Position numbers and translations under genes: made by a program. The notes below the pieces were generated by a model that worked only from the letters and a program-made list of their open reading frames with translations, was not told the DNA's origin and made no database searches. A stretch of 64,000 nucleotides of DNA from an uncultured Rickettsiales bacterium. GTDB lineage: Bacteria > Myxococcota_A > UBA796 > UBA9615 > CAYRNR01. Location of the stretch: assembly GCA_964504165.1 (NCBI GenBank), contig CAZDDH010000004.1, positions 16,748 to 80,747 of the forward strand. The letters run 5' to 3'. This document shows, one piece after another, positions 1 to 64,000 of this stretch (positions are counted from its first letter, which is position 1; each line of letters begins with the position of its first letter).

Positions 1-8617: not shown

Positions 8618-9721
8618 TCACCCGCTCTTCGGATCCAGCGCGTCCCGCAGCCCGTCCCCGACCAGGTTGATGGACACCACGGCTAGCATGATTGCCAGCC
8701 CTGGGAAGGTGGTGATCCACGGCGCCGTCATCAGGTACGAACGCCCTCCCTCGACCATGGTACCCCAGGTGGGTGTGGGCGGGGGGACCCCCAGCCCCAG
8801 GAAGCTCAACCCTGCTTCCACCAGGATCGTGTTGCCCACCATCAGCGTGGCGGACACCAGCACCGGCGCCAGCGCGTTGGGCAGCAGGTGCCGCAGGATG
8901 ATCCGCGCCCGCCCCAACCCCAGCGCCCGGGCCGCCAGTACGAACTCCTGTTCCCTCAGCGACAGCACCTGCCCGCGTACCAGGCGGGCCACGTCCATCC
9001 AGCCGGTGAGCCCGAGCACCAGCACCACCAGTAGCCAGCTTCGGGTCTCCACCAGCGCCAGCAACGTCAGCAGCAGCACCAGCCGCGGGAAGGCCATCAT
9101 CATGTCCACGCCGCGCATGGAGACGCCATCGATCCACCGCCCCAGGTACCCCGCGACGGCTCCTACCAGCGCCCCCACGGTCACCGCCAGCGCCGCCACA
9201 AGCAGCCCGATGGTTAGCGAGACGCGGGCCCCGTAGATCAGCCGGCTGAACAGGTCCCGGGCGTAGCGGTCCGTCCCCAGCAGGTGGGTGGACGACGGGG
9301 CCTGCAGGGCGTTGTTGACGATGTCCAGCTGCAGCTGGGGCTCGTGGGGTGCCAGCAGCGGTGCCAGCAGCATGGCCAGGTACATCAGCGAGATGAACCA
9401 CAGGCCGGCCATCGCCAGCCGGCGTTCCCGCATTCGCCGCCAGATCTCCCCCAGCTGAGTCCGTGCGGGCTCCCCGTCCCCCTTCCCCGAGCAACCCCAG
9501 CACCATGCCGCCAGGTGCAGCCCGCCCAGCGCCACCCCCACCGTGATCAGCGCCAGCCACACATCCCAGCCGCTGCGGCCGTCCTCCCCCCCGAGCCGGT
9601 CCGGCGCCCGCCCCGCCGCCACCAGCACCAGCACCCACGCCGACAGCAGGGCCAGCCCCTGGAGCACACGGCCCCGCAGGATCCAGCCGATCCCCGGCAG
9701 CAGGGCGGTCCAGCGCCTCAT
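8618..9721 (-). CDS. dppC: ABC peptide transporter permease, DppC/OppC type.
   Basis: The C-terminal two-thirds is a typical DppC (EAA-like loop, six TMs). The ATG at 9721 overlaps the dppB stop as ATGA. The N-terminal part of the listed 621-aa ORF is in-frame read-through over dppB. Confidence 0.85.
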   Translation of the reverse strand: MRRWTALLPGIGWILRGRVLQGLALLSAWVLVLVAAGRAPDRLGGEDGRSGWDVWLALITVGVALGGLHLAAWCWGCSGKGDGEPARTQLGEIWRRMRERRLAMAGLWFISLMYLAMLLAPLLAPHEPQLQLDIVNNALQAPSSTHLLGTDRYARDLFSRLIYGARVSLTIGLLVAALAVTVGALVGAVAGYLGRWIDGVSMRGVDMMMAFPRLVLLLTLLALVETRSWLLVVLVLGLTGWMDVARLVRGQVLSLREQEFVLAARALGLGRARIILRHLLPNALAPVLVSATLMVGNTILVEAGLSFLGLGVPPPTPTWGTMVEGGRSYLMTAPWITTFPGLAIMLAVVSINLVGDGLRDALDPKSG

Positions 9722-10683
9722 CGGTAACGGATCCTCGGGTCGACGAAGGCGTACAGCACGTCGGCCAGTAGGTTGCCGCCGATAACGGCGAAGGTGAACA
9801 GCACGGTGTTGCCCAGCACGATGGGGAAATCCTGCTGGCGGATGGCGTTGAAGATCAGCTGCCCCATACCGGGCCAGCCAAAGATGGTCTCGATGAGTAC
9901 CGCCCCGCTCAGCAGGAACGGCAGGTACAGCCCCAGCAGCGTGACGATGGGCAGCATGGCGTTGCGCAGGGCGTGGCGCCCCACGACCCGGGCCTCGGAC
10001 AGGCCCCGCGCCCGCGCCCCGCGGATGTACTCCTGGGAGAGCACCTCCAGCATGGAGGCCCGCATGTACCGCGCCACCCCGGCGGCCGGTGCCACGCCAA
10101 GGGCCAGCGAGGGAAGCACCAGATGCATCAGGCGATCCCAGAGCTGGCCGGCCCCGGAGAGGTTGCTGGCCATGATCCCCGAGGCCCCCGACGACGGGAA
10201 GATGGGGAACTTGTAGGCCAGCAGCAGCAGCAGCATCAGCGCCAGCCAGAAGCCCGGCATGGAATACAACAGCAAGGAGACCACCGTCGAGATGGTCTCC
10301 CACACGGATCCCCGCCACACCGCGGAGACCACACCCAGGGTGATGCCCAGCCCGAAGATCAACAGCAGGGAGAAGCCGCACAGCACCAGCGTGTTGGGCA
10401 TGGCTTCCAGCAAGATCTCCAGCACCGGCCGTTGCTGGAAGAACGAACGCCCGAAGTCCAGCTGCGCCATCGACCCCAGCCACTTGAAGTACTGCACGAC
10501 CAGGGGCTGGTCCAGCCCCAGGTTGCGCTCCATGGTGTCGCGGATCTCCGGGGGCATGTCCGGGTTGATGAAGTGGTCCGCCGGGCTACCCGGCGCCGCG
10601 TGCAGCGCGAAGAACAGCAGGGTGCAGACCCCCAGCGTGGTGGGGATGGCCAGCAGCAGGCGGCGGACGATATAGGTCAGCAC
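9718..10683 (-). CDS. dppB: ABC peptide transporter permease, DppB/OppB type.
   Basis: 321 aa. N-terminus LTYIVRRLLLAIPTLLGV and binding-protein-dependent transport signature. GTG start. Confidence 0.9.
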   Translation of the reverse strand: MLTYIVRRLLLAIPTTLGVCTLLFFALHAAPGSPADHFINPDMPPEIRDTMERNLGLDQPLVVQYFKWLGSMAQLDFGRSFFQQRPVLEILLEAMPNTLVLCGFSLLLIFGLGITLGVVSAVWRGSVWETISTVVSLLLYSMPGFWLALMLLLLLAYKFPIFPSSGASGIMASNLSGAGQLWDRLMHLVLPSLALGVAPAAGVARYMRASMLEVLSQEYIRGARARGLSEARVVGRHALRNAMLPIVTLLGLYLPFLLSGAVLIETIFGWPGMGQLIFNAIRQQDFPIVLGNTVLFTFAVIGGNLLADVLYAFVDPRIRYR

Positions 10684-10698
10684 GGGGTGGGCATCCGG

Positions 10699-12387
10699 TC
10701 AGCGCCCGGCCCGCTGCTGATCGAGGGGGACCCACCACTTGTGGAGGTCTTGAAGAAGGCACAGGACGTCGATGCGCACGTCGCGGAAGCGCTCGTGGAT
10801 GGCCACCACCTCGTCCCGCCAGTACAAAAAAGCGTAGGGCTGATCCTCGTAGATCCGTGCCTGCATCTCCTGCCAGCAGCGCCGCGCCTCGTCCTGATCG
10901 GCGGTGGCCAGGCCCCTGTTGATCAGCTCGTCCACCTGGGGATTGGAATAGGACGGGTAGTTGTACGCGCCGCCGGTGAGCCACTTGTTGGAGGGATCGA
11001 CGAACAGGGACGAGCCCCACCCCCCCAGGGCCGCCTCGAACTCGTGCCGCTTGAGCTTGTCGAAGAACACGTTGCCCTCGACCGTGCCCACCTGCACGTC
11101 GATCCCGGCCTGGCGCAGCTGCTCCTGCACGATGATCTGAGCCAATGCGCGCCGCGGGTTGCCAGCGTTGGTCTCCAGGGTGAAGGTGAAGCGTTGGCCG
11201 TCCCGGTCCAGCCACCCATCGCCGTCGCTGTCGTGCCACCCGGCCTCGGCGAACAGCGCACTGGCCCGCTCCAGGTCGTGGTTCAGCGGTTGGATGTCAT
11301 CATTGTGCATGCTGCACAGCTCGGGGGTGATGGTGCCCACGGCCCGGCGCCCGTAGCGTTCACCGCCGCTGGTGAGAATGGAATCGATGAGGACCTCGAC
11401 GTCCATGGCGTGGGCCAGAGCCCGGCGTACCCGCACATCCGCGAAGCGGGGATCCTTCAGGTTCCAGGCGATGTAGTCGTTGAACCGCAGGCCCCGACGT
11501 TCCAGGCGGATTTCCGGGTGCTCGGCCTCGAGGCGCTCCATGTCCTCCAGATGAACCCCCGGCAGCATGTCCAGGGTGCCGTTCTCCAGCTCCATGAGGC
11601 GCGTGGCGTACTCGGGCACGATCCGGACGACCACCCGATCCAGGTAGGCCGGGTGCTCGAAGGGGGCGGATTCGTCCCGGGTCAGTACGATCTGCTGCCC
11701 CCGGTCCCAGCGCTCCATACGGAACCAACTGGCCGTCACCGGCGCGGAGGCGAACGGCGCTCCCCGGTGGTTGTCCCGGGGCCAGTCACGCATCACGTGC
11801 TCGGGGACGACGCCGATGCTACCCACGTGGGTCAACATCGTCACGAGGTCGTAGCGATGGTCGAAGTGCACGGCCACCGTGTGGGCATCGAGCTTCTCCA
11901 CGGGATCCTGCTTTCGCAGGTTGTCCAGATGGGGTGCCCAGGCGCTGCCCACCTGGTCGTCGGCGACGAGATCCCAGGTGAACAACACGTCGTCGGCGTC
12001 CACCGGTTCACCGTCGCTCCAGGTCACGTCCTTGCGCAGGTGGAACGTAAGCGTCAGCCCGTCCTCGCTCCAGTCCCAGCGTTCGGCCAGCTGCGGTTCG
12101 TAGATACATTGGCACTGGAAATGCGGGACGATCAGCGTCGGAAACATACGTTCCAGCAGCTGCCCGCTCAGGTCCGAGCTGTAGACCAGCGGGTGGAACA
12201 GATCCACGTCGGCCGGGTAGCCGATGACCAGGCTCCCGCCGCGCACCGGCGTCTCGGCTTCGGCCGGGGTCGGGGTCGGGGTCGGGGTCTCCTCCCCCTT
12301 CTTGCAGCCCGCCGTGGTGGCCAGCAGCGTGGCCAGCATCAGCGCGATGGCAAGGCGGCGTCTACGCAATGGGTCGTCTCTCCCCAT
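10699..12387 (-). CDS. ABC transporter substrate-binding protein, family 5 (DppA/OppA-like), a lipoprotein.
   Basis: Signal/lipobox RRRRLAIALMLATLLATTAGC followed by a Pro/Thr linker and an SBP_bac_5-like body. Alternative starts: TTG at 12423, or TTG at 12369 with a GGGAGA RBS. Confidence 0.8.
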   Translation of the reverse strand: MGRDDPLRRRRLAIALMLATLLATTAGCKKGEETPTPTPTPAEAETPVRGGSLVIGYPADVDLFHPLVYSSDLSGQLLERMFPTLIVPHFQCQCIYEPQLAERWDWSEDGLTLTFHLRKDVTWSDGEPVDADDVLFTWDLVADDQVGSAWAPHLDNLRKQDPVEKLDAHTVAVHFDHRYDLVTMLTHVGSIGVVPEHVMRDWPRDNHRGAPFASAPVTASWFRMERWDRGQQIVLTRDESAPFEHPAYLDRVVVRIVPEYATRLMELENGTLDMLPGVHLEDMERLEAEHPEIRLERRGLRFNDYIAWNLKDPRFADVRVRRALAHAMDVEVLIDSILTSGGERYGRRAVGTITPELCSMHNDDIQPLNHDLERASALFAEAGWHDSDGDGWLDRDGQRFTFTLETNAGNPRRALAQIIVQEQLRQAGIDVQVGTVEGNVFFDKLKRHEFEAALGGWGSSLFVDPSNKWLTGGAYNYPSYSNPQVDELINRGLATADQDEARRCWQEMQARIYEDQPYAFLYWRDEVVAIHERFRDVRIDVLCLLQDLHKWWVPLDQQRAGR

Positions 12388-12468
12388 CTCCTGAGTATCC
12401 CCGTGCGTTTCCGGGAGGGTCAAGGCGACGGCGACTCCTGGGACGAAGTTGTCCCGGTCGGGCGGGGG

Positions 12469-14292
12469 TCAGCGAGCGATTCGGTGGCGCACGCGCAGGG
12501 CCGCCATCAGCGCCAGAGCCAGCCACGCCAGCGCCCCTGAGACAGGCTGCCCGCCGGGGACCGAGCAGCGGCAGGCGAACCCGGCCGGCGGCCCGCTGTC
12601 GTCGTCGTCCGCGCCGTTGTCGTCGTCGTCGTCGTCATCCCCGTCGGGGCACGACTCCACGTCCTCGCCGTCGGTGAGCCCGTCGCAGTTGTCGTCCACG
12701 CCGTTGTCGCACTTCTCGTCGCGGTCGGGATGCACACCGGGGTCGTTGTCATCGCAGTCGTCTTCGCAGGCCCCGTACCCGTCGCCGTCGTCGTCCGGGC
12801 GGTCCTTGGTGTCCTCGTTGCAGTCGTTGTCGATGTCGTCGCAGATCATCTCCGGGCAGTCGGGGCAGATGGTGTCGTTGCTGTCGTCACAGTCCCCTTC
12901 ACACTCGTCGCTGCCGTCCCCGTCGTCGTCTATCTCGTGGGGGTGCATCTCGCCGTCACAGTTGCTGTCCATGTGATCGCACTCGGACTCGTCGGCGTAC
13001 GGATGGACCTCGGGGCTGGTGTCGTTGCAGTCCCCCATGCAGCTGGACCAGCCATCGCCATCGTTGTCCTGTTCATCGGGCGGGAGCATCCCGTCACAGT
13101 CGTTGTCCAGGCCGTCGCACATCTCCGGATAGTAGGACGAGCGCCAAGGATCGTGGTCGTCGCAGTCGTTGTAGTAGTAATCCATGTCCACGTCGTAGTC
13201 CATGTACATGGCATCGCTGCCGCCGTAGGCGCCGATGTCACACAACGAGCCGTCCCAGTCGTCCCCCATGGCCTGGCTGTCCCCGTTGTCGATGAAGGGG
13301 CTACCGACGGCCAGCGTGAAGTCGTTGTCCAGATAGCTCCCAGCGTTGGGATTGTAGGCGGTGAACGGGCTGGAATCGGTCCACTCGTCGGTGCCCGGAG
13401 CGTAGCCTTGGTAAGCGCCCGGGTTGGACACCCCCGCATGGTTGTTGACCGAGTACGGCAGACAGTCCTGGTTGTACCCATAGGTGTGGGTCATGGCGAT
13501 GGAGTTGTTGAGCAGGATGTTGTTGAGGCTGGCCACCCAGCCCATGCCCTGGGTGTTGCACGTGGTGCGGAACGCCGTGTTATTGGAGGCAAAGACGTTG
13601 TGGTACAGGTCGACGGCCGGGCTGGGAGTGTTGCCGTCGATGAATGCCAGCTCGATGGCGGTATCGTTGCAGCCCCAGATGATGTTGTTGTTGATCGTGA
13701 GGTTGCTGTCGTACTCGTTGGTGGTCATCTGCATGACCAGGCCGTTGGCCTGGCAGTAGATGATGTTCTCCGAGAACAGCAGCGTGACGCTGCTGAACAG
13801 CTCCAACGCAACCGCGTTGGCGGTGTTCTCGAAGGCGTTGTTGTAGATCGTGAGTTGAGGCACCTGGTTGGGCTGAATGTTCTGGGCGGCGATGCCGTAA
13901 TCCAGCCCCTCGAAGTAGATCTCCGCGATGTACAAGGAGGACTGGATCCCCTCGGCCAGGATGCCCACCTGACCACCGATGATCGACAGACCGCCGACGA
14001 CCGACTCACCGGCGTGGATGACCACGCCGTCCGGATCCGGACTCCGGATGGCCGTCCATGCGGCGCCCGCTCCGATCAGGGAGACGCCGTCCGGGACGAC
14101 CAGCCCGGTCTCGTAGTAGTCCCCCGCCTCCACGTGAACCTGCCACCCGGCGCTGGCGGCAGCGAGCGCCTGCTCGATGGTGGGATAGTCGGTGGGGACG
14201 AAGACGTCCTGGGCGGCGGCCTGCCGTCCCCCCATCAGGGACAAGGCCAACGCCAGCAGCGTCAGCGACCCTCTGTGCAAGATTCGACTCAT
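12469..14292 (-). CDS. Secreted right-handed beta-helix (pectin-lyase-fold) protein with five MopE-like Cys/Asp-rich putative metal-binding repeats and a MYXO-CTERM-like C-terminal sorting tail.
   Basis: Signal peptide MSRILHRGSLTLLALALSLMGGRQAAAQD with GGAGGG RBS. NNNIIWG-type beta-helix repeats. Repeated DCDDxDPxxxPEMCDGLDNDCDG motifs. The tail ...GFACRCSVPGGQPVSGALAWLALALMAALRVRHRIAR is a Cys motif followed by a hydrophobic helix and basic residues. Confidence 0.7.
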   Translation of the reverse strand: MSRILHRGSLTLLALALSLMGGRQAAAQDVFVPTDYPTIEQALAAASAGWQVHVEAGDYYETGLVVPDGVSLIGAGAAWTAIRSPDPDGVVIHAGESVVGGLSIIGGQVGILAEGIQSSLYIAEIYFEGLDYGIAAQNIQPNQVPQLTIYNNAFENTANAVALELFSSVTLLFSENIIYCQANGLVMQMTTNEYDSNLTINNNIIWGCNDTAIELAFIDGNTPSPAVDLYHNVFASNNTAFRTTCNTQGMGWVASLNNILLNNSIAMTHTYGYNQDCLPYSVNNHAGVSNPGAYQGYAPGTDEWTDSSPFTAYNPNAGSYLDNDFTLAVGSPFIDNGDSQAMGDDWDGSLCDIGAYGGSDAMYMDYDVDMDYYYNDCDDHDPWRSSYYPEMCDGLDNDCDGMLPPDEQDNDGDGWSSCMGDCNDTSPEVHPYADESECDHMDSNCDGEMHPHEIDDDGDGSDECEGDCDDSNDTICPDCPEMICDDIDNDCNEDTKDRPDDDGDGYGACEDDCDDNDPGVHPDRDEKCDNGVDDNCDGLTDGEDVESCPDGDDDDDDDNGADDDDSGPPAGFACRCSVPGGQPVSGALAWLALALMAALRVRHRIAR

Positions 14293-14371
14293 GTTTCTGC
14301 CCTCCGGCCAGCGACCCCCGCTGCTGCCCCATGATAGCCAGCGGATCCTCGGGGGTGAAGCGATCCTCGGA

Positions 14372-15349
14372 TCAAAGGTCCCCACCACCCGTGCGCAGCC
14401 AGCAGGCACAGTGGTGCAACGCCCCCACCTCCTCGAGTTGTGGGCCGTCCCCCTGATGGCAGCGGTCAGCGGCGAGCGGGCACCGCGGCGCAAATGGGCA
14501 GCCGGTGTCCGGCCCATCGGGGCCCCGGGGCGCGTTCGGCGTCGCGGCCCCCTTCCCCCGGCCCGGTACGGAGCGCAGCAGGAGCTCGGTGTAGGGGTGG
14601 CGGGGCTCGTCGAACAGGGAGCCCGCCGGGGCGACCTCTACCAGTCGCCCGCGGTACATCACCGCCACGTGCGTACACAGGTGTCGGACCACCGCCAGAT
14701 CATGGCTGATGAACAGGTAGGTCAGCCCGTGCTCTTCCTGCAGATCAACGAGCAGGTTGAGGATCTGAGCCTGCACGGACACATCCAGGGCGCTGACCAC
14801 CTCGTCGCACACCAGGAACTCCGGCCCCAGCACCAGAGCCCGGGCGATGTTGATGCGCTGGCGCTGGCCGCCACTGAACCCGTGGGGGAAACGCCCGGCC
14901 AGTGCCGGGTCCAGCCCAACCCGGTTCAGGGCGGCGGCCACCCGGTCCTGCAGCTCGGTGCCCCGGGCGATGCCGTGGGCCACCAGCGGCTCGGCCAGCG
15001 CCTGGCCGATGGTCATCCGCGGATTGAGGCTCGTGTAGGGATCCTGGAAGGCCATCTGCATACGACGGCGCAGGGCCCGCAGCTCCCCCTCGCCCTGCGC
15101 CAGCACCGGCAGGCCGTCGAAGGTGACGCTCCCCTCGTCCGGCTCCACCAGCCGCAGCACACAGCGGCCCACGGTGGTCTTGCCGCAACCCGACTCCCCC
15201 ACCAGCCCCAAGGTGGTGCCGGTACCGATGGAGAAGCTCACGCCCTGGGCCGCATCGATCCAGCCGGCGGTGCGCATCAACAGGCCGCGGCGCACCGGGT
15301 AGCGCTTGACCAGGCCCTCCACGACCAGCAGCGGGTTCGCCCCGGTCAC
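14372..15349 (-). CDS. dppF: ABC oligopeptide transporter ATP-binding protein, DppF/OppF type.
   Basis: Walker A GESGCGKTT, signature LSGGQRQR and an intact oligopeptide C-terminal domain (GCPFAPRCP...HHCAC). The GTG start overlaps the upstream stop as GTGA. Confidence 0.8.
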   Translation of the reverse strand: MTGANPLLVVEGLVKRYPVRRGLLMRTAGWIDAAQGVSFSIGTGTTLGLVGESGCGKTTVGRCVLRLVEPDEGSVTFDGLPVLAQGEGELRALRRRMQMAFQDPYTSLNPRMTIGQALAEPLVAHGIARGTELQDRVAAALNRVGLDPALAGRFPHGFSGGQRQRINIARALVLGPEFLVCDEVVSALDVSVQAQILNLLVDLQEEHGLTYLFISHDLAVVRHLCTHVAVMYRGRLVEVAPAGSLFDEPRHPYTELLLRSVPGRGKGAATPNAPRGPDGPDTGCPFAPRCPLAADRCHQGDGPQLEEVGALHHCACWLRTGGGDL

Positions 15350-16328
15350 GAGATCTCCTCGAACCGCAGACAGGCGACCTGATGCCCGGTGCCGGCCCCG
15401 CGGAGCTCGGGGACCTCGTCGCGGCAGCGGTCCTGGACGTACTCGCATCGGTCCTGGAAACAGCACCCCCGGGCGACCACGGCGCCCGGGGCCCCGGAGC
15501 TGACTGGCCACCGCCCCCCCCCGCCGGCGGCGGGGGCCGGGGGGGCCCGCGGCGCCCCAGGCCCAAAGTGTAAGGGTGCCGGGCACGGTCGAACAGAACC
15601 TCGCAGGGTGCCGACTCCACCACCCGCCCCGAGACCATCACCAGGACCCGTTCGACCACCTGGGCCACCACGTCCAGGTCGTGGCTGATCAACAACAGCG
15701 AGGCCTCACGCTCCCTGCGGATGCGAGCGAACAAATCCAGGATCTGCGCCTGCACCGTCACGTCCAGCGCCGTGGTGGGCTCATCCGCCACCAGCAAGCA
15801 CGGATCGGCCGCCAGGGCGACGGCGATCATTGCCCGCTGACGCAGCCCTCCAGAGAGCTCGTGGGGATAGTCGCGGGCCCGCTGAGCTGCGTCGGGCACT
15901 CCCACCCGGGCCAACCCATCCACCGCCAGCTGCCAGGCCTCCTTGCGGCCAGCCTTGCGGTGCTGGCGGATGGTCTCGGCGATCTGATCCCCGATGCGGA
16001 ACACGGGGTCGAGGGCGGCGGCCGGCTCCTGGAACACCATGCCGATCTGGTTGCCACGGATCCCCCGCAACTCCCGCGGGGACATGGCGGCCAGTGCCCG
16101 ACCGCGGAATTGAACACGGCCGCCCACGATCGAACCGCCGGCGGGGATCAACCCCAGCAGCGAGAACGCCGTGACCGATTTGCCCGAGCCCGACTCCCCC
16201 ACCAGTCCCACAGCCTCCCGCTCGTGGATCGTCAAGCTCACGCCGTCCACGGCCCGCACGGGGCCGGACTGGCCGGGGAATTCGACGCACAGGTCGGTCA
16301 CCTGCACCAAGGGAGGGGATTCGTTCAC
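15346..16328 (-). pseudogene. dppD: DppD/OppD-type ABC ATPase with a frameshift in a homopolymeric G/C tract (~15490..15560). Either a pseudogene or an assembly error.
   Basis: Walker A GESGSGKS, LSGGLRQR and RHPYT are intact in one frame. The expected C-terminal motif (GCCFQDRCEYVQDRCRDEVPELRGAGTGHQVAC, then a stop overlapping dppF) lies in a different frame. The span is 983 nt, not a multiple of 3. Confidence 0.6.
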
Positions 16329-16382
16329 AGGGATGGAAGGGTATCAGGTCCCCGGGAATCCGTGGTCCGTGGGCCGTGGGCC

Positions 16383-16412
16383 GTGACCGTGACCGTGACC
16401 GTGACCGTGACC
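16383..16412. repeat. Hexanucleotide microsatellite (GTGACC)x5, preceded by a (GTGGGCC)x2-like run, in the intergenic region upstream of dppD.
   Basis: Read directly: gtgaccgtgaccgtgaccgtgaccgtgacc. Confidence 0.9.
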
Positions 16413-16417
16413 GGACT

Positions 16418-17296
16418 CTAGCGCCAGCAGCCGTCGTACGGATCGGGAGCATAGCCGTCGTTGCAGCAACGGCACTGGGGGCAGGGGTAGGGGCAGGGGG
16501 CGGGCTGATAGACACCCCAGGAGACCAGCTGGTCGTAATAGCCATAGCGGATGGAGACCCGGCTGAAGGCGCGGGACTCGGCGTTGAATCCCACGTGGGT
16601 CACCGAATGGCTCACCTCTCGGCCGATGCCGGTAGCGGCCCGGTCATCCTCGCGGCGGTAGTCGTAGCTGGTGGGGGCATTGCGGCCTCTGGCGCTGGAC
16701 TCGGCCTCGGCGGTGGCGCCGGCACTACCGCTTTTTTTCTGGCGGGAGGCGGACGAGTCACCGTCCCAGTCGTACCGCTCGGACCGTCGCCAGCTCTCCT
16801 CCGTGCCCGGATCGTAGTAGACCGGTGGCGGGGTGTAACTCTTCTCGCGATAGGCCACCGCCCGGATCCAGCCGGCGTCGGAGGTGCTGCCCATCCAGTC
16901 CGCGTAGGACGCATCTGCGGTGGTGAAGGTGAATTTCCGGGAGGAGTAGCCAGCGGTCTGCCAGCCCGGAATGGTGGCCGACTGGTACGGCCCCAGCACC
17001 CACTTGGACGCCTTGGAGGCAGACGTCTGGGTCGCATCGATGGTGTTGAGGCCGTCTACCGACAGGTAGATAGCCACCCGATCCGCAGTGTCGTTGATCA
17101 GGCGGATGGCGTACTCACATCCGTCCCGAGCCTCGATGTACTGGGTCCCCCGGTGGCGATATTCGGAGGCAGACGAACCACAGACGGTGACCTCCACCCG
17201 GATGCCGTTACTGGACGCCGCTCCCGCCGGAAATACGAAGACCGCCAGGAGAGCTGTTGTCAGGGCTGTCAGAAATGCTCGATAGAACCGATCCAT
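16418..17296 (-). CDS. Secreted hypothetical protein with a Cys-rich C-terminus (CPYPCPQCRCCNDGYAPDPYDGCW).
   Basis: Signal peptide MDRFYRAFLTALTTALLAVFVFPAGAASS. 292 aa. No family recognised. Confidence 0.5.
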   Translation of the reverse strand: MDRFYRAFLTALTTALLAVFVFPAGAASSNGIRVEVTVCGSSASEYRHRGTQYIEARDGCEYAIRLINDTADRVAIYLSVDGLNTIDATQTSASKASKWVLGPYQSATIPGWQTAGYSSRKFTFTTADASYADWMGSTSDAGWIRAVAYREKSYTPPPVYYDPGTEESWRRSERYDWDGDSSASRQKKSGSAGATAEAESSARGRNAPTSYDYRREDDRAATGIGREVSHSVTHVGFNAESRAFSRVSIRYGYYDQLVSWGVYQPAPCPYPCPQCRCCNDGYAPDPYDGCWR

Positions 17297-17415
17297 GCCG
17301 TACCTCCACTCCCTGCGACAGCGAGGACGTCAAAAGGTTCCGTGTGCCCGCAAAAAACGGTGGATTCGTTCGCGCGCGGGAATACGCCTATGCTTGCGTG
17401 GCCCCGCAAACGTCC

Positions 17416-17421
17416 TATAAT
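17416..17421 (+). promoter_or_regulatory. Candidate -10 element (perfect TATAAT) about 100 nt upstream of the pspA-like gene, with a weak TTGCGT-like -35 sixteen nt upstream.
   Basis: Hexamer match only. Confidence 0.25.
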
Positions 17422-17525
17422 CCCGAGGCTGAACGCATCGGGGAAAATTCAGTCAGGACGAAATGTCCAGCCCCCCTGTCCGTAAGAAGGGGTGCAACTG
17501 CCCCACGCGGCAGAAAGGAAACACC

Positions 17526-18245
17526 ATGGCATCCGACGGCGGCGGCTTCTTCGATCGACTCTCCAACCTGTGGAGTGGCTTCTGGAGCCTGTGGATCGGC
17601 GGTCACGAGAAGAAGAACCCTGAAGCGGTCTACGAGGCAGCCATCAACGAGCGCGTCCGGCAGTACAAGCAGCTCAAGAAGGCGGTCTCCAACATCATCT
17701 ATCTGCGCAACAAGATCACCAAAGATCTCGAGGACAAGACCCGCGAGCTCAAGGAGATCACGGCGCAGATCCCGGTGGCGGTGGACGAGGGCGAAGACGA
17801 GGTCGCCATCCACCTCATCGAGAAGAAGGACACCCTGACGGCCGAGATCGACGCGCTCAACGCCGACATGGACAAGACCGCCGAGGAGGCCGAGTCGGCC
17901 AAGAACTCGCTGGTCTCCTTCCAGGCCGAGATCGAGAAGCTGAAGAAGGAAAAGGAGCAGATGCTGGCCCGCATGGAAAATGCCGAGGCGCGCATCAAGA
18001 TCCAGGAGACCCTCAGCGGTCTGTCCACCGACGCCGACATCAAGGCGCTGGGCAACGTACGCGAGCACATCGGCAAGCTGCAGGCCGAGGCGGACACCGG
18101 CGCCGAGCTTGGCGACTCCACCCTGGATTCCAAGCTCAAGAAGATCCAGCAGAAGGCCTCGTCATCCGCGGCCCGACAGCAGCTGGACGCCATCAAGAAG
18201 GCGCGGGCGGCCCAGGCGGCCGAAGCTCAGAAAAAGAACATCTGA
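17526..18245 (+). CDS. pspA: PspA/IM30 (phage-shock protein A / VIPP1) family coiled-coil protein.
   Basis: N-terminus FFDRLSNLWSGFWSLWIGGHEKKNPEAVYEAAINE and the coiled-coil body resemble PspA. The ATG at 17526 has an AAAGGAA RBS; an upstream in-frame ATG at 17463 is also possible. Confidence 0.8.
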   Translation: MASDGGGFFDRLSNLWSGFWSLWIGGHEKKNPEAVYEAAINERVRQYKQLKKAVSNIIYLRNKITKDLEDKTRELKEITAQIPVAVDEGEDEVAIHLIEKKDTLTAEIDALNADMDKTAEEAESAKNSLVSFQAEIEKLKKEKEQMLARMENAEARIKIQETLSGLSTDADIKALGNVREHIGKLQAEADTGAELGDSTLDSKLKKIQQKASSSAARQQLDAIKKARAAQAAEAQKKNI

Positions 18246-18279
18246 CCGGGCCCTGACCCGCCTCGTTCCTGCCCCGCGA

Positions 18280-19635
18280 TCAACACCCAGGTAGGTTGTA
18301 CTCCACCACCACCGACGCGTTCGGCTGGGGAATGTACGCCTCTTCGAAGACGATGGCGTTGTCCGCCTCCACCCAGGTCCATCCCTGGACGAACCCCACC
18401 TGGTCCACCGTCACCTGGATGGTCCCCGGGTAGGGGAGCTGGCTCAGCTCGAAGCGATCCCGCTCGGTGAGGTAGATGGGATCGTCCTCGTAGACCGGGG
18501 TCCAGTCCGCGTCACAGATGGCAATATCGACCCCGCCGGTCACCGCGATGGCCTCGGCGATGCGGGGTGCCCCTAGGCCCCCGTCGCAGCCGTTGGCCGT
18601 CGGATAGATGGCGCTGATACTCACGTCTGCCGGGTCGTCCTTGAGGGCCCATAGCTGGTCCACGTAGTCCTGGACGTCTGCCGGCGAGTGGTCGTCCTCG
18701 TCGGTCATGATGATGACCGCAAGCGCTGCCTCATCCCGCAGGAACCCCTCGTTGTACTCGCCGGGGTTGGTCATCGCCGGCTGTAGCGCCGCCGTGCCGT
18801 ACAGCAACGGCTGTTCGTCGCCGAAGCCACCCGTCCCCACGGTGACATTGGTGGCGTAGGCGCCCGCCGGATTGCCGGAGTTGCCGTCGATGAAACGCTC
18901 GCCACCGTTGAGGTACTCGTCAAAAGTGGTCACCACGCCGATGTGGTAGTCCACCCAGTTGTCATCAAAGAAACCGATCAGCGCGGCCCCCAACGAGGCC
19001 AGCATCTCCTGCTCCTCGTACATGGAACCCGAGCTGTCCACGACCCACAGCTGGTCCACCGGCTTCTCCGGCGGCGCCACGAATTCATCGGCGTGGGAAT
19101 CTGCCGTGACCCCCCACCCCTGGGCATAGGTCACGACGATCGGGTAATCCTCGTGATCGGTGTAGGCCTGGATCGTGACGGCGTGGTGGTCGGCGGCCGA
19201 GGGGATGAACGAGATCTGCAGGTCCAGGCCGCTGAACGGTTCCACGGACCAGGGGGGCTCGGAGGAGGCGGTGACGACGAGGGCGCCGGGATCGTTCAAC
19301 AGCACCAGCGGCAGCACCACGACGGTGGCGTCCGTGTCGTTGATCAGGGTCAGGTCGAGGATCTCCTCGCAGCCGAGCACCGTGTCCGGGAACTCCAGCT
19401 CACCGGAGAACTGAATGCCGCTCTGGCACTCGTCGTCGTAGCCGTCCACCAGCCCGTCGCAGTCGTTGTCCACGTCGTCCAGGCAGTCCTCGTCAGCGCC
19501 CGGGTAGATGCTTGCGTCCTCGGGCCCGCAGTCGGAGGAGTCCTCCCAGCCGTCGCCGTCAAAATCGAACCGCGTGTCCGTTTGGGTGCAGCCCACCAGC
19601 GGTATGGCCAATCCGATGATCCACAGCAGGCGCAT
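18280..19635 (-). CDS. Lipoprotein with an N-terminal MopE-like Cys/Asp-rich putative metal-binding repeat and a VWA-like domain.
   Basis: Lipobox LAIPLVGC. DFDGDGWEDSSDCGPEDASIYPGADEDCLDDVDNDCDG. MIDAS-like VVDSSGSM. Confidence 0.7.
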   Translation of the reverse strand: MRLLWIIGLAIPLVGCTQTDTRFDFDGDGWEDSSDCGPEDASIYPGADEDCLDDVDNDCDGLVDGYDDECQSGIQFSGELEFPDTVLGCEEILDLTLINDTDATVVVLPLVLLNDPGALVVTASSEPPWSVEPFSGLDLQISFIPSAADHHAVTIQAYTDHEDYPIVVTYAQGWGVTADSHADEFVAPPEKPVDQLWVVDSSGSMYEEQEMLASLGAALIGFFDDNWVDYHIGVVTTFDEYLNGGERFIDGNSGNPAGAYATNVTVGTGGFGDEQPLLYGTAALQPAMTNPGEYNEGFLRDEAALAVIIMTDEDDHSPADVQDYVDQLWALKDDPADVSISAIYPTANGCDGGLGAPRIAEAIAVTGGVDIAICDADWTPVYEDDPIYLTERDRFELSQLPYPGTIQVTVDQVGFVQGWTWVEADNAIVFEEAYIPQPNASVVVEYNLPGC

Positions 19636-19704
19636 GATGAACCCTCCGTCGCGTACTCCCCGACGGACAGTCTAGCTGAATGGCTGTCAGACAGCCTGCA
19701 AGAA

Positions 19705-20544
19705 TCAGGGATTGGGTGCGTACTCTTCGTATGCCGTACCGGCCAGGCGGGCCGGGTCGGTGAGCACGTCCGAGCCGTCCTCGGTGGTCAGAATGGTGTG
19801 TTCGAACTGAGCGGACAACTCCCCGTCGCGGGTGAGCACGGTCCAGCCGTCCCGCAACCGCTTGGTCTGCCAGACCCCGCGGTTGATCATCGGCTCGATG
19901 GTGAAGGTCATGCCCGCCTTCATGCGCCGAAGGTCGTCGCCGGTGTAGTAGTGGGCCACCTGCGGCTCCGAATGGAACTCCCGGCCCAGCCCGTGGCCGC
20001 AGTACTCCTGCACCACAGAGCACCCGGCGTTCACGGCGATGGGCTCGATGGCCTTGCCGATATCGGAGAAGCGAGCGCCCGGGCGCACCACATCGATACC
20101 CGCCTGCAAACAGCGCCTGGTCAGCTCGACGAGCTCGCGGGCCTCCTCGGAGACCCGCCCCACCAAGAACGTGGCGCTCGTATCCCCGTGGAATCCCGCC
20201 AGGCGGGTGGTCACGTCCACGTTGATGATGTCGCCGTCGCGCAGGGTCTGCTTGCGGCTGGGAATGCCGTGGCAGACCACCTCGTTGACGCTGGTGCAGA
20301 TGGATTTGGGGAAGCCACGGTACTTCAACGGTGCCGGGTAGGCCCCGTGGTCCATGATGAATTCGTGGCAACGCCTGTTGAGGGCCTCGGTGGAGACACC
20401 CGGTTTGACATGGGGTTCGATCATGCGCAGCGTCGCCGACGCCAGCAAACAGGTGGCGCGCATACGCTCGATCTCGGCCGGACTCTTGATCTCGATGGGC
20501 TTCACATCTACTCCCGGGGTCGCTAGCGACTCCCCGTCGGGCAT
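19705..20544 (-). CDS. map: Methionine aminopeptidase, type I.
   Basis: 279 aa with conserved CHGIP and metal-ligand residues. Confidence 0.9.
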   Translation of the reverse strand: MPDGESLATPGVDVKPIEIKSPAEIERMRATCLLASATLRMIEPHVKPGVSTEALNRRCHEFIMDHGAYPAPLKYRGFPKSICTSVNEVVCHGIPSRKQTLRDGDIINVDVTTRLAGFHGDTSATFLVGRVSEEARELVELTRRCLQAGIDVVRPGARFSDIGKAIEPIAVNAGCSVVQEYCGHGLGREFHSEPQVAHYYTGDDLRRMKAGMTFTIEPMINRGVWQTKRLRDGWTVLTRDGELSAQFEHTILTTEDGSDVLTDPARLAGTAYEEYAPNP

Positions 20545-20545
20545 C

Positions 20546-22210
20546 CTACATCAGGCCGCCACCACCACCGCCGCCGCCACTACGGCCACGGCCTCCACCG
20601 CGGCCGCCGCGACCCCGGCCACCGCTGCGGCCACGGCCACCACCACCACCGCCGCCGCCACGGCCACCACGGCCACCGCCGCCGCCACGGCCACCACGGC
20701 CACCGCCGCCGCCACGGCCACCACGGCCGCCGCCGCCGCCGCCACGGCCACCTTGCCGGCTGCGTCGGCGAGCCTCTTCGTCGGCCCGATCCTGCTCGTA
20801 GGGATCCTCACCCCGGGCTTCCGCGGCCCGGTGACGCGCGTCCATCCGCGACCAGATGAAGAACCCGCGCAAGGCCGCGGCGATGAGCCGATCGCCGTCC
20901 TTGCGATCCTTGAGCTGCTTGGCCATGTCCAGGTAGCCCTCCCAGGCCACCCGCTCCATGACCTCCTTGAGCTCGCCCACGTGGCGCTCGGTCCACATGG
21001 CCTTGGCCTCCTCGCGGGAGGGTAGCTGCTTGACGTGGAACTCGATGCCCCAGGTCCCCTCGAGGATCTTGCGGCAGCCCAGCTCCCGGCCGGACATCAG
21101 GCTGATGGCGGTGCCGGTCTTGCCGATGCGGGCGGTGCGCCCCACCCGGTGCAGGTAGCTGGCCGGGTCCTCGGGCAAGGAGTAGTTGAGCACGTGGGAA
21201 AGATCGCTGATGTCGATGCCGCGGGACGCGATATCGGTGGCTACCAGGAACCGGATCTCACCGCGCTTGATGCGGCCCATCACCCGTTCGCGCCCCTTCT
21301 GGGACAGATCGGAGCTGATGTGTTCGGCATCGATGCCCTGGCGGGACAGGAAGGCCCCCAGCATCGCCGTATCCTGGCGCGTCTGACAGAAGATGATCCC
21401 CGATTCCGGGGCCTCGATGTCGAGGATGTGCATCAGCTGGCGCGGCTTGGGGTATTCCCCCGTCGTCTCGTAAAGGATGTGCTCCATGCCATCGACGGTG
21501 CGCGTGTCCGTCGACAGGAACATCTCCTCCGGCTCGGACGCATAACGCTCCACGAGGTTACGCAGGTCCGCCTCGACGGTGGCCGAGAACAGGAACATCT
21601 GCGGCTTGGGCGGAACGTGATCGAGGATCCCGGTGACCTCCTCGAGGAAGCCCATCGAAAGCATCTCGTCCGCCTCGTCCAGGCACACGTACTTGCACTC
21701 GTCCAGGTTCATGTTCCCGCGACGCAGGTGATCCAGCACCCGGCCCGGGGTCCCGACCACCACCTCGACGCCGGCTCGGAGAGCGTCCGTCTGTGGGCCG
21801 AGCCCGACGCCGCCGTAGATGGCCGTGACGCCCACGTCCCGGTTGGCCCCCAGCTTGCCGAACTCCTCGGCGACCTGGATCGCCAGCTCCCGGGTGGGCT
21901 CCAGCACGATGGCTCGCAGCGTGCGGTCGCCATCGGGGATGTTCTGGAGCATGGGCAGGGCGAACCCCGCGGTCTTGCCGGAGCCGGTCTTGGAGCGCAC
22001 CAGCAGGTCCTTGCCCTCGACCAGCTTGGGGATGCACGCGGACTGCACGATGGTCGGGTGTGCGTATCCCATCTCTTCGATGGCCTTGAGCAACGGCTCC
22101 CCCAGGCCCAGGTCGGCCCAGCGGGTCTCCGTATCGAAGGTTCCGTCCGTTTCAGGCGTCGTTTCGGCCTGCTCGATGTTCGCTTCTTCGTTCTCGTTGG
22201 ATTCGGTCAA
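20546..22210 (-). CDS. DEAD-box ATP-dependent RNA helicase with a C-terminal RGG/Gly-Arg-rich tail.
   Basis: Q-motif, SKTGSGKT, DEAD, SAT and HRVGRTAR are present. The C-terminus is (RGGRGGGGG)n. Confidence 0.9.
   Translation of the reverse strand: MTESNENEEANIEQAETTPETDGTFDTETRWADLGLGEPLLKAIEEMGYAHPTIVQSACIPKLVEGKDLLVRSKTGSGKTAGFALPMLQNIPDGDRTLRAIVLEPTRELAIQVAEEFGKLGANRDVGVTAIYGGVGLGPQTDALRAGVEVVVGTPGRVLDHLRRGNMNLDECKYVCLDEADEMLSMGFLEEVTGILDHVPPKPQMFLFSATVEADLRNLVERYASEPEEMFLSTDTRTVDGMEHILYETTGEYPKPRQLMHILDIEAPESGIIFCQTRQDTAMLGAFLSRQGIDAEHISSDLSQKGRERVMGRIKRGEIRFLVATDIASRGIDISDLSHVLNYSLPEDPASYLHRVGRTARIGKTGTAISLMSGRELGCRKILEGTWGIEFHVKQLPSREEAKAMWTERHVGELKEVMERVAWEGYLDMAKQLKDRKDGDRLIAAALRGFFIWSRMDARHRAAEARGEDPYEQDRADEEARRRSRQGGRGGGGGGRGGRGGGGGRGGRGGGGGRGGRGGGGGGGGRGRSGGRGRGGRGGGRGRSGGGGGGGGLM
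20560..20790. repeat. Tandem ~30-nt GC-rich repeat encoding the RGG/GGR tail of the helicase.
   Basis: gccacggccaccacggccaccgccgccgcc-like units repeated at least three times. Confidence 0.8.
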
Positions 22211-22243
22211 GAGGTCTCCTGCTCTGTTCGATCGATGCGGCCA

Positions 22244-23554
22244 TCAGTGGCCGGTGATGATGTGGAACTCCACGCGCCGGTTGAGGACGCGGCCGTCCTG
22301 GGAATCCTCGGCGATGGGCTGGGTCTCGCCGAAGCCGATGGCCACCAGGCGCCGCTCCGAGATGCCCCTGTTGACCAGGTAACGCATCACGGATTCGGCC
22401 CGCCGCTGGCTCAACTCCATGTTGTAGTTGTCATCCCCCTCGGCGCTGGCATGACCCTGGATCTCGAGACAAATCTCCTCGTACTTCATCAGGATGTCGG
22501 CTGCGTCGTTGAGGGTCTTGAAGCTGGACTCCTTCAGCTCGTCGCTGTCCACTTTGAAGTTGATGCCCCGGATCACGCCGACGATGCTCAGCAGGTTGGG
22601 GGGAACCTCGTCCGGGCAGCCATCCTCGTCCTCGAAGCCGTTGGGGTTCTCCGGGTCGTTGGGGCACAGGTCGTCCTTGTCCATGACGCCGTCCCGATCG
22701 TTGTCCTTCTCGGGGCAGCCGTCCGCGTCCTCGAAGCCGTCCTCATCCTCCGAATGGTTGGGACATTCGTCCTCGTCATCGGGGAACCCGTCGCGGTCGT
22801 TGTCCGTGTCCGGGCAGCCGTCCCAGTCCTCGAACTCGTCAAAATCCTCCGGAACGTCGGGGCAGTCATCCACCTTGGAGGGGATGCCGTCGCCGTCCGG
22901 ATCATCCGGGGGCCCGCCCAGCAGGCCGAAAAGGGCGCCGGTGATGGTCAGGTTGTCCCACCGGTCCCGCAGCTGGTCGTCCACCAGGATCGCTTCGGCC
23001 GGGGTGCTGGGGCCCAGCACCATGGTGTAGCGGGCGTCGATGCGCAGCCCCAGCCGGCTGATGAACAGGATCTTGACCCCGCCCCCCGCGTTCCACGCGA
23101 AGTCCGTGTCCGGGTTCTTGGGCTGGAGGTTCTGCTCGTCCGTCACCTCGCCCTCGGACTGGCGGTTGATCTGGAAGTAACGCATGCCGGCGCCCATGGT
23201 GAGGAAAGGCACGGCCGGCCACTTGCCCATGTGGAACACCAGGTTCAATCCCGGGAGCAGGACGTCGGTCTTGCGCTGGGTCTGGTGGGTCAGGGTCGGG
23301 CAGTACCCCACCGCAGCTTCCAGGGCGATGTACTCGTTGAAGTTGAACCCGAAGCGGCCGCCGAAGATGCCGTTGTTGACGAAGTTCTCTTCCTCCTGGA
23401 AGAACACGTGGTACCCACCGAACACCTCGATGGAGACGCTGCGGGGCTTGATGCCGGGGATGCTCCAGATCTGTTCCGCACCGGCAAATCCGGCGGGCAA
23501 CACACCCACGAGCAAGCCCATCAGGGGCACCAACACGGTCCATCTCGTTCGCAT
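22244..23554 (-). CDS. OmpA-family outer-membrane protein: N-terminal beta-barrel, thrombospondin type-3-like Asp-rich Ca-binding repeats and a C-terminal OmpA peptidoglycan-binding domain.
   Basis: Signal peptide present. Repeated DxDxDGxxDxxDxCP motifs. C-terminal ...NRRVEF OmpA-like domain. Confidence 0.85.
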   Translation of the reverse strand: MRTRWTVLVPLMGLLVGVLPAGFAGAEQIWSIPGIKPRSVSIEVFGGYHVFFQEEENFVNNGIFGGRFGFNFNEYIALEAAVGYCPTLTHQTQRKTDVLLPGLNLVFHMGKWPAVPFLTMGAGMRYFQINRQSEGEVTDEQNLQPKNPDTDFAWNAGGGVKILFISRLGLRIDARYTMVLGPSTPAEAILVDDQLRDRWDNLTITGALFGLLGGPPDDPDGDGIPSKVDDCPDVPEDFDEFEDWDGCPDTDNDRDGFPDDEDECPNHSEDEDGFEDADGCPEKDNDRDGVMDKDDLCPNDPENPNGFEDEDGCPDEVPPNLLSIVGVIRGINFKVDSDELKESSFKTLNDAADILMKYEEICLEIQGHASAEGDDNYNMELSQRRAESVMRYLVNRGISERRLVAIGFGETQPIAEDSQDGRVLNRRVEFHIITGH

Positions 23555-23692
23555 ACAGCCGCCTTCTCCACGTGCGCTGCTCGCCGATTCCCTCCCGAGT
23601 TTGTCGTCGTGACGGGTCTCGATGCGCCCGGCGAGCCGTTCCCATATAACCGGAACACGCGCCCGTTACAATCCTGAGCTATCCTGCACGCC

Positions 23693-25168
23693 ATGCGCTG
23701 GACGCCGCCTCCATCATCGATAGTCCGCCTCCTGGTGGGGGCGCTACTCCTCGCGGCGTCCGGCTGCGTGGAGCCTGTCCCCGGAGCCATCGAGCATGTC
23801 ATCGACGGTGGATTCGACCACTGGCCCGCCACCGCCGCTCAGGGCGGGGATGCATGGAAACTCCAGGGTTCGGCCACACTGACCGTGCCACAGAGCAACC
23901 GGCGGCTGGCCATCCGCGCCAGCGGTTCCGAGGCCGCAGGGACCCAGGCCCATATCCCCGTGATCCCGGGGCGTCAGCTACGCCTCACGCTGCGGCACCG
24001 CGGGGGGGCTGGGCGGCTGGAGCTAGATCTGGACGACAGCAGCGACTCCCGGGTGACCGATCTGCCGGCCGCCGATGGCTGGACCACGCTGGAGACCGAT
24101 CTGACGCCGGCGCGGGACGGTATCGCCCTGCGCCTCCTCGACCTCCCCGGGGACAACAAGGTGCTGAAGGTGGACGACGTCAGCCTCACCGAATCGGCCG
24201 CGGGGAACAGCCGCTACGAGCCCCCCATCCGCGTCCTGCTGGTGGTCCACGCCAAATCGCCCAACGACGAGGAGACCTACTGGCAGCGCCGCAGCGATCT
24301 GGACGAGGTCGTGGCGTTGGCGGAGAGCCACGGCCTACGGCTGACGCTGCTGCTCAACGGGCCCTTTGCCGAATGGGCCGCCAATCTGGACGATGGGCCG
24401 TATTACACGTCGCTGCAGGAGCGTGGGCACGAGATCGGCACGCACATCGAGGCCACCTACCACGAGGCGCACATGGACTGGGAGGCCGCGGACATGTTCG
24501 CCGAGGGGATGGCCGATCAAGAGTGGGGGGATCACCGGCGCTGGGTGGACGAGCTGGTGGACCCGGGGCAGAACACCACCGTGGCCGCCTACGCCCCGGT
24601 GGAACAGATGGCCACCTTGATGGCCGGCCACGGCTTCGAGCTGGACCTCTCGTCGGCGGCCATCAACACCCCGGCCGGGGCCTCCCGCGAGGCGGTGCCC
24701 TGGCACTATCTGGGCCACCATCCCCATCACCCCTTCCGGCCGGCGGACAGCGCGGTGGACGGGCAGGAGCTGCTGGGGGATCCGTCGGCCCCTTACATCT
24801 CGGTGACCCACGCCGCCCAGGTCGGGCGATCCGACGCCCACGGCGCGCCCTGCTACGAGGAGGACTACCGGCGCCTGTTCCAGCAGCAGCTCCGGCGCTG
24901 GACCGCCCACCAGCGGGTGGCTTCCGCCGACGGTCAAGATCAGGTCTGGGTTTTCGGGATCCTGCACCACCTGGGTCAGCACGAAAACCACGCCGAGGAC
25001 CTCGAGGCCCTGCTCGCGGCCGTGGAAGAGTTGGCCCTGACCGCCATCACCGACGAGGGGAATCCGGTGGCCACGGGGGCCACGGCGGCGGACGTCTCAG
25101 AGGAATATCGCCAGTGGGAGATCGACCATCCCGACGAACCAGGATTCTCCTTCACCTTGCCCCGATAG
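23693..25168 (+). CDS. Hypothetical lipoprotein; the C-terminal region may be polysaccharide-deacetylase- or glycoside-hydrolase-like.
   Basis: Lipobox LLLAASGC. 491 aa. Family assignment is weak. Confidence 0.55.
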   Translation: MRWTPPPSSIVRLLVGALLLAASGCVEPVPGAIEHVIDGGFDHWPATAAQGGDAWKLQGSATLTVPQSNRRLAIRASGSEAAGTQAHIPVIPGRQLRLTLRHRGGAGRLELDLDDSSDSRVTDLPAADGWTTLETDLTPARDGIALRLLDLPGDNKVLKVDDVSLTESAAGNSRYEPPIRVLLVVHAKSPNDEETYWQRRSDLDEVVALAESHGLRLTLLLNGPFAEWAANLDDGPYYTSLQERGHEIGTHIEATYHEAHMDWEAADMFAEGMADQEWGDHRRWVDELVDPGQNTTVAAYAPVEQMATLMAGHGFELDLSSAAINTPAGASREAVPWHYLGHHPHHPFRPADSAVDGQELLGDPSAPYISVTHAAQVGRSDAHGAPCYEEDYRRLFQQQLRRWTAHQRVASADGQDQVWVFGILHHLGQHENHAEDLEALLAAVEELALTAITDEGNPVATGATAADVSEEYRQWEIDHPDEPGFSFTLPR

Positions 25169-25207
25169 CTCACTCCAGGTGACAATGATCGGGAGAGGAC
25201 TTCAACC

Positions 25208-25657
25208 GTGAAAAAGAAATTTACCGTCAAGGACGTGATGTCCACCGATCTCATTACTTTGCAGGAAGATGAGACGCTGGATCTGGTGCAGCAGGTGATG
25301 CGTCTAGGCCGTGTCCGCCATCTGCCCGTCACACGCAGCGGCGCCCTGGTCGGGCTGATCACGCACCGCGATCTGTTGAGGGCCTCCATCAGCGCCCTCG
25401 CCGACATCGGCGAGGACGAGCGCATGGAGCTGCTCTCCCAGGTGAAGGTGAGCGAGATCATGAACAAGGACATCAAGACCATCACGCTGGATCAGCCGTT
25501 GATGAAGGTGGCCGAGACCCTGCTGGTCAACCGATTCGGTTGCTTACCGGTGGTGGGAGAGTCAGGCCGCCTGATCGGCATCGTCACCGAGGCCGATTTC
25601 CTGCGCTACTCGATGGTGCTGACCCAGCAGCTGGATGAACTCGAAGCCGCCCTCTGA
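25208..25657 (+). CDS. CBS-domain pair protein.
   Basis: Two CBS-like repeats (ITLQEDETL...HLPV and ITLDQPL...CLPVVGESGRLIGIVT). Confidence 0.8.
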   Translation: MKKKFTVKDVMSTDLITLQEDETLDLVQQVMRLGRVRHLPVTRSGALVGLITHRDLLRASISALADIGEDERMELLSQVKVSEIMNKDIKTITLDQPLMKVAETLLVNRFGCLPVVGESGRLIGIVTEADFLRYSMVLTQQLDELEAAL

Positions 25658-25677
25658 TCCGGCGCCCGGCAGGCGAA

Positions 25678-26637
25678 CTATTTCCACCCCGCCCTGTTCA
25701 GGTACGTCTTGACCTCTTGAACCGCCAGCTCGTGTAGGGCGGCCTTGTCGATGACCGTGGGTTCCACGTCCGGAGCCTTGTGGGAGCCCTTGTTGAGGAT
25801 GCGGTACGACTGGTGGAGGAACCATCCCCCCACCATGCCCACGTCCCCGGCACCGCCATCCATGGTCAACCCGCGGGCATCGACCTCCGCCTGACGGAAG
25901 CGGGACGCCAGCCCGTCGAGGCGCATGGCCTTGAGGCAGCCTTCCCGACGCATCGTACAGGCCACGAACCCCTCTGGCAGGTAACGCACCAGCAGCAGGT
26001 CGGCCCCGTTGTAGCGGCCCGCCCGTGCCGCAGCCGAGCTGGAACTCTCCATCGTCAACACGGTGGCGTCCCCGACCTCGCTGCGGATGGCGTCGTCCGC
26101 ATCGTCCAGCGCCTGGAACCAGGCCCGCTCCACGGCCACGATGGCGTCGAAGACCGGCTCGGCGTCATGGTAGACCCGCTCGCCCTGCCCGGGGTGCAGC
26201 TGGTTGAAGCCGTTGATGATGGCCGGCAGGGCCACCGCATGGTCGATGGGATCCCGGCTGCGGATCGATTGCCCCTTGAGATCCTGGCGGGAACCGAAGG
26301 CCAGCACCTTGCGAAGCTCGGGGAGGTTGCGCACCCCCAGGTGTTCGGCGAGCAGCTCGGCGGCGGCGGCGTCCAGGTTGCCACTACCCGGCCGGTCCCG
26401 GCGGGGGTGGTTGTCGAAGCGGCCGCCCCCCAGGTCGACGACCAGCAGCCCCTGCTCTTCCAGCGCCTCCGGGCCGCCGGCTTCTTCCACCGCCATGGGC
26501 GACATGAAGCGCAGCTCGCATGTGTCGCAGCCGGGGAAGTCCCGCGCTCCGTAGCGCCGCAGCAGGTAGATGCACAGGAGGGCATCCAGGTCGGGGAAGG
26601 GATGGGTGACGATAGCCCGGATGTGGTCTTCGCTCAC
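25678..26637 (-). CDS. Hypothetical protein, possibly a DHH-superfamily-like phosphoesterase (DxD ... DNH motifs). Translationally coupled by GTGA to the upstream HD-GYP gene.
   Basis: HPFPDLDALL, VVDLGGG and FDNHP motifs resemble DHH motifs I-III. The assignment is tentative. Confidence 0.45.
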   Translation of the reverse strand: MSEDHIRAIVTHPFPDLDALLCIYLLRRYGARDFPGCDTCELRFMSPMAVEEAGGPEALEEQGLLVVDLGGGRFDNHPRRDRPGSGNLDAAAAELLAEHLGVRNLPELRKVLAFGSRQDLKGQSIRSRDPIDHAVALPAIINGFNQLHPGQGERVYHDAEPVFDAIVAVERAWFQALDDADDAIRSEVGDATVLTMESSSSAAARAGRYNGADLLLVRYLPEGFVACTMRREGCLKAMRLDGLASRFRQAEVDARGLTMDGGAGDVGMVGGWFLHQSYRILNKGSHKAPDVEPTVIDKAALHELAVQEVKTYLNRAGWK

Positions 26638-28229
26638 GGGTCGCCGCCTTCCGCAGCGATGAACTTGGCCAGTTCGTCGCGCAGCTCTTCTTCTACGTAT
26701 CGAAGGAATTCGTCCACGAACGCGGGATCCCAGCGCCGTCGCTTGCCATCCTTGAGGATATCGATGACCCGCTGGAGGGGCATGGGGTCCCGGTAATGAC
26801 GCTCCTTGGTCAGGGCGTCGAAAACATCCGCGATGCCGATCATCTGGCCCGCTTCGGGGAAGTCGTCGGCGGAGAGGCCGAAGGGGTACCCTTTGCCGTC
26901 CAGGCGCTCGTGATGGGTGGCGGCCATGAACGGCAGATTCTCCATCCCCTCGGGAAAATGGATCCGCGCGAGGATGTCGTGGGTCAGCTGCGGGTGGGCC
27001 TTGATGGCCATGAACTCGGCGTCGTCGAGCTTGCCCGGCTTACGCAGCACCGCGTCGTCGACGCCGATCTTGCCGTAGTCGTGGAGCAGCCCGGCCCAGT
27101 AAATCTGCTTGCACTCCTCCGGGGGACGCCCAAGGCGCTCGGCCAGCCGGCGAGAGTAGGTGGCCACCCGTTTGGAATGGCCCGAGGTCATGTTGTCGCG
27201 AGCGTCGATGCTGGCCGCCAGGGTCTCCATCAGGCTCTCGAGCATGCGCTCCTGCTCAGATACCAGGTACAGCGTCTCCAGGGCGATGCCCAGCTGGCGC
27301 CCCACGGCCAGCAGGAACTCCAGCATCTCGTCGTCGTACGGGGTGCGCATGGTCAAGGTGTCGGTGTACAGGGCACCCCAGACGCGCTTCATGCTGGTGA
27401 TGGGGGCCACCATCACCGACCGCACCGCCTGGAAGGCCAGCGTCTCCGCGGCGGCCAGGCGCTCGTCCTGCGGTGCGTCCCGGCTGACCATGCCCACCCG
27501 ATCCCGCATCACCAGGCCGGTGATGACTCGGGACGGCTGGAACGAGGCCAGGTTGCCCGTCGTGGCTCGCACCGCCACGGCCACCTGCTCTTCGGCCCCC
27601 GGCTCCTTGATGATCACCGCGGCCCGCTCACCGGGCAGCTGGTCCACCACCGAATCCAGGATCAGCTCGTACATCTTCTCCTGTTCGCGGCTGGACGTCA
27701 GCGCGGCGGTGAGTTCGTACAGGCAGCCCAGCCGGCGCACGGACTCCAGGTCCTTGCGCTGGGCGGTGATCTCCCCCATCACGTAGCGGGACTGTTCCAG
27801 ATCGAGGGTCCGCAGGATCTGCGTGCCCGGATCCGGCTTGAGCGTGTCGGCGCCGGCGGACGCCGTCTCGACCCGGCGGCCGAGCTTGACCGCGTGCCCC
27901 CCCGGTGCGCCCACGTGCACCCAGGTGTCCAGCGGGATGGGCATCTCTCGGATGCGCATCCCGTGGAGATAGGAGCCCGAAGTGCTGGACAGGTCCTTGT
28001 AGAGCCACCGTTCCCCGTCCTTCTGGATCAAGGCGTGGCGGCGGGAAACAAACTGGCTTGCAATGCAGATGTCCGAGCTGCTGCTGCGGCCGATCAGCGC
28101 CTTGCCGGCCTGGATCGGATAGGTCGATTCGGTGCCCTGTTTGTCGCGGTGGACGATGAAATAGGACGTGGCAGGCTCGGTACCCATGATCGGGTGATCG
28201 TATCTGGCTAGTACGTTCGGATCCAGCAC
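26634..28229 (-). CDS. FHA-GAF-HD-GYP multidomain protein, a putative c-di-GMP phosphodiesterase.
   Basis: N-terminal FHA (GRSSSSDICIASQFVSRRHALI), central GAF-like region, HD (LLHDYGK) and HHERLDGKGYP motifs. Start is GTG at 28229 or ATG at 28187. Confidence 0.85.
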   Translation of the reverse strand: MLDPNVLARYDHPIMGTEPATSYFIVHRDKQGTESTYPIQAGKALIGRSSSSDICIASQFVSRRHALIQKDGERWLYKDLSSTSGSYLHGMRIREMPIPLDTWVHVGAPGGHAVKLGRRVETASAGADTLKPDPGTQILRTLDLEQSRYVMGEITAQRKDLESVRRLGCLYELTAALTSSREQEKMYELILDSVVDQLPGERAAVIIKEPGAEEQVAVAVRATTGNLASFQPSRVITGLVMRDRVGMVSRDAPQDERLAAAETLAFQAVRSVMVAPITSMKRVWGALYTDTLTMRTPYDDEMLEFLLAVGRQLGIALETLYLVSEQERMLESLMETLAASIDARDNMTSGHSKRVATYSRRLAERLGRPPEECKQIYWAGLLHDYGKIGVDDAVLRKPGKLDDAEFMAIKAHPQLTHDILARIHFPEGMENLPFMAATHHERLDGKGYPFGLSADDFPEAGQMIGIADVFDALTKERHYRDPMPLQRVIDILKDGKRRRWDPAFVDEFLRYVEEELRDELAKFIAAEGGDP

Positions 28230-28245
28230 CGAAGGACAAGTTGGG

Positions 28246-29127
28246 TCACGGGAACTGGACGGGCAGGATCTGGCCGCTGCTGCTGGAGTCGATGGTCACC
28301 TTCGAGGTGGTCTCGCCGGTGAGGTGGTGCCAGGCGTGGATCGTGTGTTCCCCGCGGGGGACGCCGTTGAACGACACCTTGCCCTCCCAGTCGCTCTGGC
28401 CGGCGTAGCCGTGTTCCGTCACCAGCACGAAGGCGATCTCCCAGGGGCGGATCATCGACTGCACCTGGATCAGGCCCGGTTCATCCAGCTTGATGGTCTT
28501 CTGCTGGGGCATGTAGTTGTTGGTCGAGTACCGGCTCAGCCCGATCTGATCGAAGCTGGTGGACTGGCCGCCATCCAGCTTGGACAGCCGGTAGACTTCC
28601 GGGCTGTCCATGTAATTCTCGAGGGTCAGCTCGGTGCCCACACCCACCGCCACCACCCGGGGCCAAAGGGAGCATCCGCTGTTGGAGATGACGGTCATCG
28701 TCTCGTAGGAACGGGCGCCGGTGGAGGGGCCCTCCAGCCAAACCAGGGAGTCGGCGAGGCCGTAGGTGCCCCCCCCGGATGAATAGGGCCAGACCGTCTC
28801 GCCGCACAGGTGGCGGTCGCGGTAGGTGCGGACGTCCGGGGCAGAGACGTTACGGACCGAGGTCACCTGGACCGTGAAAGACACGTCCTGGGCACCAAAA
28901 TCTTCGGTGAAGCCGCCCTCGACGGCGATGCCGCTGGGGGGCACCACACGCGGGGGGGCGCCTCCGCTGCCCATGTGCAGCGATTCGTGGGCCATCAGGT
29001 CGGCCTTGTTGTCGAGATCCACCAGGATCCAGCCGGCCATCCCGGTGAACACGACGGCGAGCAGGATCCGCCGGATCAGGCGGCCGCTGTGGGTCTTGTC
29101 AGACACGTCCGGAGCGCCAGATGCCAT
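28246..29127 (-). CDS. Hypothetical membrane-anchored protein with a C-terminal carboxypeptidase-regulatory-like beta-sandwich.
   Basis: TM LIRRILLAVVFTGMAGWILV. Tail GKVSFNGVPRGEHTIHAWH. Overlaps the ubiB 3' end by ~29 nt, so the true start may lie internal. Confidence 0.45.
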   Translation of the reverse strand: MASGAPDVSDKTHSGRLIRRILLAVVFTGMAGWILVDLDNKADLMAHESLHMGSGGAPPRVVPPSGIAVEGGFTEDFGAQDVSFTVQVTSVRNVSAPDVRTYRDRHLCGETVWPYSSGGGTYGLADSLVWLEGPSTGARSYETMTVISNSGCSLWPRVVAVGVGTELTLENYMDSPEVYRLSKLDGGQSTSFDQIGLSRYSTNNYMPQQKTIKLDEPGLIQVQSMIRPWEIAFVLVTEHGYAGQSDWEGKVSFNGVPRGEHTIHAWHHLTGETTSKVTIDSSSSGQILPVQFP

Positions 29128-30901
29128 AGAGCAAGATGCACCAGGTTATGAAGGCCAGCGAGAAACCGAACATGGGGAACAGGGGGATCCCCAATATCCG
29201 GAGGCTCTCGTCCAGGAGCGCTATCGAGGACCCCAACACCAGGCCCACCACGATCAATCCCAGGATGACGCGATTGACGGAGCGCTCGCGAGCATCGAGT
29301 TCCTCACGCGGGGTCTGGAGGATCACCGGCACCTGCAGGCGGCCCGCCTGGTAGTCGTCCATCACCTGCGAACCCAGGGTGGGCAACCGGTTCATCACCG
29401 TGGAGAAGGCGGCGAAGGTCCCCAGCAGATCCTGCTGGATACGGTCCGAGCTGAACCGGCGGGCGGCCAGCGAGCGGATGTAGGGCTCCATCTCCGCCAG
29501 CGGATTGATCTCCGGGATGAGGGTCTTGGCCAGCCCCTCGGTGGTGACCAGCGCCTTGAGCAGCATCGTGAAGGCCGGTGGCATGCGGATGCGGAACCGC
29601 ATGCAGCCGGACGCCAGCTCTCGGAGGAAGGTGCCGATCTGGATGTCGGCCATCGCCTTGCCGACGAACAGCTGGTCCATCATCTCCATCACCAGCTGCT
29701 CGAACTCCTGGTAGTTGACCGGCACCTCCTTGATGCCGAGCTCATAGAAGACCCGCGCGATGGTGCGGAAGTTCTGCCGCTGCAGGGCCAGCACCAGCGT
29801 CACGATCTGGTCCTTGTGGTCCTGGGAGAGGCGGCCCACCATGCCGAAGTCCAGCAGGCCCAGGGCGCCGTCCTTGCATACCAGCACGTTGCCCGGGTGC
29901 AGGTCGCCGTGGAAGAAGCCGTCCTCGAACAGCATCTTGAAGGCGGCGTTCATGTAGGTCTGGCCGATCTCCGCCATGTCCAGGCCTTCGGCGCGGGCCT
30001 CCCGCATGGGCACGCCGTCGAGGTACTCCATGGTCAACACACCCGAGTTGGTGTGCTCCATGTAGAGCTGGGGGATGCGGATCCCCTTGAACCCCTCGAA
30101 GTTCTCGCGGATGCGGCGCAGGTTGCCGGCCTCCACCAGAAAATCGGTCTCGGAGCGGATGGATTTCTGGATCTCGCCGAGGATGCCGGGTAGGTCCACC
30201 ATCCGCGCTTCGGGCACCTGGGACTCCACGGAGCGGGCCAGGAACATCAGGATCTGCAGATCGGTCTCGATGCGTTTTTGCACGCCGGGGCGGCGGACCT
30301 TGACCACCACCCGGGTACCGTCGGCCAGCGTCGCGCGGTGGACCTGGGCGATGGAGGCGCTGGCTAGCGGCTCGTCGTCGATCTCGCGGAACAGCTTCTC
30401 GGGTTTGCCCTCGAAGTTCTCGGAGATCTCCTTGGCGATGACGTCCAGCGGGAGCGGATCCACCCGATCCTGCAGCGACGAGAACTCGTCGCACCAGTCC
30501 GCGGGGATCAGGTCCGGGCGGGTGGACAAAATCTGCCCCAGCTTGACGAAGGTGGGTCCCAGGTCGACCAGCACCCGCCGAGCGCGGATCTTCATCGGCG
30601 CCGGTTCGGCGACCCGTGGCGTGCGCTTCCAGATCCCCAGAGCGGACAGGACGGACGACAGCAGATCCGCGGCAGAAGAGACGAACAGCGTGATGGTGCG
30701 CCGGGTCCGCTGCACCAGCGTGGTGTCGTCGGGGACCAGCCCGGCCTCGTAGGCGATGGCTCCGCTGAGCATCACGTGCCCCACCAGGTGGCCGAAACCG
30801 TGACGCATCAACACCTGGAGGATCTCCCGCAGGCGGTTGATATCCTTGATGGCCCGGCCCACGCCGCGGGTCGTGCGCACGATCTGGCGGAAGATCCCCA
30901 T
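29099..30901 (-). CDS. ubiB: UbiB/ABC1 (AarF) family atypical kinase.
   Basis: ASIAQVH, kinase-like motifs HGDLHPGN and DFG, and C-terminal TM helices. Confidence 0.9.
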   Translation of the reverse strand: MGIFRQIVRTTRGVGRAIKDINRLREILQVLMRHGFGHLVGHVMLSGAIAYEAGLVPDDTTLVQRTRRTITLFVSSAADLLSSVLSALGIWKRTPRVAEPAPMKIRARRVLVDLGPTFVKLGQILSTRPDLIPADWCDEFSSLQDRVDPLPLDVIAKEISENFEGKPEKLFREIDDEPLASASIAQVHRATLADGTRVVVKVRRPGVQKRIETDLQILMFLARSVESQVPEARMVDLPGILGEIQKSIRSETDFLVEAGNLRRIRENFEGFKGIRIPQLYMEHTNSGVLTMEYLDGVPMREARAEGLDMAEIGQTYMNAAFKMLFEDGFFHGDLHPGNVLVCKDGALGLLDFGMVGRLSQDHKDQIVTLVLALQRQNFRTIARVFYELGIKEVPVNYQEFEQLVMEMMDQLFVGKAMADIQIGTFLRELASGCMRFRIRMPPAFTMLLKALVTTEGLAKTLIPEINPLAEMEPYIRSLAARRFSSDRIQQDLLGTFAAFSTVMNRLPTLGSQVMDDYQAGRLQVPVILQTPREELDARERSVNRVILGLIVVGLVLGSSIALLDESLRILGIPLFPMFGFSLAFITWCILLYGIWRSGRV

Positions 30902-30910
30902 GCCGGGAGT

Positions 30911-32932
30911 TTACTCCAACTCTTTGAGATGCGTGTCGAACCAGCGGATCATGTGCTTGAGGCGTTCCCGGCGGTGCACGGGCGTACCGCTGCGGGAGAG
31001 GCCGTGGCCCTCCCCCGGGAAACGCACCAGCTCCGCCGTCACCCCGTGCCGGATCAGGGCCGTGAAGAACTCCTCGGCCTGGCCGACTGGCACCCGGTGA
31101 TCCTGGTCCGAATGGATGATCATCGTTGGGGTGTGGATCGATGGCGCGTAGGTCAACGGCGACCAGCGGGCGTACTCCTCGGGGTGGTCCCAGGGAGTGC
31201 CGGGGATGTCGCTCTCCGAGAAGAACTGTTCGTCGGTGGTGCCGTATTCGCTGACCTGGTTGATCACCGCGCGGCAGAGCACGGCGGCGCGGAACTGGTC
31301 CCCCTGGCCGATGGCGTACCCCGCCAGGAAGCCGCCGTAGCTGCCGCCGGTGATGCCCACCCGGCCCGCCGTGGCCAGGCCCTTGCCCACTGCCCAGTCC
31401 ACCGCCGCCAGCACGTCCTCGTAGGGGGCGCCGCCCCAGTCGCCGGAGATGGCGTCCATGAACGCCTGGCCGTAGCCCATCGACCCGGTGAAGTTCACCG
31501 CCAGCACGCCGTAGCCGGCGCCGGCCAGGGCCTGGACCTCCGGATCCCAGCGGTGGCCCATGCACCACTGGGGGCCGCCGTGCAGGGTGACGATCATTGG
31601 GGGGGGCGTATCTGACTCTGCAACGGCCGCCGGGGGGTAGTACCACACCTGGATGGAGCGGCCATTGGGGGCGTCCACCCAGCCCACGACGGGCTCGGAC
31701 AGGGGGGTCGCGGCCAGGTCATCGTTGAAGGTGGTCAGCCGGCGCAGGCCGCGGGCGCCCTCTTCTCCGAGCTGGGTGACTCCGCGGGCGGCCCGGCGAT
31801 CCAGCAACCATAGTTCGGCAGGCTGGTCCGCGTCCGTGATCTGCAGCACCGTGGTGCGACCGTTGGCAGAGGTGGAGTAGTCCCAGACCCAGGCGTCGCC
31901 GCCGGTGAGTCGCTCCAGGCGGCCCGGCCGGTTGTAAGGGATGCGGGCCAGGTGCCAGCTGCCCGCGTCACTCCACAGGAACTCCACGCCCTTGCCGTCG
32001 CCGCTGAACCGGGGACGGAAGATGTGGCGATCGAGCTGCTCGGTGAGCTCGGTGGGTTCCCCGCCGGCCACCGGCCACAGCAGCACGCGGCGGCGGCCAC
32101 TCTCGTAGCCTTCTTCGCGGATGGAGCGCGTCAGCAGCGTCTTGCCGTCGGGGGAGAATGCCGGCCTCGCGTCCGGGCCCGGGTTGTCGGTGACCAGGCG
32201 GGCCTCGCCACCGGCCAGGGGCTGGATCCACACGTTGGTATCGATGGAGTAGATGCCCGGATGGTCGGCGTCGCGTACGTAGGCCAGCCAGCGGCCGTCC
32301 GGGGAGATGGCCGGCTCGGAGTGGTCGTGATCGCCGTTGGAATCGGTGAGGCAGGTGGCTTCGCCGCCGGTGGCCTCCACCCGGTAGAGGTGCTGGTAAC
32401 GCCCCTGCTCCCAGTGGCTGCCCTTGCGGTACAGCAGGTCGGTGTGGACCGCCACATCTTCCCCGGCCAGAACGTCGGCTTCCTTTCCTGGCCCACGGCT
32501 GCTGAAGATCAGGAAATTGCCACTGGGGGTCCAGACCGGCCCGCCCGCCCCGCCTGGGTGGTCGGTCACCGGCTGGGGCTCGCCGAAGAATCCGTCAAAA
32601 CGCCAGATCTGCGAGGAACCGCCCCGGCTGCTGACAAAGGCCAGCGATGCCCCGTCCGGCGACCAGCGGGGGCTGTGGTCCATCCCGGGATCGGTGGTCA
32701 GCTGGCGCGGCTCGGCGCCGGATTCCGTGGACACGTACCACAGGTCCATCTGGGTGCTGTTGGTGGCCACGTCGCAGGTGCGCAGCACGAACACCACCGC
32801 CGCCCCGTCCGGTGCCATTTGGGGGTCCGTCACCGCAGCGCCCGCACAGACGTCCTGCGGGCCGAAGCCCAGGGCATTGGCCGGCGGGATGGCGGTCAGG
32901 GCGAGCAGCAACAGGGCGGGAACGTAACGCAT
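30911..32932 (-). CDS. S9-family serine peptidase (prolyl oligopeptidase / acylaminoacyl-peptidase type) with an N-terminal TolB-like beta-propeller; secreted.
   Basis: Signal peptide MRYVPALLLLALTAIPPANA. GGSYGG nucleophile elbow, catalytic D and H (GEGHGL). The listed ORF extends to 32992. Confidence 0.85.
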   Translation of the reverse strand: MRYVPALLLLALTAIPPANALGFGPQDVCAGAAVTDPQMAPDGAAVVFVLRTCDVATNSTQMDLWYVSTESGAEPRQLTTDPGMDHSPRWSPDGASLAFVSSRGGSSQIWRFDGFFGEPQPVTDHPGGAGGPVWTPSGNFLIFSSRGPGKEADVLAGEDVAVHTDLLYRKGSHWEQGRYQHLYRVEATGGEATCLTDSNGDHDHSEPAISPDGRWLAYVRDADHPGIYSIDTNVWIQPLAGGEARLVTDNPGPDARPAFSPDGKTLLTRSIREEGYESGRRRVLLWPVAGGEPTELTEQLDRHIFRPRFSGDGKGVEFLWSDAGSWHLARIPYNRPGRLERLTGGDAWVWDYSTSANGRTTVLQITDADQPAELWLLDRRAARGVTQLGEEGARGLRRLTTFNDDLAATPLSEPVVGWVDAPNGRSIQVWYYPPAAVAESDTPPPMIVTLHGGPQWCMGHRWDPEVQALAGAGYGVLAVNFTGSMGYGQAFMDAISGDWGGAPYEDVLAAVDWAVGKGLATAGRVGITGGSYGGFLAGYAIGQGDQFRAAVLCRAVINQVSEYGTTDEQFFSESDIPGTPWDHPEEYARWSPLTYAPSIHTPTMIIHSDQDHRVPVGQAEEFFTALIRHGVTAELVRFPGEGHGLSRSGTPVHRRERLKHMIRWFDTHLKELE

Positions 32933-33062
32933 GGGAGCCTCCTGACAGTCGATGACTGAATCAGGAATCGTCCCCGGGCGCAAGGGCGCCACTGGCGTGT
33001 ATGGGAACAGGTGCTCCAGGCAGCGCCCGCCGGCCGGCGAGCGCCGCCTGGCACCCGTGGTT

Positions 33063-33260
33063 TCATTGCAGCGGATTGCCCTTCGCGTCGGTCATCTTGC
33101 CCATCGCGATCATCACCAGATCGATGAGGTACCAGATCCCGAATCCCCCGAAGGTGAACAGCTGGATCGCCCCCTGGAGGGTGTACCCCAGATAAAAACG
33201 GTGGGCTCCCACAAAACCCATGAACAGGCAAAGCCCCATCGCAACCATCTTGCTCTTCAT
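33063..33260 (-). CDS. TM2-domain small membrane protein.
   Basis: MKSKMVAMGLCLFMGFVGAHRFYLGYTLQGAIQLFTFGGFGIWYLIDLV. The ORF could extend to 33365. Confidence 0.6.
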   Translation of the reverse strand: MKSKMVAMGLCLFMGFVGAHRFYLGYTLQGAIQLFTFGGFGIWYLIDLVMIAMGKMTDAKGNPLQ

Positions 33261-33478
33261 TCTCTCGATCTCCCGTAAAACGTGCCCTGGGACGACGACC
33301 GGCCAACTCCGACCGCCGGTTCCCGCTGTCAAGCTGGGTAGACCGTAGGCAAGGGTTGGGTTCAAAGCGCGTCAAACGGGGTCAAATCACGGGGGGGCTG
33401 CGTTTGATCGGGACACAGCAATGGGACGTTCAGAAAAACGGACGCTCATAAGAACATAAGAAAATCGTGTGGCACGTG

Positions 33479-33496
33479 ACCGTGACCGTGACCGCG
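33479..33496. repeat. (GTGACC)x3 hexanucleotide microsatellite, a second copy of the motif seen at 16383.
   Basis: Read directly: gtgaccgtgaccgtgacc, between the radical SAM gene and the TM2 gene. Confidence 0.85.
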
Positions 33497-33516
33497 AAGA
33501 ATGGGGAACGGCGGAA

Positions 33517-34668
33517 TCAGCCTCGAGATCTACGCAAGTAACGCCCCAATTCCTGAGGAACCCGCCGGGCCGTACGCCGCAGACCGTGCCGGCGCAGGTA
33601 CTTGTGGCCCTCCCCCACCAGCGTGGGTAGGGAGCCAGGGACGAGGGTGCGCACGTTGGGGCCGGCGATGTCGCCGCGGCATTGCTGGCAGAACGGCTCG
33701 GTGAGGCGCCCGGCGGAGAAGTCCCGGCGGCGCTGTTGGTAGCGCTCGTCGCCGATGATGTCCGACAGACTCCGCTGGCTGGCGTCGCCGAAGGCCAGCA
33801 CGCCATCGTAGTCCAGGCAACACTGGGTCACCTTGCCGTCCCAGTGGATGGCCAGGGTGTCCAGCGCCAACTGGCAGGTGCCCCGATCCCGCGGTTCGAC
33901 CCAGGTACCGTCCACCAGCAGGGCGTTGGCCCAGATGGTGGCCCGCTTGAAGTACAGCGCCACGCCGGGCAACAGGGGGAGCCGGCGTTCGGCCCCCATC
34001 CACAGGTTGGCGGCGTCCCGAGCCGAGATGGGCGGCGGCGCAGGGAGCCCCAGCTCACGGGCCCACTCCACCGCCTGGCCGCGGATACGGCGGGCGGCCC
34101 GGAGGCGCTCGCGGGCGGTCTCCAGGACGGCCACGCCGCCCGGACGCTCCAGGGAGGTGCTCAGCAAATGCACCGCGATCTCGGTGCGAGAGCCGGTGCG
34201 GAACCTGGTCAGCACGGCGCGACGCAGGGTCGCCAGGTTGTCGTCCCAGGAAAAGCGGCTGCCCGCGCCTTTGAGGCCATAACTGTCCTCGTCGGGGGTC
34301 TGCAGGCTCAGGGTCAGGTGGTCGAGGGGCAGCGTCAGCAACGGCTCCAGGCGCTGTTCGTCCAGCAAGCTGTAGTTGGTGAACAGGTGGCAGGGCAGCC
34401 CTCGCTCCACGACCATCTGGGCCAGGGTGACGATCTCGGGGTGCATCATCGGCTCCCCGAGCAGGTACAGATTGACGTAACGGCAGAGATTTTCGTCGGC
34501 GATCTCATCCAGCAGGCGCGCCGCCAGTTCCAGGTCCATGAAACCGCGCTTGCGCTCCATGCGCGCGTTGGGACAGAAGGCGCAATGGAAGTTACAGACG
34601 TTCGTGGGTTCTAAGAAGATGCAGTCGTAGGGTGGTACTCGCATAACTCGGCGCCCCGAGAATACCAC
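33517..34668 (-). CDS. Radical SAM protein with a C-terminal SPASM/twitch-like Cys cluster.
   Basis: CNFHCAFC (Cx3Cx2C) near the N-terminus. C-terminal C...CC...C..C (TCQLALD...VTQCCLDYDG...FCQQCRG). Start is ATG at 34668 or 34644. Confidence 0.8.
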   Translation of the reverse strand: MVFSGRRVMRVPPYDCIFLEPTNVCNFHCAFCPNARMERKRGFMDLELAARLLDEIADENLCRYVNLYLLGEPMMHPEIVTLAQMVVERGLPCHLFTNYSLLDEQRLEPLLTLPLDHLTLSLQTPDEDSYGLKGAGSRFSWDDNLATLRRAVLTRFRTGSRTEIAVHLLSTSLERPGGVAVLETARERLRAARRIRGQAVEWARELGLPAPPPISARDAANLWMGAERRLPLLPGVALYFKRATIWANALLVDGTWVEPRDRGTCQLALDTLAIHWDGKVTQCCLDYDGVLAFGDASQRSLSDIIGDERYQQRRRDFSAGRLTEPFCQQCRGDIAGPNVRTLVPGSLPTLVGEGHKYLRRHGLRRTARRVPQELGRYLRRSRG

Positions 34669-34750
34669 TACACAGCGTTTGACTTACCCCTGGCCATGCC
34701 CATAGTTTCCACGGAGACTGGCCCTACACCAGAAAGGGTGTCCAAGACGG

Positions 34751-36715
34751 ATGGAGAAGATCTTATACGTCATCGAAGTGGTGCTGGGGTTCGGGGGGCT
34801 GATCTTCATCCACGAACTGGGGCACTTCCTGCTGGCCAAACGGGCCGGCGTGAAGGTCCTGCGCTTTGCCATCGGCTTTGATTTCTGGGGCCTGCGGCTG
34901 TTCAAGAAGACCATCGGCGAGACCGAATACGTCATCGGCGCGTTCCCGCTGGGCGGCTACGTCAAGATGCTGGGTCAGGAGGACCTGCCCACCGAGGGGG
35001 AGGAGGAGGAGGCGCTGCCCGATGGCCACTTCCTCAGCAAGTCGGTGTGGGCGCGCACTCAGATCATTTCCGGTGGGGTGATCGCCAACTTCCTGCTGGC
35101 CTTCCTGCTGGCCTACGGCGCCTTCGTCTTCGGGTACCACCGCTACCCCAACGAGATCGGCGGGGTGGGGTTCGACTCGCTGGAAGCGGGCATGAAGCCC
35201 GGCGACGTCATCGAGAGCGTGGGCGGCGACCGGGTGGAGTCGTGGACAGAGATGTTCATGGCCTATGCCCTGGCCGAGCCGGGCCAGGACATCCAGATGG
35301 TGGTCCGCCGGGATGGCGAGCTGGTGGAGCTGATGATTCCCGTGCTGCGGGATCCGGACCAGCCCATCAACCTGCCTGATTTCGACCGGGCCACCGGATT
35401 GCAGATCGCCGCCATCGAGGCGGAATCCGCCGCGTCACGGGCCGGGGTGCAGGCCGGGGATACTCTTGTCAGTGTCAACGGCATCCAGCTCGACACCTGG
35501 AACCAGTTTTCGTCGCTGGTGGCGGCGGAGGCGGGCCAGAATGTCCAGCTAGGTGTCCAGCGGCTGGAGGAGGACGGGAGCGCCGGGGCCGTCGAGGTCC
35601 TGGAGATGACCCTGGGGGAGACGGATGACTACCTGGCCCCGACACGGGCGCTGGGTTTCGGGGCGGGCGAGCCCCCGATCGTGGATGGAGTACTGCCCGA
35701 CTCCCCGGGGGCGCAGGCGGGGCTCAAGGCCGGGGATCGATTCCAGCAGGTGGGCGGCGTCGACGTGGCCACCTGGCGCGACGCCTGGATACTCATCGAA
35801 TACGCCGAGGCGGATGTCCCGCTGCCTATCACGGTCCTGCGGGACGAGCAGCCGGTCAAGCTGGCCCTGATCCCCCAGCGGGCGCCTCACTGGGCCATCG
35901 GTGTGTGGGGACTGCCGGGCATCGGCGCCATCCATCGTGCCCCCGGGGCCGCGCGGGAAATCGAAAAAGGGGGGGTCTCCCCATCTTGCGGGTCCGAGGA
36001 GGTCGAGATCCCGGGGATCCGGATAGGATGGCTCGATCCAGACGGGCCGGCGGCCGAGGCCGGGCTCCAGGTCGGGGATATCGTCACCAAGCTGACCTTC
36101 ACCGGTGATGACGGCGAGCCGGTGGAGAAGCCGGCGTACAGCTGGAACTACACCTACTCGGTCCTGGCGCGGAACACCATCGGCGAAGGTTACGTCAACC
36201 TGGATTTCATCCGCGACGACCGGGCCATGTCCAAGGCCGTCGAGCTGGTCCCCGATCCCCAGGGCAAACGCCGGGGGTTGGTGGGGGTGATGGGCGTCTA
36301 CCAGCAGGAGTTCGTGCGGCTGGGGCCCATCGAGGCCATCGTGCCCTCGCTGCGCAAGCCGTTCACCCTGTTCGACGAATTCCTCAAGGGCTTCCGCGCC
36401 ATGTTCACCGGCCGGGTCAGCCCCACCACCATCGCCGGGCCGATGGGGATCCTGGACGTCACCTACGACGCCGCCTCCCAGGGCTTCGGTGACCTGTTGC
36501 TGCTGCTGGCGTTGATCAGCGTCAACCTGGCCATCATCAACTTCCTGCCCATTCCCATCACCGATGGCGGCCATGCCATGTTCTTGTTGTACGAGAAGGT
36601 TCGCGGTCGGCGGATGAGCGAGGCAGTTCAGGGTAAGCTGATGTGGGCGGGCCTGGTCTTCATCTTGATGATCTTCGTGTTCGCCACGTGGAACGATATC
36701 GGTCGTATTTTCTGA
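34751..36715 (+). CDS. rseP: Site-2 protease RseP (M50 family), an extended form with multiple PDZ domains.
   Basis: HELGHF zinc motif in TM1, several PDZ-like segments, C-terminal TM block with LDGG. 654 aa, versus about 450 aa for canonical RseP. Confidence 0.85.
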   Translation: MEKILYVIEVVLGFGGLIFIHELGHFLLAKRAGVKVLRFAIGFDFWGLRLFKKTIGETEYVIGAFPLGGYVKMLGQEDLPTEGEEEEALPDGHFLSKSVWARTQIISGGVIANFLLAFLLAYGAFVFGYHRYPNEIGGVGFDSLEAGMKPGDVIESVGGDRVESWTEMFMAYALAEPGQDIQMVVRRDGELVELMIPVLRDPDQPINLPDFDRATGLQIAAIEAESAASRAGVQAGDTLVSVNGIQLDTWNQFSSLVAAEAGQNVQLGVQRLEEDGSAGAVEVLEMTLGETDDYLAPTRALGFGAGEPPIVDGVLPDSPGAQAGLKAGDRFQQVGGVDVATWRDAWILIEYAEADVPLPITVLRDEQPVKLALIPQRAPHWAIGVWGLPGIGAIHRAPGAAREIEKGGVSPSCGSEEVEIPGIRIGWLDPDGPAAEAGLQVGDIVTKLTFTGDDGEPVEKPAYSWNYTYSVLARNTIGEGYVNLDFIRDDRAMSKAVELVPDPQGKRRGLVGVMGVYQQEFVRLGPIEAIVPSLRKPFTLFDEFLKGFRAMFTGRVSPTTIAGPMGILDVTYDAASQGFGDLLLLLALISVNLAIINFLPIPITDGGHAMFLLYEKVRGRRMSEAVQGKLMWAGLVFILMIFVFATWNDIGRIF

Positions 36716-36763
36716 CCTGGCATTCGCCGTTGGCCGGCGTAATTCGGGTCCGAGGGAGGCACG

Positions 36764-38470
36764 ATGCCCACCCGCAAGAGCGGAGAACTCCCCACCCCCT
36801 CCTGGGCCGAACAGCTGCGCAAACGCTATCTGGCCGAGGAATCCAGCCTGTTCCTGCTGCACGGCAACGTGCGCGACCTGGTGCCTGTCGAAGACGGGTA
36901 TGCCTCCCTGCAGAGTTATCTGGAGCGGATGCTGGTGCGTACCAAGGAGGTCGTCGCCTTCTACGACTACAGCCGGGGGCTACGCTTCGCCAAGCCCAAC
37001 ATGAAGCAGCGCTTCCAGATGGCGGTGAACACCCGGCGCATCCTGCAGGGGCGTTCGGAGGTGGGCGAGGATTTCCCCAAGGAGCCGCTGAGCCTGTTCC
37101 CCATCCTCGAGGATTACCTCACCGATCACACGCAGCACGGTGCGCTGGTGATGGACTTCGTCGAAACGGTGGTCCCCGCCGGGGATCTATCGTTCATGGG
37201 CACGGAAGACCGCTCTTCGCTGGTGACCCTGCAGCGCTGGACCAACGACCCGGCGATCCTGGGCAGCGACAACCTCATCGTCTTGCTCACCGAGAGCATG
37301 ACCGACGTCAACCGCAAGGTGCTGCATTGCCCGATGCTGTCCCCCATCGAGGTGCCCATGCCCGGCACCGAGGAGCGGCTGGCCTTCATCCGCTACCTCA
37401 AGGACGAGTACCCCAAACCGGGCATCTCCCAGAAGATGCTGGCGGACATCACCGCCGGCCTGACGCTGGTACAGATCGAGGGCATCTTCCGCAAGGTGCG
37501 CCAGTCCGGCGGCAAGATCACCTTCGACGTGGTCAGCGAGGCCAAGCGCCGCATCATCGAGCAGGAGTGCTTCGGGCTCATCGAGTTCGTCGAGTCGGCC
37601 CACGATTTCAAGGCCGTCGGCGGCATGGAACAGACCAAGACCGTCTTGAGCCGCGTGGCGGACAACCTCAAGAAGGGGCGTAAGGAGCGGGTCCCGATGG
37701 GGATCCTGTTCGTAGGCCCGATGGGCACGGGCAAGACCTTCGTCGCCGAGGCCTTCGCCAACGAGTGCGAGCTGACCTGCGTCAAGTTCAAGAACTTCCG
37801 CGAGAAGTGGGTCGGGTCCACCGAGGGCAACCTGGAGCGCATCCTCAGCGTCATCAAGGCCATGGGCTATGTCCTGGTGATGATCGACGAGGGGGATCGG
37901 TCCATCGGCGGCGGCGGCGGCGAGGGGGACGGCGGCACGTCCAGCCGGGTCACCGCCCGCCTCAAGGAGTTCATGAGCGACACCAGCCACCGGGGTTCGA
38001 TCATCTTCATCATGATGACCAACCGCCCGGACAAGCTGGACGCCGACATGAAGCGCCCCGGCCGCTTCGACCTCAAGCTGCCGTTCTTCTTCCCCCAGAC
38101 CGAGGACGAGCGCCTGGGCATCCTCAAGGCGTTGCTGCACAAGAACAAGATCAAGCACAAGATCAGGTCGTTCAAGAAGCTGGCCGGGATGGCCGAGGGC
38201 ATGAGCGGCGCCGAGATCGAAGCCGTCTTGCTCCAGGCCATCGGCATCGCCGAGGAAGACGGCCGCGTCGCCATCACCGCCGACGACGTGGCCACCGCCA
38301 TCGAGGACTACATCCCCAGCCGCGACACCGTCATGCTGGAGTACATGTCGATCCTGGCGATCTTCGAGTGTTCCAGCCGCCGCCTGCTCCCCGACATCTA
38401 TCAGGACCTGGACACGGATGAGCTGAACCGCAAAATCCGGTCGATGCGGTTGCAGCTCCTCACGCGCTGA
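36764..38470 (+). CDS. AAA+ ATPase with a ~290-aa N-terminal domain and a single AAA module.
   Basis: Walker A GPMGTGKT, Walker [19 protein letters not shown]. Confidence 0.8.
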
Positions 38471-38638
38471 CGCGCCGGACAGATCCAACCGATCAAACGC
38501 TTGAACGACCCGATCTGGCCAGGGGGCCAAGACGACCCATCGCGTACTGCCCCGCGTGTAATGAACATTTACGCTCGAATCAGCGGTCTACGGCGGGCAT
38601 CCCTTGCCTTTTACCCCCGGCGCACCGATTCTTCGCCC

Positions 38639-40375
38639 ATGGACTGGACACTCACAAAGCTGGACGACAGGACACCGCGGCCTGGACCGGTCGTGGTGGT
38701 GGTGATGGATGGCGTGGGGCGGGGGCGCGGGGATGAAGGGGACGCGGTGCACCTGGCCCGGACACCGGTGTTGGACCGGCTGAAGGCCGAGCATCCGATG
38801 TTGGCGCTGCGGGCCCACGGGACCGCCGTGGGGATGCCTTCGGACAAGGACATGGGCAACAGCGAGGTGGGGCACAACGCCCTGGGTTGTGGCCGGGTGT
38901 TCGACCAGGGCGCCAAGCTGGTGGAGAACGCTGTGGCCGATGGCTCTCTGTTCGCCGGGCCGCACTGGCGATCGGCCATGGAGCGCTGCGCGTCCGGTGG
39001 CGCCTTGCATCTCATCGGGCTGCTCAGCGACGGCAATGTTCACAGCCACATCGACCACCTGACGGCGCTGATCCGCGAGGCCAACCTAGCAGGGGCCAGC
39101 CGAGTGTTCGTGCACCCGTTGCTGGACGGCCGGGACGTGGGGGCCACATCGGCGCTGACCTATGTGGACATCCTCGAGGCGGCGCTGGAGCCCATCGACG
39201 CCCGGCCGGACCGGCGCTACAAGGTGGCCTCCGGCGGCGGCCGGATGCTCGTGACGATGGACCGCTACGAGGCGGACTGGAGCATCGTCGAGCGGGGCTG
39301 GCGCGCCCACGTGCTGGGGGACGCCCGCCCGTTCCCAGACTGCCGCACGGCGATCCAGACCTTCCGGGACGAAGAGCCGGGCATCGGCGACCAGTTCCTG
39401 CCGCCGTTCGTCATCGCAGACGATGAAGGGCCGGTGGGGACCATCGAGGACGGCGACGCGGTGGTGTTCTTCAACTTCCGCGGTGACCGGGCGATGGAGA
39501 TCAGCCGGGCCTTCGAGGCGGACGAGTTCCCCTACTTCGACCGTGTCCGCCGCCCCGACGTGCAATACATGGGCATGATGGAGTACGACGGTGACCTGCA
39601 CGTGCCGCAGCGGTTCCTGGTCTCACCGCCGGCCATCGACCGCACCCTGGGCCAATACCTGAGCCACAACGGCATCACCCAGCTGGCCGCCGCCGAGACC
39701 CAAAAATACGGGCACGTGACCTACTTCTGGAACGGCAACTGTTCCGGGCTCTACGATCCGGCCAGCGCCGCCTATCTCGAGACCGCTGCCGAGACGGTGA
39801 CCGCCGACAGCTATACCGCCACCCGCCGCCGCTCCGACCTGGAGACCTACCTGGAAATCCGCAGCGACCGCCTGCCCTTCGAGCAACGGCCGTGGATGAA
39901 AGCCGGCGAGGTCACCCAGGCCGTGCTCGACCAGGTACGCCGTACCAACCCCCGCTTCGTCCGCGTGAACTATGCCAACGGCGACATGGTTGGGCACACC
40001 GGCGATCTGGAAGCGGCCACCCTGGCCGTCTCCGCGGTCGATCTGTGCCTCGGGCGCCTGCTGGAGCTGGTGGCCGAGCTGGACGGCCTGGCGCTGATCA
40101 CCGCCGACCACGGCAACTCGGACGAGATGCTCACCATCGACAAGCGCAGCGGTGAATTCGCCCGCGATGACGAAGGCCGGTTCAAGCCCAAGACAAGCCA
40201 CACCCTCAACCCCGTACCGCTGTTTCTCTACGACCCACGCGGTGGCGAAACCTTGCTCCTGGACGCCGGCGTCCCCTCCCCCGGCCTCGCCAACGTGGCG
40301 GCCACGGTCGTCGAGCTGCTGGGTTTCGCCCCTCCTGACGGCTACGATGCATCTTTGTTGGCGAATTGTAAATAA
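38639..40375 (+). CDS. gpmI: 2,3-bisphosphoglycerate-independent phosphoglycerate mutase.
   Basis: GNSEVGHNALG and the metal-binding/transferase motifs are present. The listed ORF begins upstream at 38501. Confidence 0.85.
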   Translation: MDWTLTKLDDRTPRPGPVVVVVMDGVGRGRGDEGDAVHLARTPVLDRLKAEHPMLALRAHGTAVGMPSDKDMGNSEVGHNALGCGRVFDQGAKLVENAVADGSLFAGPHWRSAMERCASGGALHLIGLLSDGNVHSHIDHLTALIREANLAGASRVFVHPLLDGRDVGATSALTYVDILEAALEPIDARPDRRYKVASGGGRMLVTMDRYEADWSIVERGWRAHVLGDARPFPDCRTAIQTFRDEEPGIGDQFLPPFVIADDEGPVGTIEDGDAVVFFNFRGDRAMEISRAFEADEFPYFDRVRRPDVQYMGMMEYDGDLHVPQRFLVSPPAIDRTLGQYLSHNGITQLAAAETQKYGHVTYFWNGNCSGLYDPASAAYLETAAETVTADSYTATRRRSDLETYLEIRSDRLPFEQRPWMKAGEVTQAVLDQVRRTNPRFVRVNYANGDMVGHTGDLEAATLAVSAVDLCLGRLLELVAELDGLALITADHGNSDEMLTIDKRSGEFARDDEGRFKPKTSHTLNPVPLFLYDPRGGETLLLDAGVPSPGLANVAATVVELLGFAPPDGYDASLLANCK

Positions 40376-40514
40376 CGGCCCAATCCCCCGACTGGTCTGC
40401 CTTTGCGGCCCCCTCATCACCCGTATTTCTTTGACAAACCGGCCTGCGGAGGACATTTATTTCCCTAGGCGGCCTGGTGTCGTTTCATATGCTGAACGTA
40501 ACGATAGGAGCATC

Positions 40515-41246
40515 ATGCAAGTCGATGAAATGGTTCGAGACCTGGTTATAGGCGGCATCGCCGCGCCAGCCGCTGTGGATGCGGGCGACGTTCCCGTAGC
40601 CGTCGGCGGCCTCAAACAAGCCATCGCCCAACGGATCCGCGCTGCAGGCATTCCCCGAGACGCCGCGGCCCGCCACCTGGGCGTGACCCCCCGGTCCATC
40701 TCTCGCTGGCTGCACGGCGACGAAGAGGGTGCGACCAACCCCAGGCGTCGTCAGCTGGAAGGCGAGATCATCGGCTTGCTCCGTGGCCGCTGCCCCGAGT
40801 CCCTGACGCGTCAAGAGATCCTCTGCCACCTGCTGGACCAGGACCTGGACTGCAGCCCCGACGAACTGCAGGGCGTGCTGGACCTCTACCTGGCCCTGGG
40901 GCAGGTGGAGAGCGCTGGTAAGTACCGCTACCGCGCCGCAGAGCGCTGCCGGATCCAGGCCACCCCCGAGCGGCCGGACACCCGCGGCCAGGCGGTCTAC
41001 AAGCGCATCCAGGCCATCCCGCGCCTGATTCGCGCGTACATTCGTGGTGAGAGTGGCGCCCGCGCCCCCATCTGCCGGATGAACATCCCGCCGGATCGTG
41101 TGGAGATTGTGGCCCAGAAGGTCACCGACGCGATCATGGATATCTACAATGAAGAAATGGAACGGGATGTCCCCACCGACAGCCCGCTGACTCCAATGAC
41201 ACTCTTCTTCATGTCGGCCCGCGGCTGGCATGGGGAACCGGAATAA
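40515..41246 (+). CDS. Hypothetical protein with a putative helix-turn-helix segment (AARHLGVTPRSISRWL).
   Basis: ATG with AGGAG RBS at 40505. The upstream part of the listed ORF overlaps gpmI. Confidence 0.5.
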   Translation: MQVDEMVRDLVIGGIAAPAAVDAGDVPVAVGGLKQAIAQRIRAAGIPRDAAARHLGVTPRSISRWLHGDEEGATNPRRRQLEGEIIGLLRGRCPESLTRQEILCHLLDQDLDCSPDELQGVLDLYLALGQVESAGKYRYRAAERCRIQATPERPDTRGQAVYKRIQAIPRLIRAYIRGESGARAPICRMNIPPDRVEIVAQKVTDAIMDIYNEEMERDVPTDSPLTPMTLFFMSARGWHGEPE

Positions 41247-41260
41247 GGGGGGGACGAAAA

Positions 41261-41515
41261 ATGAAAACGGTGAGAACGATCCTTGCAGTAACGCTTCTGG
41301 TGGCCATGTGCGCCGTCAGCGCACCCGCCATCGCCGGCCCCAACGGCGAGGTCAACCACGCTCAGGGCTACACCGCTCCCGCCCAGTACGAGGGCGAAGT
41401 GCCGGAGACCTGGCTGGAAACCTTCACGGGATTCTTCCGGTTCCGCGACCTGCTCCAGCTCATCCCGCTGGACCAACTCTTCGACGGGTTGGACGACGCG
41501 CCCGGCCAGGACTGA
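41261..41515 (+). CDS. Small secreted protein (84 aa) with a signal peptide.
   Basis: MKTVRTILAVTLLVAMCAVSAPAIAGP. RBS AAGGGGGGGA. Sits 15 nt after the HTH gene. Confidence 0.5.
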   Translation: MKTVRTILAVTLLVAMCAVSAPAIAGPNGEVNHAQGYTAPAQYEGEVPETWLETFTGFFRFRDLLQLIPLDQLFDGLDDAPGQD

Positions 41516-41546
41516 ACAGCCCCCTGAATTCGCGCCATTTCGGCGC

Positions 41547-41575
41547 TTGACAACCACCTACCCCCTGAGTATCTT
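41547..41575 (+). promoter_or_regulatory. Candidate sigma70-type promoter for rplU-rpmA-obgE: TTGACA-N17-TATCTT. It is preceded by a short GC hairpin (GCGCC-ATTTC-GGCGC, 41532..41546).
   Basis: Perfect -35, 17-nt spacer, 4/6 -10, about 50 nt upstream of the rplU ATG. Confidence 0.4.
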
Positions 41576-41625
41576 TCGTCGGCCCCGAACCCAGAGGGTT
41601 GTGGTGGCGTGTGTTGGAGGACGTC

Positions 41626-41934
41626 ATGTACGCCGTGGTCGAAACAAGTGGCCATCAGTTCAAGATCGAACAGGGCGACACCGTTCGTCTGGACCGTCTC
41701 ACGGGTGACGAAGGCGCAGAAGTGACCTTCGATCGCGTGTTGCTGGTTCGTGACGAGGAGATCCAGATCGGAACTCCGGCCGTCGCAGGAGCTCGTGTCG
41801 TGGGCACCATCGTGGCCCATGGCAAAGGCCCCAAGATCATCTCGCTCCATTTCAAGCGCCGTAAGGGGCATCACGTCCGCAAGGGCTTCCGGGCCCAGTA
41901 CACCGACGTCCGTATCGACCGGATCGAAGTCTGA
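41626..41934 (+). CDS. rplU: 50S ribosomal protein L21.
   Basis: [18 protein letters not shown]... with GGAGG RBS. Confidence 0.9.
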
Positions 41935-41947
41935 TCAGGAGACCGTC

Positions 41948-42208
41948 ATGGCACATAAAAAAGGTCAGGGTAGTTCGCGAAACGGTCGCGATAGCAAGGG
42001 GCAGCGCCGGGGTGTGAAGCGCTATGATGGCCAGGAAGTCCTGGCAGGGAACATCATCGTGCGCCAGCTGGGCACCGCCATCCGTCCTGGGACCAACGTC
42101 GGCTGTGGCCGCGACTACACGCTCTTCGCCCTGGTGGACGGCAAGGTCAAATTCGGCCACGATCGCTACGGAAAGAAATGCGTATCGATCCTCCCGCTCG
42201 AGAACTAG
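41948..42208 (+). CDS. rpmA: 50S ribosomal protein L27.
   Basis: [29 protein letters not shown]... Confidence 0.9.
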
Positions 42209-42242
42209 CCCGGCTCACACAGCCGTCCACGGAGGATGGCTC

Positions 42243-43262
42243 GTGAAATTCCTCGACGAAGTTGTCATCGATGTCCGCTCCGGCAAGGGCGGGGACGGCA
42301 TGTTGCATTTCCACCGCGAGAAGTTCGTGCCCAGGGGTGGGCCGGACGGCGGGGACGGCGGCCGCGGTGGCCACGTGGTCCTGGTGGCCGACCAGGGGCG
42401 CAACACGTTGCTGCAACTCCGCTACAACCCGATACACCGCGCCGAAAATGGCCGGCCGGGCGGCACCAATAACTGCACGGGCGCCTGCGGCAACGATCTA
42501 CGCATCCCCGTCCCCATAGGGACCATCGTGCGGGTCGAAGGCGAACACGGAGTCCTGGGTGACCTGACGGAAGACGGGCAGGAACTCGTCGTGGCCCAGG
42601 GCGGCAAGGGCGGGCGAGGTAACGCCCACTTCCGCAGCCCCCGTAACCGGACCCCCCAACAAAGCGAGCAGGGCGGCCCCATGGAGCGTCTGCGCCTACG
42701 CCTGGAGCTCCGATTGCTGGCGGATGTGGGCCTGGTGGGCCTACCCAACGCCGGCAAGTCCACGCTGGTCTCGCGCATCTCTGCGGCGCGCCCGCGCATC
42801 GCCGACTACCCATTCACGACCCTGGAGCCCAGCCTTGGCGTGGTCCGTCACGGGGACTACGGATCGTTCGTGATCACCGACCTTCCTGGGCTCATCGCTG
42901 GCGCTCACGAGGGCCAGGGGCTGGGACATCGTTTTCTCCGGCACGTGGAACGGACGGCGGTGTTCTTGCACCTGGTGAGCCTGGAAGCGGATCTGGATCC
43001 CGCCGATCCTGTGGAACGCTTCCACACGGTGCGCGACGAGGTGCTCGCCTACCGCGAGGCCCTGGGCGATCGCCCGGCGCTAGTGGGGCTCTCCAAGCTG
43101 GATGTCGTGACCGACCGGGCGCCGATAGCGACCCTGGCAAAGCGCTTCGAACAGGAGGTGGGGCTGAAAGCCTTGCCGTTCTCGGCGGCGACAGGCGAAG
43201 GTATCGAACAGCTCGTGCGCACGCTCGGCGCCATGGTGGACGAGGTCAGGGAGGAGCCATGA
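42243..43262 (+). CDS. obgE: GTPase Obg/CgtA.
   Basis: Gly-rich Obg fold (GGDGGRGG), G1 GLPNAGKST, G3 DLPGLI. GTG start with GGAGGA RBS. Confidence 0.9.
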   Translation: MKFLDEVVIDVRSGKGGDGMLHFHREKFVPRGGPDGGDGGRGGHVVLVADQGRNTLLQLRYNPIHRAENGRPGGTNNCTGACGNDLRIPVPIGTIVRVEGEHGVLGDLTEDGQELVVAQGGKGGRGNAHFRSPRNRTPQQSEQGGPMERLRLRLELRLLADVGLVGLPNAGKSTLVSRISAARPRIADYPFTTLEPSLGVVRHGDYGSFVITDLPGLIAGAHEGQGLGHRFLRHVERTAVFLHLVSLEADLDPADPVERFHTVRDEVLAYREALGDRPALVGLSKLDVVTDRAPIATLAKRFEQEVGLKALPFSAATGEGIEQLVRTLGAMVDEVREEP

Positions 43263-44092
43263 ACACAGGGATCCGCATCGGCCGCTGGTTCGCAACGGTA
43301 GTGATCGCGGCGGCCGCGGCCGTCGTGGGCTGCCAGCCGGACGAACCCGAGGAGGCACCGACTCCGACCGAAACGGCCTACGCCCAGTTGCCCGCGATGA
43401 GCGGGGGAACCCTGCAGGAACTCGGTCCCCACAGGTACACCAGCACGATCGTGACGCGCTATGCGTCGGACACCGCCTCCAGGCGGGAAGAACGCCAGGA
43501 GCTCGTCTGGCAGGACATGCACAACTACCGCTACGAGGTCTGGCTCGACGGCGAGCTACATACATTGGAGTACCGACAAGGGAACCACATGCTCCGCCGG
43601 CATGGCGCCGGCAGCTATCACTTCGCCACACCCACAGCCGGCACACACACGCTGACCAAGACGATGATCCCCGGCGACGTCAACCTGGCCAAGTTCCGCG
43701 CCGGTCTCGTGGTCGAGGAGGCCCCGGTGCCCAAGGAAGACCAGGATCCGGACGGCAAGGAGCGGCGCCTGTACACCCTGGCGCTGCATACCGCACCGAC
43801 GGAAGGAACCGGCGACGAGGTGGACCAAAAACTCCTGGCTCAGGGGCACTCGGGGATTCCCGTCACCCTCGACGGCCATGCGCTGGTCGATGGGCTGGGT
43901 AACCGTCTGCGCCTAGAATTCGATGGCAGCTACCGCAAGCGAAAGTCCGGTAGCCTAGAGGCTGAGCCGACCCTGGTGACGGGGACGATCTCCCGTCAGG
44001 ACGCCCCCGACGGACTCGAACTCCATCCACCGGCCGAGGCAGCCGTCCTGTTTTTCGAGAAACAACAGGAGTCGCGCACGACGGCTCCATGA
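43259..44092 (+). CDS. Hypothetical lipoprotein, ATGA-coupled to obgE.
   Basis: Lipobox AAAAAVVGC. 277 aa. Confidence 0.6.
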   Translation: MNTGIRIGRWFATVVIAAAAAVVGCQPDEPEEAPTPTETAYAQLPAMSGGTLQELGPHRYTSTIVTRYASDTASRREERQELVWQDMHNYRYEVWLDGELHTLEYRQGNHMLRRHGAGSYHFATPTAGTHTLTKTMIPGDVNLAKFRAGLVVEEAPVPKEDQDPDGKERRLYTLALHTAPTEGTGDEVDQKLLAQGHSGIPVTLDGHALVDGLGNRLRLEFDGSYRKRKSGSLEAEPTLVTGTISRQDAPDGLELHPPAEAAVLFFEKQQESRTTAP

Positions 44093-44163
44093 GGTCAGGG
44101 CCTACCTCATCCCGCACTCTCAATCGTTTGACCCACTCCAATGGGCTCGCTACGATCAGGATC

Positions 44164-44580
44164 GTGGGGGTGGGGCCACACTTGACGCAGGAGGAACCTG
44201 CCATCGTTACGGAAACTAAGGCCAGCATCCTGGCCGACGCCATTCTGGAAAAGAAGGGTGAGGAGGTCGTCCTCCTCGAGGTCACGAAACTGCTGGATTT
44301 CGCAGACACCTTCATTCTGGCCACCGGTACCAGTCCACCCCACCTCGACGCCATGAGCGAAGCCGTCCAGATAGCCGGCAAGGCGGCAGGGTTCACGTCC
44401 ATGGGTGTCGAAGGCAGCCAGCGTAGCAACTGGATCCTGATCGATTTCGGGGACGTCGTCGTACATCTGTTCTCCAGGGAAGGGAGGGGCGTGTTCGATC
44501 TGGACGGTTTGTGGTGTGACGCACCACGCACCGAACTCACCGACCGCTTCCCATCGGCTGCGGCCGACGCCCAGGCCTGA
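44164..44580 (+). CDS. rsfS: Ribosome silencing factor RsfS (Iojap).
   Basis: ILEKKGEEVVLLEV...DFADTFILATGTS...NWILIDFGDVVVHLF. The GTG start is inferred. Confidence 0.7.
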   Translation: MGVGPHLTQEEPAIVTETKASILADAILEKKGEEVVLLEVTKLLDFADTFILATGTSPPHLDAMSEAVQIAGKAAGFTSMGVEGSQRSNWILIDFGDVVVHLFSREGRGVFDLDGLWCDAPRTELTDRFPSAAADAQA

Positions 44581-44587
44581 GCCTCCA

Positions 44588-45055
44588 TTGCAGCTGACCA
44601 TCCTGACGGTAGGGAAGCCGCGCGATCGCGGGCTTCGGGATCTGTGCGGCCTGTACCTCGGGCGGTGCAGTCCGTTCTGGCGCGTGACCTGGGACTCGGT
44701 CTCTGCTGGCGATCCAAGGGGCAGTCGTCTTGCCAAGCGAGCCACCGCCGCCGAGGGTAACCGTCTGGTGCAGCGGCTGGGCGGCAACGCCGTCAACGTC
44801 GCCCTGGACGAACGCGGCAAGCGCTACACATCCAAGGAGTTCGCTCGCTGGCTGGGCCGGCAACGGGACAGCGGCCAGAGCGTCCGGTTGGTCGTCGGTG
44901 GGGCCCACGGCCTGGCCCCCGAGGTCATCGACCGCTGCTCACACAAGATGTCCCTGTCCCCCATGACTCTGCCTCACGAACTGGCCCTGCTGATGTTGCT
45001 GGAGCAGCTCTACCGAGCCAAGACCATCCTCGCGGGTGAGCCCTATCACCACTGA
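44588..45055 (+). CDS. rlmH: 23S rRNA (pseudouridine1915-N3)-methyltransferase RlmH (SPOUT).
   Basis: LQLTILTVGK... and LVVGGAHGLAPEV...SLSPMTLPHELA...LYRA. TTG start inferred just after the rsfS stop. Confidence 0.7.
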   Translation: MQLTILTVGKPRDRGLRDLCGLYLGRCSPFWRVTWDSVSAGDPRGSRLAKRATAAEGNRLVQRLGGNAVNVALDERGKRYTSKEFARWLGRQRDSGQSVRLVVGGAHGLAPEVIDRCSHKMSLSPMTLPHELALLMLLEQLYRAKTILAGEPYHH

Positions 45056-45119
45056 CCGCGGGAGCGGCCAGGTCTCGGGCTGACCGTCATCTGGCACACG
45101 AGTTGCACCCTCAACGGGC

Positions 45120-45836
45120 ATGCTCGACCTCATCAAGACCACCGTAGCCCCTGTATTTGATCTGCTGGCTCCCGACCTGTGCCCCCTGTGCGGCGTTCCG
45201 GCCACCCCCCGACTCGGTGGCTGGTGCGAGACCTGCAGGGATGGTCTCCCGTGGCTCGACAGCTCGACATGCGCCATCTGCAACGAACCCCTGGGGCATG
45301 GTGGCGGATGTCCGTCCTGCCGTGCTGCCGGCCATCCGTGGACCGGCGTCGTGGCCGCGGTCGATTACAGCGGAGAGCTGCGTGACCTGCTCACCCGCTG
45401 GAAGTTCACGCCCACGACATCCTTTTCCCGTCCCCTCTCCGCGGTATTGCTGCGGTCCATCCCCCGGGGGCCCGGCGGCTGGGATCTGGTCGTCCCGGTC
45501 CCGCAGCGCGAGTCCGCCTGGCGTACCAGAGGATTCCACCCGGCTGGCGACCTGGCCCGGGCCGTCGCGCGGCAGGCCCAGCTGCCCATCTGCCAGCCGC
45601 TCGTCTGCCGTCGCGATGTCCAGCCTCAGGTGGGATTGACCGCTGTCCAGCGGCGACGTAACGTGGAGCGCCTTTTTCGCACGGGGCCGGCGTCCAGGCG
45701 CCTACCCGGGAAACGGCTGCTGCTGGTGGATGATGTGGTCACGACGACGGCCACCGCGGCAGCCTGTGCGGGCATCTTGCGGGATGCCGACGCAAGCTCC
45801 GTCACCGTGGCCGCCCTGGCGCGGGCCGCACCTTGA
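45120..45836 (+). CDS. comF: ComF-family protein: N-terminal Zn-ribbon plus a phosphoribosyltransferase domain.
   Basis: CPLCG...CETC...CAIC...CPSC and the PRTase motif LLVDDVVTTTAT. Confidence 0.8.
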   Translation: MLDLIKTTVAPVFDLLAPDLCPLCGVPATPRLGGWCETCRDGLPWLDSSTCAICNEPLGHGGGCPSCRAAGHPWTGVVAAVDYSGELRDLLTRWKFTPTTSFSRPLSAVLLRSIPRGPGGWDLVVPVPQRESAWRTRGFHPAGDLARAVARQAQLPICQPLVCRRDVQPQVGLTAVQRRRNVERLFRTGPASRRLPGKRLLLVDDVVTTTATAAACAGILRDADASSVTVAALARAAP

Positions 45837-45837
45837 G

Positions 45838-47118
45838 GTGAATGTGTACGAGATCCACCATCAGATCCTCGATGGCGGTCTACCAGCGCTCGTGCTCGTG
45901 CGCAATGGGCTCCACTCCCTGGATGTGAACCTGGTCGTGCGCGCAGGCCCTCGTTACGAGACCCCCGAAAACAACGGCCTGAGCCACATGGTGGAACACA
46001 TGCTCTTCCGGGGCACCCACCAGTACCCTAGTTCGCTGGATTTCCACGAAGCGGTGGAACAGATCGGCGGGCCGCTGATGGGCAGCACGGGGCGGGACAG
46101 CTCCTTGTACAGCCTGCTGGTCAGCCCCCGCGACCTGGCACCGGCGCTGGAGCTGTTGTCCGAAGCCACCTTGCGCCCGACCTTCTCCAACCTGGATCTG
46201 GAACGCAAACTGATCCTCGAAGAACTGCTCGAAGATCTGGACGAGGACGATCGAGACCTCAACCTGGAGCACATCAGCCGCAAGTTGATGTGGCCCAACG
46301 ATCCCGTCGGATTCTCCATCGTTGGCCAGCGCAGCAACGTGGAACGGTTCACCGTCGATGACATACGGGAACTCCACACCAGGCTGTACGTCACGGGCAA
46401 CGCCTTGCTGGTCGTGGCCGGGCCCGTCGATCCCGCCGAGTGCTTCGCCAGGGCATCCGCCTGTTTCGCAGACATGAACAGCGGCCCGGCGGCCAGCGCC
46501 CCCCCCATGCGTCCGGTCCGCCCCGGGCCCCACATTCACCACGTCGAACACGACGCCAGCCAGGTCGAGATGCTGCTCAGCTTCCCGGCGCCGGGTATCT
46601 TGCACCCGGATGCCCAGGGCATCGCCCTGATCCAGATGATCCTGGGAGACGGCGTCACATCCAGGCTGCAATGGAACATCTGCGAACAGCGGGCGCTGGC
46701 CTACACCATCGAAGCCCAGTACGAACCGCTGGACGATCTAGGGACCCTGGACATCGACGCCGCCGTCCATCCGGACCACTACCTGGAATTGGTACGGGAG
46801 GTGGTCAAGACCCTACGATTCCTCAAGGATCGTGGGCCCACGGCTGCCGAACTGGAGCGGGCCATTCGACGCTACCGGCTGGCCCTCGAGTTCGCCCTGG
46901 ACAGCCCCTCCGCCCTCGTCGCCTATCATATGGACGAGATCTACGGCATGCGGCGCTCCATCTCCCAGCGCCTGGAGACCCTCGATAGCTGGACCCCGAG
47001 GCGCCTGAGGGCGTTGTGCCGAGGGCTGTTGAAGCGCGCGGGAGCGACCCTGGTCACCGTGGGCCCCCTTGACACCCTTGCTGTCCGGCGCACCGAGCGA
47101 TTGCTCAGCCAGCTCTGA
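45838..47118 (+). CDS. M16 (pitrilysin) family zinc peptidase.
   Basis: HMVEHMLFRG (HxxEH). The GTG start lies 1 nt after the comF stop. Confidence 0.8.
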   Translation: MNVYEIHHQILDGGLPALVLVRNGLHSLDVNLVVRAGPRYETPENNGLSHMVEHMLFRGTHQYPSSLDFHEAVEQIGGPLMGSTGRDSSLYSLLVSPRDLAPALELLSEATLRPTFSNLDLERKLILEELLEDLDEDDRDLNLEHISRKLMWPNDPVGFSIVGQRSNVERFTVDDIRELHTRLYVTGNALLVVAGPVDPAECFARASACFADMNSGPAASAPPMRPVRPGPHIHHVEHDASQVEMLLSFPAPGILHPDAQGIALIQMILGDGVTSRLQWNICEQRALAYTIEAQYEPLDDLGTLDIDAAVHPDHYLELVREVVKTLRFLKDRGPTAAELERAIRRYRLALEFALDSPSALVAYHMDEIYGMRRSISQRLETLDSWTPRRLRALCRGLLKRAGATLVTVGPLDTLAVRRTERLLSQL

Positions 47119-47156
47119 CCCGTCCGGATTCCGGACACCCCGTCCGGATTCCGGAC
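47119..47156. promoter_or_regulatory. Two tandem copies, on a 20-bp period, of an 18-nt element containing the perfect 15-bp palindrome GTCCGGA-T-TCCGGAC. It lies between the M16 peptidase stop and the Hsp70 gene and is a candidate operator or tandem hairpin terminator.
   Basis: Read directly: cccgtccggattccggac ac cccgtccggattccggac. Confidence 0.6.
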
Positions 47157-47297
47157 CGTCGAGGCCCTCGTCAGCAGCGTCCCACACGCTCCAAACCGCA
47201 CGTTGACGGAGGGCAACGCCAGCCCTACCATGGAAACTGGCAGCAGCCGCGACGTTCATCATCAACCATCGGCTCAGACCTGAATCAAGGGGAAGGC

Positions 47298-48893
47298 ATG
47301 GCCCACGCAATTGGCATCGATCTGGGTACCTCCAACTCGGTGGTTTCCGTCATGCGAGACGGAATCCCAGTGGTCATTCCAGACGATGAAGGGAATCGGA
47401 TTCACCCCTCGGTGGTGACCTTTGGCTTCGGGGACTCGGTCCTGGTGGGGACCCAGGCCAGGGCACAGCTCCTGTACAACCCGACGAACACGATCTATTC
47501 GGCCAAGCGCCTCATCGGCCGCTCCATCTTCGCCGATGAAGTGACGAAGGCTCAGCAGTTCCTCCCGTACAAGCTCGTGGAGGGTCCCCACAACGACATC
47601 CGAGTTCAGGCGATGGAGCGGGAATTCTCCCTGCAAGAAATCTCGGCGTTCATCCTGCGTCACCTGCGCCAGGTCGCCGAGAACTACCTGGGGGAGACGG
47701 TGGAACAGGCGGTGGTCACCGTCCCGGCCTACTTCAACGACATGCAGCGGCAGGCGACCAAGGACGCCGGCTCTATCGCCGGCCTCGACGTGCTGCGCAT
47801 CATCAACGAGCCCACTGCGGCGGCCCTGGCCTACGGATTCGAGGCTGGCGTCAACAAGACCATCGGCGTCTATGACCTCGGTGGCGGTACCTTCGATATC
47901 TCCCTGCTGCGCATCACCGGCGACGTCTACGAGGTGGTCTCCACCGCAGGCGACACCTACCTGGGTGGCGACGATTTCGACCTGTCCATCGTCGAACATC
48001 TGCTCAGCGGATTCTCGGACGCAGAGAAGGCCGGGATCATCAACAATCACGCGGTCGTCCAGCGGCTCAAGCGGGCCGCCGAGGACGCCAAGATCGCCCT
48101 GTCGCTGCGGCCCGAGTCCAGCATCCATGTCCAGGGTGTGGTCAAGGACGAGCGCGGGTTCGATCGCGATCTGTCCACCACGCTCAATCAGACCCAGTTC
48201 CACAAGCTCGTGTATCCGCTGGTGGCACGCACCTTCCAGGTATGCGACGAGGCGCTGCGGGAAGCCAAGCTCAATCCCGGCGAGCTCGAGGCCGTCGTAT
48301 TGGTGGGCGGCATGACCCGTTCACCGCTGATCCAGGAGGCGGTCTCGACCTATTTTGGCCACACCCCAGAAGCTGGCATCAACCCGGACGAGGTGGTGGC
48401 TGTCGGTGCTGCGATCCAGGCCCATAGTCTGGCCGGCGCTGCCGCCGCTCTCACCGCGCCAGCCGGTGCCCCCGAAGCCCAGCCCAGCGCCCTGCTCATC
48501 GACGTGACCCCCCAGTCGCTGAGCGTTGCCACCGTCAGTGGCTATGTGGAACGCCTCATCGAGCGCAACACGCCGATTCCCACCGGTATCGCCCGCGCCT
48601 TCACCACCAGCACCGACGGTCAGGAAGAGGTGCGCATCGCCGTATACCAGGGCGAGAGCCGGATGGCCGATGACAACGAGATGCTCGGGGAGTTCGTCCT
48701 CGGTGGGCTACGCCCCGCCGCGCGTGGTGAGCTGAAGATCCAGGTCAATTTCGACATCGATGCCAACGGCATCGTGCATGTCACAGCCGAGGACATGGAG
48801 ACGCGCCGATCGCGCTCCATCGACATCCAGGCATCGACTGCACTGACGGAAGACGAGATCGACGAGATGAAGTTTGATAACTTGGAGTTCTGA
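47298..48893 (+). CDS. Hsp70-family chaperone, a short form (531 aa) lacking the C-terminal lid/EEVD region.
   Basis: IGIDLGTSNSVVSV, DLGGGTFD, IDVTPQSL. The protein ends shortly after the beta-sandwich substrate-binding domain. Confidence 0.85.
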   Translation: MAHAIGIDLGTSNSVVSVMRDGIPVVIPDDEGNRIHPSVVTFGFGDSVLVGTQARAQLLYNPTNTIYSAKRLIGRSIFADEVTKAQQFLPYKLVEGPHNDIRVQAMEREFSLQEISAFILRHLRQVAENYLGETVEQAVVTVPAYFNDMQRQATKDAGSIAGLDVLRIINEPTAAALAYGFEAGVNKTIGVYDLGGGTFDISLLRITGDVYEVVSTAGDTYLGGDDFDLSIVEHLLSGFSDAEKAGIINNHAVVQRLKRAAEDAKIALSLRPESSIHVQGVVKDERGFDRDLSTTLNQTQFHKLVYPLVARTFQVCDEALREAKLNPGELEAVVLVGGMTRSPLIQEAVSTYFGHTPEAGINPDEVVAVGAAIQAHSLAGAAAALTAPAGAPEAQPSALLIDVTPQSLSVATVSGYVERLIERNTPIPTGIARAFTTSTDGQEEVRIAVYQGESRMADDNEMLGEFVLGGLRPAARGELKIQVNFDIDANGIVHVTAEDMETRRSRSIDIQASTALTEDEIDEMKFDNLEF

Positions 48894-48918
48894 CTCGACA
48901 GACACTCGGAGCGGATAG

Positions 48919-49497
48919 ATGCCCGACGAACTGGACCTGCGAACCCGCGTGGAGATCGAAACCCTCCACGAATTCCTGGATGAAATATCGTTCTACGCGT
49001 TGCTCCAGCTGCCGGAGACCGCTTCCCGTGACGATATCGAGTTCGCCTTTGCCCAGGAATCCCGCAAGTTCCATCCGGATCGGTTCTTCGGTGTGCGCAA
49101 TCCCCAATTCCTGCGCAACCTCACCGCCATCTACCGCAAGATCTCCGAGGCCCACTCGGTCCTCAAGGATCCAGACCTGAAATCCCGCTACGACCAGAAG
49201 CTGGGCATCACCGGTGCGGCGGGAGGCGAAGACATCTCCAAGGCGGGCCTGGTACAGGAATCTGAGATGGAGGAGAAGGCCCAGCGTATCGTCTGTTCGA
49301 GCCGGCAAGGGCGTCGCTACTACGACCTGGCCATGACCGCCAGGCGGGCCAACGACCTCACCGGAGTCGTGATGAACCTCCAGTTCGCCCTGAGCTTCGA
49401 GGCCGCCAACGAGACCCTCCAGGAAATGCTGGCCCAGGCCAAAACCGATCTCGACAAGCTGAAGGCCAAGGAGAACCTCAAGGTTCGTATGTATTAG
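48919..49497 (+). CDS. J-domain protein (HPD motif) without Zn-finger or DnaJ C-terminal domains.
   Basis: FYALLQLPETASRDDIEFAFAQESRKFHPDRF. 192 aa. Confidence 0.75.
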   Translation: MPDELDLRTRVEIETLHEFLDEISFYALLQLPETASRDDIEFAFAQESRKFHPDRFFGVRNPQFLRNLTAIYRKISEAHSVLKDPDLKSRYDQKLGITGAAGGEDISKAGLVQESEMEEKAQRIVCSSRQGRRYYDLAMTARRANDLTGVVMNLQFALSFEAANETLQEMLAQAKTDLDKLKAKENLKVRMY

Positions 49498-50066
49498 TGC
49501 TCAAGTTGGCCACCCACCGCCCATGTCACCGCCGCATCTCGGCCCCAGCCCTGATCCCGTTTTTGGGACTGGCATTGATGTGGGCCGGCTGCGGGCCGGG
49601 ATCCCCCTCCCCCTACACGCCCGAGAAGGGCAGCGGAGAACTCCAGGCCATCATCGAGTTGGGGGAGGACGGCGGCACGCCATTCCTCGCCAGCGAATGC
49701 CACGCGGCCATCTACTCCCGCGGTACACACACGGATCTGGTCATCCATGCCGGTAGCGACCTGAGCCAGGATGCGGAACGGCTTGCCCTGGCGATGGTCC
49801 TCGACCTGACGGATCCAGCACTCCCCGGCACCATCGACCTGAGCAAGCACGGCGTCCTGCTGATGCAGCTGGACCGCGCAGGGGAGGCCCAGTTGGTGGT
49901 GGACGAAGATCCGCAGGGGACGGCCGAGATCCTCGGTACCCTGGAGCCTGGCCACGAGATCAATGGCACCTTCGGGCTGGAGCTGCACGGGCTGGATGAG
50001 CTGGGGATACGGATGTCGGCCCGGATCGACGGATCGTTCGCGGCGCTGATCGAACCCGCCCTCTAA
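49497..50066 (+). CDS. Hypothetical lipoprotein. Its GTG start overlaps the J-protein stop (TAGTG).
   Basis: Lipobox LGLALMWAGC. Confidence 0.55.
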   Translation: MLKLATHRPCHRRISAPALIPFLGLALMWAGCGPGSPSPYTPEKGSGELQAIIELGEDGGTPFLASECHAAIYSRGTHTDLVIHAGSDLSQDAERLALAMVLDLTDPALPGTIDLSKHGVLLMQLDRAGEAQLVVDEDPQGTAEILGTLEPGHEINGTFGLELHGLDELGIRMSARIDGSFAALIEPAL

Positions 50067-50092
50067 CTCGAGCCTGAGCAGCCACGGCCCAC

Positions 50093-50530
50093 TCACCGTT
50101 CGATCACCAAGGTCACCGGCCCGTCGTTGACCAGATCCACGTGCATATGGGCGCCAAAAACACCACAACCGACCCGGATCCCCTCCCCCCTCAGGACCTC
50201 CGCCACGCGATCCACCAGCGGTTCCGCCTCCTCCGGCCGGGCGGCGGCGACAAAGGATGGCCGCCGTCCTTTCCGGCAATCCCCCAGCAGGGTGAACTGG
50301 CTGACCACCAGGACCTCCCCATCGACGTCGGCAACGGAGCGGTTCATTCGCCCTTGTTCATCCTCAAAAATACGCAGCCCGCCGAGCTTGCGGGCCACCC
50401 AGTCCGCCTGCTCCGTACGGTCGCCTTGTGCCACTCCGACCAGCACCAGCAACCCCCGCCCGATAGCGGCGACCTCGTCACCGGCGACCACGACCCTGCT
50501 AGATGTCACCCGCTGAACCACGATACGCAC
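50093..50530 (-). CDS. dtd: D-aminoacyl-tRNA deacylase.
   Basis: VRIVVQRV..., SQFTLLGD and the C-terminal NDGPVT motif. GTG start with GGAGGAGG RBS. Confidence 0.85.
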
Positions 50531-50667
50531 CCTGAAACCTCCTCCTGCCCGGTTATTCCACCGGGCTCGACGCCAGGGAAACAACTCCCTGTGATAGAAT
50601 GCGCGCAAATGAATCCAGGGAAAAGTGGGCCTCAGAAAAGAGCTCACCACAGGTAGTTCGGACCCAC

Positions 50668-51945
50668 ATGAGCGATGTAAAACCACTCGATGATCTTCTG
50701 GAAGAGCTAGAAAATCTACCAGACCTCGATGACGAGGAAGAGTCGAATTCCGCCGCCGGATTCATCCAGCAGCAGATCAACTACCGGGAATACCCCGTCC
50801 TCGTCGTGGACGACGAGGAGGAAAACCTCCTCGCGTTCCAGCTGAATTTCCGCCACGACTTCTTGCTGGACACCGCCATCAGCGCCGCGGATGCCCTCAC
50901 CCTGCTCACCAAGAAGGAGTACGCGGTGGTGGTCACCGACCAGCGTATGCCGGGCATGACCGGCGTCGAGCTGCTGGAAAAGACGGTCGACCTGTACCCC
51001 CAGCTGATCCGCATCATCGTCACCGGTTACACGGACAACCAGAGCCTCATCGACGCCATCAACATGGGGCGCATCTACAAGTACATCACCAAGCCGTGGG
51101 CCCGCAACGACATGTCGGTGACCATCAAGCGGGCCATCGAGGCGTACCGCCTGGCCAAGGAGAACGACCGCCTACTGCGGGAGCTCAAGAGCAAGAACGA
51201 GGAGCTGGAGGCCAAGGTCGAGGAGCGCACGCGCAAGCTGCGCGAGGCCAACACCAAGCTGCACCAACTGGCCATCACCGATGGCCTGACGGGCCTGTTC
51301 AACCACCGCTACTTCCAGGAGAAGTGGCGGGAGGAGATCAAGCGCTCCGAACGCTACGGTGAGCCCGTGTCCCTGATCATCATGGACGTGGACAACTTCA
51401 AGAACTACAACGACCGGCGCGGTCATCCCCAGGGGGATGTGCTGTTGCGTGACCTGGCCATGCTGCTGGAACAGAGCTGCCGCGAGGTGGATGTGGTCTC
51501 CCGCTACGGGGGCGAAGAATTTGCCATCATCCTGCCCCGCACCGGCAAGCCCGATTCCGCGCGCCTGGCCGAACGGATCCGCGCCCGCATCGAGGACTCC
51601 CCGTTCCCGCACCGGGAGGTCCAGCCGGGCAAACGCCTGACCTGCTCGTTCGGGCTGGCCGCCTTCCCCGAGGACGGTGCCACCGCCTCGACGGTCCTGG
51701 AACGGTCCGATCAGGCGCTCTATGCCGCCAAGCAGGGAGGCCGCAATCAGGTCGTCGTGTACCAGCCCGGCCTTCCGATGCCGTCCCCCGACTCTCCCGT
51801 GGTCACGAGCTCCGATATCCCAGGGGGTTCCACGTCCGGCGACCCCGAAGATTACGCGGACGGCGACGGCGCCAAATCCGAGGACTCACTGTTCGACGAT
51901 CTGCCGTCCAGTGCCATCGACATGATCGAGCCCAAAGACAAGTAG
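50668..51945 (+). CDS. Response-regulator receiver plus GGDEF diguanylate cyclase.
   Basis: The REC domain ([11 protein letters not shown]...D) is followed by a coiled-coil and GGDEF (RYGGEEF). An alternative start lies at 50599. Confidence 0.85.
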
Positions 51946-52015
51946 CCGGGCCAAACCGGCGTTCTTGCTGGAAACCACACAAAGAATCTGTATCCTGCGT
52001 AAACAGGAGACAGAC

Positions 52016-53452
52016 ATGCGCTCGAAACTTGTCACCGAATTTGCACTCCTCGTCCTTCTGGCGGGGCTCGCTGCCTTCGTGGGGGCGTGCCAAGACTACA
52101 ACGTGGCCCTGCTGCCCGGTTACCTTGGGAAAGAGTTCTACGCGGTCGATCTGAACAACTTTGATGGCAGCGGATTTCTGAATCCGTCTTCCGACGAGGC
52201 TCAGTTCGCGGTCACGGTCAGCAACCCGGACAACAGTGCTGGCGAAGCCACCGTGAAGATCAAGCAACTGGGCGGCGATGGCGTCTCGACGACGGAGCAC
52301 ATCTCGGCGGGCGACCTGGAAATCTTCGATCTGCCACGCTGGGACGCGGAAGACAGCTTCCTGGGAGAGCGGTCGTACTTCATCGAGAGCACGGTTCCCG
52401 TGACCGCACACCAATTCAACCCAGCGAACAACGAGGGTGTGTATTCCAACGATGCCTCTCTGCTCATCCCAGTGCCTTCTCTGGGAACTCGCTATCGAGC
52501 GGCCTGCTGGCCATTCGCCCAAGAAGCGTATCAGCTAGAAGACATCTATGGCGCAGCGGACTACATCACCGTGGTGGCCTCGGAGAATGAGACAACGGTC
52601 ACTATCCAACCGGCGGCCAACATTCGTGAGGGTGACGGCGTCGACGCTGTGCAAGTAGGAGCCACCCTCATTCGCACACTCAACAGCGGAGACGTACTGC
52701 AGGTCGAGAGTGACTGGCTGGGGTTGGATAATCCGCCAACAGATCTGACCGGCTCGCTGGTGACCGCTGATAAACCTGTTGCTGTCTTCACGGGTAACGA
52801 GTGCGCGTTGGTTCCAGCGGGAATCGAAGCGTGTGACCACATCGAGGAACAGATCTTCCCCGTGAATTTCTGGGGTTCACATTATTTCGTGGTCAAGTTC
52901 GAGCCGCGCAAGACCGAAAACGATGTGTTTCGCATCATCGCCGACGAGGATGGAACCGCAGTAGATACCATTCCCAATCTCGAAGGATTCCCACTCTCTT
53001 TGGGCGCAGGCGAATTCTACCAATTCGAATATGACGGTGACTTCGAGGTCACGGCCAACGCCCCGGTCAGCGTGATTCAGTACATGACGGGAGCCGCGTA
53101 TTGTGGTGACGATGATCCCACAGCCACCGGCGACCCGGCGATGCTAGTGGTCATTCCCGAAGAGCAATTCATCGATGATTACATTTTCCTCACACCAGCC
53201 AACTACGTGCAGGATTACATCACGGTAGTCGCAACCACCGGTACGACGGTCATACTCGATGGTGAAGAGGTCGAGGATTCACTGTGGGTCGATTTCCCGT
53301 CCGGCGACGCCATGCGAGCTAGGGTCCCCGTCAATGCTGGCGTCCATCACTTGACCGCGGACAAGAATGTGGGCGTTGTCGCCTATGGGTTTGACCGCGC
53401 AGTCAGCTACGCCTACCCCGGCGGCGCAGCCCTCGAACCCCAGGAACAATAG
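52016..53452 (+). CDS. Hypothetical lipoprotein, possibly beta-helix or IgGFc-binding-N-terminal-like.
   Basis: Lipobox LLVLLAGLAAFVGAC. AGGAGA RBS. Confidence 0.6.
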   Translation: MRSKLVTEFALLVLLAGLAAFVGACQDYNVALLPGYLGKEFYAVDLNNFDGSGFLNPSSDEAQFAVTVSNPDNSAGEATVKIKQLGGDGVSTTEHISAGDLEIFDLPRWDAEDSFLGERSYFIESTVPVTAHQFNPANNEGVYSNDASLLIPVPSLGTRYRAACWPFAQEAYQLEDIYGAADYITVVASENETTVTIQPAANIREGDGVDAVQVGATLIRTLNSGDVLQVESDWLGLDNPPTDLTGSLVTADKPVAVFTGNECALVPAGIEACDHIEEQIFPVNFWGSHYFVVKFEPRKTENDVFRIIADEDGTAVDTIPNLEGFPLSLGAGEFYQFEYDGDFEVTANAPVSVIQYMTGAAYCGDDDPTATGDPAMLVVIPEEQFIDDYIFLTPANYVQDYITVVATTGTTVILDGEEVEDSLWVDFPSGDAMRARVPVNAGVHHLTADKNVGVVAYGFDRAVSYAYPGGAALEPQEQ

Positions 53453-53475
53453 CACTGCGGAGCCGGCAGACTCCC

Positions 53476-53811
53476 CTACTTCTCGCTCTCCTTGACCCCC
53501 AGCAATTCACCCAGGTGGCCGAAGAAGCCGCTGCGATCCTTGCCGGCGAGGGTGGTGAGCTCCCCCTTGTCCAGGTAGACACCGCCACAGACGGGGCAGC
53601 GCTCGATCTCCACGCCACGGAAGCCCATCGTCTCCATGACGTTGCCGCACTTGGCGCAGCGCATCCAGTGCGCCTGCTTGAGCTCTTCGGCCTCTTCGAC
53701 GGCCTTCTCGTCCTCTCGCTTGGCGGCGAGCTTGTAGAGCTTCTCCTGATCCTGGCGCTGGAAGTAGTCGTGCTCCTCCGGAGCGGGTTTCTTGGTCTTT
53801 CCGGTGGCCAT
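53476..53811 (-). CDS. Small zinc-ribbon protein (CxxC-N16-CxxC).
   Basis: WMRCAKCGNVMETMGFRGVEIERCPVCGGVYLDKGEL. Confidence 0.6.
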   Translation of the reverse strand: MATGKTKKPAPEEHDYFQRQDQEKLYKLAAKREDEKAVEEAEELKQAHWMRCAKCGNVMETMGFRGVEIERCPVCGGVYLDKGELTTLAGKDRSGFFGHLGELLGVKESEK

Positions 53812-53878
53812 CTGATGATCTCCCGAGCGGCGGTTGCCGCATCGTAGGGTTGGTCACAAAAAAAGAGGGCTACCCGCA

Positions 53879-56089
53879 CTAGCCGGCGGGGCCGTCTCTC
53901 ATCTCCAGCAGTCGCCGCAGCAGGATGCGCACCTCGGCGGCTTCCCGTCCCTCCGGCGCCAAGCCGATATAGGTCTGGTACTCGTTGATGGCGTCGTCGG
54001 TGCGGCCAAGGCCCTCGTAGGACAGCCCCAGCCCGTAATGGTTTTCGGCATCCATCGAGTTCAGATTGACCGCCTTGCGGAAATGCTCCGCCGCCCGGCT
54101 GTTGTTGCCCAGTTCGATGTAGGACCAGCCCAGCCCCTTCTGCGCATTGGCATTGGAAGGGCTGGCGGCCAGGATCTTGTTGAACTCGGCGATGGCCTCG
54201 GTGTGCTGCCCGCCGCTGGCGAGCCGCATCGCCCGGGACATGTCCCCCGGATCCGCCGGAGGCTCGGGCGTCGGCTCCTCGACCGGCTCTGCGAACGACA
54301 CGATGCCGTCGTCCTCCTCCGGGTCGTCGGCCGGTGGTGTCGGCTCCTCGGCAGGCGTTTCTTCCTCGACCTCCGGATCCTCGGCGGGGTCCTCGACCGG
54401 GTCGGTGGGCGTGGGCTCCTCGCCGTTGTCCGCGAGGGCGTCCGTCGGTGCCTCCGCCTCGGTGGGCTCCGTCTCCGTCGGTGTCTCCACCTCGGCCGGC
54501 GTGAGCGAGTCGTTGGACGGATTGGTGAACTGTTCTTCGGTGGTCTGACGCATGTTGTGGACGGCATAGCCGGCGCCGACGAGGATCGCCGCGATGACGA
54601 TCACGCCCCCGATGATCCAGGGCAACATCGTGGGCCCGGGCTCGTCGTCCTCGTCTTCTTCGTCATCATCGAAGGCCTGCCCGAAATCGTCCCCCTCCCA
54701 AACCTCGTCTTGCGGATCGCCCTCCTCATCCTCGCTGAAGGCATCCTCGAACTTCTTGAAATCCCCGTCCAAGCTTTCCTCTTCGCTCGTTGGGGAGATG
54801 GCCTTGGGGGTCTCTTCGACGCCACGGCCGACGCTGGCCTCGTCCTCTTCGCTCTCCGGCTCCCCGTCGCCCCCATCGCCGACGTCCGACAGGTCCGCCG
54901 TGGTGGGCGACTGCCCCATGTCGGCGCCGGGCTCCTCGATGATGCTCTGAGCCGCCGGGTCGAACCAGGGCTCTACCACGTCCTCGGACGCGATCTTGGA
55001 TACCGCATCGATGGCGCCCGCAGGGATCGGGGTGCCCGCTTCTTCCTCGCCGCCGGGGATGACCTGCTCCTCGTGTGAGATGTCCGGGTTCGCGGCATCG
55101 AAGAAGACGTCTGCGCTCGACTTTGCTGCCGCATCTTCTGCGGGCGGCTCCGCCGGTTCCTCCGCCGGGGCCTCACCCTCGGCCGCGTGGACCACCGGTT
55201 CGGCCGCCGGGCCGGCCTCGGCGGCCATCTCTTGGCCCAGACTCTCCGGCTCCACGACCTCTTCGTGTGGGGCCGCCGCCGCCTGCTCCAGATCCCGCCA
55301 GGAGTCTGCAAACTCCTGCTCCGCCGCGCTGTCGGCCACTTCGTCCACCGGTGTGGCCGGCGGCGGGCCCGGGGCGTCGTCCACGGACGGGGTCACCCGG
55401 CCGGGGTCGCCCATCAGCGACGAAAAGGAAGTGTCCGGTTCGACGATGTCGGCGCCCGGTTCGGGGAAACCGGCCGGGACCAGGTCTTCGTCCGAGTCCA
55501 GCGGAGCATCGGCCAGATCCTCCGGAGCAAAGGCCACCAGCGTCCGGGCCTCCCCCTCGTCGGGCATGCTGGCCATCACCTCGTGGGTGGGGTGCACCTG
55601 TGGCGCCTCGAACTCATCGTCGTCGTCGTGGACCGGAGGCTCCTCCACCATCAGCATCTCGCGCGTCTCGTAGACCTTGAGATGCTCCCGAGTCTGCAGG
55701 AGTTCCCGCCGCGTCTCCCGCAGCTGGCGCAACACCGCAAAGAAAGCCCGTAGCTGGCTCAGCCTGCTGGCCAGCTCCCAGCTCTCACCGTCGGCCGATA
55801 CCTCGTCGGTGGCCAGTACCCGCTTCTCGATGACCCACCGCTGCAGCAGGGACAGGTCGCGGACCGTGTAGACTCTCCCCTCCTGCCGAAGGTAGAGCAC
55901 CTTCTTGGTGAGCTTACCGATCTTGCGCTTCTTCTTTGTGCTGGACTCCTTGAGGGCCGGTCCGGTCTTGGGACGATGGATGGTGAATACGTGCTCGCAG
56001 TTGGAGCACTTCACCTTGGCCCCACGGCTAGGGATACGATCGTCCTGGAAGGCGTATTCGCTCTCGCAACTGGGGCAGGTGATTCGCAC
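53879..56089 (-). CDS. Bitopic protein with an N-terminal MJ0042-type zinc ribbon, a GYF-like (DUF4339-like) segment, a long acidic disordered linker, a single TM helix and C-terminal TPR repeats.
   Basis: ITCPSCESEYAF...KVKCSNCEHVFTI, then YLRQEGRVYTVRDLSLLQRWV. More than 350 aa of Asp/Glu/Pro-rich sequence. TM LPWIIGGVIVIAAILVGAGYAV. TPR-like tail. Confidence 0.7.
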   Translation of the reverse strand: MRITCPSCESEYAFQDDRIPSRGAKVKCSNCEHVFTIHRPKTGPALKESSTKKKRKIGKLTKKVLYLRQEGRVYTVRDLSLLQRWVIEKRVLATDEVSADGESWELASRLSQLRAFFAVLRQLRETRRELLQTREHLKVYETREMLMVEEPPVHDDDDEFEAPQVHPTHEVMASMPDEGEARTLVAFAPEDLADAPLDSDEDLVPAGFPEPGADIVEPDTSFSSLMGDPGRVTPSVDDAPGPPPATPVDEVADSAAEQEFADSWRDLEQAAAAPHEEVVEPESLGQEMAAEAGPAAEPVVHAAEGEAPAEEPAEPPAEDAAAKSSADVFFDAANPDISHEEQVIPGGEEEAGTPIPAGAIDAVSKIASEDVVEPWFDPAAQSIIEEPGADMGQSPTTADLSDVGDGGDGEPESEEDEASVGRGVEETPKAISPTSEEESLDGDFKKFEDAFSEDEEGDPQDEVWEGDDFGQAFDDDEEDEDDEPGPTMLPWIIGGVIVIAAILVGAGYAVHNMRQTTEEQFTNPSNDSLTPAEVETPTETEPTEAEAPTDALADNGEEPTPTDPVEDPAEDPEVEEETPAEEPTPPADDPEEDDGIVSFAEPVEEPTPEPPADPGDMSRAMRLASGGQHTEAIAEFNKILAASPSNANAQKGLGWSYIELGNNSRAAEHFRKAVNLNSMDAENHYGLGLSYEGLGRTDDAINEYQTYIGLAPEGREAAEVRILLRRLLEMRDGPAG

Positions 56090-56141
56090 GGCCCGATTCT
56101 ACCTTCTCTGCTCCACAGGGGAAACGCCGAACCCTTTTCTG

Positions 56142-57794
56142 CTAGTTACCCTCGATCTGATCGAGCAGCTTCTGGGCGTCCGGATAGGTGGAGGCTGCCT
56201 TCTTGAGCGGCCCTTTGGCAGCCCCATCTTGCCCACACTGGTGGTAGGCCTGACCGAGCTTGAAATTGAACGTCGAGTTGGACGGATTCATGCTGACAGC
56301 GAGCTTCAGGTGCCCGATGGCCTCGTTGCAGTTGCCGCTGGCCAGAGCCATGTCCCCCAGCATGAACCAGTCGTCCGCCGTGGCGTCGTCTTCCTCCGTA
56401 CTGGGCTCCTCGACCGGGGCGGGTGTCTTCTCTTCCTGGCGTTCCACCACGGGCTCTTCGCGCGGCGTATCCCGTTCTGCTGGCGGCGTGATCTCAGGCT
56501 CCGGCGTGACGTCCTTTGGCGTGACCTGCTCGAGGGGAGCCGTCTCCGGATCGCTCGATCCGTTGATCTTCTGCGCCGTCCCGTCGGCGACGAATTCCTC
56601 GTCCCCATCGGGGATGACCCCGTCCGACCCGCCTTCTTCCTCGCGGATCCGGTCCTGCTGCTCCTTGAGCTGCCGGTCGATCTTCTCTCGCGCCTCGTCC
56701 CGCAGGCTGGAATCTTCCGCACCTCCGGAGGCCTGGCCGCCGCCCCCCGGGGCTGGGGTCGTGGTCGCGGGTGGGCCTCCGCGCAGGGCGAAGATGACCA
56801 CCACGACGATGACCACGCCGACCAGGGCAACCCCGTAAAATACCGGCGGTTTGAGCCCCATGATGCGCGGTTCACCGGCGGCCTTCTTGCGGGTCCGGTG
56901 CCGCGGCGGCTTCTTCAGATCAACCTTGAAGCCGCTTGCGGATGGATCGCTGCCCGCCCCACTGGAGTCTTCCGATACCGAGGCTTCGGTATCCGACGAA
57001 GCCGGCGTCCTACGCTCGGCACCCGCACCGGTGACGGACGGGGTCGGGGTGCCGGCATCCGCTGCGGCTTCCTGCCCCGAGGCCTCCCGCTTCTTGTCCG
57101 AGTAGACCTTGAGCAAGAAGCGCTCGAGTTCCTCGTCATTGCCCACGGGCGACCAGTTCGTACCGTCGAAGGAGATCTGATCTCCGGGGGTGATCTTCTT
57201 TTCCTGGATGTAGCGATAGAGCGTCTGCACGTCGCTGAAATCGTAAACCAGCCCGATGGCGACCTTGACCTTCCACGTGGTGACACCGACGGCCTTGAAA
57301 TCGAGGCTCTCCGCCTTGAGCGGTGTGCCCATGTCGAAGGAGGTGTCCGGGGCCGATGGGGCGGGACTGGCCTCCGGAGTAGCCGGAGATGGCGGCGGAT
57401 CGACAGGGGTCGTGGGGGTCCCCGCTGGACGCCGGTGGCGCCGGCGTACGCCACGGGTACGGGTCGTCGGCGCGGCTTCGTTCGTCGCACCCTTGCCGAA
57501 GATATCTTCGGCCCTCAGGCTGCCGGGGACCTGGCTCCCCGCGGCCGGAGAGTCGTGATCGCTGATGGATGCAGGGCCCGGGGGGGTCACGTTACGGGCT
57601 GGCGCGGCCGGCTGAGGCTGCTCGGTCTCGGGGGGACTCGCCGCAGCGGGGCTCTTGGGGTCCTCCTCGACATCCTTGCTGAAGATGACGAAGACATGCG
57701 AGCAGCGTGGGCAGGTGATCTTGGCGCCGCGCCCTTTGATTTTGCGGCCCGGCATCTTGTAACGAGCTTTGCAGCTTGGGCAGGTGATTACCAT
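56142..57794 (-). CDS. Paralog of the upstream gene: MJ0042 zinc ribbon, GYF-like segment, Pro/Ala-rich disordered region, one TM helix and C-terminal TPR repeats.
   Basis: ITCPSCKARYKMP...KITCPRCSHVFVI, then ITPGDQISFDGTNWSPVGNDEELERF. TM VFYGVALVGVVIVVVVIFAL. TPR tail. Confidence 0.7.
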   Translation of the reverse strand: MVITCPSCKARYKMPGRKIKGRGAKITCPRCSHVFVIFSKDVEEDPKSPAAASPPETEQPQPAAPARNVTPPGPASISDHDSPAAGSQVPGSLRAEDIFGKGATNEAAPTTRTRGVRRRHRRPAGTPTTPVDPPPSPATPEASPAPSAPDTSFDMGTPLKAESLDFKAVGVTTWKVKVAIGLVYDFSDVQTLYRYIQEKKITPGDQISFDGTNWSPVGNDEELERFLLKVYSDKKREASGQEAAADAGTPTPSVTGAGAERRTPASSDTEASVSEDSSGAGSDPSASGFKVDLKKPPRHRTRKKAAGEPRIMGLKPPVFYGVALVGVVIVVVVIFALRGGPPATTTPAPGGGGQASGGAEDSSLRDEAREKIDRQLKEQQDRIREEEGGSDGVIPDGDEEFVADGTAQKINGSSDPETAPLEQVTPKDVTPEPEITPPAERDTPREEPVVERQEEKTPAPVEEPSTEEDDATADDWFMLGDMALASGNCNEAIGHLKLAVSMNPSNSTFNFKLGQAYHQCGQDGAAKGPLKKAASTYPDAQKLLDQIEGN

Positions 57795-57982
57795 GTTCGT
57801 CCCGGAGCGGCGATGCGTGGCCGCCTCGTATCTCTATTCAGTCCTTTGGACCTCGCGAAGAGCCGTTTGTTCCATCCAGGTACACTTTCCCCACCCTCTT
57901 CGCCACCCCAAGAATACCACAATGGCCCGCCGGACCGCTGCCCTCACTGGGCCGGGATCGGCGAGAATCGGCATCCTTCTGA

Positions 57983-60217
57983 TCAGTTGCTGCCGAGGAT
58001 TTCAAGGTTCGCCCAGTGCGCGTACAACTTGCGCATTCCCTCCCGCCGGAAGAATACCGTCAGCTTGAGCTGAGCGCCGGTTCCTTCGACCCGACGGACC
58101 TCGCCGATCCCGAAGCTGGGATGGCGTACACGCATGCCGGGCTGGAACGGCATGTCCTCCGATGGCTCGTAGACGACGACGACATCGTCGACGTGGTCGT
58201 CGACCTGTGGAGGCGCCGGCGGGGGGGGGGCGGCCGCGGGTAGGTCGGGCTGGCTGATGAGGAACCTCAGGAAGGGTGAGGGCCGTGTGGGCCGCCAGCC
58301 CTGGTAGGCACCGCCCCCCCGATCGACCACCATGAAGCGGCGTCGCGCGCGAAACAGGCACAGCCGGTCCTCGGCGCGGGTGCAGGCCACATAGGCCAAC
58401 CGGAACTCCTCCTCCAGGCCGGACTGGTTGCCGGCGGCCCGGCTGTTGGGGAAGATCCCCTCGTCGAGCCCCACCAGGCAAACCAGGCTGAATTCCAGCC
58501 CCTTGGCGCAATGGATGGTCATCAGATTGACCTTGGCCGCCGGCTGCGCCTCACCACCACCCGGCTGATCCGTACCCGCCCCGTCGGCGAGCTTGTCCGT
58601 GTCGGCGACGAGCGCCGTCTGGTCCAGGAGCTGCCGCACGCCATCGAGGCCACCGGACATCTGCCGTTCGGCGCAAGAACGGACGAACTCCTCGAGGTTC
58701 TCCACCCGCTGCTGCCCCTCGTGGCTCCCGTCATCCAGGTAATGCCGTGCCAGCCCAGAGCGTTCCACCACCCGCGCGACGAGCTCGTCCAGCGACAGGG
58801 TGTCCGCCTCCTCCCTCAGGGAACTCAGCAGCTCGGAGAAGGCGATGAGTTTCTTGCCCACGGCCGTTCCGACGGCCCGTTCGTCCACCGCGGCGCCGAG
58901 GGCCTCTTCGACGGCCAGCCCGCGGCGGGCAGCGACCCCCAGCACCTTGAGCACCGTGGCCGGGCCGATCCCTCTGGTGGGCGCCCGCACCGCCCGGGCG
59001 AAACTGACCGTATCGGCGGGCTGCACCAACAGCCGCAGATAGGACAAGATCTCCTTGACCTCGCGGCGCTCGTAGAACCGCATCCCTCCGATGAGTACGA
59101 ACGGGATGCCGGCCTGCTGGAAGGACTCCTCCATGGAGCGGGACTGGGCGTTCGTGCGGTAGAGCACCGCGATCTTGTCCGGCGAGAGCCCCCGGGCGAT
59201 GGCCTGCTGGACCTGGTAGGCCACACGGCGGGCCTCGTCCGCCTCGTCCCGGGCGGTCTCCAGTTGTAGCGGCTCTCCCTCGCCCCGTTCGGTCCACAGC
59301 TGCTTGGGCTGGCGCCCGCCGCCGCCGCTGTTGACCAACCTGGACGCCGCATCGAGGATGGCCGTCGTCGAACGATAATTCTGGTCCAGGCAGACCTCGG
59401 TGGCGTCCGGATAGTCGTCGGCGAAGCCGCGGATGTTGCCCACGTCAGCGCCCCGGAAGCTGTAGATCGACTGATCGTCGTCCCCCACCGCACAGACGCT
59501 GTTGTCCGGTAGAGCCAGCATCTGCACCAGGCGGTACTGCAGCTCGTCCGTGTCCTGGAATTCATCCACCAGCAGGTGGCGAAACCGCCGCTGGTACCGG
59601 CTCAGCACGTCCGGGTTCCCCTCGAACAGCTCCACGGCCAGGACCAGCAGATCGGTGAAGTCCACGGCGTTGCTCTCGCGAAGCCGGCGCTGATATTCGC
59701 CGTAGGCCTGCCACTGGACCCCCACCAGCCCTGCCCCGCGGCAGGCCTGGCTATCGGACGGATCGACCCGGGACCGCTTAGCCCGTTCGATGCGGGAGAG
59801 GATCCGCGCCGGGGACTCCTTGCGGGAGGTGTCCAGCTCCTTGAGGACCCGTTTGAGCAAGTCCTGCTGGTCCCGCTGGTCGTAGATCACGAAATCTCGC
59901 TGCAGCCCCACGTGCTGCGCCTCTTGCCGCAGGATGCGCAGGCAGGCGGAGTGGAAGGTGTGTACCCAGGCTTCGGAGGCGTCCCCCACCAGCAACTGCT
60001 CGACGCGGCGTTTCATCTCGCCCGCCGCCTTGTTGGTGAAGGTCACCGCCAGGATCTGCCACGGCTCCGCCATCCCCGATTCGATGAGGTAGGCGAGCCG
60101 GTAGGTCAGCACCCGGGTCTTGCCCGATCCCGCCCCGGCGAACACCAGCAGCGGGCCCGGCGGCGTGGTGACGGCTTTGCGCTGTGCCTCGTTGAGGCTG
60201 GACAGGTCGAGGGCCAT
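57983..60217 (-). CDS. pcrA: ATP-dependent DNA helicase, UvrD/PcrA/Rep family.
   Basis: GAGSGKTRVL Walker A and the other helicase motifs. The ATG overlaps the glmU stop as ATGA. Confidence 0.9.
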   Translation of the reverse strand: MALDLSSLNEAQRKAVTTPPGPLLVFAGAGSGKTRVLTYRLAYLIESGMAEPWQILAVTFTNKAAGEMKRRVEQLLVGDASEAWVHTFHSACLRILRQEAQHVGLQRDFVIYDQRDQQDLLKRVLKELDTSRKESPARILSRIERAKRSRVDPSDSQACRGAGLVGVQWQAYGEYQRRLRESNAVDFTDLLVLAVELFEGNPDVLSRYQRRFRHLLVDEFQDTDELQYRLVQMLALPDNSVCAVGDDDQSIYSFRGADVGNIRGFADDYPDATEVCLDQNYRSTTAILDAASRLVNSGGGGRQPKQLWTERGEGEPLQLETARDEADEARRVAYQVQQAIARGLSPDKIAVLYRTNAQSRSMEESFQQAGIPFVLIGGMRFYERREVKEILSYLRLLVQPADTVSFARAVRAPTRGIGPATVLKVLGVAARRGLAVEEALGAAVDERAVGTAVGKKLIAFSELLSSLREEADTLSLDELVARVVERSGLARHYLDDGSHEGQQRVENLEEFVRSCAERQMSGGLDGVRQLLDQTALVADTDKLADGAGTDQPGGGEAQPAAKVNLMTIHCAKGLEFSLVCLVGLDEGIFPNSRAAGNQSGLEEEFRLAYVACTRAEDRLCLFRARRRFMVVDRGGGAYQGWRPTRPSPFLRFLISQPDLPAAAPPPPAPPQVDDHVDDVVVVYEPSEDMPFQPGMRVRHPSFGIGEVRRVEGTGAQLKLTVFFRREGMRKLYAHWANLEILGSN

Positions 60218-61782
60218 CAGCCGTCCTCTCCGCCGCTGGGATCCTTGGTTTCTGCGGCGGCGGCCCGTTTGGCCTGCTTGGCCCGCTGGACGCGCTCGTG
60301 CTTCCGGTCCCCGGCGCCCTTGATGAGCTGGGGCCGGGCACGGGTGACCATCAGCGAACCCGCCGGCACGTCCTTGGTGACCGTGGTGCCACTGCCCACG
60401 TACGCCCGGTCTCCGATCGTGACCGGGGCTACCAGCTGGGAATCGCTGCCCACGAAAGAGTCTTCGCCGATGGTGGTGATGCTCTTGTTCAAGCCGTCGT
60501 AGTTGCAGAAGATCACCCCGGCGCCCACGTTGGAGCGGCTACCGATGCGGCCATCCCCCAGGTAGGCCAGGTGATTGGCCTTGGCGCCGTCGTCCAGCCG
60601 GGTGTTCTTGGTCTCCACGAAGTTGCCCACGTGCACGTCACGGGAGAGGGACGATCGCATCCGCAGGTGGGAGAAGGGGCCCACGCGGCATTCCTCCCCC
60701 ACGACCACCCGATCCTCGTCCGTGGACTGGGCGGGTTTCTTCTCGTTGATCCCGGTCATGATGGAATAGGGCCGCACCTGCGCTCCGGCCTGGATGTCGG
60801 CGGCCTGCAGGATACACCCCGCCCCGATGACCGCCCCCGCCCCCACCGTGCAATCGGTGAGGATGGCTCCGCTGCCGATGACTGCGTCACCGGCCACGAC
60901 GACGGTGCCCCGCAGCTGTGCCCGGGGCTCCAGCACCACGTCGGCCGCCAGCTCTACCTCGGGATCAACCCGGACGCTGCCGGGATCGTGGAAGGTCACA
61001 CCGGCCTTCATCCACCGGCTAGCCACCTGCTGGTACAGCAGGGTCTCGACCCGCGCCAACTCCTCCCGATCGTTGACGCCCTGCACCTCCAGTGGCCGCT
61101 CGTGCGGGACGGCGTCCACGCGCAGCCCTCGTGCGCGCGCGCCCGAAACGATGTCCGTCAGGTAGAACTCCCCTTGGTCGTTGTCCGTGCTCAGCTCATC
61201 CAGCAGGCCGGGTGCTCCGCCCGCCCCGAAGAGATGCCGGACGTCCACCGCGTAGATGCCGGTGTTGATCTCTCGCACCGATCGCTGCTGCGCGTCACAG
61301 TCCCGTGCCTCGACGATGCGCTCCACCTGGCCCCCGGCATCGCGGATCACGCGGCCGTACCAGGCGGGGTCGTCCAGCACCATGCTCAGCACCGTCACCG
61401 CGTTCCCCTCGGACTCGTGGTGCCGGGCCAGCTCCGACAGCGTCTCCGCGCGCATCAGCGGCACGTCGCCGGGCAGGATCAGAGCAGTGCCCTGGAACGG
61501 CTGCAGCGACGGTGCGGCGCTACGGACGGCATCCCCCGTGCCCAGCTGCTGCTCCTGGACCGCAAAGCGTGCCTGCGGCAGGGACTCCAGGGCCTCGGTG
61601 ACCCGCTCCCGCTGGTGGCCGACCACCACCACCACGGGGTCACAGCCGGCTCCCACCGCGGCATCCAGCACGCGGCGCACCATCGGCTGCCCCGCCACCG
61701 CATGCAGCACCTTGCCCAATGAGGATTTCATCCGAGTTCCCTGGCCGGCAGCCAGGACGATTGCACAGCGTAGATCGGCCAT
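60217..61782 (-). CDS. glmU: Bifunctional GlmU: UDP-GlcNAc pyrophosphorylase plus glucosamine-1-P acetyltransferase.
   Basis: LAAGQGTRM and C-terminal left-handed beta-helix hexapeptide repeats. ATG at 61782 with GGGAGG RBS; the listed ORF starts at 61800. Confidence 0.9.
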   Translation of the reverse strand: MADLRCAIVLAAGQGTRMKSSLGKVLHAVAGQPMVRRVLDAAVGAGCDPVVVVVGHQRERVTEALESLPQARFAVQEQQLGTGDAVRSAAPSLQPFQGTALILPGDVPLMRAETLSELARHHESEGNAVTVLSMVLDDPAWYGRVIRDAGGQVERIVEARDCDAQQRSVREINTGIYAVDVRHLFGAGGAPGLLDELSTDNDQGEFYLTDIVSGARARGLRVDAVPHERPLEVQGVNDREELARVETLLYQQVASRWMKAGVTFHDPGSVRVDPEVELAADVVLEPRAQLRGTVVVAGDAVIGSGAILTDCTVGAGAVIGAGCILQAADIQAGAQVRPYSIMTGINEKKPAQSTDEDRVVVGEECRVGPFSHLRMRSSLSRDVHVGNFVETKNTRLDDGAKANHLAYLGDGRIGSRSNVGAGVIFCNYDGLNKSITTIGEDSFVGSDSQLVAPVTIGDRAYVGSGTTVTKDVPAGSLMVTRARPQLIKGAGDRKHERVQRAKQAKRAAAAETKDPSGGEDG

Positions 61783-61853
61783 CACGCCTCCCGAACGCAT
61801 AGTCGATTTTCAGCGCACGCCCGTCAACCTCTCAAACGAGGGAATCGGACCGA

Positions 61854-62681
61854 TCAGGAGGACTCGTTGATCAACAGAACGTATTCGGTGGGAGCGCCGG
61901 ATACCCCGGCGACCATCACGAAGTAGCTGACGCCGGGTTGCAGGGGTGAACCCATGTGCTCCGGTGAAATCAGGGAGCGTTCGTCGGAGAACGTGATGAC
62001 CTGCTGCGCGGAGTTGAGCAGCTCCATGCCAAGATCGTTGTAGTCGTAGGGCCACCACAGGGTGAACGTCACGTCGGTGGCGCTCTCGACGACAAAACGA
62101 TAGTAGTCCAGGTCGCCGGTGTAATCGTCCTGGTTGTCGTGGGACAGCAGGGTCAGATCGCCGCGGATGGCCAGCGGGAAATCGACATATCCGAAAGACT
62201 GGGAGTCCGCCTCCGTGTCGTTCGGCTCCTCCTCGAAGAAGAAGGTGCGGCCCAGGTCCACCACATGGGTGACCGGCTCGGACTGGTGGCCCGCCTTGTC
62301 CTCCAGCACCAAACCCAGCTCCACCGCGCCATCGACGGCAAAGGGCGTCAGATCGAGGCGAGCCTCCCCCTCGTCGGCGAGCAGGGACACCGCCGCGTGG
62401 GGCAGGTCATAGGCACTGATGCTGTCCCCGTCCACGGTGACGTAGAGCGCCCCTTCACGGACGTCGTGGTTGGCGTCCGTCCAGTGGAACCCCACGTCGA
62501 GCTTCCAGGATTTGTAGTCCGCCTCGGCCTCGATATCGGACAGAGCCGGGTAAGCAGAGGCTCCGGCGCTGTCGTCGTCGTCCGCGGTTTGCCCCAACCC
62601 CACCTGGCACCCGGAGGCGCACAGCAGGCCCACCCACAACGGGGCCGCGACGAGGACGAGCGACAGGGGTTGACGTAGCAT
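61854..62681 (-). CDS. Hypothetical lipoprotein.
   Basis: Lipobox [11 protein letters not shown]. 275 aa. Confidence 0.55.
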
Positions 62682-62797
62682 CCGGTGATACTCTCCTAAC
62701 GTTTATGGAAACCTCCCGATGGGATGCTGTCAAGGACATGGCGCGTCCAGGGTGGGGCTGGTACAATCCGGCCCTTCCACGAAACCAGGAGAACGGC

Positions 62798-63412
62798 ATG
62801 GCTGGAGCAAGCGTCAACAAGGTGATCCTCATCGGCAACCTCGGGCAGGATCCGGAGCTTCGTTACACGGGCAGCGGCAAGCCGGTGGCATCGTTCACGA
62901 TCGCCACTTCCGAGCGGGGCCGCAAGGACGACGGCGGGGACAATCGGACCGAGTGGCACTCGATCGTCGTGTGGGACCGGCTTGCCGAGCAGTGCAGCCA
63001 GTACCTCCACAAGGGCCGCCAGGTGTTCCTCGAGGGGCGTCTACAGACGCGTTCGTGGGAAGACCGCAACAGCGGCCAGAAGCGCTACAAGACGGAAATC
63101 GTGGCTCACTCCGTCCAGTTCCTGGGCTCTTCAAGGGGCGGGGACGGCGGTGGATATGGCGGCCCGCCTCCTCCAGGGGACGACGACTACCGTGGTAGCG
63201 GCGGCGGTCGTGGCGGCAGCGGTCGTGGCGGCAGCGGCGGCGGTGGCGGCGGTGGCGGCGGTGGCAGCTGGGGTCGCGACTCCCGGGGTCCGTCCGGGCC
63301 TCCCCAGGACAGCCCTCGCCAGGACACGCCGCCGGCAGCACCGGCCGCGCCTGCGGCATCCAACCAGGAACGTGAGATCCCCTACAACGACGACGAAGAC
63401 ATTCCGTTCTAG
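62798..63412 (+). CDS. ssb: Single-stranded DNA-binding protein with a long Gly/Arg-rich tail and a C-terminal acidic tip (DDEDIPF).
   Basis: [18 protein letters not shown]...[14 protein letters not shown]...[12 protein letters not shown] (OB fold). AGGAGA RBS. Confidence 0.9.
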
Positions 63413-63459
63413 CGCCGCCCGGGCGGCACACCCTCGCGATCCTTCCGAGCCCGTGGCCG

Positions 63460-63942
63460 TCAGTTCTCCGGCTGCACCACCACGACAGGCACTAGGCACC
63501 AGGGTTTCTCTGGCAACTCCACCGCCTGATACCACAGCAGGGTCTCCCCCCTGGTACCGAGCATCTGCGTGGCCGCGTCGATCTCGTTGAGGGTGACCCG
63601 TACTTCTGCTTTGGTGTTCTCTTCGTCCAGCAAGATGTAGTCGATGGTGAACGATTCGACGACGGGATAGCTGGCGCCGGGAGAGGTCGACGACTTCAAG
63701 AAAGCCACCCGGTCGTCCGCCTTCTCGTAGAACTCGGACGCCGCTTGGAAATCGTGCCAGCGCATGGCGATCATGTACTCGTGGGCCCGCTCACCCACAT
63801 TCTTGGTGGCCTTCTTGCGCTGCCGTTCCTTGCGCTGCTGTTCCATCTTCTCGCGGGTCTTCTCGTCGCAGCCGCTTTGCACACCGACCGACCCCAGCAG
63901 CAGGATGCTGGCCAGCACCCATCCCAACGTTCTACAAACCAT
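63460..63942 (-). CDS. Hypothetical lipoprotein.
   Basis: Lipobox LLLGSVGVQSGC. 160 aa. Confidence 0.5.
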   Translation of the reverse strand: MVCRTLGWVLASILLLGSVGVQSGCDEKTREKMEQQRKERQRKKATKNVGERAHEYMIAMRWHDFQAASEFYEKADDRVAFLKSSTSPGASYPVVESFTIDYILLDEENTKAEVRVTLNEIDAATQMLGTRGETLLWYQAVELPEKPWCLVPVVVVQPEN

Positions 63943-64000
63943 CGTTCACATAATCCTTTCCGCCGATTTCGGGAAATCGAGGCCGGAAGAACCGGGCCTG

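Follow-up and report, generated by a model that had tools for sequence, protein, structure and literature searches.

Radical SAM enzymes that carry a C-terminal SPASM or twitch domain are encoded by about 165,000 genes, and for a small fraction of these the substrate is known (PMC9012708). The twitch domain, whose definition served here to recognise a BtrN-type enzyme, is a truncated SPASM domain with a single set of cysteine ligands and one auxiliary cluster (PMC9012708). BtrN, the 2-deoxy-scyllo-inosamine dehydrogenase of the butirosin pathway (PDB 4M7T/4M7S), joins a CX3CX2C core to a C-terminal twitch domain, and the same architecture is found in the protein described here. The auxiliary cluster of BtrN has four cysteine ligands, and the enzyme catalyses a two-electron oxidation (PMC9012708). 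Our protein is encoded in a 64-kb stretch of bacterial DNA, referred to below as the window, and is best read as an uncharacterised yet ordinary member of this very large enzyme class.

The radical SAM gene and its conserved motifs

The gene lies on the minus strand at 33517..34644 and encodes a protein of 375 aa, found in the list of open reading frames and recognised by the Pfam models Radical_SAM and SPASM. The mechanical reading frame is longer (33517..34668(-), 383 aa) and opens at a GTG at 34668; residue numbers follow this 383-aa version. The ATG at 34644 (MRVPPYD…) is likely the true start, because an 87%-identical relative, L085, begins with MREPLYD in the alignment. The CX3CX2C motif CNFHCAFC (C25, C29 and C32; 34573..34596, minus strand), recognised in the translation as the ligand set of the SAM-binding [4Fe-4S] cluster, is unvarying in both alignments (22 and 29 sequences), as is a GGE-like GEP motif (G71-E72-P73) among the aligned sequences. 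Together with a match to PF04055 at 72.8 bits (cutoff 29.5), which places the protein in the superfamily, the translated motif bears out the radical SAM protein with CNFHCAFC that had been proposed in a first-pass annotation of this DNA.

The second conserved region, C265-x12-G278-x4-C283-C284 … C327-x2-C330 (33679..33876, minus strand), is of the twitch type expected to hold an auxiliary cluster. Its glycine is invariant and its five cysteines are unvarying across 29 orthologues and a distant 324-aa group, so that the C-terminal pattern C...CC...C..C noticed at first reading survives alignment. Pfam assigns residues 265-330 to SPASM at 42.1 bits (cutoff 21.5), because this model spans the shared first half of the motif and the CxxC. 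Full SPASM domains, with two auxiliary clusters, follow a seven-cysteine motif, C-x9-15-G-x4-C … C-x2-C-x5-C-x3-C … C. The cysteines of the window protein are residues 16, 25, 29, 32, 62, 93, 265, 283, 284, 327 and 330, with none after C330; since the rest of the seven-cysteine motif is missing, a second auxiliary cluster could not be fully ligated.

A basic C-terminal helix (VPGSLPxLxGEGxKYLxR…RRxPQE…YL; 33520..33642, minus strand) is also conserved in the orthologue alignment, where V343, P344, S346, P348, G352, E353, Y357, R360, R369, P371, Q372, E373 and Y377 are invariant. Apart from the radical SAM clade, only a few near relatives have it, and structure prediction extends it over residues 344-382 at low pLDDT. 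Comparison with the nearest relative indicates purifying selection, with a crudely estimated dN/dS of about 0.13. The gene is thus genuine and conserved, and its product is a radical SAM enzyme with one additional predicted iron-sulfur site.

Comparison with BtrN and with peptide maturases

A profile search of the PDB with the protein returned BtrN at the top (E 1.2e-16), followed by PqqE (1.3e-8), BlsE (2e-5) and DesII (6e-3). The BtrN match takes in the core as well as the twitch region, and C265, C283, C327 and C330 superimpose on C169, C187, C232 and C235 of BtrN, which is the BtrN-type ligand pattern. The cysteine pattern had earlier been called typical of anSME, sactisynthase or ranthipeptide maturases; it is instead a five-cysteine twitch that falls onto the four ligands of BtrN. 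Judged by sequence, the enzyme is most similar to the sugar-oxidising BtrN and may work like it, yet it is no BtrN itself. Identity to BtrN is 14-19%, which does not allow assignment to the BtrN equivalog (DOIA dehydrogenase). Compared with BtrN, the window protein has about 125 aa more, with an insertion at about residues 175-260 that holds two helices in the alignment and the predicted structure and with the additional 40-aa basic helix at its end; it also carries one more cysteine, the adjacent C284. Unlike btrN, its gene has no aminoglycoside biosynthesis genes nearby, and none were seen elsewhere in the window or in any orthologue context examined. The other sugar-acting enzymes with twitch or SPASM-like domains, DesII, BlsE and SpeY, differ from the window protein in how their clusters are ligated and in the genes around them, and the NCBIfam models for BlsE and DesII gave it 23 and 22 bits against cutoffs of 400 and 450.

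Among the NCBIfam radical SAM families there were 33 matches, all far under their curated cutoffs, the best being TIGR04317, which scored 73.1 bits where 380 are required. In the subfamily classification suggested at first reading, the twitch pattern was assigned, and no known family, a non-peptide one included, was reached with confidence. Neither of the two outcomes that the first-pass annotation had named as refuting its reading, such an assignment or the loss of the cysteine cluster on alignment, came about. The top matches (W_rSAM_matur at 73 bits, AhbC, NirJ1/2 and PqqE) would fit an enzyme of a cofactor pathway, either a maturase of a tungsten-cofactor oxidoreductase or a NirJ/AhbD-like haem enzyme, but they span the N-terminal core only (residues about 17-150) at scores far under cutoff (73 against 380). 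No tungsten or haem genes occurred in the contexts examined, and such a function is very improbable.

In a second alternative the enzyme would mature peptides or proteins, its substrate coming from a gene located elsewhere or being a whole protein, in the manner of anSME or QhpD. The SPASM/twitch enzymes count many maturases of RiPPs and proteins among them, and SkfB shows a sactisynthase working with a twitch domain (PMC6231123); both points speak for this alternative. In the profile search, on the other side, PqqE trails BtrN by 8 orders of magnitude, no RiPP maturase besides PqqE appeared at E 0.01 in the PDB search, and the NCBIfam models of RiPP maturases were all nowhere near cutoff. Compared with anSME, SuiB, PqqE, SkfB, the AlbA-type sactisynthases and the PapB-type ranthipeptide maturases, the window protein lacks the remaining residues of the seven-cysteine motif. 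For anSME in particular, which combines the seven-cysteine SPASM with co-occurring Cys/Ser-type sulfatases, the auxiliary cysteines of the window protein number five and no anSME model was among the NCBIfam matches; a PF00884 gene was seen only at L083/L089, about 6-8 kb off, and was absent at the other loci and in the window. A further difference is that the window protein has no RRE domain: 16-24 residues precede its CX3CX2C, which begins 17 residues after the start codon, no PqqD-family Pfam match was obtained for it at E <= 0.01, and no PqqD-like gene was present among the neighbours examined in the window and its relatives. Nor is any precursor, transporter or peptidase conserved with the window enzyme; at the loci examined, RiPP-type transporters and leader peptidases did not accompany the clade. 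Such a maturase is unlikely.

Neighbouring genes and the search for a local substrate

The gene is followed on the same strand by a TM2-domain membrane protein of 65 aa (33063..33260(-); PF05154 at 70 bits) and by a secreted S9 peptidase of the prolyl-oligopeptidase family with a PD40 propeller (30911..32932(-); Pfam and NCBIfam), whose N-terminus, MRYVPALLLLALTAIPPANA, is signal-like. On the other side, the site-2 protease gene rseP (34751..36715(+); TIGR00054 at 317 bits, cutoff 147.55) is transcribed divergently. The intergenic region between them (34645..34750) is about 90-95% identical to L085 in the alignment, and a promoter scan placed one sigma70-like site for rseP at 34679..34706. The first-pass annotation had these neighbours right, including the divergence from rseP, the extracytoplasmic location of the peptidase and a microsatellite; TM2 measures 65 aa here, and the repeat is written as (CGTGAC)3.3.

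It had also implied that the TM2/S9 neighbourhood was meaningful, which would suit a single module in which a peptide or protein receives its modification in the cytoplasm and is cut by the S9 peptidase once outside the cell. The three genes are indeed adjacent and co-directional, both in the window and on three contigs from the 87%-identical relative. This adjacency is restricted to one narrow lineage: the rseP/TM2/S9 arrangement is limited to sequences of 87-100% identity, neither TM2 nor S9 genes were found near any of the 50-57% orthologues examined, and TM2 homologues at 69-72% identity sit in unrelated contexts, with neither a radical SAM nor an S9 gene. Between the radical SAM gene and TM2 lie 255 nt of spacer, an indel of 130 nt included, and the region upstream of TM2 is conserved separately. 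The cysteine at position 11 of TM2 was considered as a modification site and rejected because homologues with no adjacent radical SAM gene have it too; being not specific to the radical-SAM-linked copies, it also speaks against the module. Synteny thus largely refutes a common module, which we regard as hardly probable at all. Since the neighbourhood is unconserved past the lineage of the window, it says nothing about the substrate of the radical SAM enzyme; TM2 and the S9 peptidase look like chance neighbours, and they and rseP adjoin the gene by lineage-specific synteny and not as partners. A neighbourhood taken from a single genome can in this way mislead on function.

The sequence past the radical SAM stop codon (33366..33516) is a non-coding spacer, as judged by L085 alignment, repeat finders and six-frame translation. 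About 130 nt of it are a lineage-specific insertion, missing in the aligned L085. The microsatellite lies at 33475..33494 and a second repeat, (CATAAGAA)2, at 33447..33462. The 20-codon frame at 33387..33449(-), MSVRFSERPIAVSRSNAAPP, exists as first reported and has no cysteine, but it is unconserved and lies inside the insertion. Upstream of TM2, about 105 nt (33261..33365, minus strand) show strong conservation in the alignment of the window with L085 and are probably the promoter or leader of TM2 itself. An Rfam search of 32900..34900 gave chance-level matches only and none for 33261..33365, and the terminator and promoter scan between the radical SAM gene and TM2 was uninformative, its lone terminator-like match falling inside the TM2 coding sequence. 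Six-frame translation and alignment revealed no conserved small open reading frame between the two genes in the window or in L085, which counts further against a peptide maturase. The absence of a local precursor had been recognised from the beginning: the window holds no precursor peptide for the radical SAM enzyme.

A small open reading frame of 30 aa follows the radical SAM gene in 8 of the 12 group-B loci and encodes a single-pass peptide, MTEQQERALFWWCMIAVLLGFWVLIGMLVT, with one cysteine and a WW pair. It is preceded by its own ECF/sigmaE-like promoter motif and is absent from L081/L082, L083, L096 and the window. Because of this patchy occurrence, the separate promoter motif and the absence from the window, it does not qualify as a conserved adjacent RiPP precursor. 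The peptide belongs to no credible family: it had no NCBIfam match, and its Pfam matches were all sub-threshold (<=17 bits, below the gathering scores). One could imagine that the clade matures very small inner-membrane proteins, cross-linking or oxidising a residue of the transmembrane helix in the envelope-stress response. This idea draws on the adjacency of rseP and on a putative membrane-docking role of the C-terminal helix, and the TM2 protein of the window, itself 65 aa and encoded by the next gene, has a cysteine in its first helix at a depth similar to that in the 30-aa peptide. To our knowledge, no radical cross-link or oxidation inside a transmembrane helix has been described, and we consider the idea very doubtful.

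Gene contexts of the relatives and a possible glycan substrate

The radical SAM clade is small, with 34 clusters at 50-87% identity, after which the next relatives drop to 27%. A scan of genome contigs with the single radical SAM protein, whose patterns were too specific, found only distant relatives of 22-37% identity, mostly from Pyrinomonadaceae and matching the N-terminal core only; a scan of metagenome contigs found six radical SAM loci, all of the group-B type. At L083, L084, L089 and L091-L094 the gene is divergent from a class-I methyltransferase, beyond which an LpxL-like acyltransferase comes next in the loci with enough flank; at L083/L089, Wzy_C and a flippase are also present past the acyltransferase. 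At L081, one of the 50-57% group, the radical SAM gene ends a GT4/PIG-L/GT4 operon and shares 4 bp with a Polysacc_synt flippase gene. In the nearest outgroup, P0081, a GT2 gene follows downstream after 1 nt, within a cluster of Wzy_C, glycosyltransferase, methyltransferase and flippase genes. More distantly, the order GT4, radical SAM, radical SAM, GT28, GT4 is found at L002, and P0096 is fused to a TuaH-like glycosyltransferase. A block of a GGR-like FAD oxidoreductase, an SDR and a PaaK-like ligase, downstream of many orthologues, was rejected as a partner because it is 190-1050 bp away, is missing at L093-L095 and shows stronger conservation than the radical SAM gene.

The LpxL-like acyltransferase (PF03279) and the methyltransferase are the most constant neighbours of the 50-57% orthologues. 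With the conserved basic C-terminal helix and the small membrane proteins encoded downstream in both lineages, they might point to an enzyme docked on the inner membrane by this helix that modifies a membrane lipid or glycolipid, for instance one like lipid A. Curated models match the acyltransferase weakly (20.8 bits, where the cutoff is 297.8), the helix is predicted with low confidence and the window has no lipid-A genes nearby, which makes a lipid substrate rather unlikely.

Beyond this clade, an uncurated wider clade of about 240 clusters, each formed at a 50% identity level, comprises stand-alone, TPR-fused and glycosyltransferase-fused proteins. They match the profile over its full length (positions about 7-327; E 1e-30 to 1e-72) with the same twitch pattern, and none of the ten compared with NCBIfam reaches a curated cutoff. 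Most members differ from the window protein in having no basic C-terminal helix, and their contexts are mixed: besides glycan clusters, the gene follows an amino-acid ABC transporter at L005 and precedes a penicillin amidase at L097/L098. Many have N-terminal TPR repeats, which could bind proteins and so count for the peptide or protein maturase discussed above.

Taken together, the comparisons lead us to favour tentatively, with a probability of about 0.45, a role in tailoring a sugar or envelope glycan over that of a RiPP maturase with a local substrate, and it was right of the first-pass annotation to leave a non-RiPP role open. Pointing in this direction are the five, and not seven, invariant auxiliary cysteines, the BtrN profile match, the lack of a recognition domain and of a local peptide, and the glycan genes next to the 50-57% orthologues, P0081 and L002 as well as the P0096 fusion. 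Pointing away from it are the low identity to BtrN, the TPR repeats and non-glycan contexts of some wider relatives, and the window copy itself, which adjoins no glycan gene within 64 kb of housekeeping genes.

The motifs and their conservation, the BtrN-type alignment and fold, the unconserved synteny with TM2/S9 and the glycan genes beside orthologues and some relatives are direct observations. From them we infer how many clusters there would be and of which type, what class of substrate is used and which chemistry takes place. The enzyme would be cytoplasmic and BtrN-like, encoded by a gene that stands alone in this genome, and its partial TIM-barrel core would carry the SAM-cleaving [4Fe-4S] cluster on C25, C29 and C32. 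The C-terminal twitch domain would carry one auxiliary [4Fe-4S] cluster, fully ligated by C265, C283 (or C284), C327 and C330. The 5'-deoxyadenosyl radical would attack a C-H bond in a sugar, nucleotide-sugar or glycolipid intermediate and remove the hydrogen atom, and the second electron would then pass to the auxiliary cluster. In this way an envelope-glycan building block would be oxidised by two electrons or tailored by a closely related radical step.

A literature search on polysaccharide clusters with radical SAM/SPASM genes did not turn up this family, and the five-cysteine twitch proteins are now set apart from the SPASM maturases of the RiPP type. If the link to glycans is true, the clade would be a candidate for tailoring O-antigen or EPS sugars by radical chemistry that needs no oxygen, in uncultured bacteria of high GC content from sediments or the sea, which would help annotation and introduce no new principle. 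The window also encodes a set of features that may be Myxococcota-like: MopE repeats, an MJ0042-type zinc ribbon with TPR and an FHA-GAF-HD-GYP protein.

A twitch-type radical SAM enzyme

The ORF at 33517..34668 on the minus strand, 383 aa when read from its GTG, is a genuine gene. Its codon-position GC matches that of the surrounding genes (GC3 0.85), and comparison with the nearest relative (L085, 87% amino-acid identity) revealed 49 amino-acid changes against 103 codons that differ only synonymously. The resulting crude dN/dS, ~0.13, shows purifying selection. The actual product probably has 375 aa and starts at the ATG at 34644, because the L085 relative begins with MREPLYD and the in-frame ATG of the window gives MRVPPYD. 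The public gene call (P0001, 347 aa, start at M37) is surely wrong, since the CX3CX2C motif would be lost. This motif, CNFHCAFC (34573..34596, minus strand), had been recognised in the first-pass annotation and was confirmed together with a Pfam Radical_SAM match (residues 20-152, 72.8 bits); a SPASM match covers residues 265-330 (42.1 bits), and both lie above the gathering score.

The protein contains 11 Cys (positions 16, 25, 29, 32, 62, 93, 265, 283, 284, 327 and 330 of the 383-aa ORF). Eight of them, C25/C29/C32 together with C265, C283, C284, C327 and C330, are invariant, as is G278, across 29 aligned orthologues and also when the distant 324-aa group is included, so that the C-terminal cluster noticed earlier survives alignment with five invariant Cys. 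Its pattern, C-x12-G-x4-CC … C-x2-C, corresponds to the SPASM motif's first half, followed by a CxxC. A SPASM domain, by definition, binds two auxiliary clusters. The full translation has no Cys beyond C330 and, therefore, a second auxiliary cluster could not be fully ligated; as judged from the Cys pattern, the C-terminal cluster is twitch, not SPASM, and the enzyme would carry two [4Fe-4S] clusters. Comparison of the orthologue profile with all PDB sequences gave as best match BtrN, a twitch enzyme that acts as 2-deoxy-scyllo-inosamine dehydrogenase (E 1.2e-16, two aligned stretches). In the twitch stretch, BtrN C169, C187, C232 and C235 align with C265, C283, C327 and C330. Other matches were PqqE (1.3e-8), BlsE (2e-5) and DesII (6e-3), and no RiPP sactisynthase attained E 0.01. 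Compared with BtrN, the window protein has an insertion at residues ~175-260 and an additional, conserved basic C-terminal helix (residues 343-383); apart from these two elements its predicted architecture follows the twitch paradigm. The earlier leaning towards an anSME, sactisynthase or ranthipeptide-type maturase is thus unsupported by the Cys count and the profile search.

As to subfamily classification, the Radical_SAM and SPASM Pfam matches stand, and all NCBIfam models score far below their cutoffs. The top NCBIfam match, a tungsten-cofactor maturase model, scores 73 bits against a required 380 and covers the N-terminal core only; a cofactor-pathway enzyme is very improbable. Only 34 clusters at 50-87% identity were found among 5.8 billion proteins, past which identity falls to 27%, in the 324-aa group. 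When 1.84 billion representatives were searched exhaustively with a profile, the clade itself was one 50%-identity cluster, surrounded by a wider family (241 clusters at E < 1e-30; 7,667 clusters at E < 1e-10); none of ten wider relatives reached a curated NCBIfam cutoff. The protein is a new, small, unannotated subfamily of a very large, well-known enzyme class. N-terminal TPR repeats are common among the wider relatives and in P0110, P0117 and P0131-P0134 form long fused arrays of up to ~700 aa; there is no curated family for this TPR-array and twitch radical SAM architecture.

The TM2, S9 and rseP neighbours

All neighbours previously described were confirmed: a TM2 protein (33063..33260; 65 aa), an S9 peptidase (30911..32932) that has a PD40 propeller and starts with a signal-like sequence, a (CGTGAC)3.3 microsatellite (33475..33494), a 20-codon frame (33387..33449) and the divergent rseP (34751..36715). 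The order rseP ← → radical SAM, TM2, S9, UbiB, hypothetical-293 occurs only on the window's contig and the contigs of the 87%-identical relative, and TM2, S9, UbiB and rseP are missing near all orthologues at 50-57% identity. Homologues of TM2 (69-72% identity) have other neighbours, namely an arylsulfotransferase and a PreP-like M16 peptidase in one setting and a T2SS ATPase and DUF952 in another; none adjoins a radical SAM or S9 gene, and they too have the helix-1 Cys. Co-occurrence of the radical SAM gene with TM2 or S9, proposed as a check, is therefore restricted to the window's own lineage; the adjacency is lineage-specific synteny that is silent on the substrate, and a true radical SAM-TM2-S9 module is most improbable.

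The 255-nt spacer 3' of the radical SAM stop includes a ~130-nt insertion, missing in L085; the 20-codon frame and the two microsatellites lie within this insertion. The ~105 nt directly upstream of TM2 (33261-33365) are ~85-90% identical to L085, whereas the flanking spacer is an indel, and this strong conservation suggests that TM2 has a control region of its own. The segment contains several TTGAC repeats, matches no Rfam family and may be a promoter or leader. The divergent rseP/radical SAM intergenic region (34645-34750) is ~90-95% identical to L085, above the flanking coding DNA, which suggests dense regulatory signals. Downstream of the S9/UbiB/hypothetical-293 block, a 531-aa FHA-GAF-HD-GYP protein (26634-28229, minus strand; conserved at the same position in L088) is likely a cyclic-di-GMP phosphodiesterase with phosphopeptide-binding input.

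The precursor question and a conserved 30-aa ORF

The first-pass annotation saw no convincing precursor peptide, and none emerged in the window: six-frame translation found no ORF shared by the radical SAM-TM2 spacers of the window and L085, and the region around the spacer has no Rfam match. The radical SAM protein has no PqqD-type match, and its N-terminus is too short for a RiPP recognition element. In the other orthologue lineage, a 30-aa ORF, MTEQQERALFWWCMIAVLLGFWVLIGMLVT, is conserved 180-250 nt downstream of the gene in 8 of 12 loci: L084 (11336-11428), L089 (11370-11462), L090 (11050-11142), L092 (5274-5366), L093 (3229-3321), L094 (2318-2410) and L095 (1794-1886), all on the plus strand, and L091, with a GTG start. 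It is missing in L081/L082, L083, L096 and the window lineage. A GGAG-type ribosome-binding site and a predominance of synonymous nucleotide changes make it very probable that the ORF is translated; the product is a single-pass membrane protein and has no credible Pfam or NCBIfam family. The DNA that separates it from the radical SAM orthologue is AT-rich and unconserved except for a motif, (G/T)GAACC-N16-GTCTAA, ~35 nt before its ATG (L084 ~11270-11300; equivalents in L089, L092, L093/L094 and L095), in which the -35 and -10 parts are kept and the spacer sequence varies. The motif resembles the sigmaE/ECF promoter consensus, GGAACTT … (T/C)GGTCAAAA (PMC1312014), and suggests regulation by envelope stress; in our reading the ORF encodes a small membrane protein of the envelope-stress response that is transcribed on its own. 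That its product is a partner or substrate of the radical SAM enzyme would be the more novel, and improbable, reading. A peptide or protein maturase with a remote substrate is unlikely, and the earlier caution about a non-RiPP role proves the better guess.

Envelope-glycan gene contexts

Envelope-glycan gene contexts recur in orthologues and in some relatives. In L081, the radical SAM gene has a 4-bp overlap with the stop of a Polysacc_synt flippase gene and stands last in an operon ordered GT4, GT4, hypothetical, radical SAM, acetyltransferase, PIG-L, GT4, flippase. In L083, L084, L089 and L091-L094, it diverges from a class-I methyltransferase gene. An LpxL-like acyltransferase comes next where the flank suffices; in L083/L089, Wzy_C, a second methyltransferase and a flippase follow as well. 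Among relatives, L002 has the order GT4, radical SAM, second radical SAM, GT28, GT4, and P0096 is a fusion with a TuaH-like glycosyltransferase. The nearest outgroup retaining the C-terminal helix, P0081, is encoded 1 nt before a GT2 gene within a Wzy_C/GT2/GT4/methyltransferase/flippase cluster. Counter-examples exist: in L005 the radical SAM gene follows an amino-acid ABC transporter, and in the Bacteroidota-type 324-aa group (L097 8001-11418, L098 7796-11220) a penicillin-amidase-family (Ntn hydrolase) gene is always next. The latter conserved pair is a different one and lies in a ribosomal-protein/EF-Ts neighbourhood. The window itself holds housekeeping genes (hisD, Opp-type transporter, DEAD helicase, OmpA, UbiB, rseP, AAA ATPase, iPGM, L21/L27/Obg, RlmH, M16, DnaK, GGDEF, UvrD, GlmU). 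A GGR-like FAD oxidoreductase/SDR/PaaK-like ligase block, often downstream of orthologues, was rejected as a partner and considered a separate unit because it lies 190-1050 bp away, exceeds the radical SAM gene in conservation and does not occur in L093-L095.

A sugar or glycan is tentatively favoured as the substrate class, with a probability of roughly 0.45; a lipid or glycolipid modifier docked by the basic helix is quite unlikely. A carbohydrate-type substrate would lose a hydrogen atom to the 5'-deoxyadenosyl radical, and the auxiliary cluster would accept an electron, a role proposed for that of BtrN (PMC9012708). The product would be a sugar, belonging to an envelope glycan or glycolipid, that has been oxidised or tailored by radical chemistry in another way. 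The main use of these results is to correct the annotation and to point out that twitch radical SAM enzymes may be linked with envelope-glycan clusters.

Other window proteins include a 1,343-aa ORF (4586-8617, minus strand) with gene-like codon GC (GC3 0.89) and no Pfam match at E ≤ 1e-4. Repeated MopE-type putative metal-binding motifs (PF11617) occur in large proteins at 12469-14637 and 18280-19671 (both minus strand); similar proteins lie near the orthologue in L084, and such proteins may mark the lineage taxonomically. At 53879-56098 and 56142-57833 (both minus strand), a tandem, paralogous-looking pair combines an N-terminal MJ0042-type zinc ribbon with C-terminal TPR repeats.

Follow-up and report, generated by a model that had tools for sequence, protein, structure and literature searches.

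Among the bacterial Hsp70s, HscA/HscB and HscC with DjlB and DjlC are specialised systems that work with dedicated J-proteins (PMC8215388). HscC has a length of 550–580 aa, lacks DnaK residues 76–101, carries an insertion in L1,2 of the SBD-beta and is accompanied by the tail-anchored partners DjlB and DjlC (PMC8215388). In Myxococcales, DnaK "derivates" with shortened or deleted lids have been described, whose functions are an acknowledged open question (PMC13580251), and an Hsp70 inventory is available for M. xanthus (PMC8265645). The locus analysed here lies within a 64-kb stretch of DNA (the window) and encodes a lid-less Hsp70, a small J-protein (JDP) and a putative lipoprotein, preceded by a promoter and by two palindromic sites (dyads) that follow an M16 peptidase gene (Table 1).

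The Hsp70 matches positions 1–513 of the 599 positions of the Pfam HSP70 profile and aligns to E. coli DnaK over residues 2–518 only. An Ala/Pro insertion of 13 aa precedes the linker, and the protein ends in a conserved C-terminal tail (...DEIDEMKFDNLEF), for which the family consensus is (K/R)FDxΦxF. The short form, which the first-pass annotation had read from the sequence, proved to be genuine: 26 orthologues were read from start to stop, and 25 of them end at 520–553 aa with the same C-terminal motif, which rules out that an indel-corrected version would be a full-length DnaK. The exception, in L019, stops at 149 aa, probably owing to a frameshift or an assembly error. As a new kind of protein, however, the "minimal Hsp70" of that annotation could not be upheld, because lid-less Myxococcales DnaK derivatives are already a described class (PMC13580251). 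Assignment to the better known types was rejected in each case. For canonical DnaK, the model NF001413 gave 633 bits against a cut-off of 648 and matched at profile positions 1–510 of 625, and for HscA, TIGR01991 gave 527 bits against a cut-off of 708, whereby isc genes are absent from the gene table. HscC is set apart by its published description, given an alignment to DnaK-type Hsp70s that is unbroken over query residues 4–210 and the length of 531 aa.

The Pfam DnaJ match of the J-protein, at residues 25–92, is its sole domain and contains an invariant FHPD. A G/F region, a Zn finger and client-binding CTDs are all lacking, in agreement with the initial description of a small 192-aa protein, so that it falls into class C. 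The structure model is all-helical and soluble in appearance. A function of the C-terminal half as a DNA-binding autoregulator was rejected because this half is modelled as a helical bundle and gave no DNA-binding match. The GTG start of the lipoprotein gene shares one base with the TAG stop codon of the J-protein gene (TAGTG), and thus the overlap that had been noted amounts to 1 nt. The identity as a lipoprotein is supported by the conserved lipobox cysteine: by eye, [AGS][GAS]C was seen behind a hydrophobic stretch in all of the 14 orthologues (out of 17) with the N-terminus in view, whereby the N-termini of L003, L004 and L009 lie beyond the segment examined. The idea of a dedicated, non-canonical Hsp70/J module was supported, since in 23 of 24 related loci (not counting the two copies of the source contig) the genes for the short Hsp70 and the small JDP are direct neighbours. 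According to the gene table, there is no grpE within 10 kb on either side, a point that the first-pass annotation had raised. Among Myxococcota MAGs, pairs of a short Hsp70 and a J-protein form a large family. In the remaining locus, L024, roughly 1 kb separates the Hsp70 from a protein encoded upstream of it, whose only match is to the J-domain.

Table 1. Features of the Hsp70/J-protein locus and of its upstream region (positions refer to the window).
Feature	Coordinates	Strand	Remarks
M16-family zinc peptidase, upstream neighbour	45784..47118	+	Pfam Peptidase_M16 and Peptidase_M16_C; HxxEH present
Dyad 1	47122..47136	.	GTCCGGATTCCGGAC; 20-bp repeat unit 47119-47138; homologous dyad in 12 species
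Dyad 2	47142..47156	.	GTCCGGATTCCGGAC; repeat unit 47139-47158
Sigma-70-type promoter, TTGACG-N17-TACCAT	47203..47231	+	motif scan: 1 match vs 0.1 expected
Shine-Dalgarno-like sequence, AAGGGGAAGG	47287..47296	+	ends one base 5' of the Hsp70 ATG; read directly
DnaK-type lid-less Hsp70, 531 aa	47298..48893	+	NBD, linker, SBD-beta, only the start of lid helix A
Class C J-domain protein, 192 aa	48919..49497	+	HPD motif; C-terminal three-helix bundle (predicted)
Putative lipoprotein	49497..50066	+	signal peptide ends ...LMWAG|C; mature part predicted as a small beta-barrel

The M16 gene, for which the longest ORF starts at 45730 and gene callers choose 45784 or 45844, ends with the stop codon TGA at 47116–47118, and the first copy of GTCCGGATTCCGGAC begins 3 nt further on. 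Read directly from the sequence, the stop codon is followed by cccGTCCGGATTCCGGAC (47119–47136), an "ac" spacer and cccGTCCGGATTCCGGAC again (47139–47156). The two palindromes that had been reported at this place were thereby confirmed, with each core forming a perfect 7-1-7 palindrome and a period of exactly 20 bp. Both dyads are the sole sites in the window when up to two mismatches are allowed. The 64 kb contain four strand-matches against 0.53 expected, a number that was reached in 0 of 100 shuffles, and the degenerate tandem pattern gave one match against 0.05 expected. Perfect and identical copies are present only in this genome, the copies of the relatives being imperfect.

Loss of the dyads from orthologous spacers, which would have spoken against the element, is not what the comparison revealed. 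The pair occupies the orthologous position in 12 species, and in this closest clade, made up of uncultured marine bacteria, it is kept as G[T/G]CCG-N5-CG[G/A]NC in 12 of 12 species, with a period of 20 bp in ten and 21 bp in two of them. Over the 24 sites, G1, C3, G5, C11, G12 and C15 occur in 24/24 and C4 in 23/24, and the five central bases are A/T-rich. Because the conserved arms flank this A/T-rich five-base centre, they are spaced by roughly one turn of the helix, which is also the case in the dimer sites of HTH proteins. An alignment of the M16–Hsp70 spacer of the 12 species contains only four conserved islands, which are dyad 1, dyad 2, TTGACG and TAC.AT. The species are well diverged, with flanking proteins about 60–79% identical (M16 about 60%) and Hsp70s 70–95% identical to the window protein. 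The dyads persist even when the window is compared with L025, its closest relative, where the flanks are non-homologous (31-bp insertion), the distance to the −35 hexamer being 46 bp in the window and 26 bp in L025. Could the repeat then be a neutral, functionless 20-bp tandem duplication? The repeat units are identical at 18 of 20 nt in the window and likewise in L153, which points to recent homogenisation or slippage. Nevertheless, period and core bases persist in 12 diverged species, none of which are near-identical strains by the Hsp70 values given above, while the neighbouring spacer is scrambled, so that we regard this explanation as extremely improbable. The dyads are confined to one sub-clade of the Hsp70/J module, namely the clade in which M16 is inserted between comF and hsp70. 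On this phylogenetic distribution, they are an add-on that is specific to one clade of the module.

The two copies in the window can also pair with each other in a stem of 14 bp that closes a 5-nt loop (−30.6 kcal/mol, z −6.7), and the 201-nt region around the repeat has a folding z of −4.1. Very stable hairpins are found in four species (window, L025, L004 and L030), whereby in L030 (−35.9 kcal/mol) the two copies are exact reverse complements of each other. Together with the start of the repeat just behind the M16 stop codon and the occurrence of the dyads only where M16 sits between comF and hsp70, this would suit an RNA or DNA stem-loop that ends the ComF–M16 transcript, either as a terminator without a U-tract or as a 3'-end stabiliser, and insulates the Hsp70 promoter from read-through. 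However, the hairpin energies range from −36 to −8 kcal/mol across the species, with little or no structure in L153 (−8.3 kcal/mol, z −0.8), L005 (−19.0 kcal/mol, z −0.7) and L008 (−13.9 kcal/mol). An intrinsic terminator was rejected since the hairpin of the window is followed by no U-tract and a scan for terminator-like sites found none there. For two hairpin models, the pairing was 85.4% compared to 85.1% in shuffles (239/500) and 81.1% compared to 79.6% (116/500), and the covariation was equalled or exceeded in 264/500 and 84/500 shuffles, respectively. Positions 2 and 14 are unpaired in 5 of 12 sequences. A structured RNA element was also rejected, as covariation does not rise above the shuffles, folding energy is not kept and an Rfam search gave no match. 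Furthermore, the stem sequence has been retained between species whose proteins are about 60% identical, as would be uncommon for terminators, and the seven species measured differ in the distance of the repeat from the stop codon (2 to 34 nt). A stem-loop at the end of the ComF–M16 transcript thus appears rather unlikely to be what the repeat is for. According to the comparative data, selection acts on the dyad sequence and not on pairing.

Downstream of the dyads, the promoter has the form TTGACG-N17/18-TAC(G/C)AT in all 12 species, with an invariant −35 hexamer and invariant T, A, C, A and T positions in the −10 element. The dyads, which end 10–46 bp 5' of the −35 hexamer, leave the promoter itself free; their positions are about −90 and −110 in the window and about −55 to −100 in the relatives. 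In the window, the centre of dyad 2 lies 54 bp from the start of the −35 hexamer. A helical phasing of the dyads was striking at first (gaps of 24/35/46 bp), but its significance was lost when all 12 species were included (Rayleigh p 0.07–0.43 for dyad 2 to −35), whereby one sub-group shows steps of 32/43/54 from dyad to −35. In 12 of 12 orthologous loci, the sequence-conserved dyads keep their place relative to the promoter, as is required of a transcription-factor operator, with a −35 distance that varies by 36 bp.

Since the sequence is conserved and the pairing is not, we favour a dual operator, and we put the chance that the two palindromes serve a candidate dimeric or tetrameric regulator at slightly better than even. 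A putative regulator of the helix-turn-helix type would bind both sites, either as two dimers or as one tetramer. With the sites two helical turns apart, all four half-sites would face one side of the DNA, and the bound protein would thereby influence how the genes for the lid-less Hsp70, the J-protein dedicated to it and the lipoprotein are transcribed as an operon. The copies in the window would have been homogenised to identity, with the strong 14-bp hairpin in the M16 transcript as a by-product. The first-pass annotation had offered paired dimer sites or, alternatively, hairpins, and of these, the dimer-site geometry fits the data better (12 species, no covariation), whereby the binding itself, its stoichiometry and the sign of regulation are what we infer from the sites. 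Its proposal of an own operator is not supported in the sense of a repressor site; the dyads leave the promoter free and end 10–46 bp 5' of the −35 hexamer. Due to this position, we lean towards regulation by activation or upstream binding and not by simple occlusion, although the need for an activator is not obvious because the core promoter is already near consensus. What speaks against an operator is that the distance from dyad 2 to −35 is variable (10–46 bp) and its phasing not significant, and that the stable hairpins in four species and the reverse-complement copies in L030 also fit a structural role.

The search of the source contig, which covered about 82 kb (the 64-kb window plus an extension of 18 kb), gave no further dyad copy and hence no second target site for a regulon. 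A PWM scan over 234 kb from 15 clade loci recovered all 24 dyads with 12.8 to 23.6 bits and yielded one off-locus match within this score range (13.7 bits). When metagenomes were searched for the exact 15-mer, at least 120 matches were listed, among which there were mostly single chance matches from unrelated environments and no regulon. A tandem dyad at exactly 20 bp was present in unrelated metagenome contigs in 4 of 237 tests compared to a background of 0.0016 per test, and this modest excess suggests a recurring protein–DNA geometry. The genes beside these tandem pairs (GGDEF plus response regulator, IS91 transposase, Rpn-like, SRP54 neighbourhood) include no common regulator; in or near the locus itself no regulator gene was identified, which, like the missing second target site, counts against an operator, and a search of the literature for the dyad string gave no result. 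In L062, the 15-mer tandem is located upstream of an IS91-family transposase gene, and in L108 the 15-mer forms an iteron-like array. Such surroundings would suit a dispersed repetitive extragenic palindrome, of which the repeat would be one copy, or a mobile element that had left it behind, in either case without a task of its own at the Hsp70 operon. Like REP/BIME elements, the repeat is palindromic, extragenic, arranged in tandem and located just past a stop codon. Yet the 234 kb of clade DNA hold just the one off-locus match and the additional 18 kb none, the position is orthologous in 12 species, and a RAYT or transposase gene is absent from the neighbourhood. We therefore consider a dispersed or mobile origin to be quite improbable.

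With regard to known operators, HrcA/CIRCE and HspR/HAIR likewise combine inverted-repeat DNA with chaperone operons and are bound by dimeric repressors. HAIR elements are often present in more than one copy, and CIRCE and HAIR overlap or follow the promoter. The dyads differ from both in their unrelated sequence and in their position 5' of the −35 hexamer. That they do not correspond to CIRCE or HAIR had already been stated in the first-pass annotation, and this was confirmed: CIRCE (TTAGCACTC-N9-GAGTGCTAA) has 0 matches in the window at up to three mismatches, and HAIR (CTTGAGT-N7-ACTCAAG) has two matches at three mismatches compared to 1.17 expected by chance, whereby the spacer contains neither. 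Neither hrcA nor hspR is present in the operon or within 10 kb. By its geometry, the pair would resemble the RBS/ABS of LysR and paired sites of the MarR and IclR type, where two dyads about two helical turns apart are also located on one face upstream of the promoter, and the LysR T-N11-A core is fitted by TCCGG-N3-CCGGA of the dyads. Unlike in those systems, there is no adjacent or divergent regulator gene, and the proximal site falls short of −35 in most species. It is plausible, on sequence grounds, that the dyads are a new control element for a specialised chaperone pair. As the cis-element matches no known heat-shock operator, a stress response, if present, would use a new regulatory route. 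The element could serve as a bait in DNA pull-down experiments that lead to the regulator and then to the inducing signal.

Lid-less bacterial Hsp70 paralogues are numerous in Myxococcota, and the locus provides a clean, widely conserved case with a fixed two-gene core, a clade-specific third gene and a cis-element in one clade. Since all of the organisms are uncultured, its value is that of a lead and not of a finished result. A wider reading, which we hold to be distinctly doubtful, combines the operator of a new regulator with a GrpE-independent machine in which the lid-less Hsp70 and the HscB-like JDP would dock via their conserved tails (Hsp70 ...KFDNLxF-COOH; JDP ...NPYKIKIV or KVRMY-COOH) and would serve a single dedicated client, which might be the LpqH-like lipoprotein encoded alongside them or else envelope traffic.

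Compared by description, the Hsp70 resembles the Myxococcales derivates, which are also DnaK-derived proteins of high-GC Myxococcota-type genomes with an intact NBD, linker and beta-basket and a deleted lid. It differs from them in its fixed partners (the JDP and, in some clades, the lipoprotein) and in the conserved (K/R)FDxΦxF tail; no description of these features was found. With HscA/HscB and HscC/DjlC it shares the arrangement of an Hsp70 paralogue beside its own small class C J-protein, here with grpE not nearby. The JDP is similar to HscB in size and layout, with a J-domain and, in the model, a C-terminal three-helix bundle, but it shows no sequence match to HscB and has no isc genes nearby; unlike DjlB and DjlC, it is not tail-anchored. 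DnaK models give the Hsp70 its best score (633 bits, compared to 527 with HscA), and in contrast to HscC, it aligns gaplessly through the DnaK-type NBD residues that are missing in HscC. The lids of HscA and HscC are shortened but present, while the Hsp70 of this locus lacks one completely. If the wider reading were true, the machine would represent a third single-purpose bacterial Hsp70 system beside HscA/HscB and HscC/DjlC.

The tandem perfect palindrome that the first-pass annotation had described behind the M16 peptidase gene was confirmed, with both cores being perfect 7-1-7 palindromes at a period of 20 bp. A search of the 64-kb window for dyad sites with up to two mismatches yielded 4 strand-matches compared to 0.53 expected, a number reached in 0 of 100 shuffles, and no further site besides the tandem pair. 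The degenerate tandem GNCCG-N5-CGGNC with a 20-bp repeat occurs once in the window (0.05 expected). The spacer is identical in a second assembly, and the window is contained in a 125-kb metagenome contig (JGI 3300009008, Ga0115649_1000345). The palindrome is, as had been stated, unlike CIRCE and HAIR: CIRCE is absent from the window and HAIR-like matches are at chance level. A literature search found no paper containing the dyad sequence.

Features of the M16-hsp70 spacer and the downstream operon (window coordinates)
Feature	Position	Remark
M16 peptidase ORF stop TGA	47116-47118	read from sequence
First repeat copy cccGTCCGGATTCCGGAC	47119-47136	directly after M16 stop TGA
Second repeat copy cccGTCCGGATTCCGGAC	47139-47156	separated from first copy by 'ac'
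Sigma-70-type promoter	47203-47231 (+)	TTGACG-N17-TACCAT
Hsp70, 531 aa	47298-48893	Pfam HSP70 positions 1-513 of 599
J-protein, 192 aa	48919-49497	J-domain residues 25-92, HPD invariant
Lipoprotein gene	49497-50066 (+)	third ORF of the operon

The M16-hsp70 spacers of 12 species were compared, comprising the window and the loci L025, L003, L004, L005, L008, L009, L152, L153, L154, L028, and L030. Two dyads are present in all of them, with a period of 20 bp in 10 species and 21 bp in L004 and L152; the palindrome is thus conserved in orthologous spacers, a point on which the earlier claim had been made to depend. Each spacer also carries TTGACG-N17/18-TAC(G/C)AT 3' of the dyads. The invariant alignment columns form four islands, namely dyad 1, dyad 2, and the -35 and -10 hexamers, whereby the rest of the spacer is unconserved. 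Among the 24 sites, positions G1, C3, G5, C11, G12, and C15 are invariant (24/24), C4 is found in 23/24, and the five central bases are A/T-rich, giving the consensus G[T/G]CCG-(A/T-rich N5)-CG[G/A]NC with arm centres ~10 bp apart. In L025, the closest relative of the window, the dyads are kept, yet the flanks on either side are unrelated to those of the window, with a 31-bp insertion upstream of the dyads and a dyads-to--35 distance of 26 bp compared to 46 bp. That the pair is a neutral duplication seems highly improbable. That the copies match each other exactly in the window and in L153 suggests that the two units are homogenised now and then, which explains the initial impression of a "perfect" tandem repeat. 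In the L003 spacer, a run of 10 N (4137-4146; masked stretch or assembly gap) makes the stop-codon-to-dyad distance not measurable. A short G+C-rich inverted repeat lies directly after the -10 hexamer in L008, L153, L154, L030, and L028 (alignment columns ~140-165), where the predicted 5' UTR begins in this one sub-clade; it is missing in the window.

The first-pass annotation had left open whether the copies are two dimer sites or paired hairpins. The window copies can form a strong 14-bp stem (-30.6 kcal/mol, z -6.7), and the pair folds similarly in L025, L004, and L030, the two L030 copies being exact reverse complements of each other. This would fit a U-tract-less terminator or a 3' stabiliser for M16. 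However, L153 has two identical, poorly palindromic direct copies with a folding energy of -8.3 (z -0.8), and folding is also weak in L005 (z -0.7) and L008 (-13.9). When the alignment was compared with column-shuffled controls, pairing was no better than in the shuffles, neither for two small hairpins (85.4% paired compared to 85.1%; covariation score reached in 264/500 shuffles) nor for one long hairpin (81.1% compared to 79.6%; 84/500). The variable dyad positions 2/14 are unpaired in 5/12 sequences. Furthermore, there is no T-run after the repeat, and neither the terminator scan nor the Rfam search gave a match, so that we regard a terminator or stabiliser as unlikely. Judged from the alignment, the conserved feature is dyad-symmetric base identity, a hallmark of sites that proteins recognise. 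Of the two proposals, the protein-site reading is thus the best supported, though unproven, and the hairpin reading lost ground for want of pairing covariation.

Measured to the first base of the downstream -35 hexamer, the centre of dyad 2 is 18-54 bp away in the 12 species. This puts dyad 2 at ~ -55 to -90 relative to the expected start site, and dyad 1 another 20 bp upstream. Activator or upstream-control sites are typically found at such distances, whereas RNA polymerase-occluding repressors, whose operators include CIRCE and HAIR, typically do not bind so far upstream. In one sub-group the distances cluster at 32-34, 43-45, and 54 bp, which hints at helical phasing of the dyads to the -35 hexamer; over all species phasing was not significant (Rayleigh p 0.07-0.43). 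With slightly better than even confidence, we propose that the pair constitutes a dual operator for a candidate dimeric or tetrameric HTH-type regulator, which would act on the sigma-70-type promoter in front of the short-hsp70/JDP (J-domain protein)/lipoprotein operon. Because the dyads are located upstream of the promoter, we lean slightly towards activation. Neither hrcA nor hspR was found within 10 kb on either side of the operon. The only DNA-binding-type gene nearby codes for a 243-aa protein that is conserved and weakly matches HTH_23/HTH_28 (40515-41246 (+), ~6 kb upstream, between iPGM and rplU), which is syntenic in L025, L028, and L153; no link to the dyads was found.

In a scan of 15 clade loci totalling 234 kb, a PWM from the 24 dyads recovered 24/24 dyads at 12.8 to 23.6 bits and only one other match within this range (13.7 bits). 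Other copies had been sought to define a regulon: an additional 18 kb of the source contig held no strong site, and no regulon emerged from the metagenome matches listed, among which the exact 15-mer gave mostly single, presumably chance matches. Around these matches, 4/237 tests showed a second dyad exactly ±20 bp away (background 0.0016 per test). Tandem arrangements at this spacing occur in the contigs L048 (10612-10666; three copies in phase), L062 (1279-1313; upstream of an IS91-family Y2 transposase gene), L058 (1913-1947), and L046 (642-676; between divergent GGDEF and response-regulator genes). The adjoining genes have nothing in common. A REP-like or mobile relic is considered quite improbable, and the remaining probability falls to explanations outside those considered. 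On the unrelated 61%-GC contig L108, at least five TGTCCGGAWWTCCGGACA-like repeats, the first two with a period of ~23 bp, form an iteron-like array at positions 3800-4130; the array overlaps a minus-strand ORF with an N-terminus that is helix-turn-helix-like by eye.

The short, lid-less Hsp70 that had been predicted was also recovered. Its alignment with E. coli DnaK covers DnaK residues 2-518, so that the protein ends inside lid helix A. Its score with the NCBIfam DnaK equivalog, 633 bits, narrowly misses the cut-off of 648, and with the HscA model it reaches 527 bits (cut-off 708). Of the best 120 database matches, only three exceed 557 aa (610, 744, and 868 aa); the other 117 measure 472-557 aa, with partial sequences at the lower end. 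The lid-less state is therefore no assembly artefact but goes back to the ancestor of a large family. Compared with DnaK and mortalin, a 13-residue Ala/Pro-rich insertion precedes the conserved linker (..ALLIDVTP..; residues ~388-401, window 48460-48500). The conserved acidic-hydrophobic C-terminal tail ...DE(I/V)(D/E)(D/E)(M/L)(K/R)FD(N/E)(L/I)xF-COOH (window 48840-48893), reminiscent of the eukaryotic EEVD tail in role but different in sequence, is found in 24 further loci (range L003-L023, L025, L028, L030, L152-L154, L158), except that L011, L012, and L018 run beyond it and L019 is truncated.

By sequence the J-protein contains only the J-domain, in line with the earlier description, whereas in its AlphaFold model (pLDDT 79) a three-helix bundle follows towards the C-terminus. 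This conserved bundle, with the motif VMN(L/I)QFAL, and the C-terminal tail lie within residues ~128-192 (window 49300-49497). The sole whole-length structural resemblance is to HscB, in the J-domain-plus-bundle layout and at high rmsd. The basic-hydrophobic tail (KVRMY, FKVRLR, or NPYKIKIV) looks like a DnaK-binding peptide, so that a pseudo-substrate or docking role may follow. Neither a further Hsp70 gene nor a further J-domain gene is present in the window.

Database searches gave 62 relatives of the J-protein, and a scan of species-representative genomes gave 22 loci, all from uncultured MAGs labelled Deltaproteobacteria, Myxococcota, or Rickettsiales. Many module-bearing MAGs (L003-L020) are titled "uncultured Rickettsiales bacterium", yet have 60-72% G+C and Myxococcota-type gene content; these titles are probably a taxonomic mislabel. 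A 523-553 aa Hsp70 is encoded directly upstream of the J gene in 21/22 loci, the exception being L024, where it lies ~1 kb downstream of a protein matching the J-domain only. Family signatures are (K/R)FDxΦxF-COOH at the Hsp70 C-terminus and, in the JDP, VMN(L/I)QFAL plus the tail. The closest clade has the order comF-M16-hsp70-J-lipoprotein-dtd(-)-RR/GGDEF, with RR-GGDEF syntenic throughout; in a more distant clade comF adjoins hsp70, and M16 and the lipoprotein are missing. In a family member with ~53% identity, too, a JDP (190 aa) comes next after the Hsp70. The longest ORFs of D-Tyr-tRNA deacylase (50093-50686 (-)) and the response-regulator/GGDEF protein (50599-51945 (+)) overlap head-to-head; gene callers place later starts (132-145 aa and 425 aa).

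With Hsp70 and JDP paired in relatives, the idea of a dedicated non-canonical chaperone system gains support; no grpE lies within 10 kb on either side. A Myxococcales class of lid-less DnaK derivatives, with no assigned function, is already on record (PMC13580251; inventory PMC8265645), so that the kind of gene is known; we found no description of a fixed JDP partner from this family, of the conserved tails, of the lipoprotein partner, or of the clade-specific double dyad. In the specialised systems HscA/HscB and HscC/DjlC (PMC8215388), an Hsp70 paralogue has a class C JDP of its own and no GrpE nearby, and the pair described here is alike in this. However, membership tests placed it with neither HscA nor HscC, its Hsp70 being a DnaK derivative without a lid.

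Follow-up and report, generated by a model that had tools for sequence, protein, structure and literature searches.

Two membrane proteins with zinc ribbons (ZnRs) of the MJ0042 type, GltJ and ZitP, are cited as characterized by Attia et al. (2024; PMC11135422), where they are described as organizing poles or motility machines, with both ZnRs acting as cytoplasmic protein-binding modules. In Myxococcus xanthus, GltJ (AgmX) serves the Agl-Glt gliding machinery as its inner-membrane switch protein; according to the same source its ZnR binds the motif L86-T107 of its own linker and, after release, MglB, its GYF domain recognizes a Pro-rich stretch of AglZ, and MglA-GTP is bound by neither of these domains but by that linker motif (PMC11135422). 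The cytoplasmic ZnR of ZitP binds instead the polar organizer PopZ, which is reported missing from Myxococcus (PMC11135422). The discussion of that paper treats ZnR+GYF cassettes attached to diverse membrane or extracytoplasmic modules as transmembrane switch modules, describes the combination as enriched in myxobacteria and proposes that it relays information across the membrane (PMC11135422). Since the general ZnR+GYF switch idea has thus already been published, the novelty of what follows is modest.

The window considered here, which is the whole 64 kb stretch of DNA analysed, contains a tandem gene pair on the minus strand that combines elements of this kind with a different C-terminus. 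An ORF check located both p1 (53879..56089, 736 aa), which consists of a ZnR, a short connector, a GYF-like domain, an acidic region, a transmembrane (TM) helix, a spacer and three TPRs, and p2 (56142..57794, 550 aa), in which a ZnR is followed by a Pro-rich linker, a GYF-like domain, a further linker, a TM helix, another linker and a TPR-like tail. Their GC3 values (0.85 and 0.80, respectively) are usual for real genes at the ~65% GC of the window, and the two ORFs are accordingly read as such; p1 also has an exact match on an ENA metagenome scaffold. Surrounding the pair are glmU, uvrD, a small gene termed p3 (53476..53811, minus strand, 111 aa) and genes for an IgGFc_binding protein and an RR-GGDEF protein. 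A hairpin resembling a terminator sits between p1 and p3. In a six-frame scan of the window with family HMMs, the ZnR and the middle domain were found only in p1 and p2.

The ZnRs occupy residues 1-40 of p1 (55970..56089, minus strand) and 1-38 of p2 (57681..57794, minus strand), and share a CxxC-x19-CxxC motif whose cysteine pairs are C5-P-S-C8 and C28-S-N-C31 in p1, and C5-P-S-C8 and C28-P-R-C31 in p2. Both exceed the cut-offs of TIGR02098 (44.8 and 33.0 bits; curated cut-off 20.9) and PF13717 (54.9 and 46.6 bits; cut-off 30.3), which bears out the architecture proposed for the N-termini in an earlier note on this DNA. The top PDB sequence match of either N-terminal query is the ZnR of GltJ (7zok; E 4.8e-7 for p1 and 7.9e-4 for p2), with the ZnR of ZitP (2nb9) also matched; searches with a profile of the p1/p2 family gave E-values of 2.1e-10 and 1.9e-8 for these two structures, and a Foldseek comparison of the p1 ZnR model with that of ZitP yielded an E-value of 4.9e-3 and a TM-score of 0.69. 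The protein encoded by p3, predicted to be soluble, joins a charged N-terminal region to a zinc ribbon of another class (PF13453, Zn_ribbon_TFIIB, 51.9 bits; match to PDB 8yoz, E 2e-6), so that the third zinc-ribbon gene announced by the earlier note is real and lies downstream as described, but does not belong with the MJ0042 type.

Zinc-binding anti-sigma factors, too, are laid out as a zinc domain, a single TM helix and a domain in the periplasm, and the Pfam domain of p3 carries the description "transcription factor zinc-finger"; the zinc domains of p1 and p2 could on these grounds be imagined to sequester a cytoplasmic regulator until the TPRs sense a periplasmic signal. This reading is highly improbable, given that the motif is the CxxC...CxxC of the MJ0042 class rather than the HxxxCxxC of ZAS domains, that neither the scanned neighbours nor the annotations of related loci revealed an ECF sigma gene, and that the RskA/zf-HC2 models were unmatched in the Pfam and NCBIfam scans.

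The second module of each protein is a middle domain of ~70 residues (p1 aa 62-134, 55688..55906; p2 aa ~170-240, 57075..57287; both minus strand), for which the p1-domain family displays the motif LQ-x-W ... D-E-[IV]-S ... G-x-x-W ... L ... FF. The two domains are homologous and the genes are paralogues, as had been surmised: BLASTP aligns them at 29% identity over 75 aa (E 3e-7), and hhalign matches a p2-orthologue profile to the p1-family profile with 98.85% probability (E 4e-17). AlphaFold2 models of both (mean pLDDT 79.6 and 81.5) have the topology beta-beta-alpha-beta-beta-alpha, that is, the four-stranded sheet and two helices of a GYF fold, superposable on solved GYF domains. The predicted structure thus makes the middle domain a diverged GYF-like domain, with the assignment applying at the level of the fold only. 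The GYF/DUF4339-like segment of the earlier note holds up in this structural sense; at the sequence level, by contrast, the Pfam model GYF_2 (PF14237) has no match at E≤10 in p1, p2 or their isolated domains. Among relatives, GYF_2 was picked up in 4/10 segments, including one p2 orthologue, at 13.4-18.0 bits against a gathering threshold of 25.8, and was the sole or nearly sole sub-threshold Pfam match in those segments. Neither the GltJ equivalog model nor PDB profile searches aligned the middle domain with the GYF domain of GltJ (PDB 7z3c).

Between the ZnR and the GYF-like domain, p1 has a basic connector of only ~21 residues and p2 a presumably cytoplasmic linker of 125 residues that is barely conserved among about 20 orthologues and whose composition is Pro-rich (aa 39-165, 57300..57680, minus strand). 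In p1, the GYF-like domain is followed by a region (aa 135-487, 54629..55687, minus strand) that lacks conservation among orthologues, is strongly acidic over aa 151-487 (D+E about 100, K+R about 10) and is presumed to be disordered and cytoplasmic. The acidic and Pro-rich linkers noted earlier are therefore present, as is the single TM helix: exactly one hydrophobic helix was detected in p1 (aa 488-510, 54560..54628, minus strand; mean hydropathy 2.5) and one in p2 (aa 316-337, 56784..56849, minus strand; mean hydropathy 3.0). Beyond its helix, p1 continues with an acidic spacer of Pro/Thr/Glu-rich composition that is presumably periplasmic (aa 511-612, 54254..54559, minus strand) and a TPR array that is kept in orthologues (aa ~613-725, 53915..54253, minus strand), which scores above cut-off with TPR_16 (57.8 bits; cut-off 32.7) and nine further TPR models, among them TPR_2 (47.0 bits) and TPR_11 (44.4 bits). 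The C-terminal repeats of p2 (aa ~471-548, 56151..56384, minus strand) align with this region by BLASTP and stay under the cut-offs of all models (best TPR_11, 23.0 versus 26.8 bits, E 6e-5); TPR tails, claimed for both proteins, are hence clear in p1 and only TPR-like in p2.

Neither protein has a signal peptide, and the ZnR begins at residue 1. The K+R count flanking the p2 helix (5 versus 1) predicts a cytoplasmic N-terminus, a bias that recurs among p2 orthologues (+4.0 on the N-side, with N-in favoured in 21/23) and over the whole family, where flank charges favour N-in in 75 cases versus 24. This argues strongly for an N-in/C-out topology of p2. In p1 and its nearest orthologues the positive-inside signal is neutral or slightly reversed (0-3 K/R before the helix, 1-4 after it), and the same orientation is suggested by analogy with p2. 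The TPR tail is probably periplasmic.

Like GltJ, p1 and p2 have an N-terminal Cys4 ZnR of the same class, a domain predicted to have a GYF fold, disordered linkers, a single TM helix and a presumably periplasmic C-terminal part. [quoted passage not shown] The GltJ equivalog NF033761 (671 positions) scores p1 at 28.6 bits against a cut-off of 450 and covers residues 1-56 only, and p2 has no match to it at E≤1. On these counts (score, tail and genomic context), p1 and p2 were rejected as GltJ orthologues. With ZitP of Caulobacter crescentus they share the N-terminal MJ0042-type ZnR and the bitopic layout. ZitP is not known to have a GYF domain and carries a periplasmic DUF3426 in place of TPRs. 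A Pfam scan found no DUF3426 in p1 or p2 beside their ZnR and TM helix, and they were not classified as ZitP-like polar zinc-finger proteins. They do fall within the dual ZnR+GYF class as outlined by Attia et al. (2024), in which the ZnR precedes a GYF-type domain and a membrane-associated module, as long as GYF is called at the fold level, the middle domain here lying under the Pfam GYF_2 threshold. Neither a tandem pair like p2-p1 nor a PF13453 partner is mentioned in the text of that paper.

The earlier note had gone further and described polarity-GTPase-coupled adaptors, on the premise that the ZnR and GYF domain of GltJ bind MglA-GTP and MglB. The premise is imprecise: the ZnR does bind MglB, but MglA-GTP contacts the linker (PMC11135422). 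With a connector of just ~21 aa in p1 and a hardly conserved linker in p2, this MglA-reading element appears to have no counterpart here. Under such coupling, the heads of p1 and p2 would read MglA-GTP/MglB and thereby control where along the cell axis an envelope machine distinct from Agl-Glt is positioned or taken apart. Consistent with it are the fact that, among solved structures, the ZnRs are nearest to that of GltJ, an MglB binder, the limitation of the family to Myxococcota, where MglA/MglB occur commonly, and the length of the p2 linker, as in GltJ. It is nevertheless improbable: beyond the linker and the equivalog score, neither the window nor 34 related loci, the latter screened with MglA and MglB query sequences, yielded mglA, mglB, glt or agl genes, and the ZnR of ZitP, although of the same type, binds the unrelated PopZ, so that the ligand cannot be read from the fold. 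The AgmX/PglI domains that the earlier note placed at 2972..8578 offer no link either. One of the two ORFs in this interval carries the domain (2972..4123, 55.7 bits; cut-off 40) and the other falls short (4586..8578, 26.6 bits); both lie 45-50 kb from p1/p2, show no MJ0042 ZnR match and are not syntenic partners of the pair. The coupling claim has no backing here: nothing in the present searches supports MglA/MglB coupling of p1/p2 or speaks decisively against it.

A HMMER search with p1 residues 1-135 (ZnR plus middle domain) retrieved 1,929 cluster representatives at E≤1e-3, 432 of them at E≤1e-10. Most of the best 150 of the 1,929 cover both domains, and exactly one TM helix is present in 119 of these 150, at a median position of ~271 with a tail of ~261 aa beyond it; in a scan of 83 representatives, 81 had the ZnR and 72 had TPRs. 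Named sources comprise Myxococcaceae, Polyangia, Haliangium, Kofleriaceae, Anaeromyxobacteraceae and Myxococcota, and the family is essentially restricted to this phylum, to which almost all named matches belong. The order glmU-uvrD-p2-p1-p3 is kept in about 20 MAG loci, with UvrD identity down to 42%, and GCA_029210625.1 holds uvrD, a p2-like gene of 391 aa and a p1-like gene together. A contig search found p3 downstream of p1-like genes in 17 loci, and another context (FtsK...GatCAB) likewise has a p3-like gene behind a p1-like one; proximity to uvrD and glmU may reflect nothing more than synteny of the core genome. In literature searches, no family member appeared to have been studied and no partner was reported.

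This distribution also bears on the idea of an envelope-integrity or cell-cycle scaffold independent of polarity GTPases, in which TPRs on a TonB/TolA-like spacer would contact peptidoglycan-associated or outer-membrane assembly factors and the head would link to a housekeeping process. TPRs of the CpoB/YbgF, BamD, PilW and LapB type make such periplasmic contacts, and those found here bear a weak, generic likeness to the YbgF, PilW, BamD and LapB models; the core-genome neighbours glmU, uvrD, ftsK, gatCAB and obg and the near-universal presence of the family across named Myxococcota lineages would also fit a housekeeping role. Yet all TPR equivalog scores are far under their cut-offs, pointing to no specific TPR family, the neighbourhood is functionally incoherent, and neither the ZnR nor the GYF-like domain has a link to envelope biogenesis, which leaves a scaffold of this sort rather unlikely.

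The reading we favour, and consider reasonably probable, is that p2 and p1 are anciently duplicated single-pass inner-membrane adaptors of a large Myxococcota family, with N-terminus inside and periplasmic TPRs, that couple components across the membrane. By analogy with GltJ and ZitP, the cytoplasmic head would present two small protein-binding modules, the Cys4 ZnR and the diverged GYF-like domain, joined by a long, presumably disordered tether to the single TM helix; on the other side, a TonB-like, Pro/Glu-rich disordered spacer would reach into the periplasm with the small TPR array at its end. The likeliest action appears to be a physical link through the inner membrane, with the head recruiting one or more cytoplasmic partners, for instance a Pro-rich or polar landmark protein, and the TPRs holding a periplasmic or outer-membrane partner. 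From the conserved gene order we infer that p2, p1 and p3 probably constitute one conserved module and act together; the hairpin between p1 and p3 counts against this. A bolder version, which we regard as a long shot, would make them a three-protein trans-envelope module built on an unmodelled GYF branch, a second GltJ-type switch that reads, with its ZnR and GYF-like heads, a cue for polarity or the cell cycle (from MglA/MglB or a different landmark) and positions a periplasmic or outer-membrane machine through its TPRs; if so, a heteromeric p1/p2 complex and the PF13453 protein would supply the regulatory logic that GltJ holds in one chain.

In summary, although a family definition alone does not reveal a new mechanism, the analysis provides a clear domain map, a conserved paralogue pair and a small, likewise conserved partner gene for ~1,900 unstudied representatives, and flags a branch of GYF-like domains missed by current Pfam models. 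The p1/p2 family thereby offers a defined set of proteins on which the generality of the ZnR+GYF switch module can be tested.

The two tandem reading frames reported in the earlier note are both present on the minus strand, at exactly 56142..57794 (p2; 550 aa, ATG start) and 53879..56089 (p1; 736 aa, GTG start), and are followed by a shorter minus-strand frame at 53476..53811 (p3; 111 aa). The upstream uvrD/pcrA gene ends 188 nt before p2, and gaps of 52 nt and 67 nt separate p2 from p1 and p1 from p3, respectively. Third-position GC contents of 0.80 (p2), 0.85 (p1) and 0.88 (p3) fit the ~65% GC of the window, so that all three are plausible real genes. An identical p1 sequence is present in ENA metagenome data (ERZ23498660; SUTE22-1 scaffold_728, 81.5 kb), so that the DNA comes from an uncultured organism. 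The downstream frame is indeed a small zinc-ribbon gene, but its domain is of the PF13453 class (Zn_ribbon_TFIIB-type; Pfam scan, 51.9 bits), not of the MJ0042 class; among solved structures, PDB 8yoz (E 2e-6), a protein of unstated function, is the closest to p3. A terminator-like hairpin (GGCTAGTGCGGGTAGCC, then a T7 run; 53868..53884, minus strand) lies between p1 and p3 and extends over the stop codon of p1, and p3 may in part be uncoupled in its transcription; the region has 5 terminator-like sites, which is not above the shuffled expectation of 3.1 ± 1.5.

Both p1 and p2 carry, at the very N-terminus and from residue 1, a CPSC-x19-C(S/P)xC motif whose proposed assignment to the MJ0042 type is borne out by scores above cut-off: against TIGR02098 (threshold 20.9 bits), p1 reaches 44.8 and p2 33.0 bits, and against PF13717 (threshold 30.3 bits) they reach 54.9 and 46.6 bits. 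When the N-terminal regions were searched against all PDB sequences, the top matches were the zinc ribbons (ZnRs) of the Myxococcus xanthus gliding protein GltJ, also called AgmX (7zok; p1 E 4.8e-7, p2 E 7.9e-4), and of ZitP (2nb9), which the AlphaFold2 model also overlays (Foldseek E 4.9e-3, TM 0.69). Anti-sigma-like signalling through such a head is a very improbable reading, as the zinc motif is wrong for an anti-sigma factor and no sigma gene was found among the neighbouring genes scanned.

The second module is shared by the two proteins and seems to have diverged from its presumed class. Residues 55-129 of p1 and 167-237 of p2 are 29% identical (E 3e-7), the p2-orthologue profile matches the p1-family profile with 98.85% probability (E 4e-17), and the AlphaFold2 models (mean pLDDT 79.6 and 81.5) predict the order beta-beta-alpha-beta-beta-alpha for both. 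This GYF-like order agrees with the GYF/DUF4339-like segment previously suggested, but Pfam GYF_2 matches neither protein, even when the isolated segments are searched at E<=10. Among ten related segments, GYF_2 is the sole or nearly sole match in four, including one p2 orthologue, with scores of 13-18 bits where 25.8 are required; moreover, structure comparison with the p2 model places GYF domains and Tic56 at ranks 2, 3 and 6, amid unrelated matches with equal Z. Profiles of the p1-type family and of the p2 middle domain recover the GltJ and ZitP ZnRs from the PDB and no GYF domain, so that the middle domain and the GYF domain of GltJ are not connected at the sequence level; the alignment to the GltJ equivalog HMM likewise stops short of that domain. 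On the evidence of these profiles and models, the middle domain probably belongs to the GYF fold as a divergent branch, outside Pfam GYF_2 as now defined.

The expected acidic or Pro-rich linker and single transmembrane (TM) helix are evident from composition and hydropathy in both proteins: residues 151-487 of p1 are extremely acidic, residues 39-165 of p2 are Pro-rich, and one hydrophobic helix spans residues 488-510 and 316-337, respectively. Pro/Glu/Thr-rich spacers lie C-terminal to the helix in both, and the linkers show no sequence conservation across 20 orthologues. Of the TPR C-termini described for the pair, that of p1 is an unambiguous array (TPR_16, 57.8 bits), whereas that of p2 is TPR-like and falls under every TPR cut-off.

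Neither protein has a signal peptide. The p2 orthologues have a strong positive-inside bias for an N-in orientation (mean +4.0 K/R, 21/23), and the wider family leans the same way (75 N-in vs 24), while p1 and the orthologues nearest to it have neutral or slightly reversed flank charges. Around the p1 helix (54560..54628, minus strand) and in orthologues from seven related loci (L002-L008), the N-side flank is extremely acidic and the C-side slightly basic, the opposite of what the positive-inside rule would predict if, as presumed, the N-terminus is inside; that rule is obeyed by p2 orthologues and remoter p1 relatives. From the Cys4 zinc site, the roughly 490 residues that precede the p1 helix without a leader, and the family trend, we infer an N-in, C-out topology for both proteins.

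Word-indexed searches were nearly empty, with one match to p1 residues 1-135 and two to the p2 middle-domain profile, so that the same p1 segment had to be searched exhaustively with HMMER. This search returned 1,929 cluster representatives at E<=1e-3 and 432 at E<=1e-10, and most of the best 150 of the 1,929 matches cover the ZnR as well as the middle domain. Exactly one TM helix is found in 119 of the 150 members listed, and a Pfam scan of 83 members detects the ZnR in 81 and TPRs in 72. The (near-)invariant family motif reads W-x-[VI]-R ... G ... F ... L-Q-x-W-[IV] ... D-E-I-S ... G-x-x-W ... L ... F-F. Source names are Myxococcaceae, Anaeromyxobacteraceae, Polyangia, Haliangium, Kofleriaceae and unclassified Myxococcota or 'Deltaproteobacteria'. 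The closest relatives of the locus (among L002-L008, L010, L011, L013, L014 and L018-L020) come from MAGs titled 'uncultured Rickettsiales bacterium', and two others are titled 'Enterobacteriaceae'; because the family is otherwise named Myxococcota, these record titles look taxonomically mislabelled. Database annotation of members goes no further than 'zinc-ribbon domain-containing protein', NCBIfam models match ten full-length relatives only through MJ0042 and generic TPR similarity, none of the models being specific to the family, and a literature search found no study devoted to this ZnR, GYF-like and TPR family. On three ENA long-read metagenome contigs (L030, L032, L034), genes of the family, like the adjoining gatA, gatB, obg and L21/L27, are broken into many short ORFs, apparently by assembly frameshift errors, and such splitting may be the reason why the word-indexed protein search gave almost only short 'partial' members.

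Comparison of 28 genome loci found the order glmU-uvrD-p2-p1-p3 in about 20 MAGs. Since this order recurs with UvrD identities down to 42%, the p2/p1 duplication is old and both copies have been retained. The uvrD gene of GCA_029210625.1 precedes a gene for a p2-like protein of 391 aa (ZnR, Pro-rich linker, middle domain, TM helix and short TPR-like tail), after which comes a p1-like gene. A p3-type gene follows a p1-type gene in the window (53476..53811, minus strand) and in loci among L002-L026, L030, L032 and L034, in at least three genomic contexts: downstream of uvrD-p2-p1, behind a single p1-like gene (the remoter L023 and L026), and between FtsK and GatCAB, where a p3-like PF13453 ORF again follows the p1-like gene. 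This recurrence in differing contexts thus marks p3 as a conserved partner, not a third paralogue. Downstream of the cluster and convergent to it, RR-GGDEF and IgGFc_binding genes (50599..51945 and 51965..53452, plus strand) are syntenic in most related MAGs; elsewhere, an FHA-GAF-HD(HD_5) protein (26634..28229, minus strand) suggests further cyclic-di-GMP signalling. MopE-type 'putative metal-binding motif' repeats (PF11617) occur in ORFs 12469..14517 (minus strand; three copies, 63.4 bits) and 18280..19635 (minus strand).

In GltJ, to which the earlier note likened p1 and p2, PMC11135422 describes a ZnR (residues 1-42) that binds an internal linker motif, and MglB once displaced; that same linker motif, L86-T107, as the MglA-GTP target; and a GYF domain (residues 138-222) that binds a Pro-rich segment of AglZ. 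The same paper reports an adjacent ZnR in about 44% of bacterial GYF proteins, mostly before a membrane module, and proposes ZnR and GYF proteins as general switch modules. Neither p1 nor p2 is a GltJ orthologue: the equivalog score is 28.6 bits against 450, the AgmX/PglI tail is absent, and no glt or agl genes were found among their neighbours. Unlike in GltJ, a linker that reads MglA has no visible counterpart in either protein, and in ZitP the same ZnR fold binds an unrelated partner, so that a GltJ-like polarity switch is improbable. No mglA or mglB was found in the 64 kb window, which cannot stand for a genome, and tblastn with MglA and MglB queries returned nothing from the window together with 34 loci (532 kb), a result of little weight given the short flanks (±10 kb). 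As a possibility rather than a deduction from the data, coupling of p1 and p2 to MglA/MglB is doubtful. The AgmX/PglI domains previously placed at 2972..8578 are confirmed for the 383-aa ORF 2972..4123 (minus strand; 55.7 bits, cut-off 40; weak likeness to the GltG C-terminus), but the match of the 1,330-aa ORF 4586..8578 (minus strand) is sub-threshold (26.6 bits), alongside a weak TonB-C match. Both ORFs lack an MJ0042 zinc ribbon, lie at least 45 kb away and are outside the conserved synteny, and were rejected as partners of p1 and p2.

In summary, beside the observed anatomy, homology, family size and synteny, the best-supported interpretation is that p2 and p1 form a trans-membrane adaptor pair working with p3. 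In this adaptor, as we infer it, a cytoplasmic head would present two small binding modules on a flexible tether, followed by a single TM helix and a TonB-like spacer that would hold the TPR platform out in the periplasm, with the p2/p1 pair acting together with p3; an envelope or cell-cycle scaffold is a rather unlikely alternative. A ZnR and GYF domain on a membrane module is an architecture class already published; the variant described here ends in TPRs, comes as a pair of paralogues, has a GYF-like domain that has diverged, and is accompanied by a small partner that is conserved. Although no surprise to a specialist, this widespread and unstudied family makes a useful, well-defined target.
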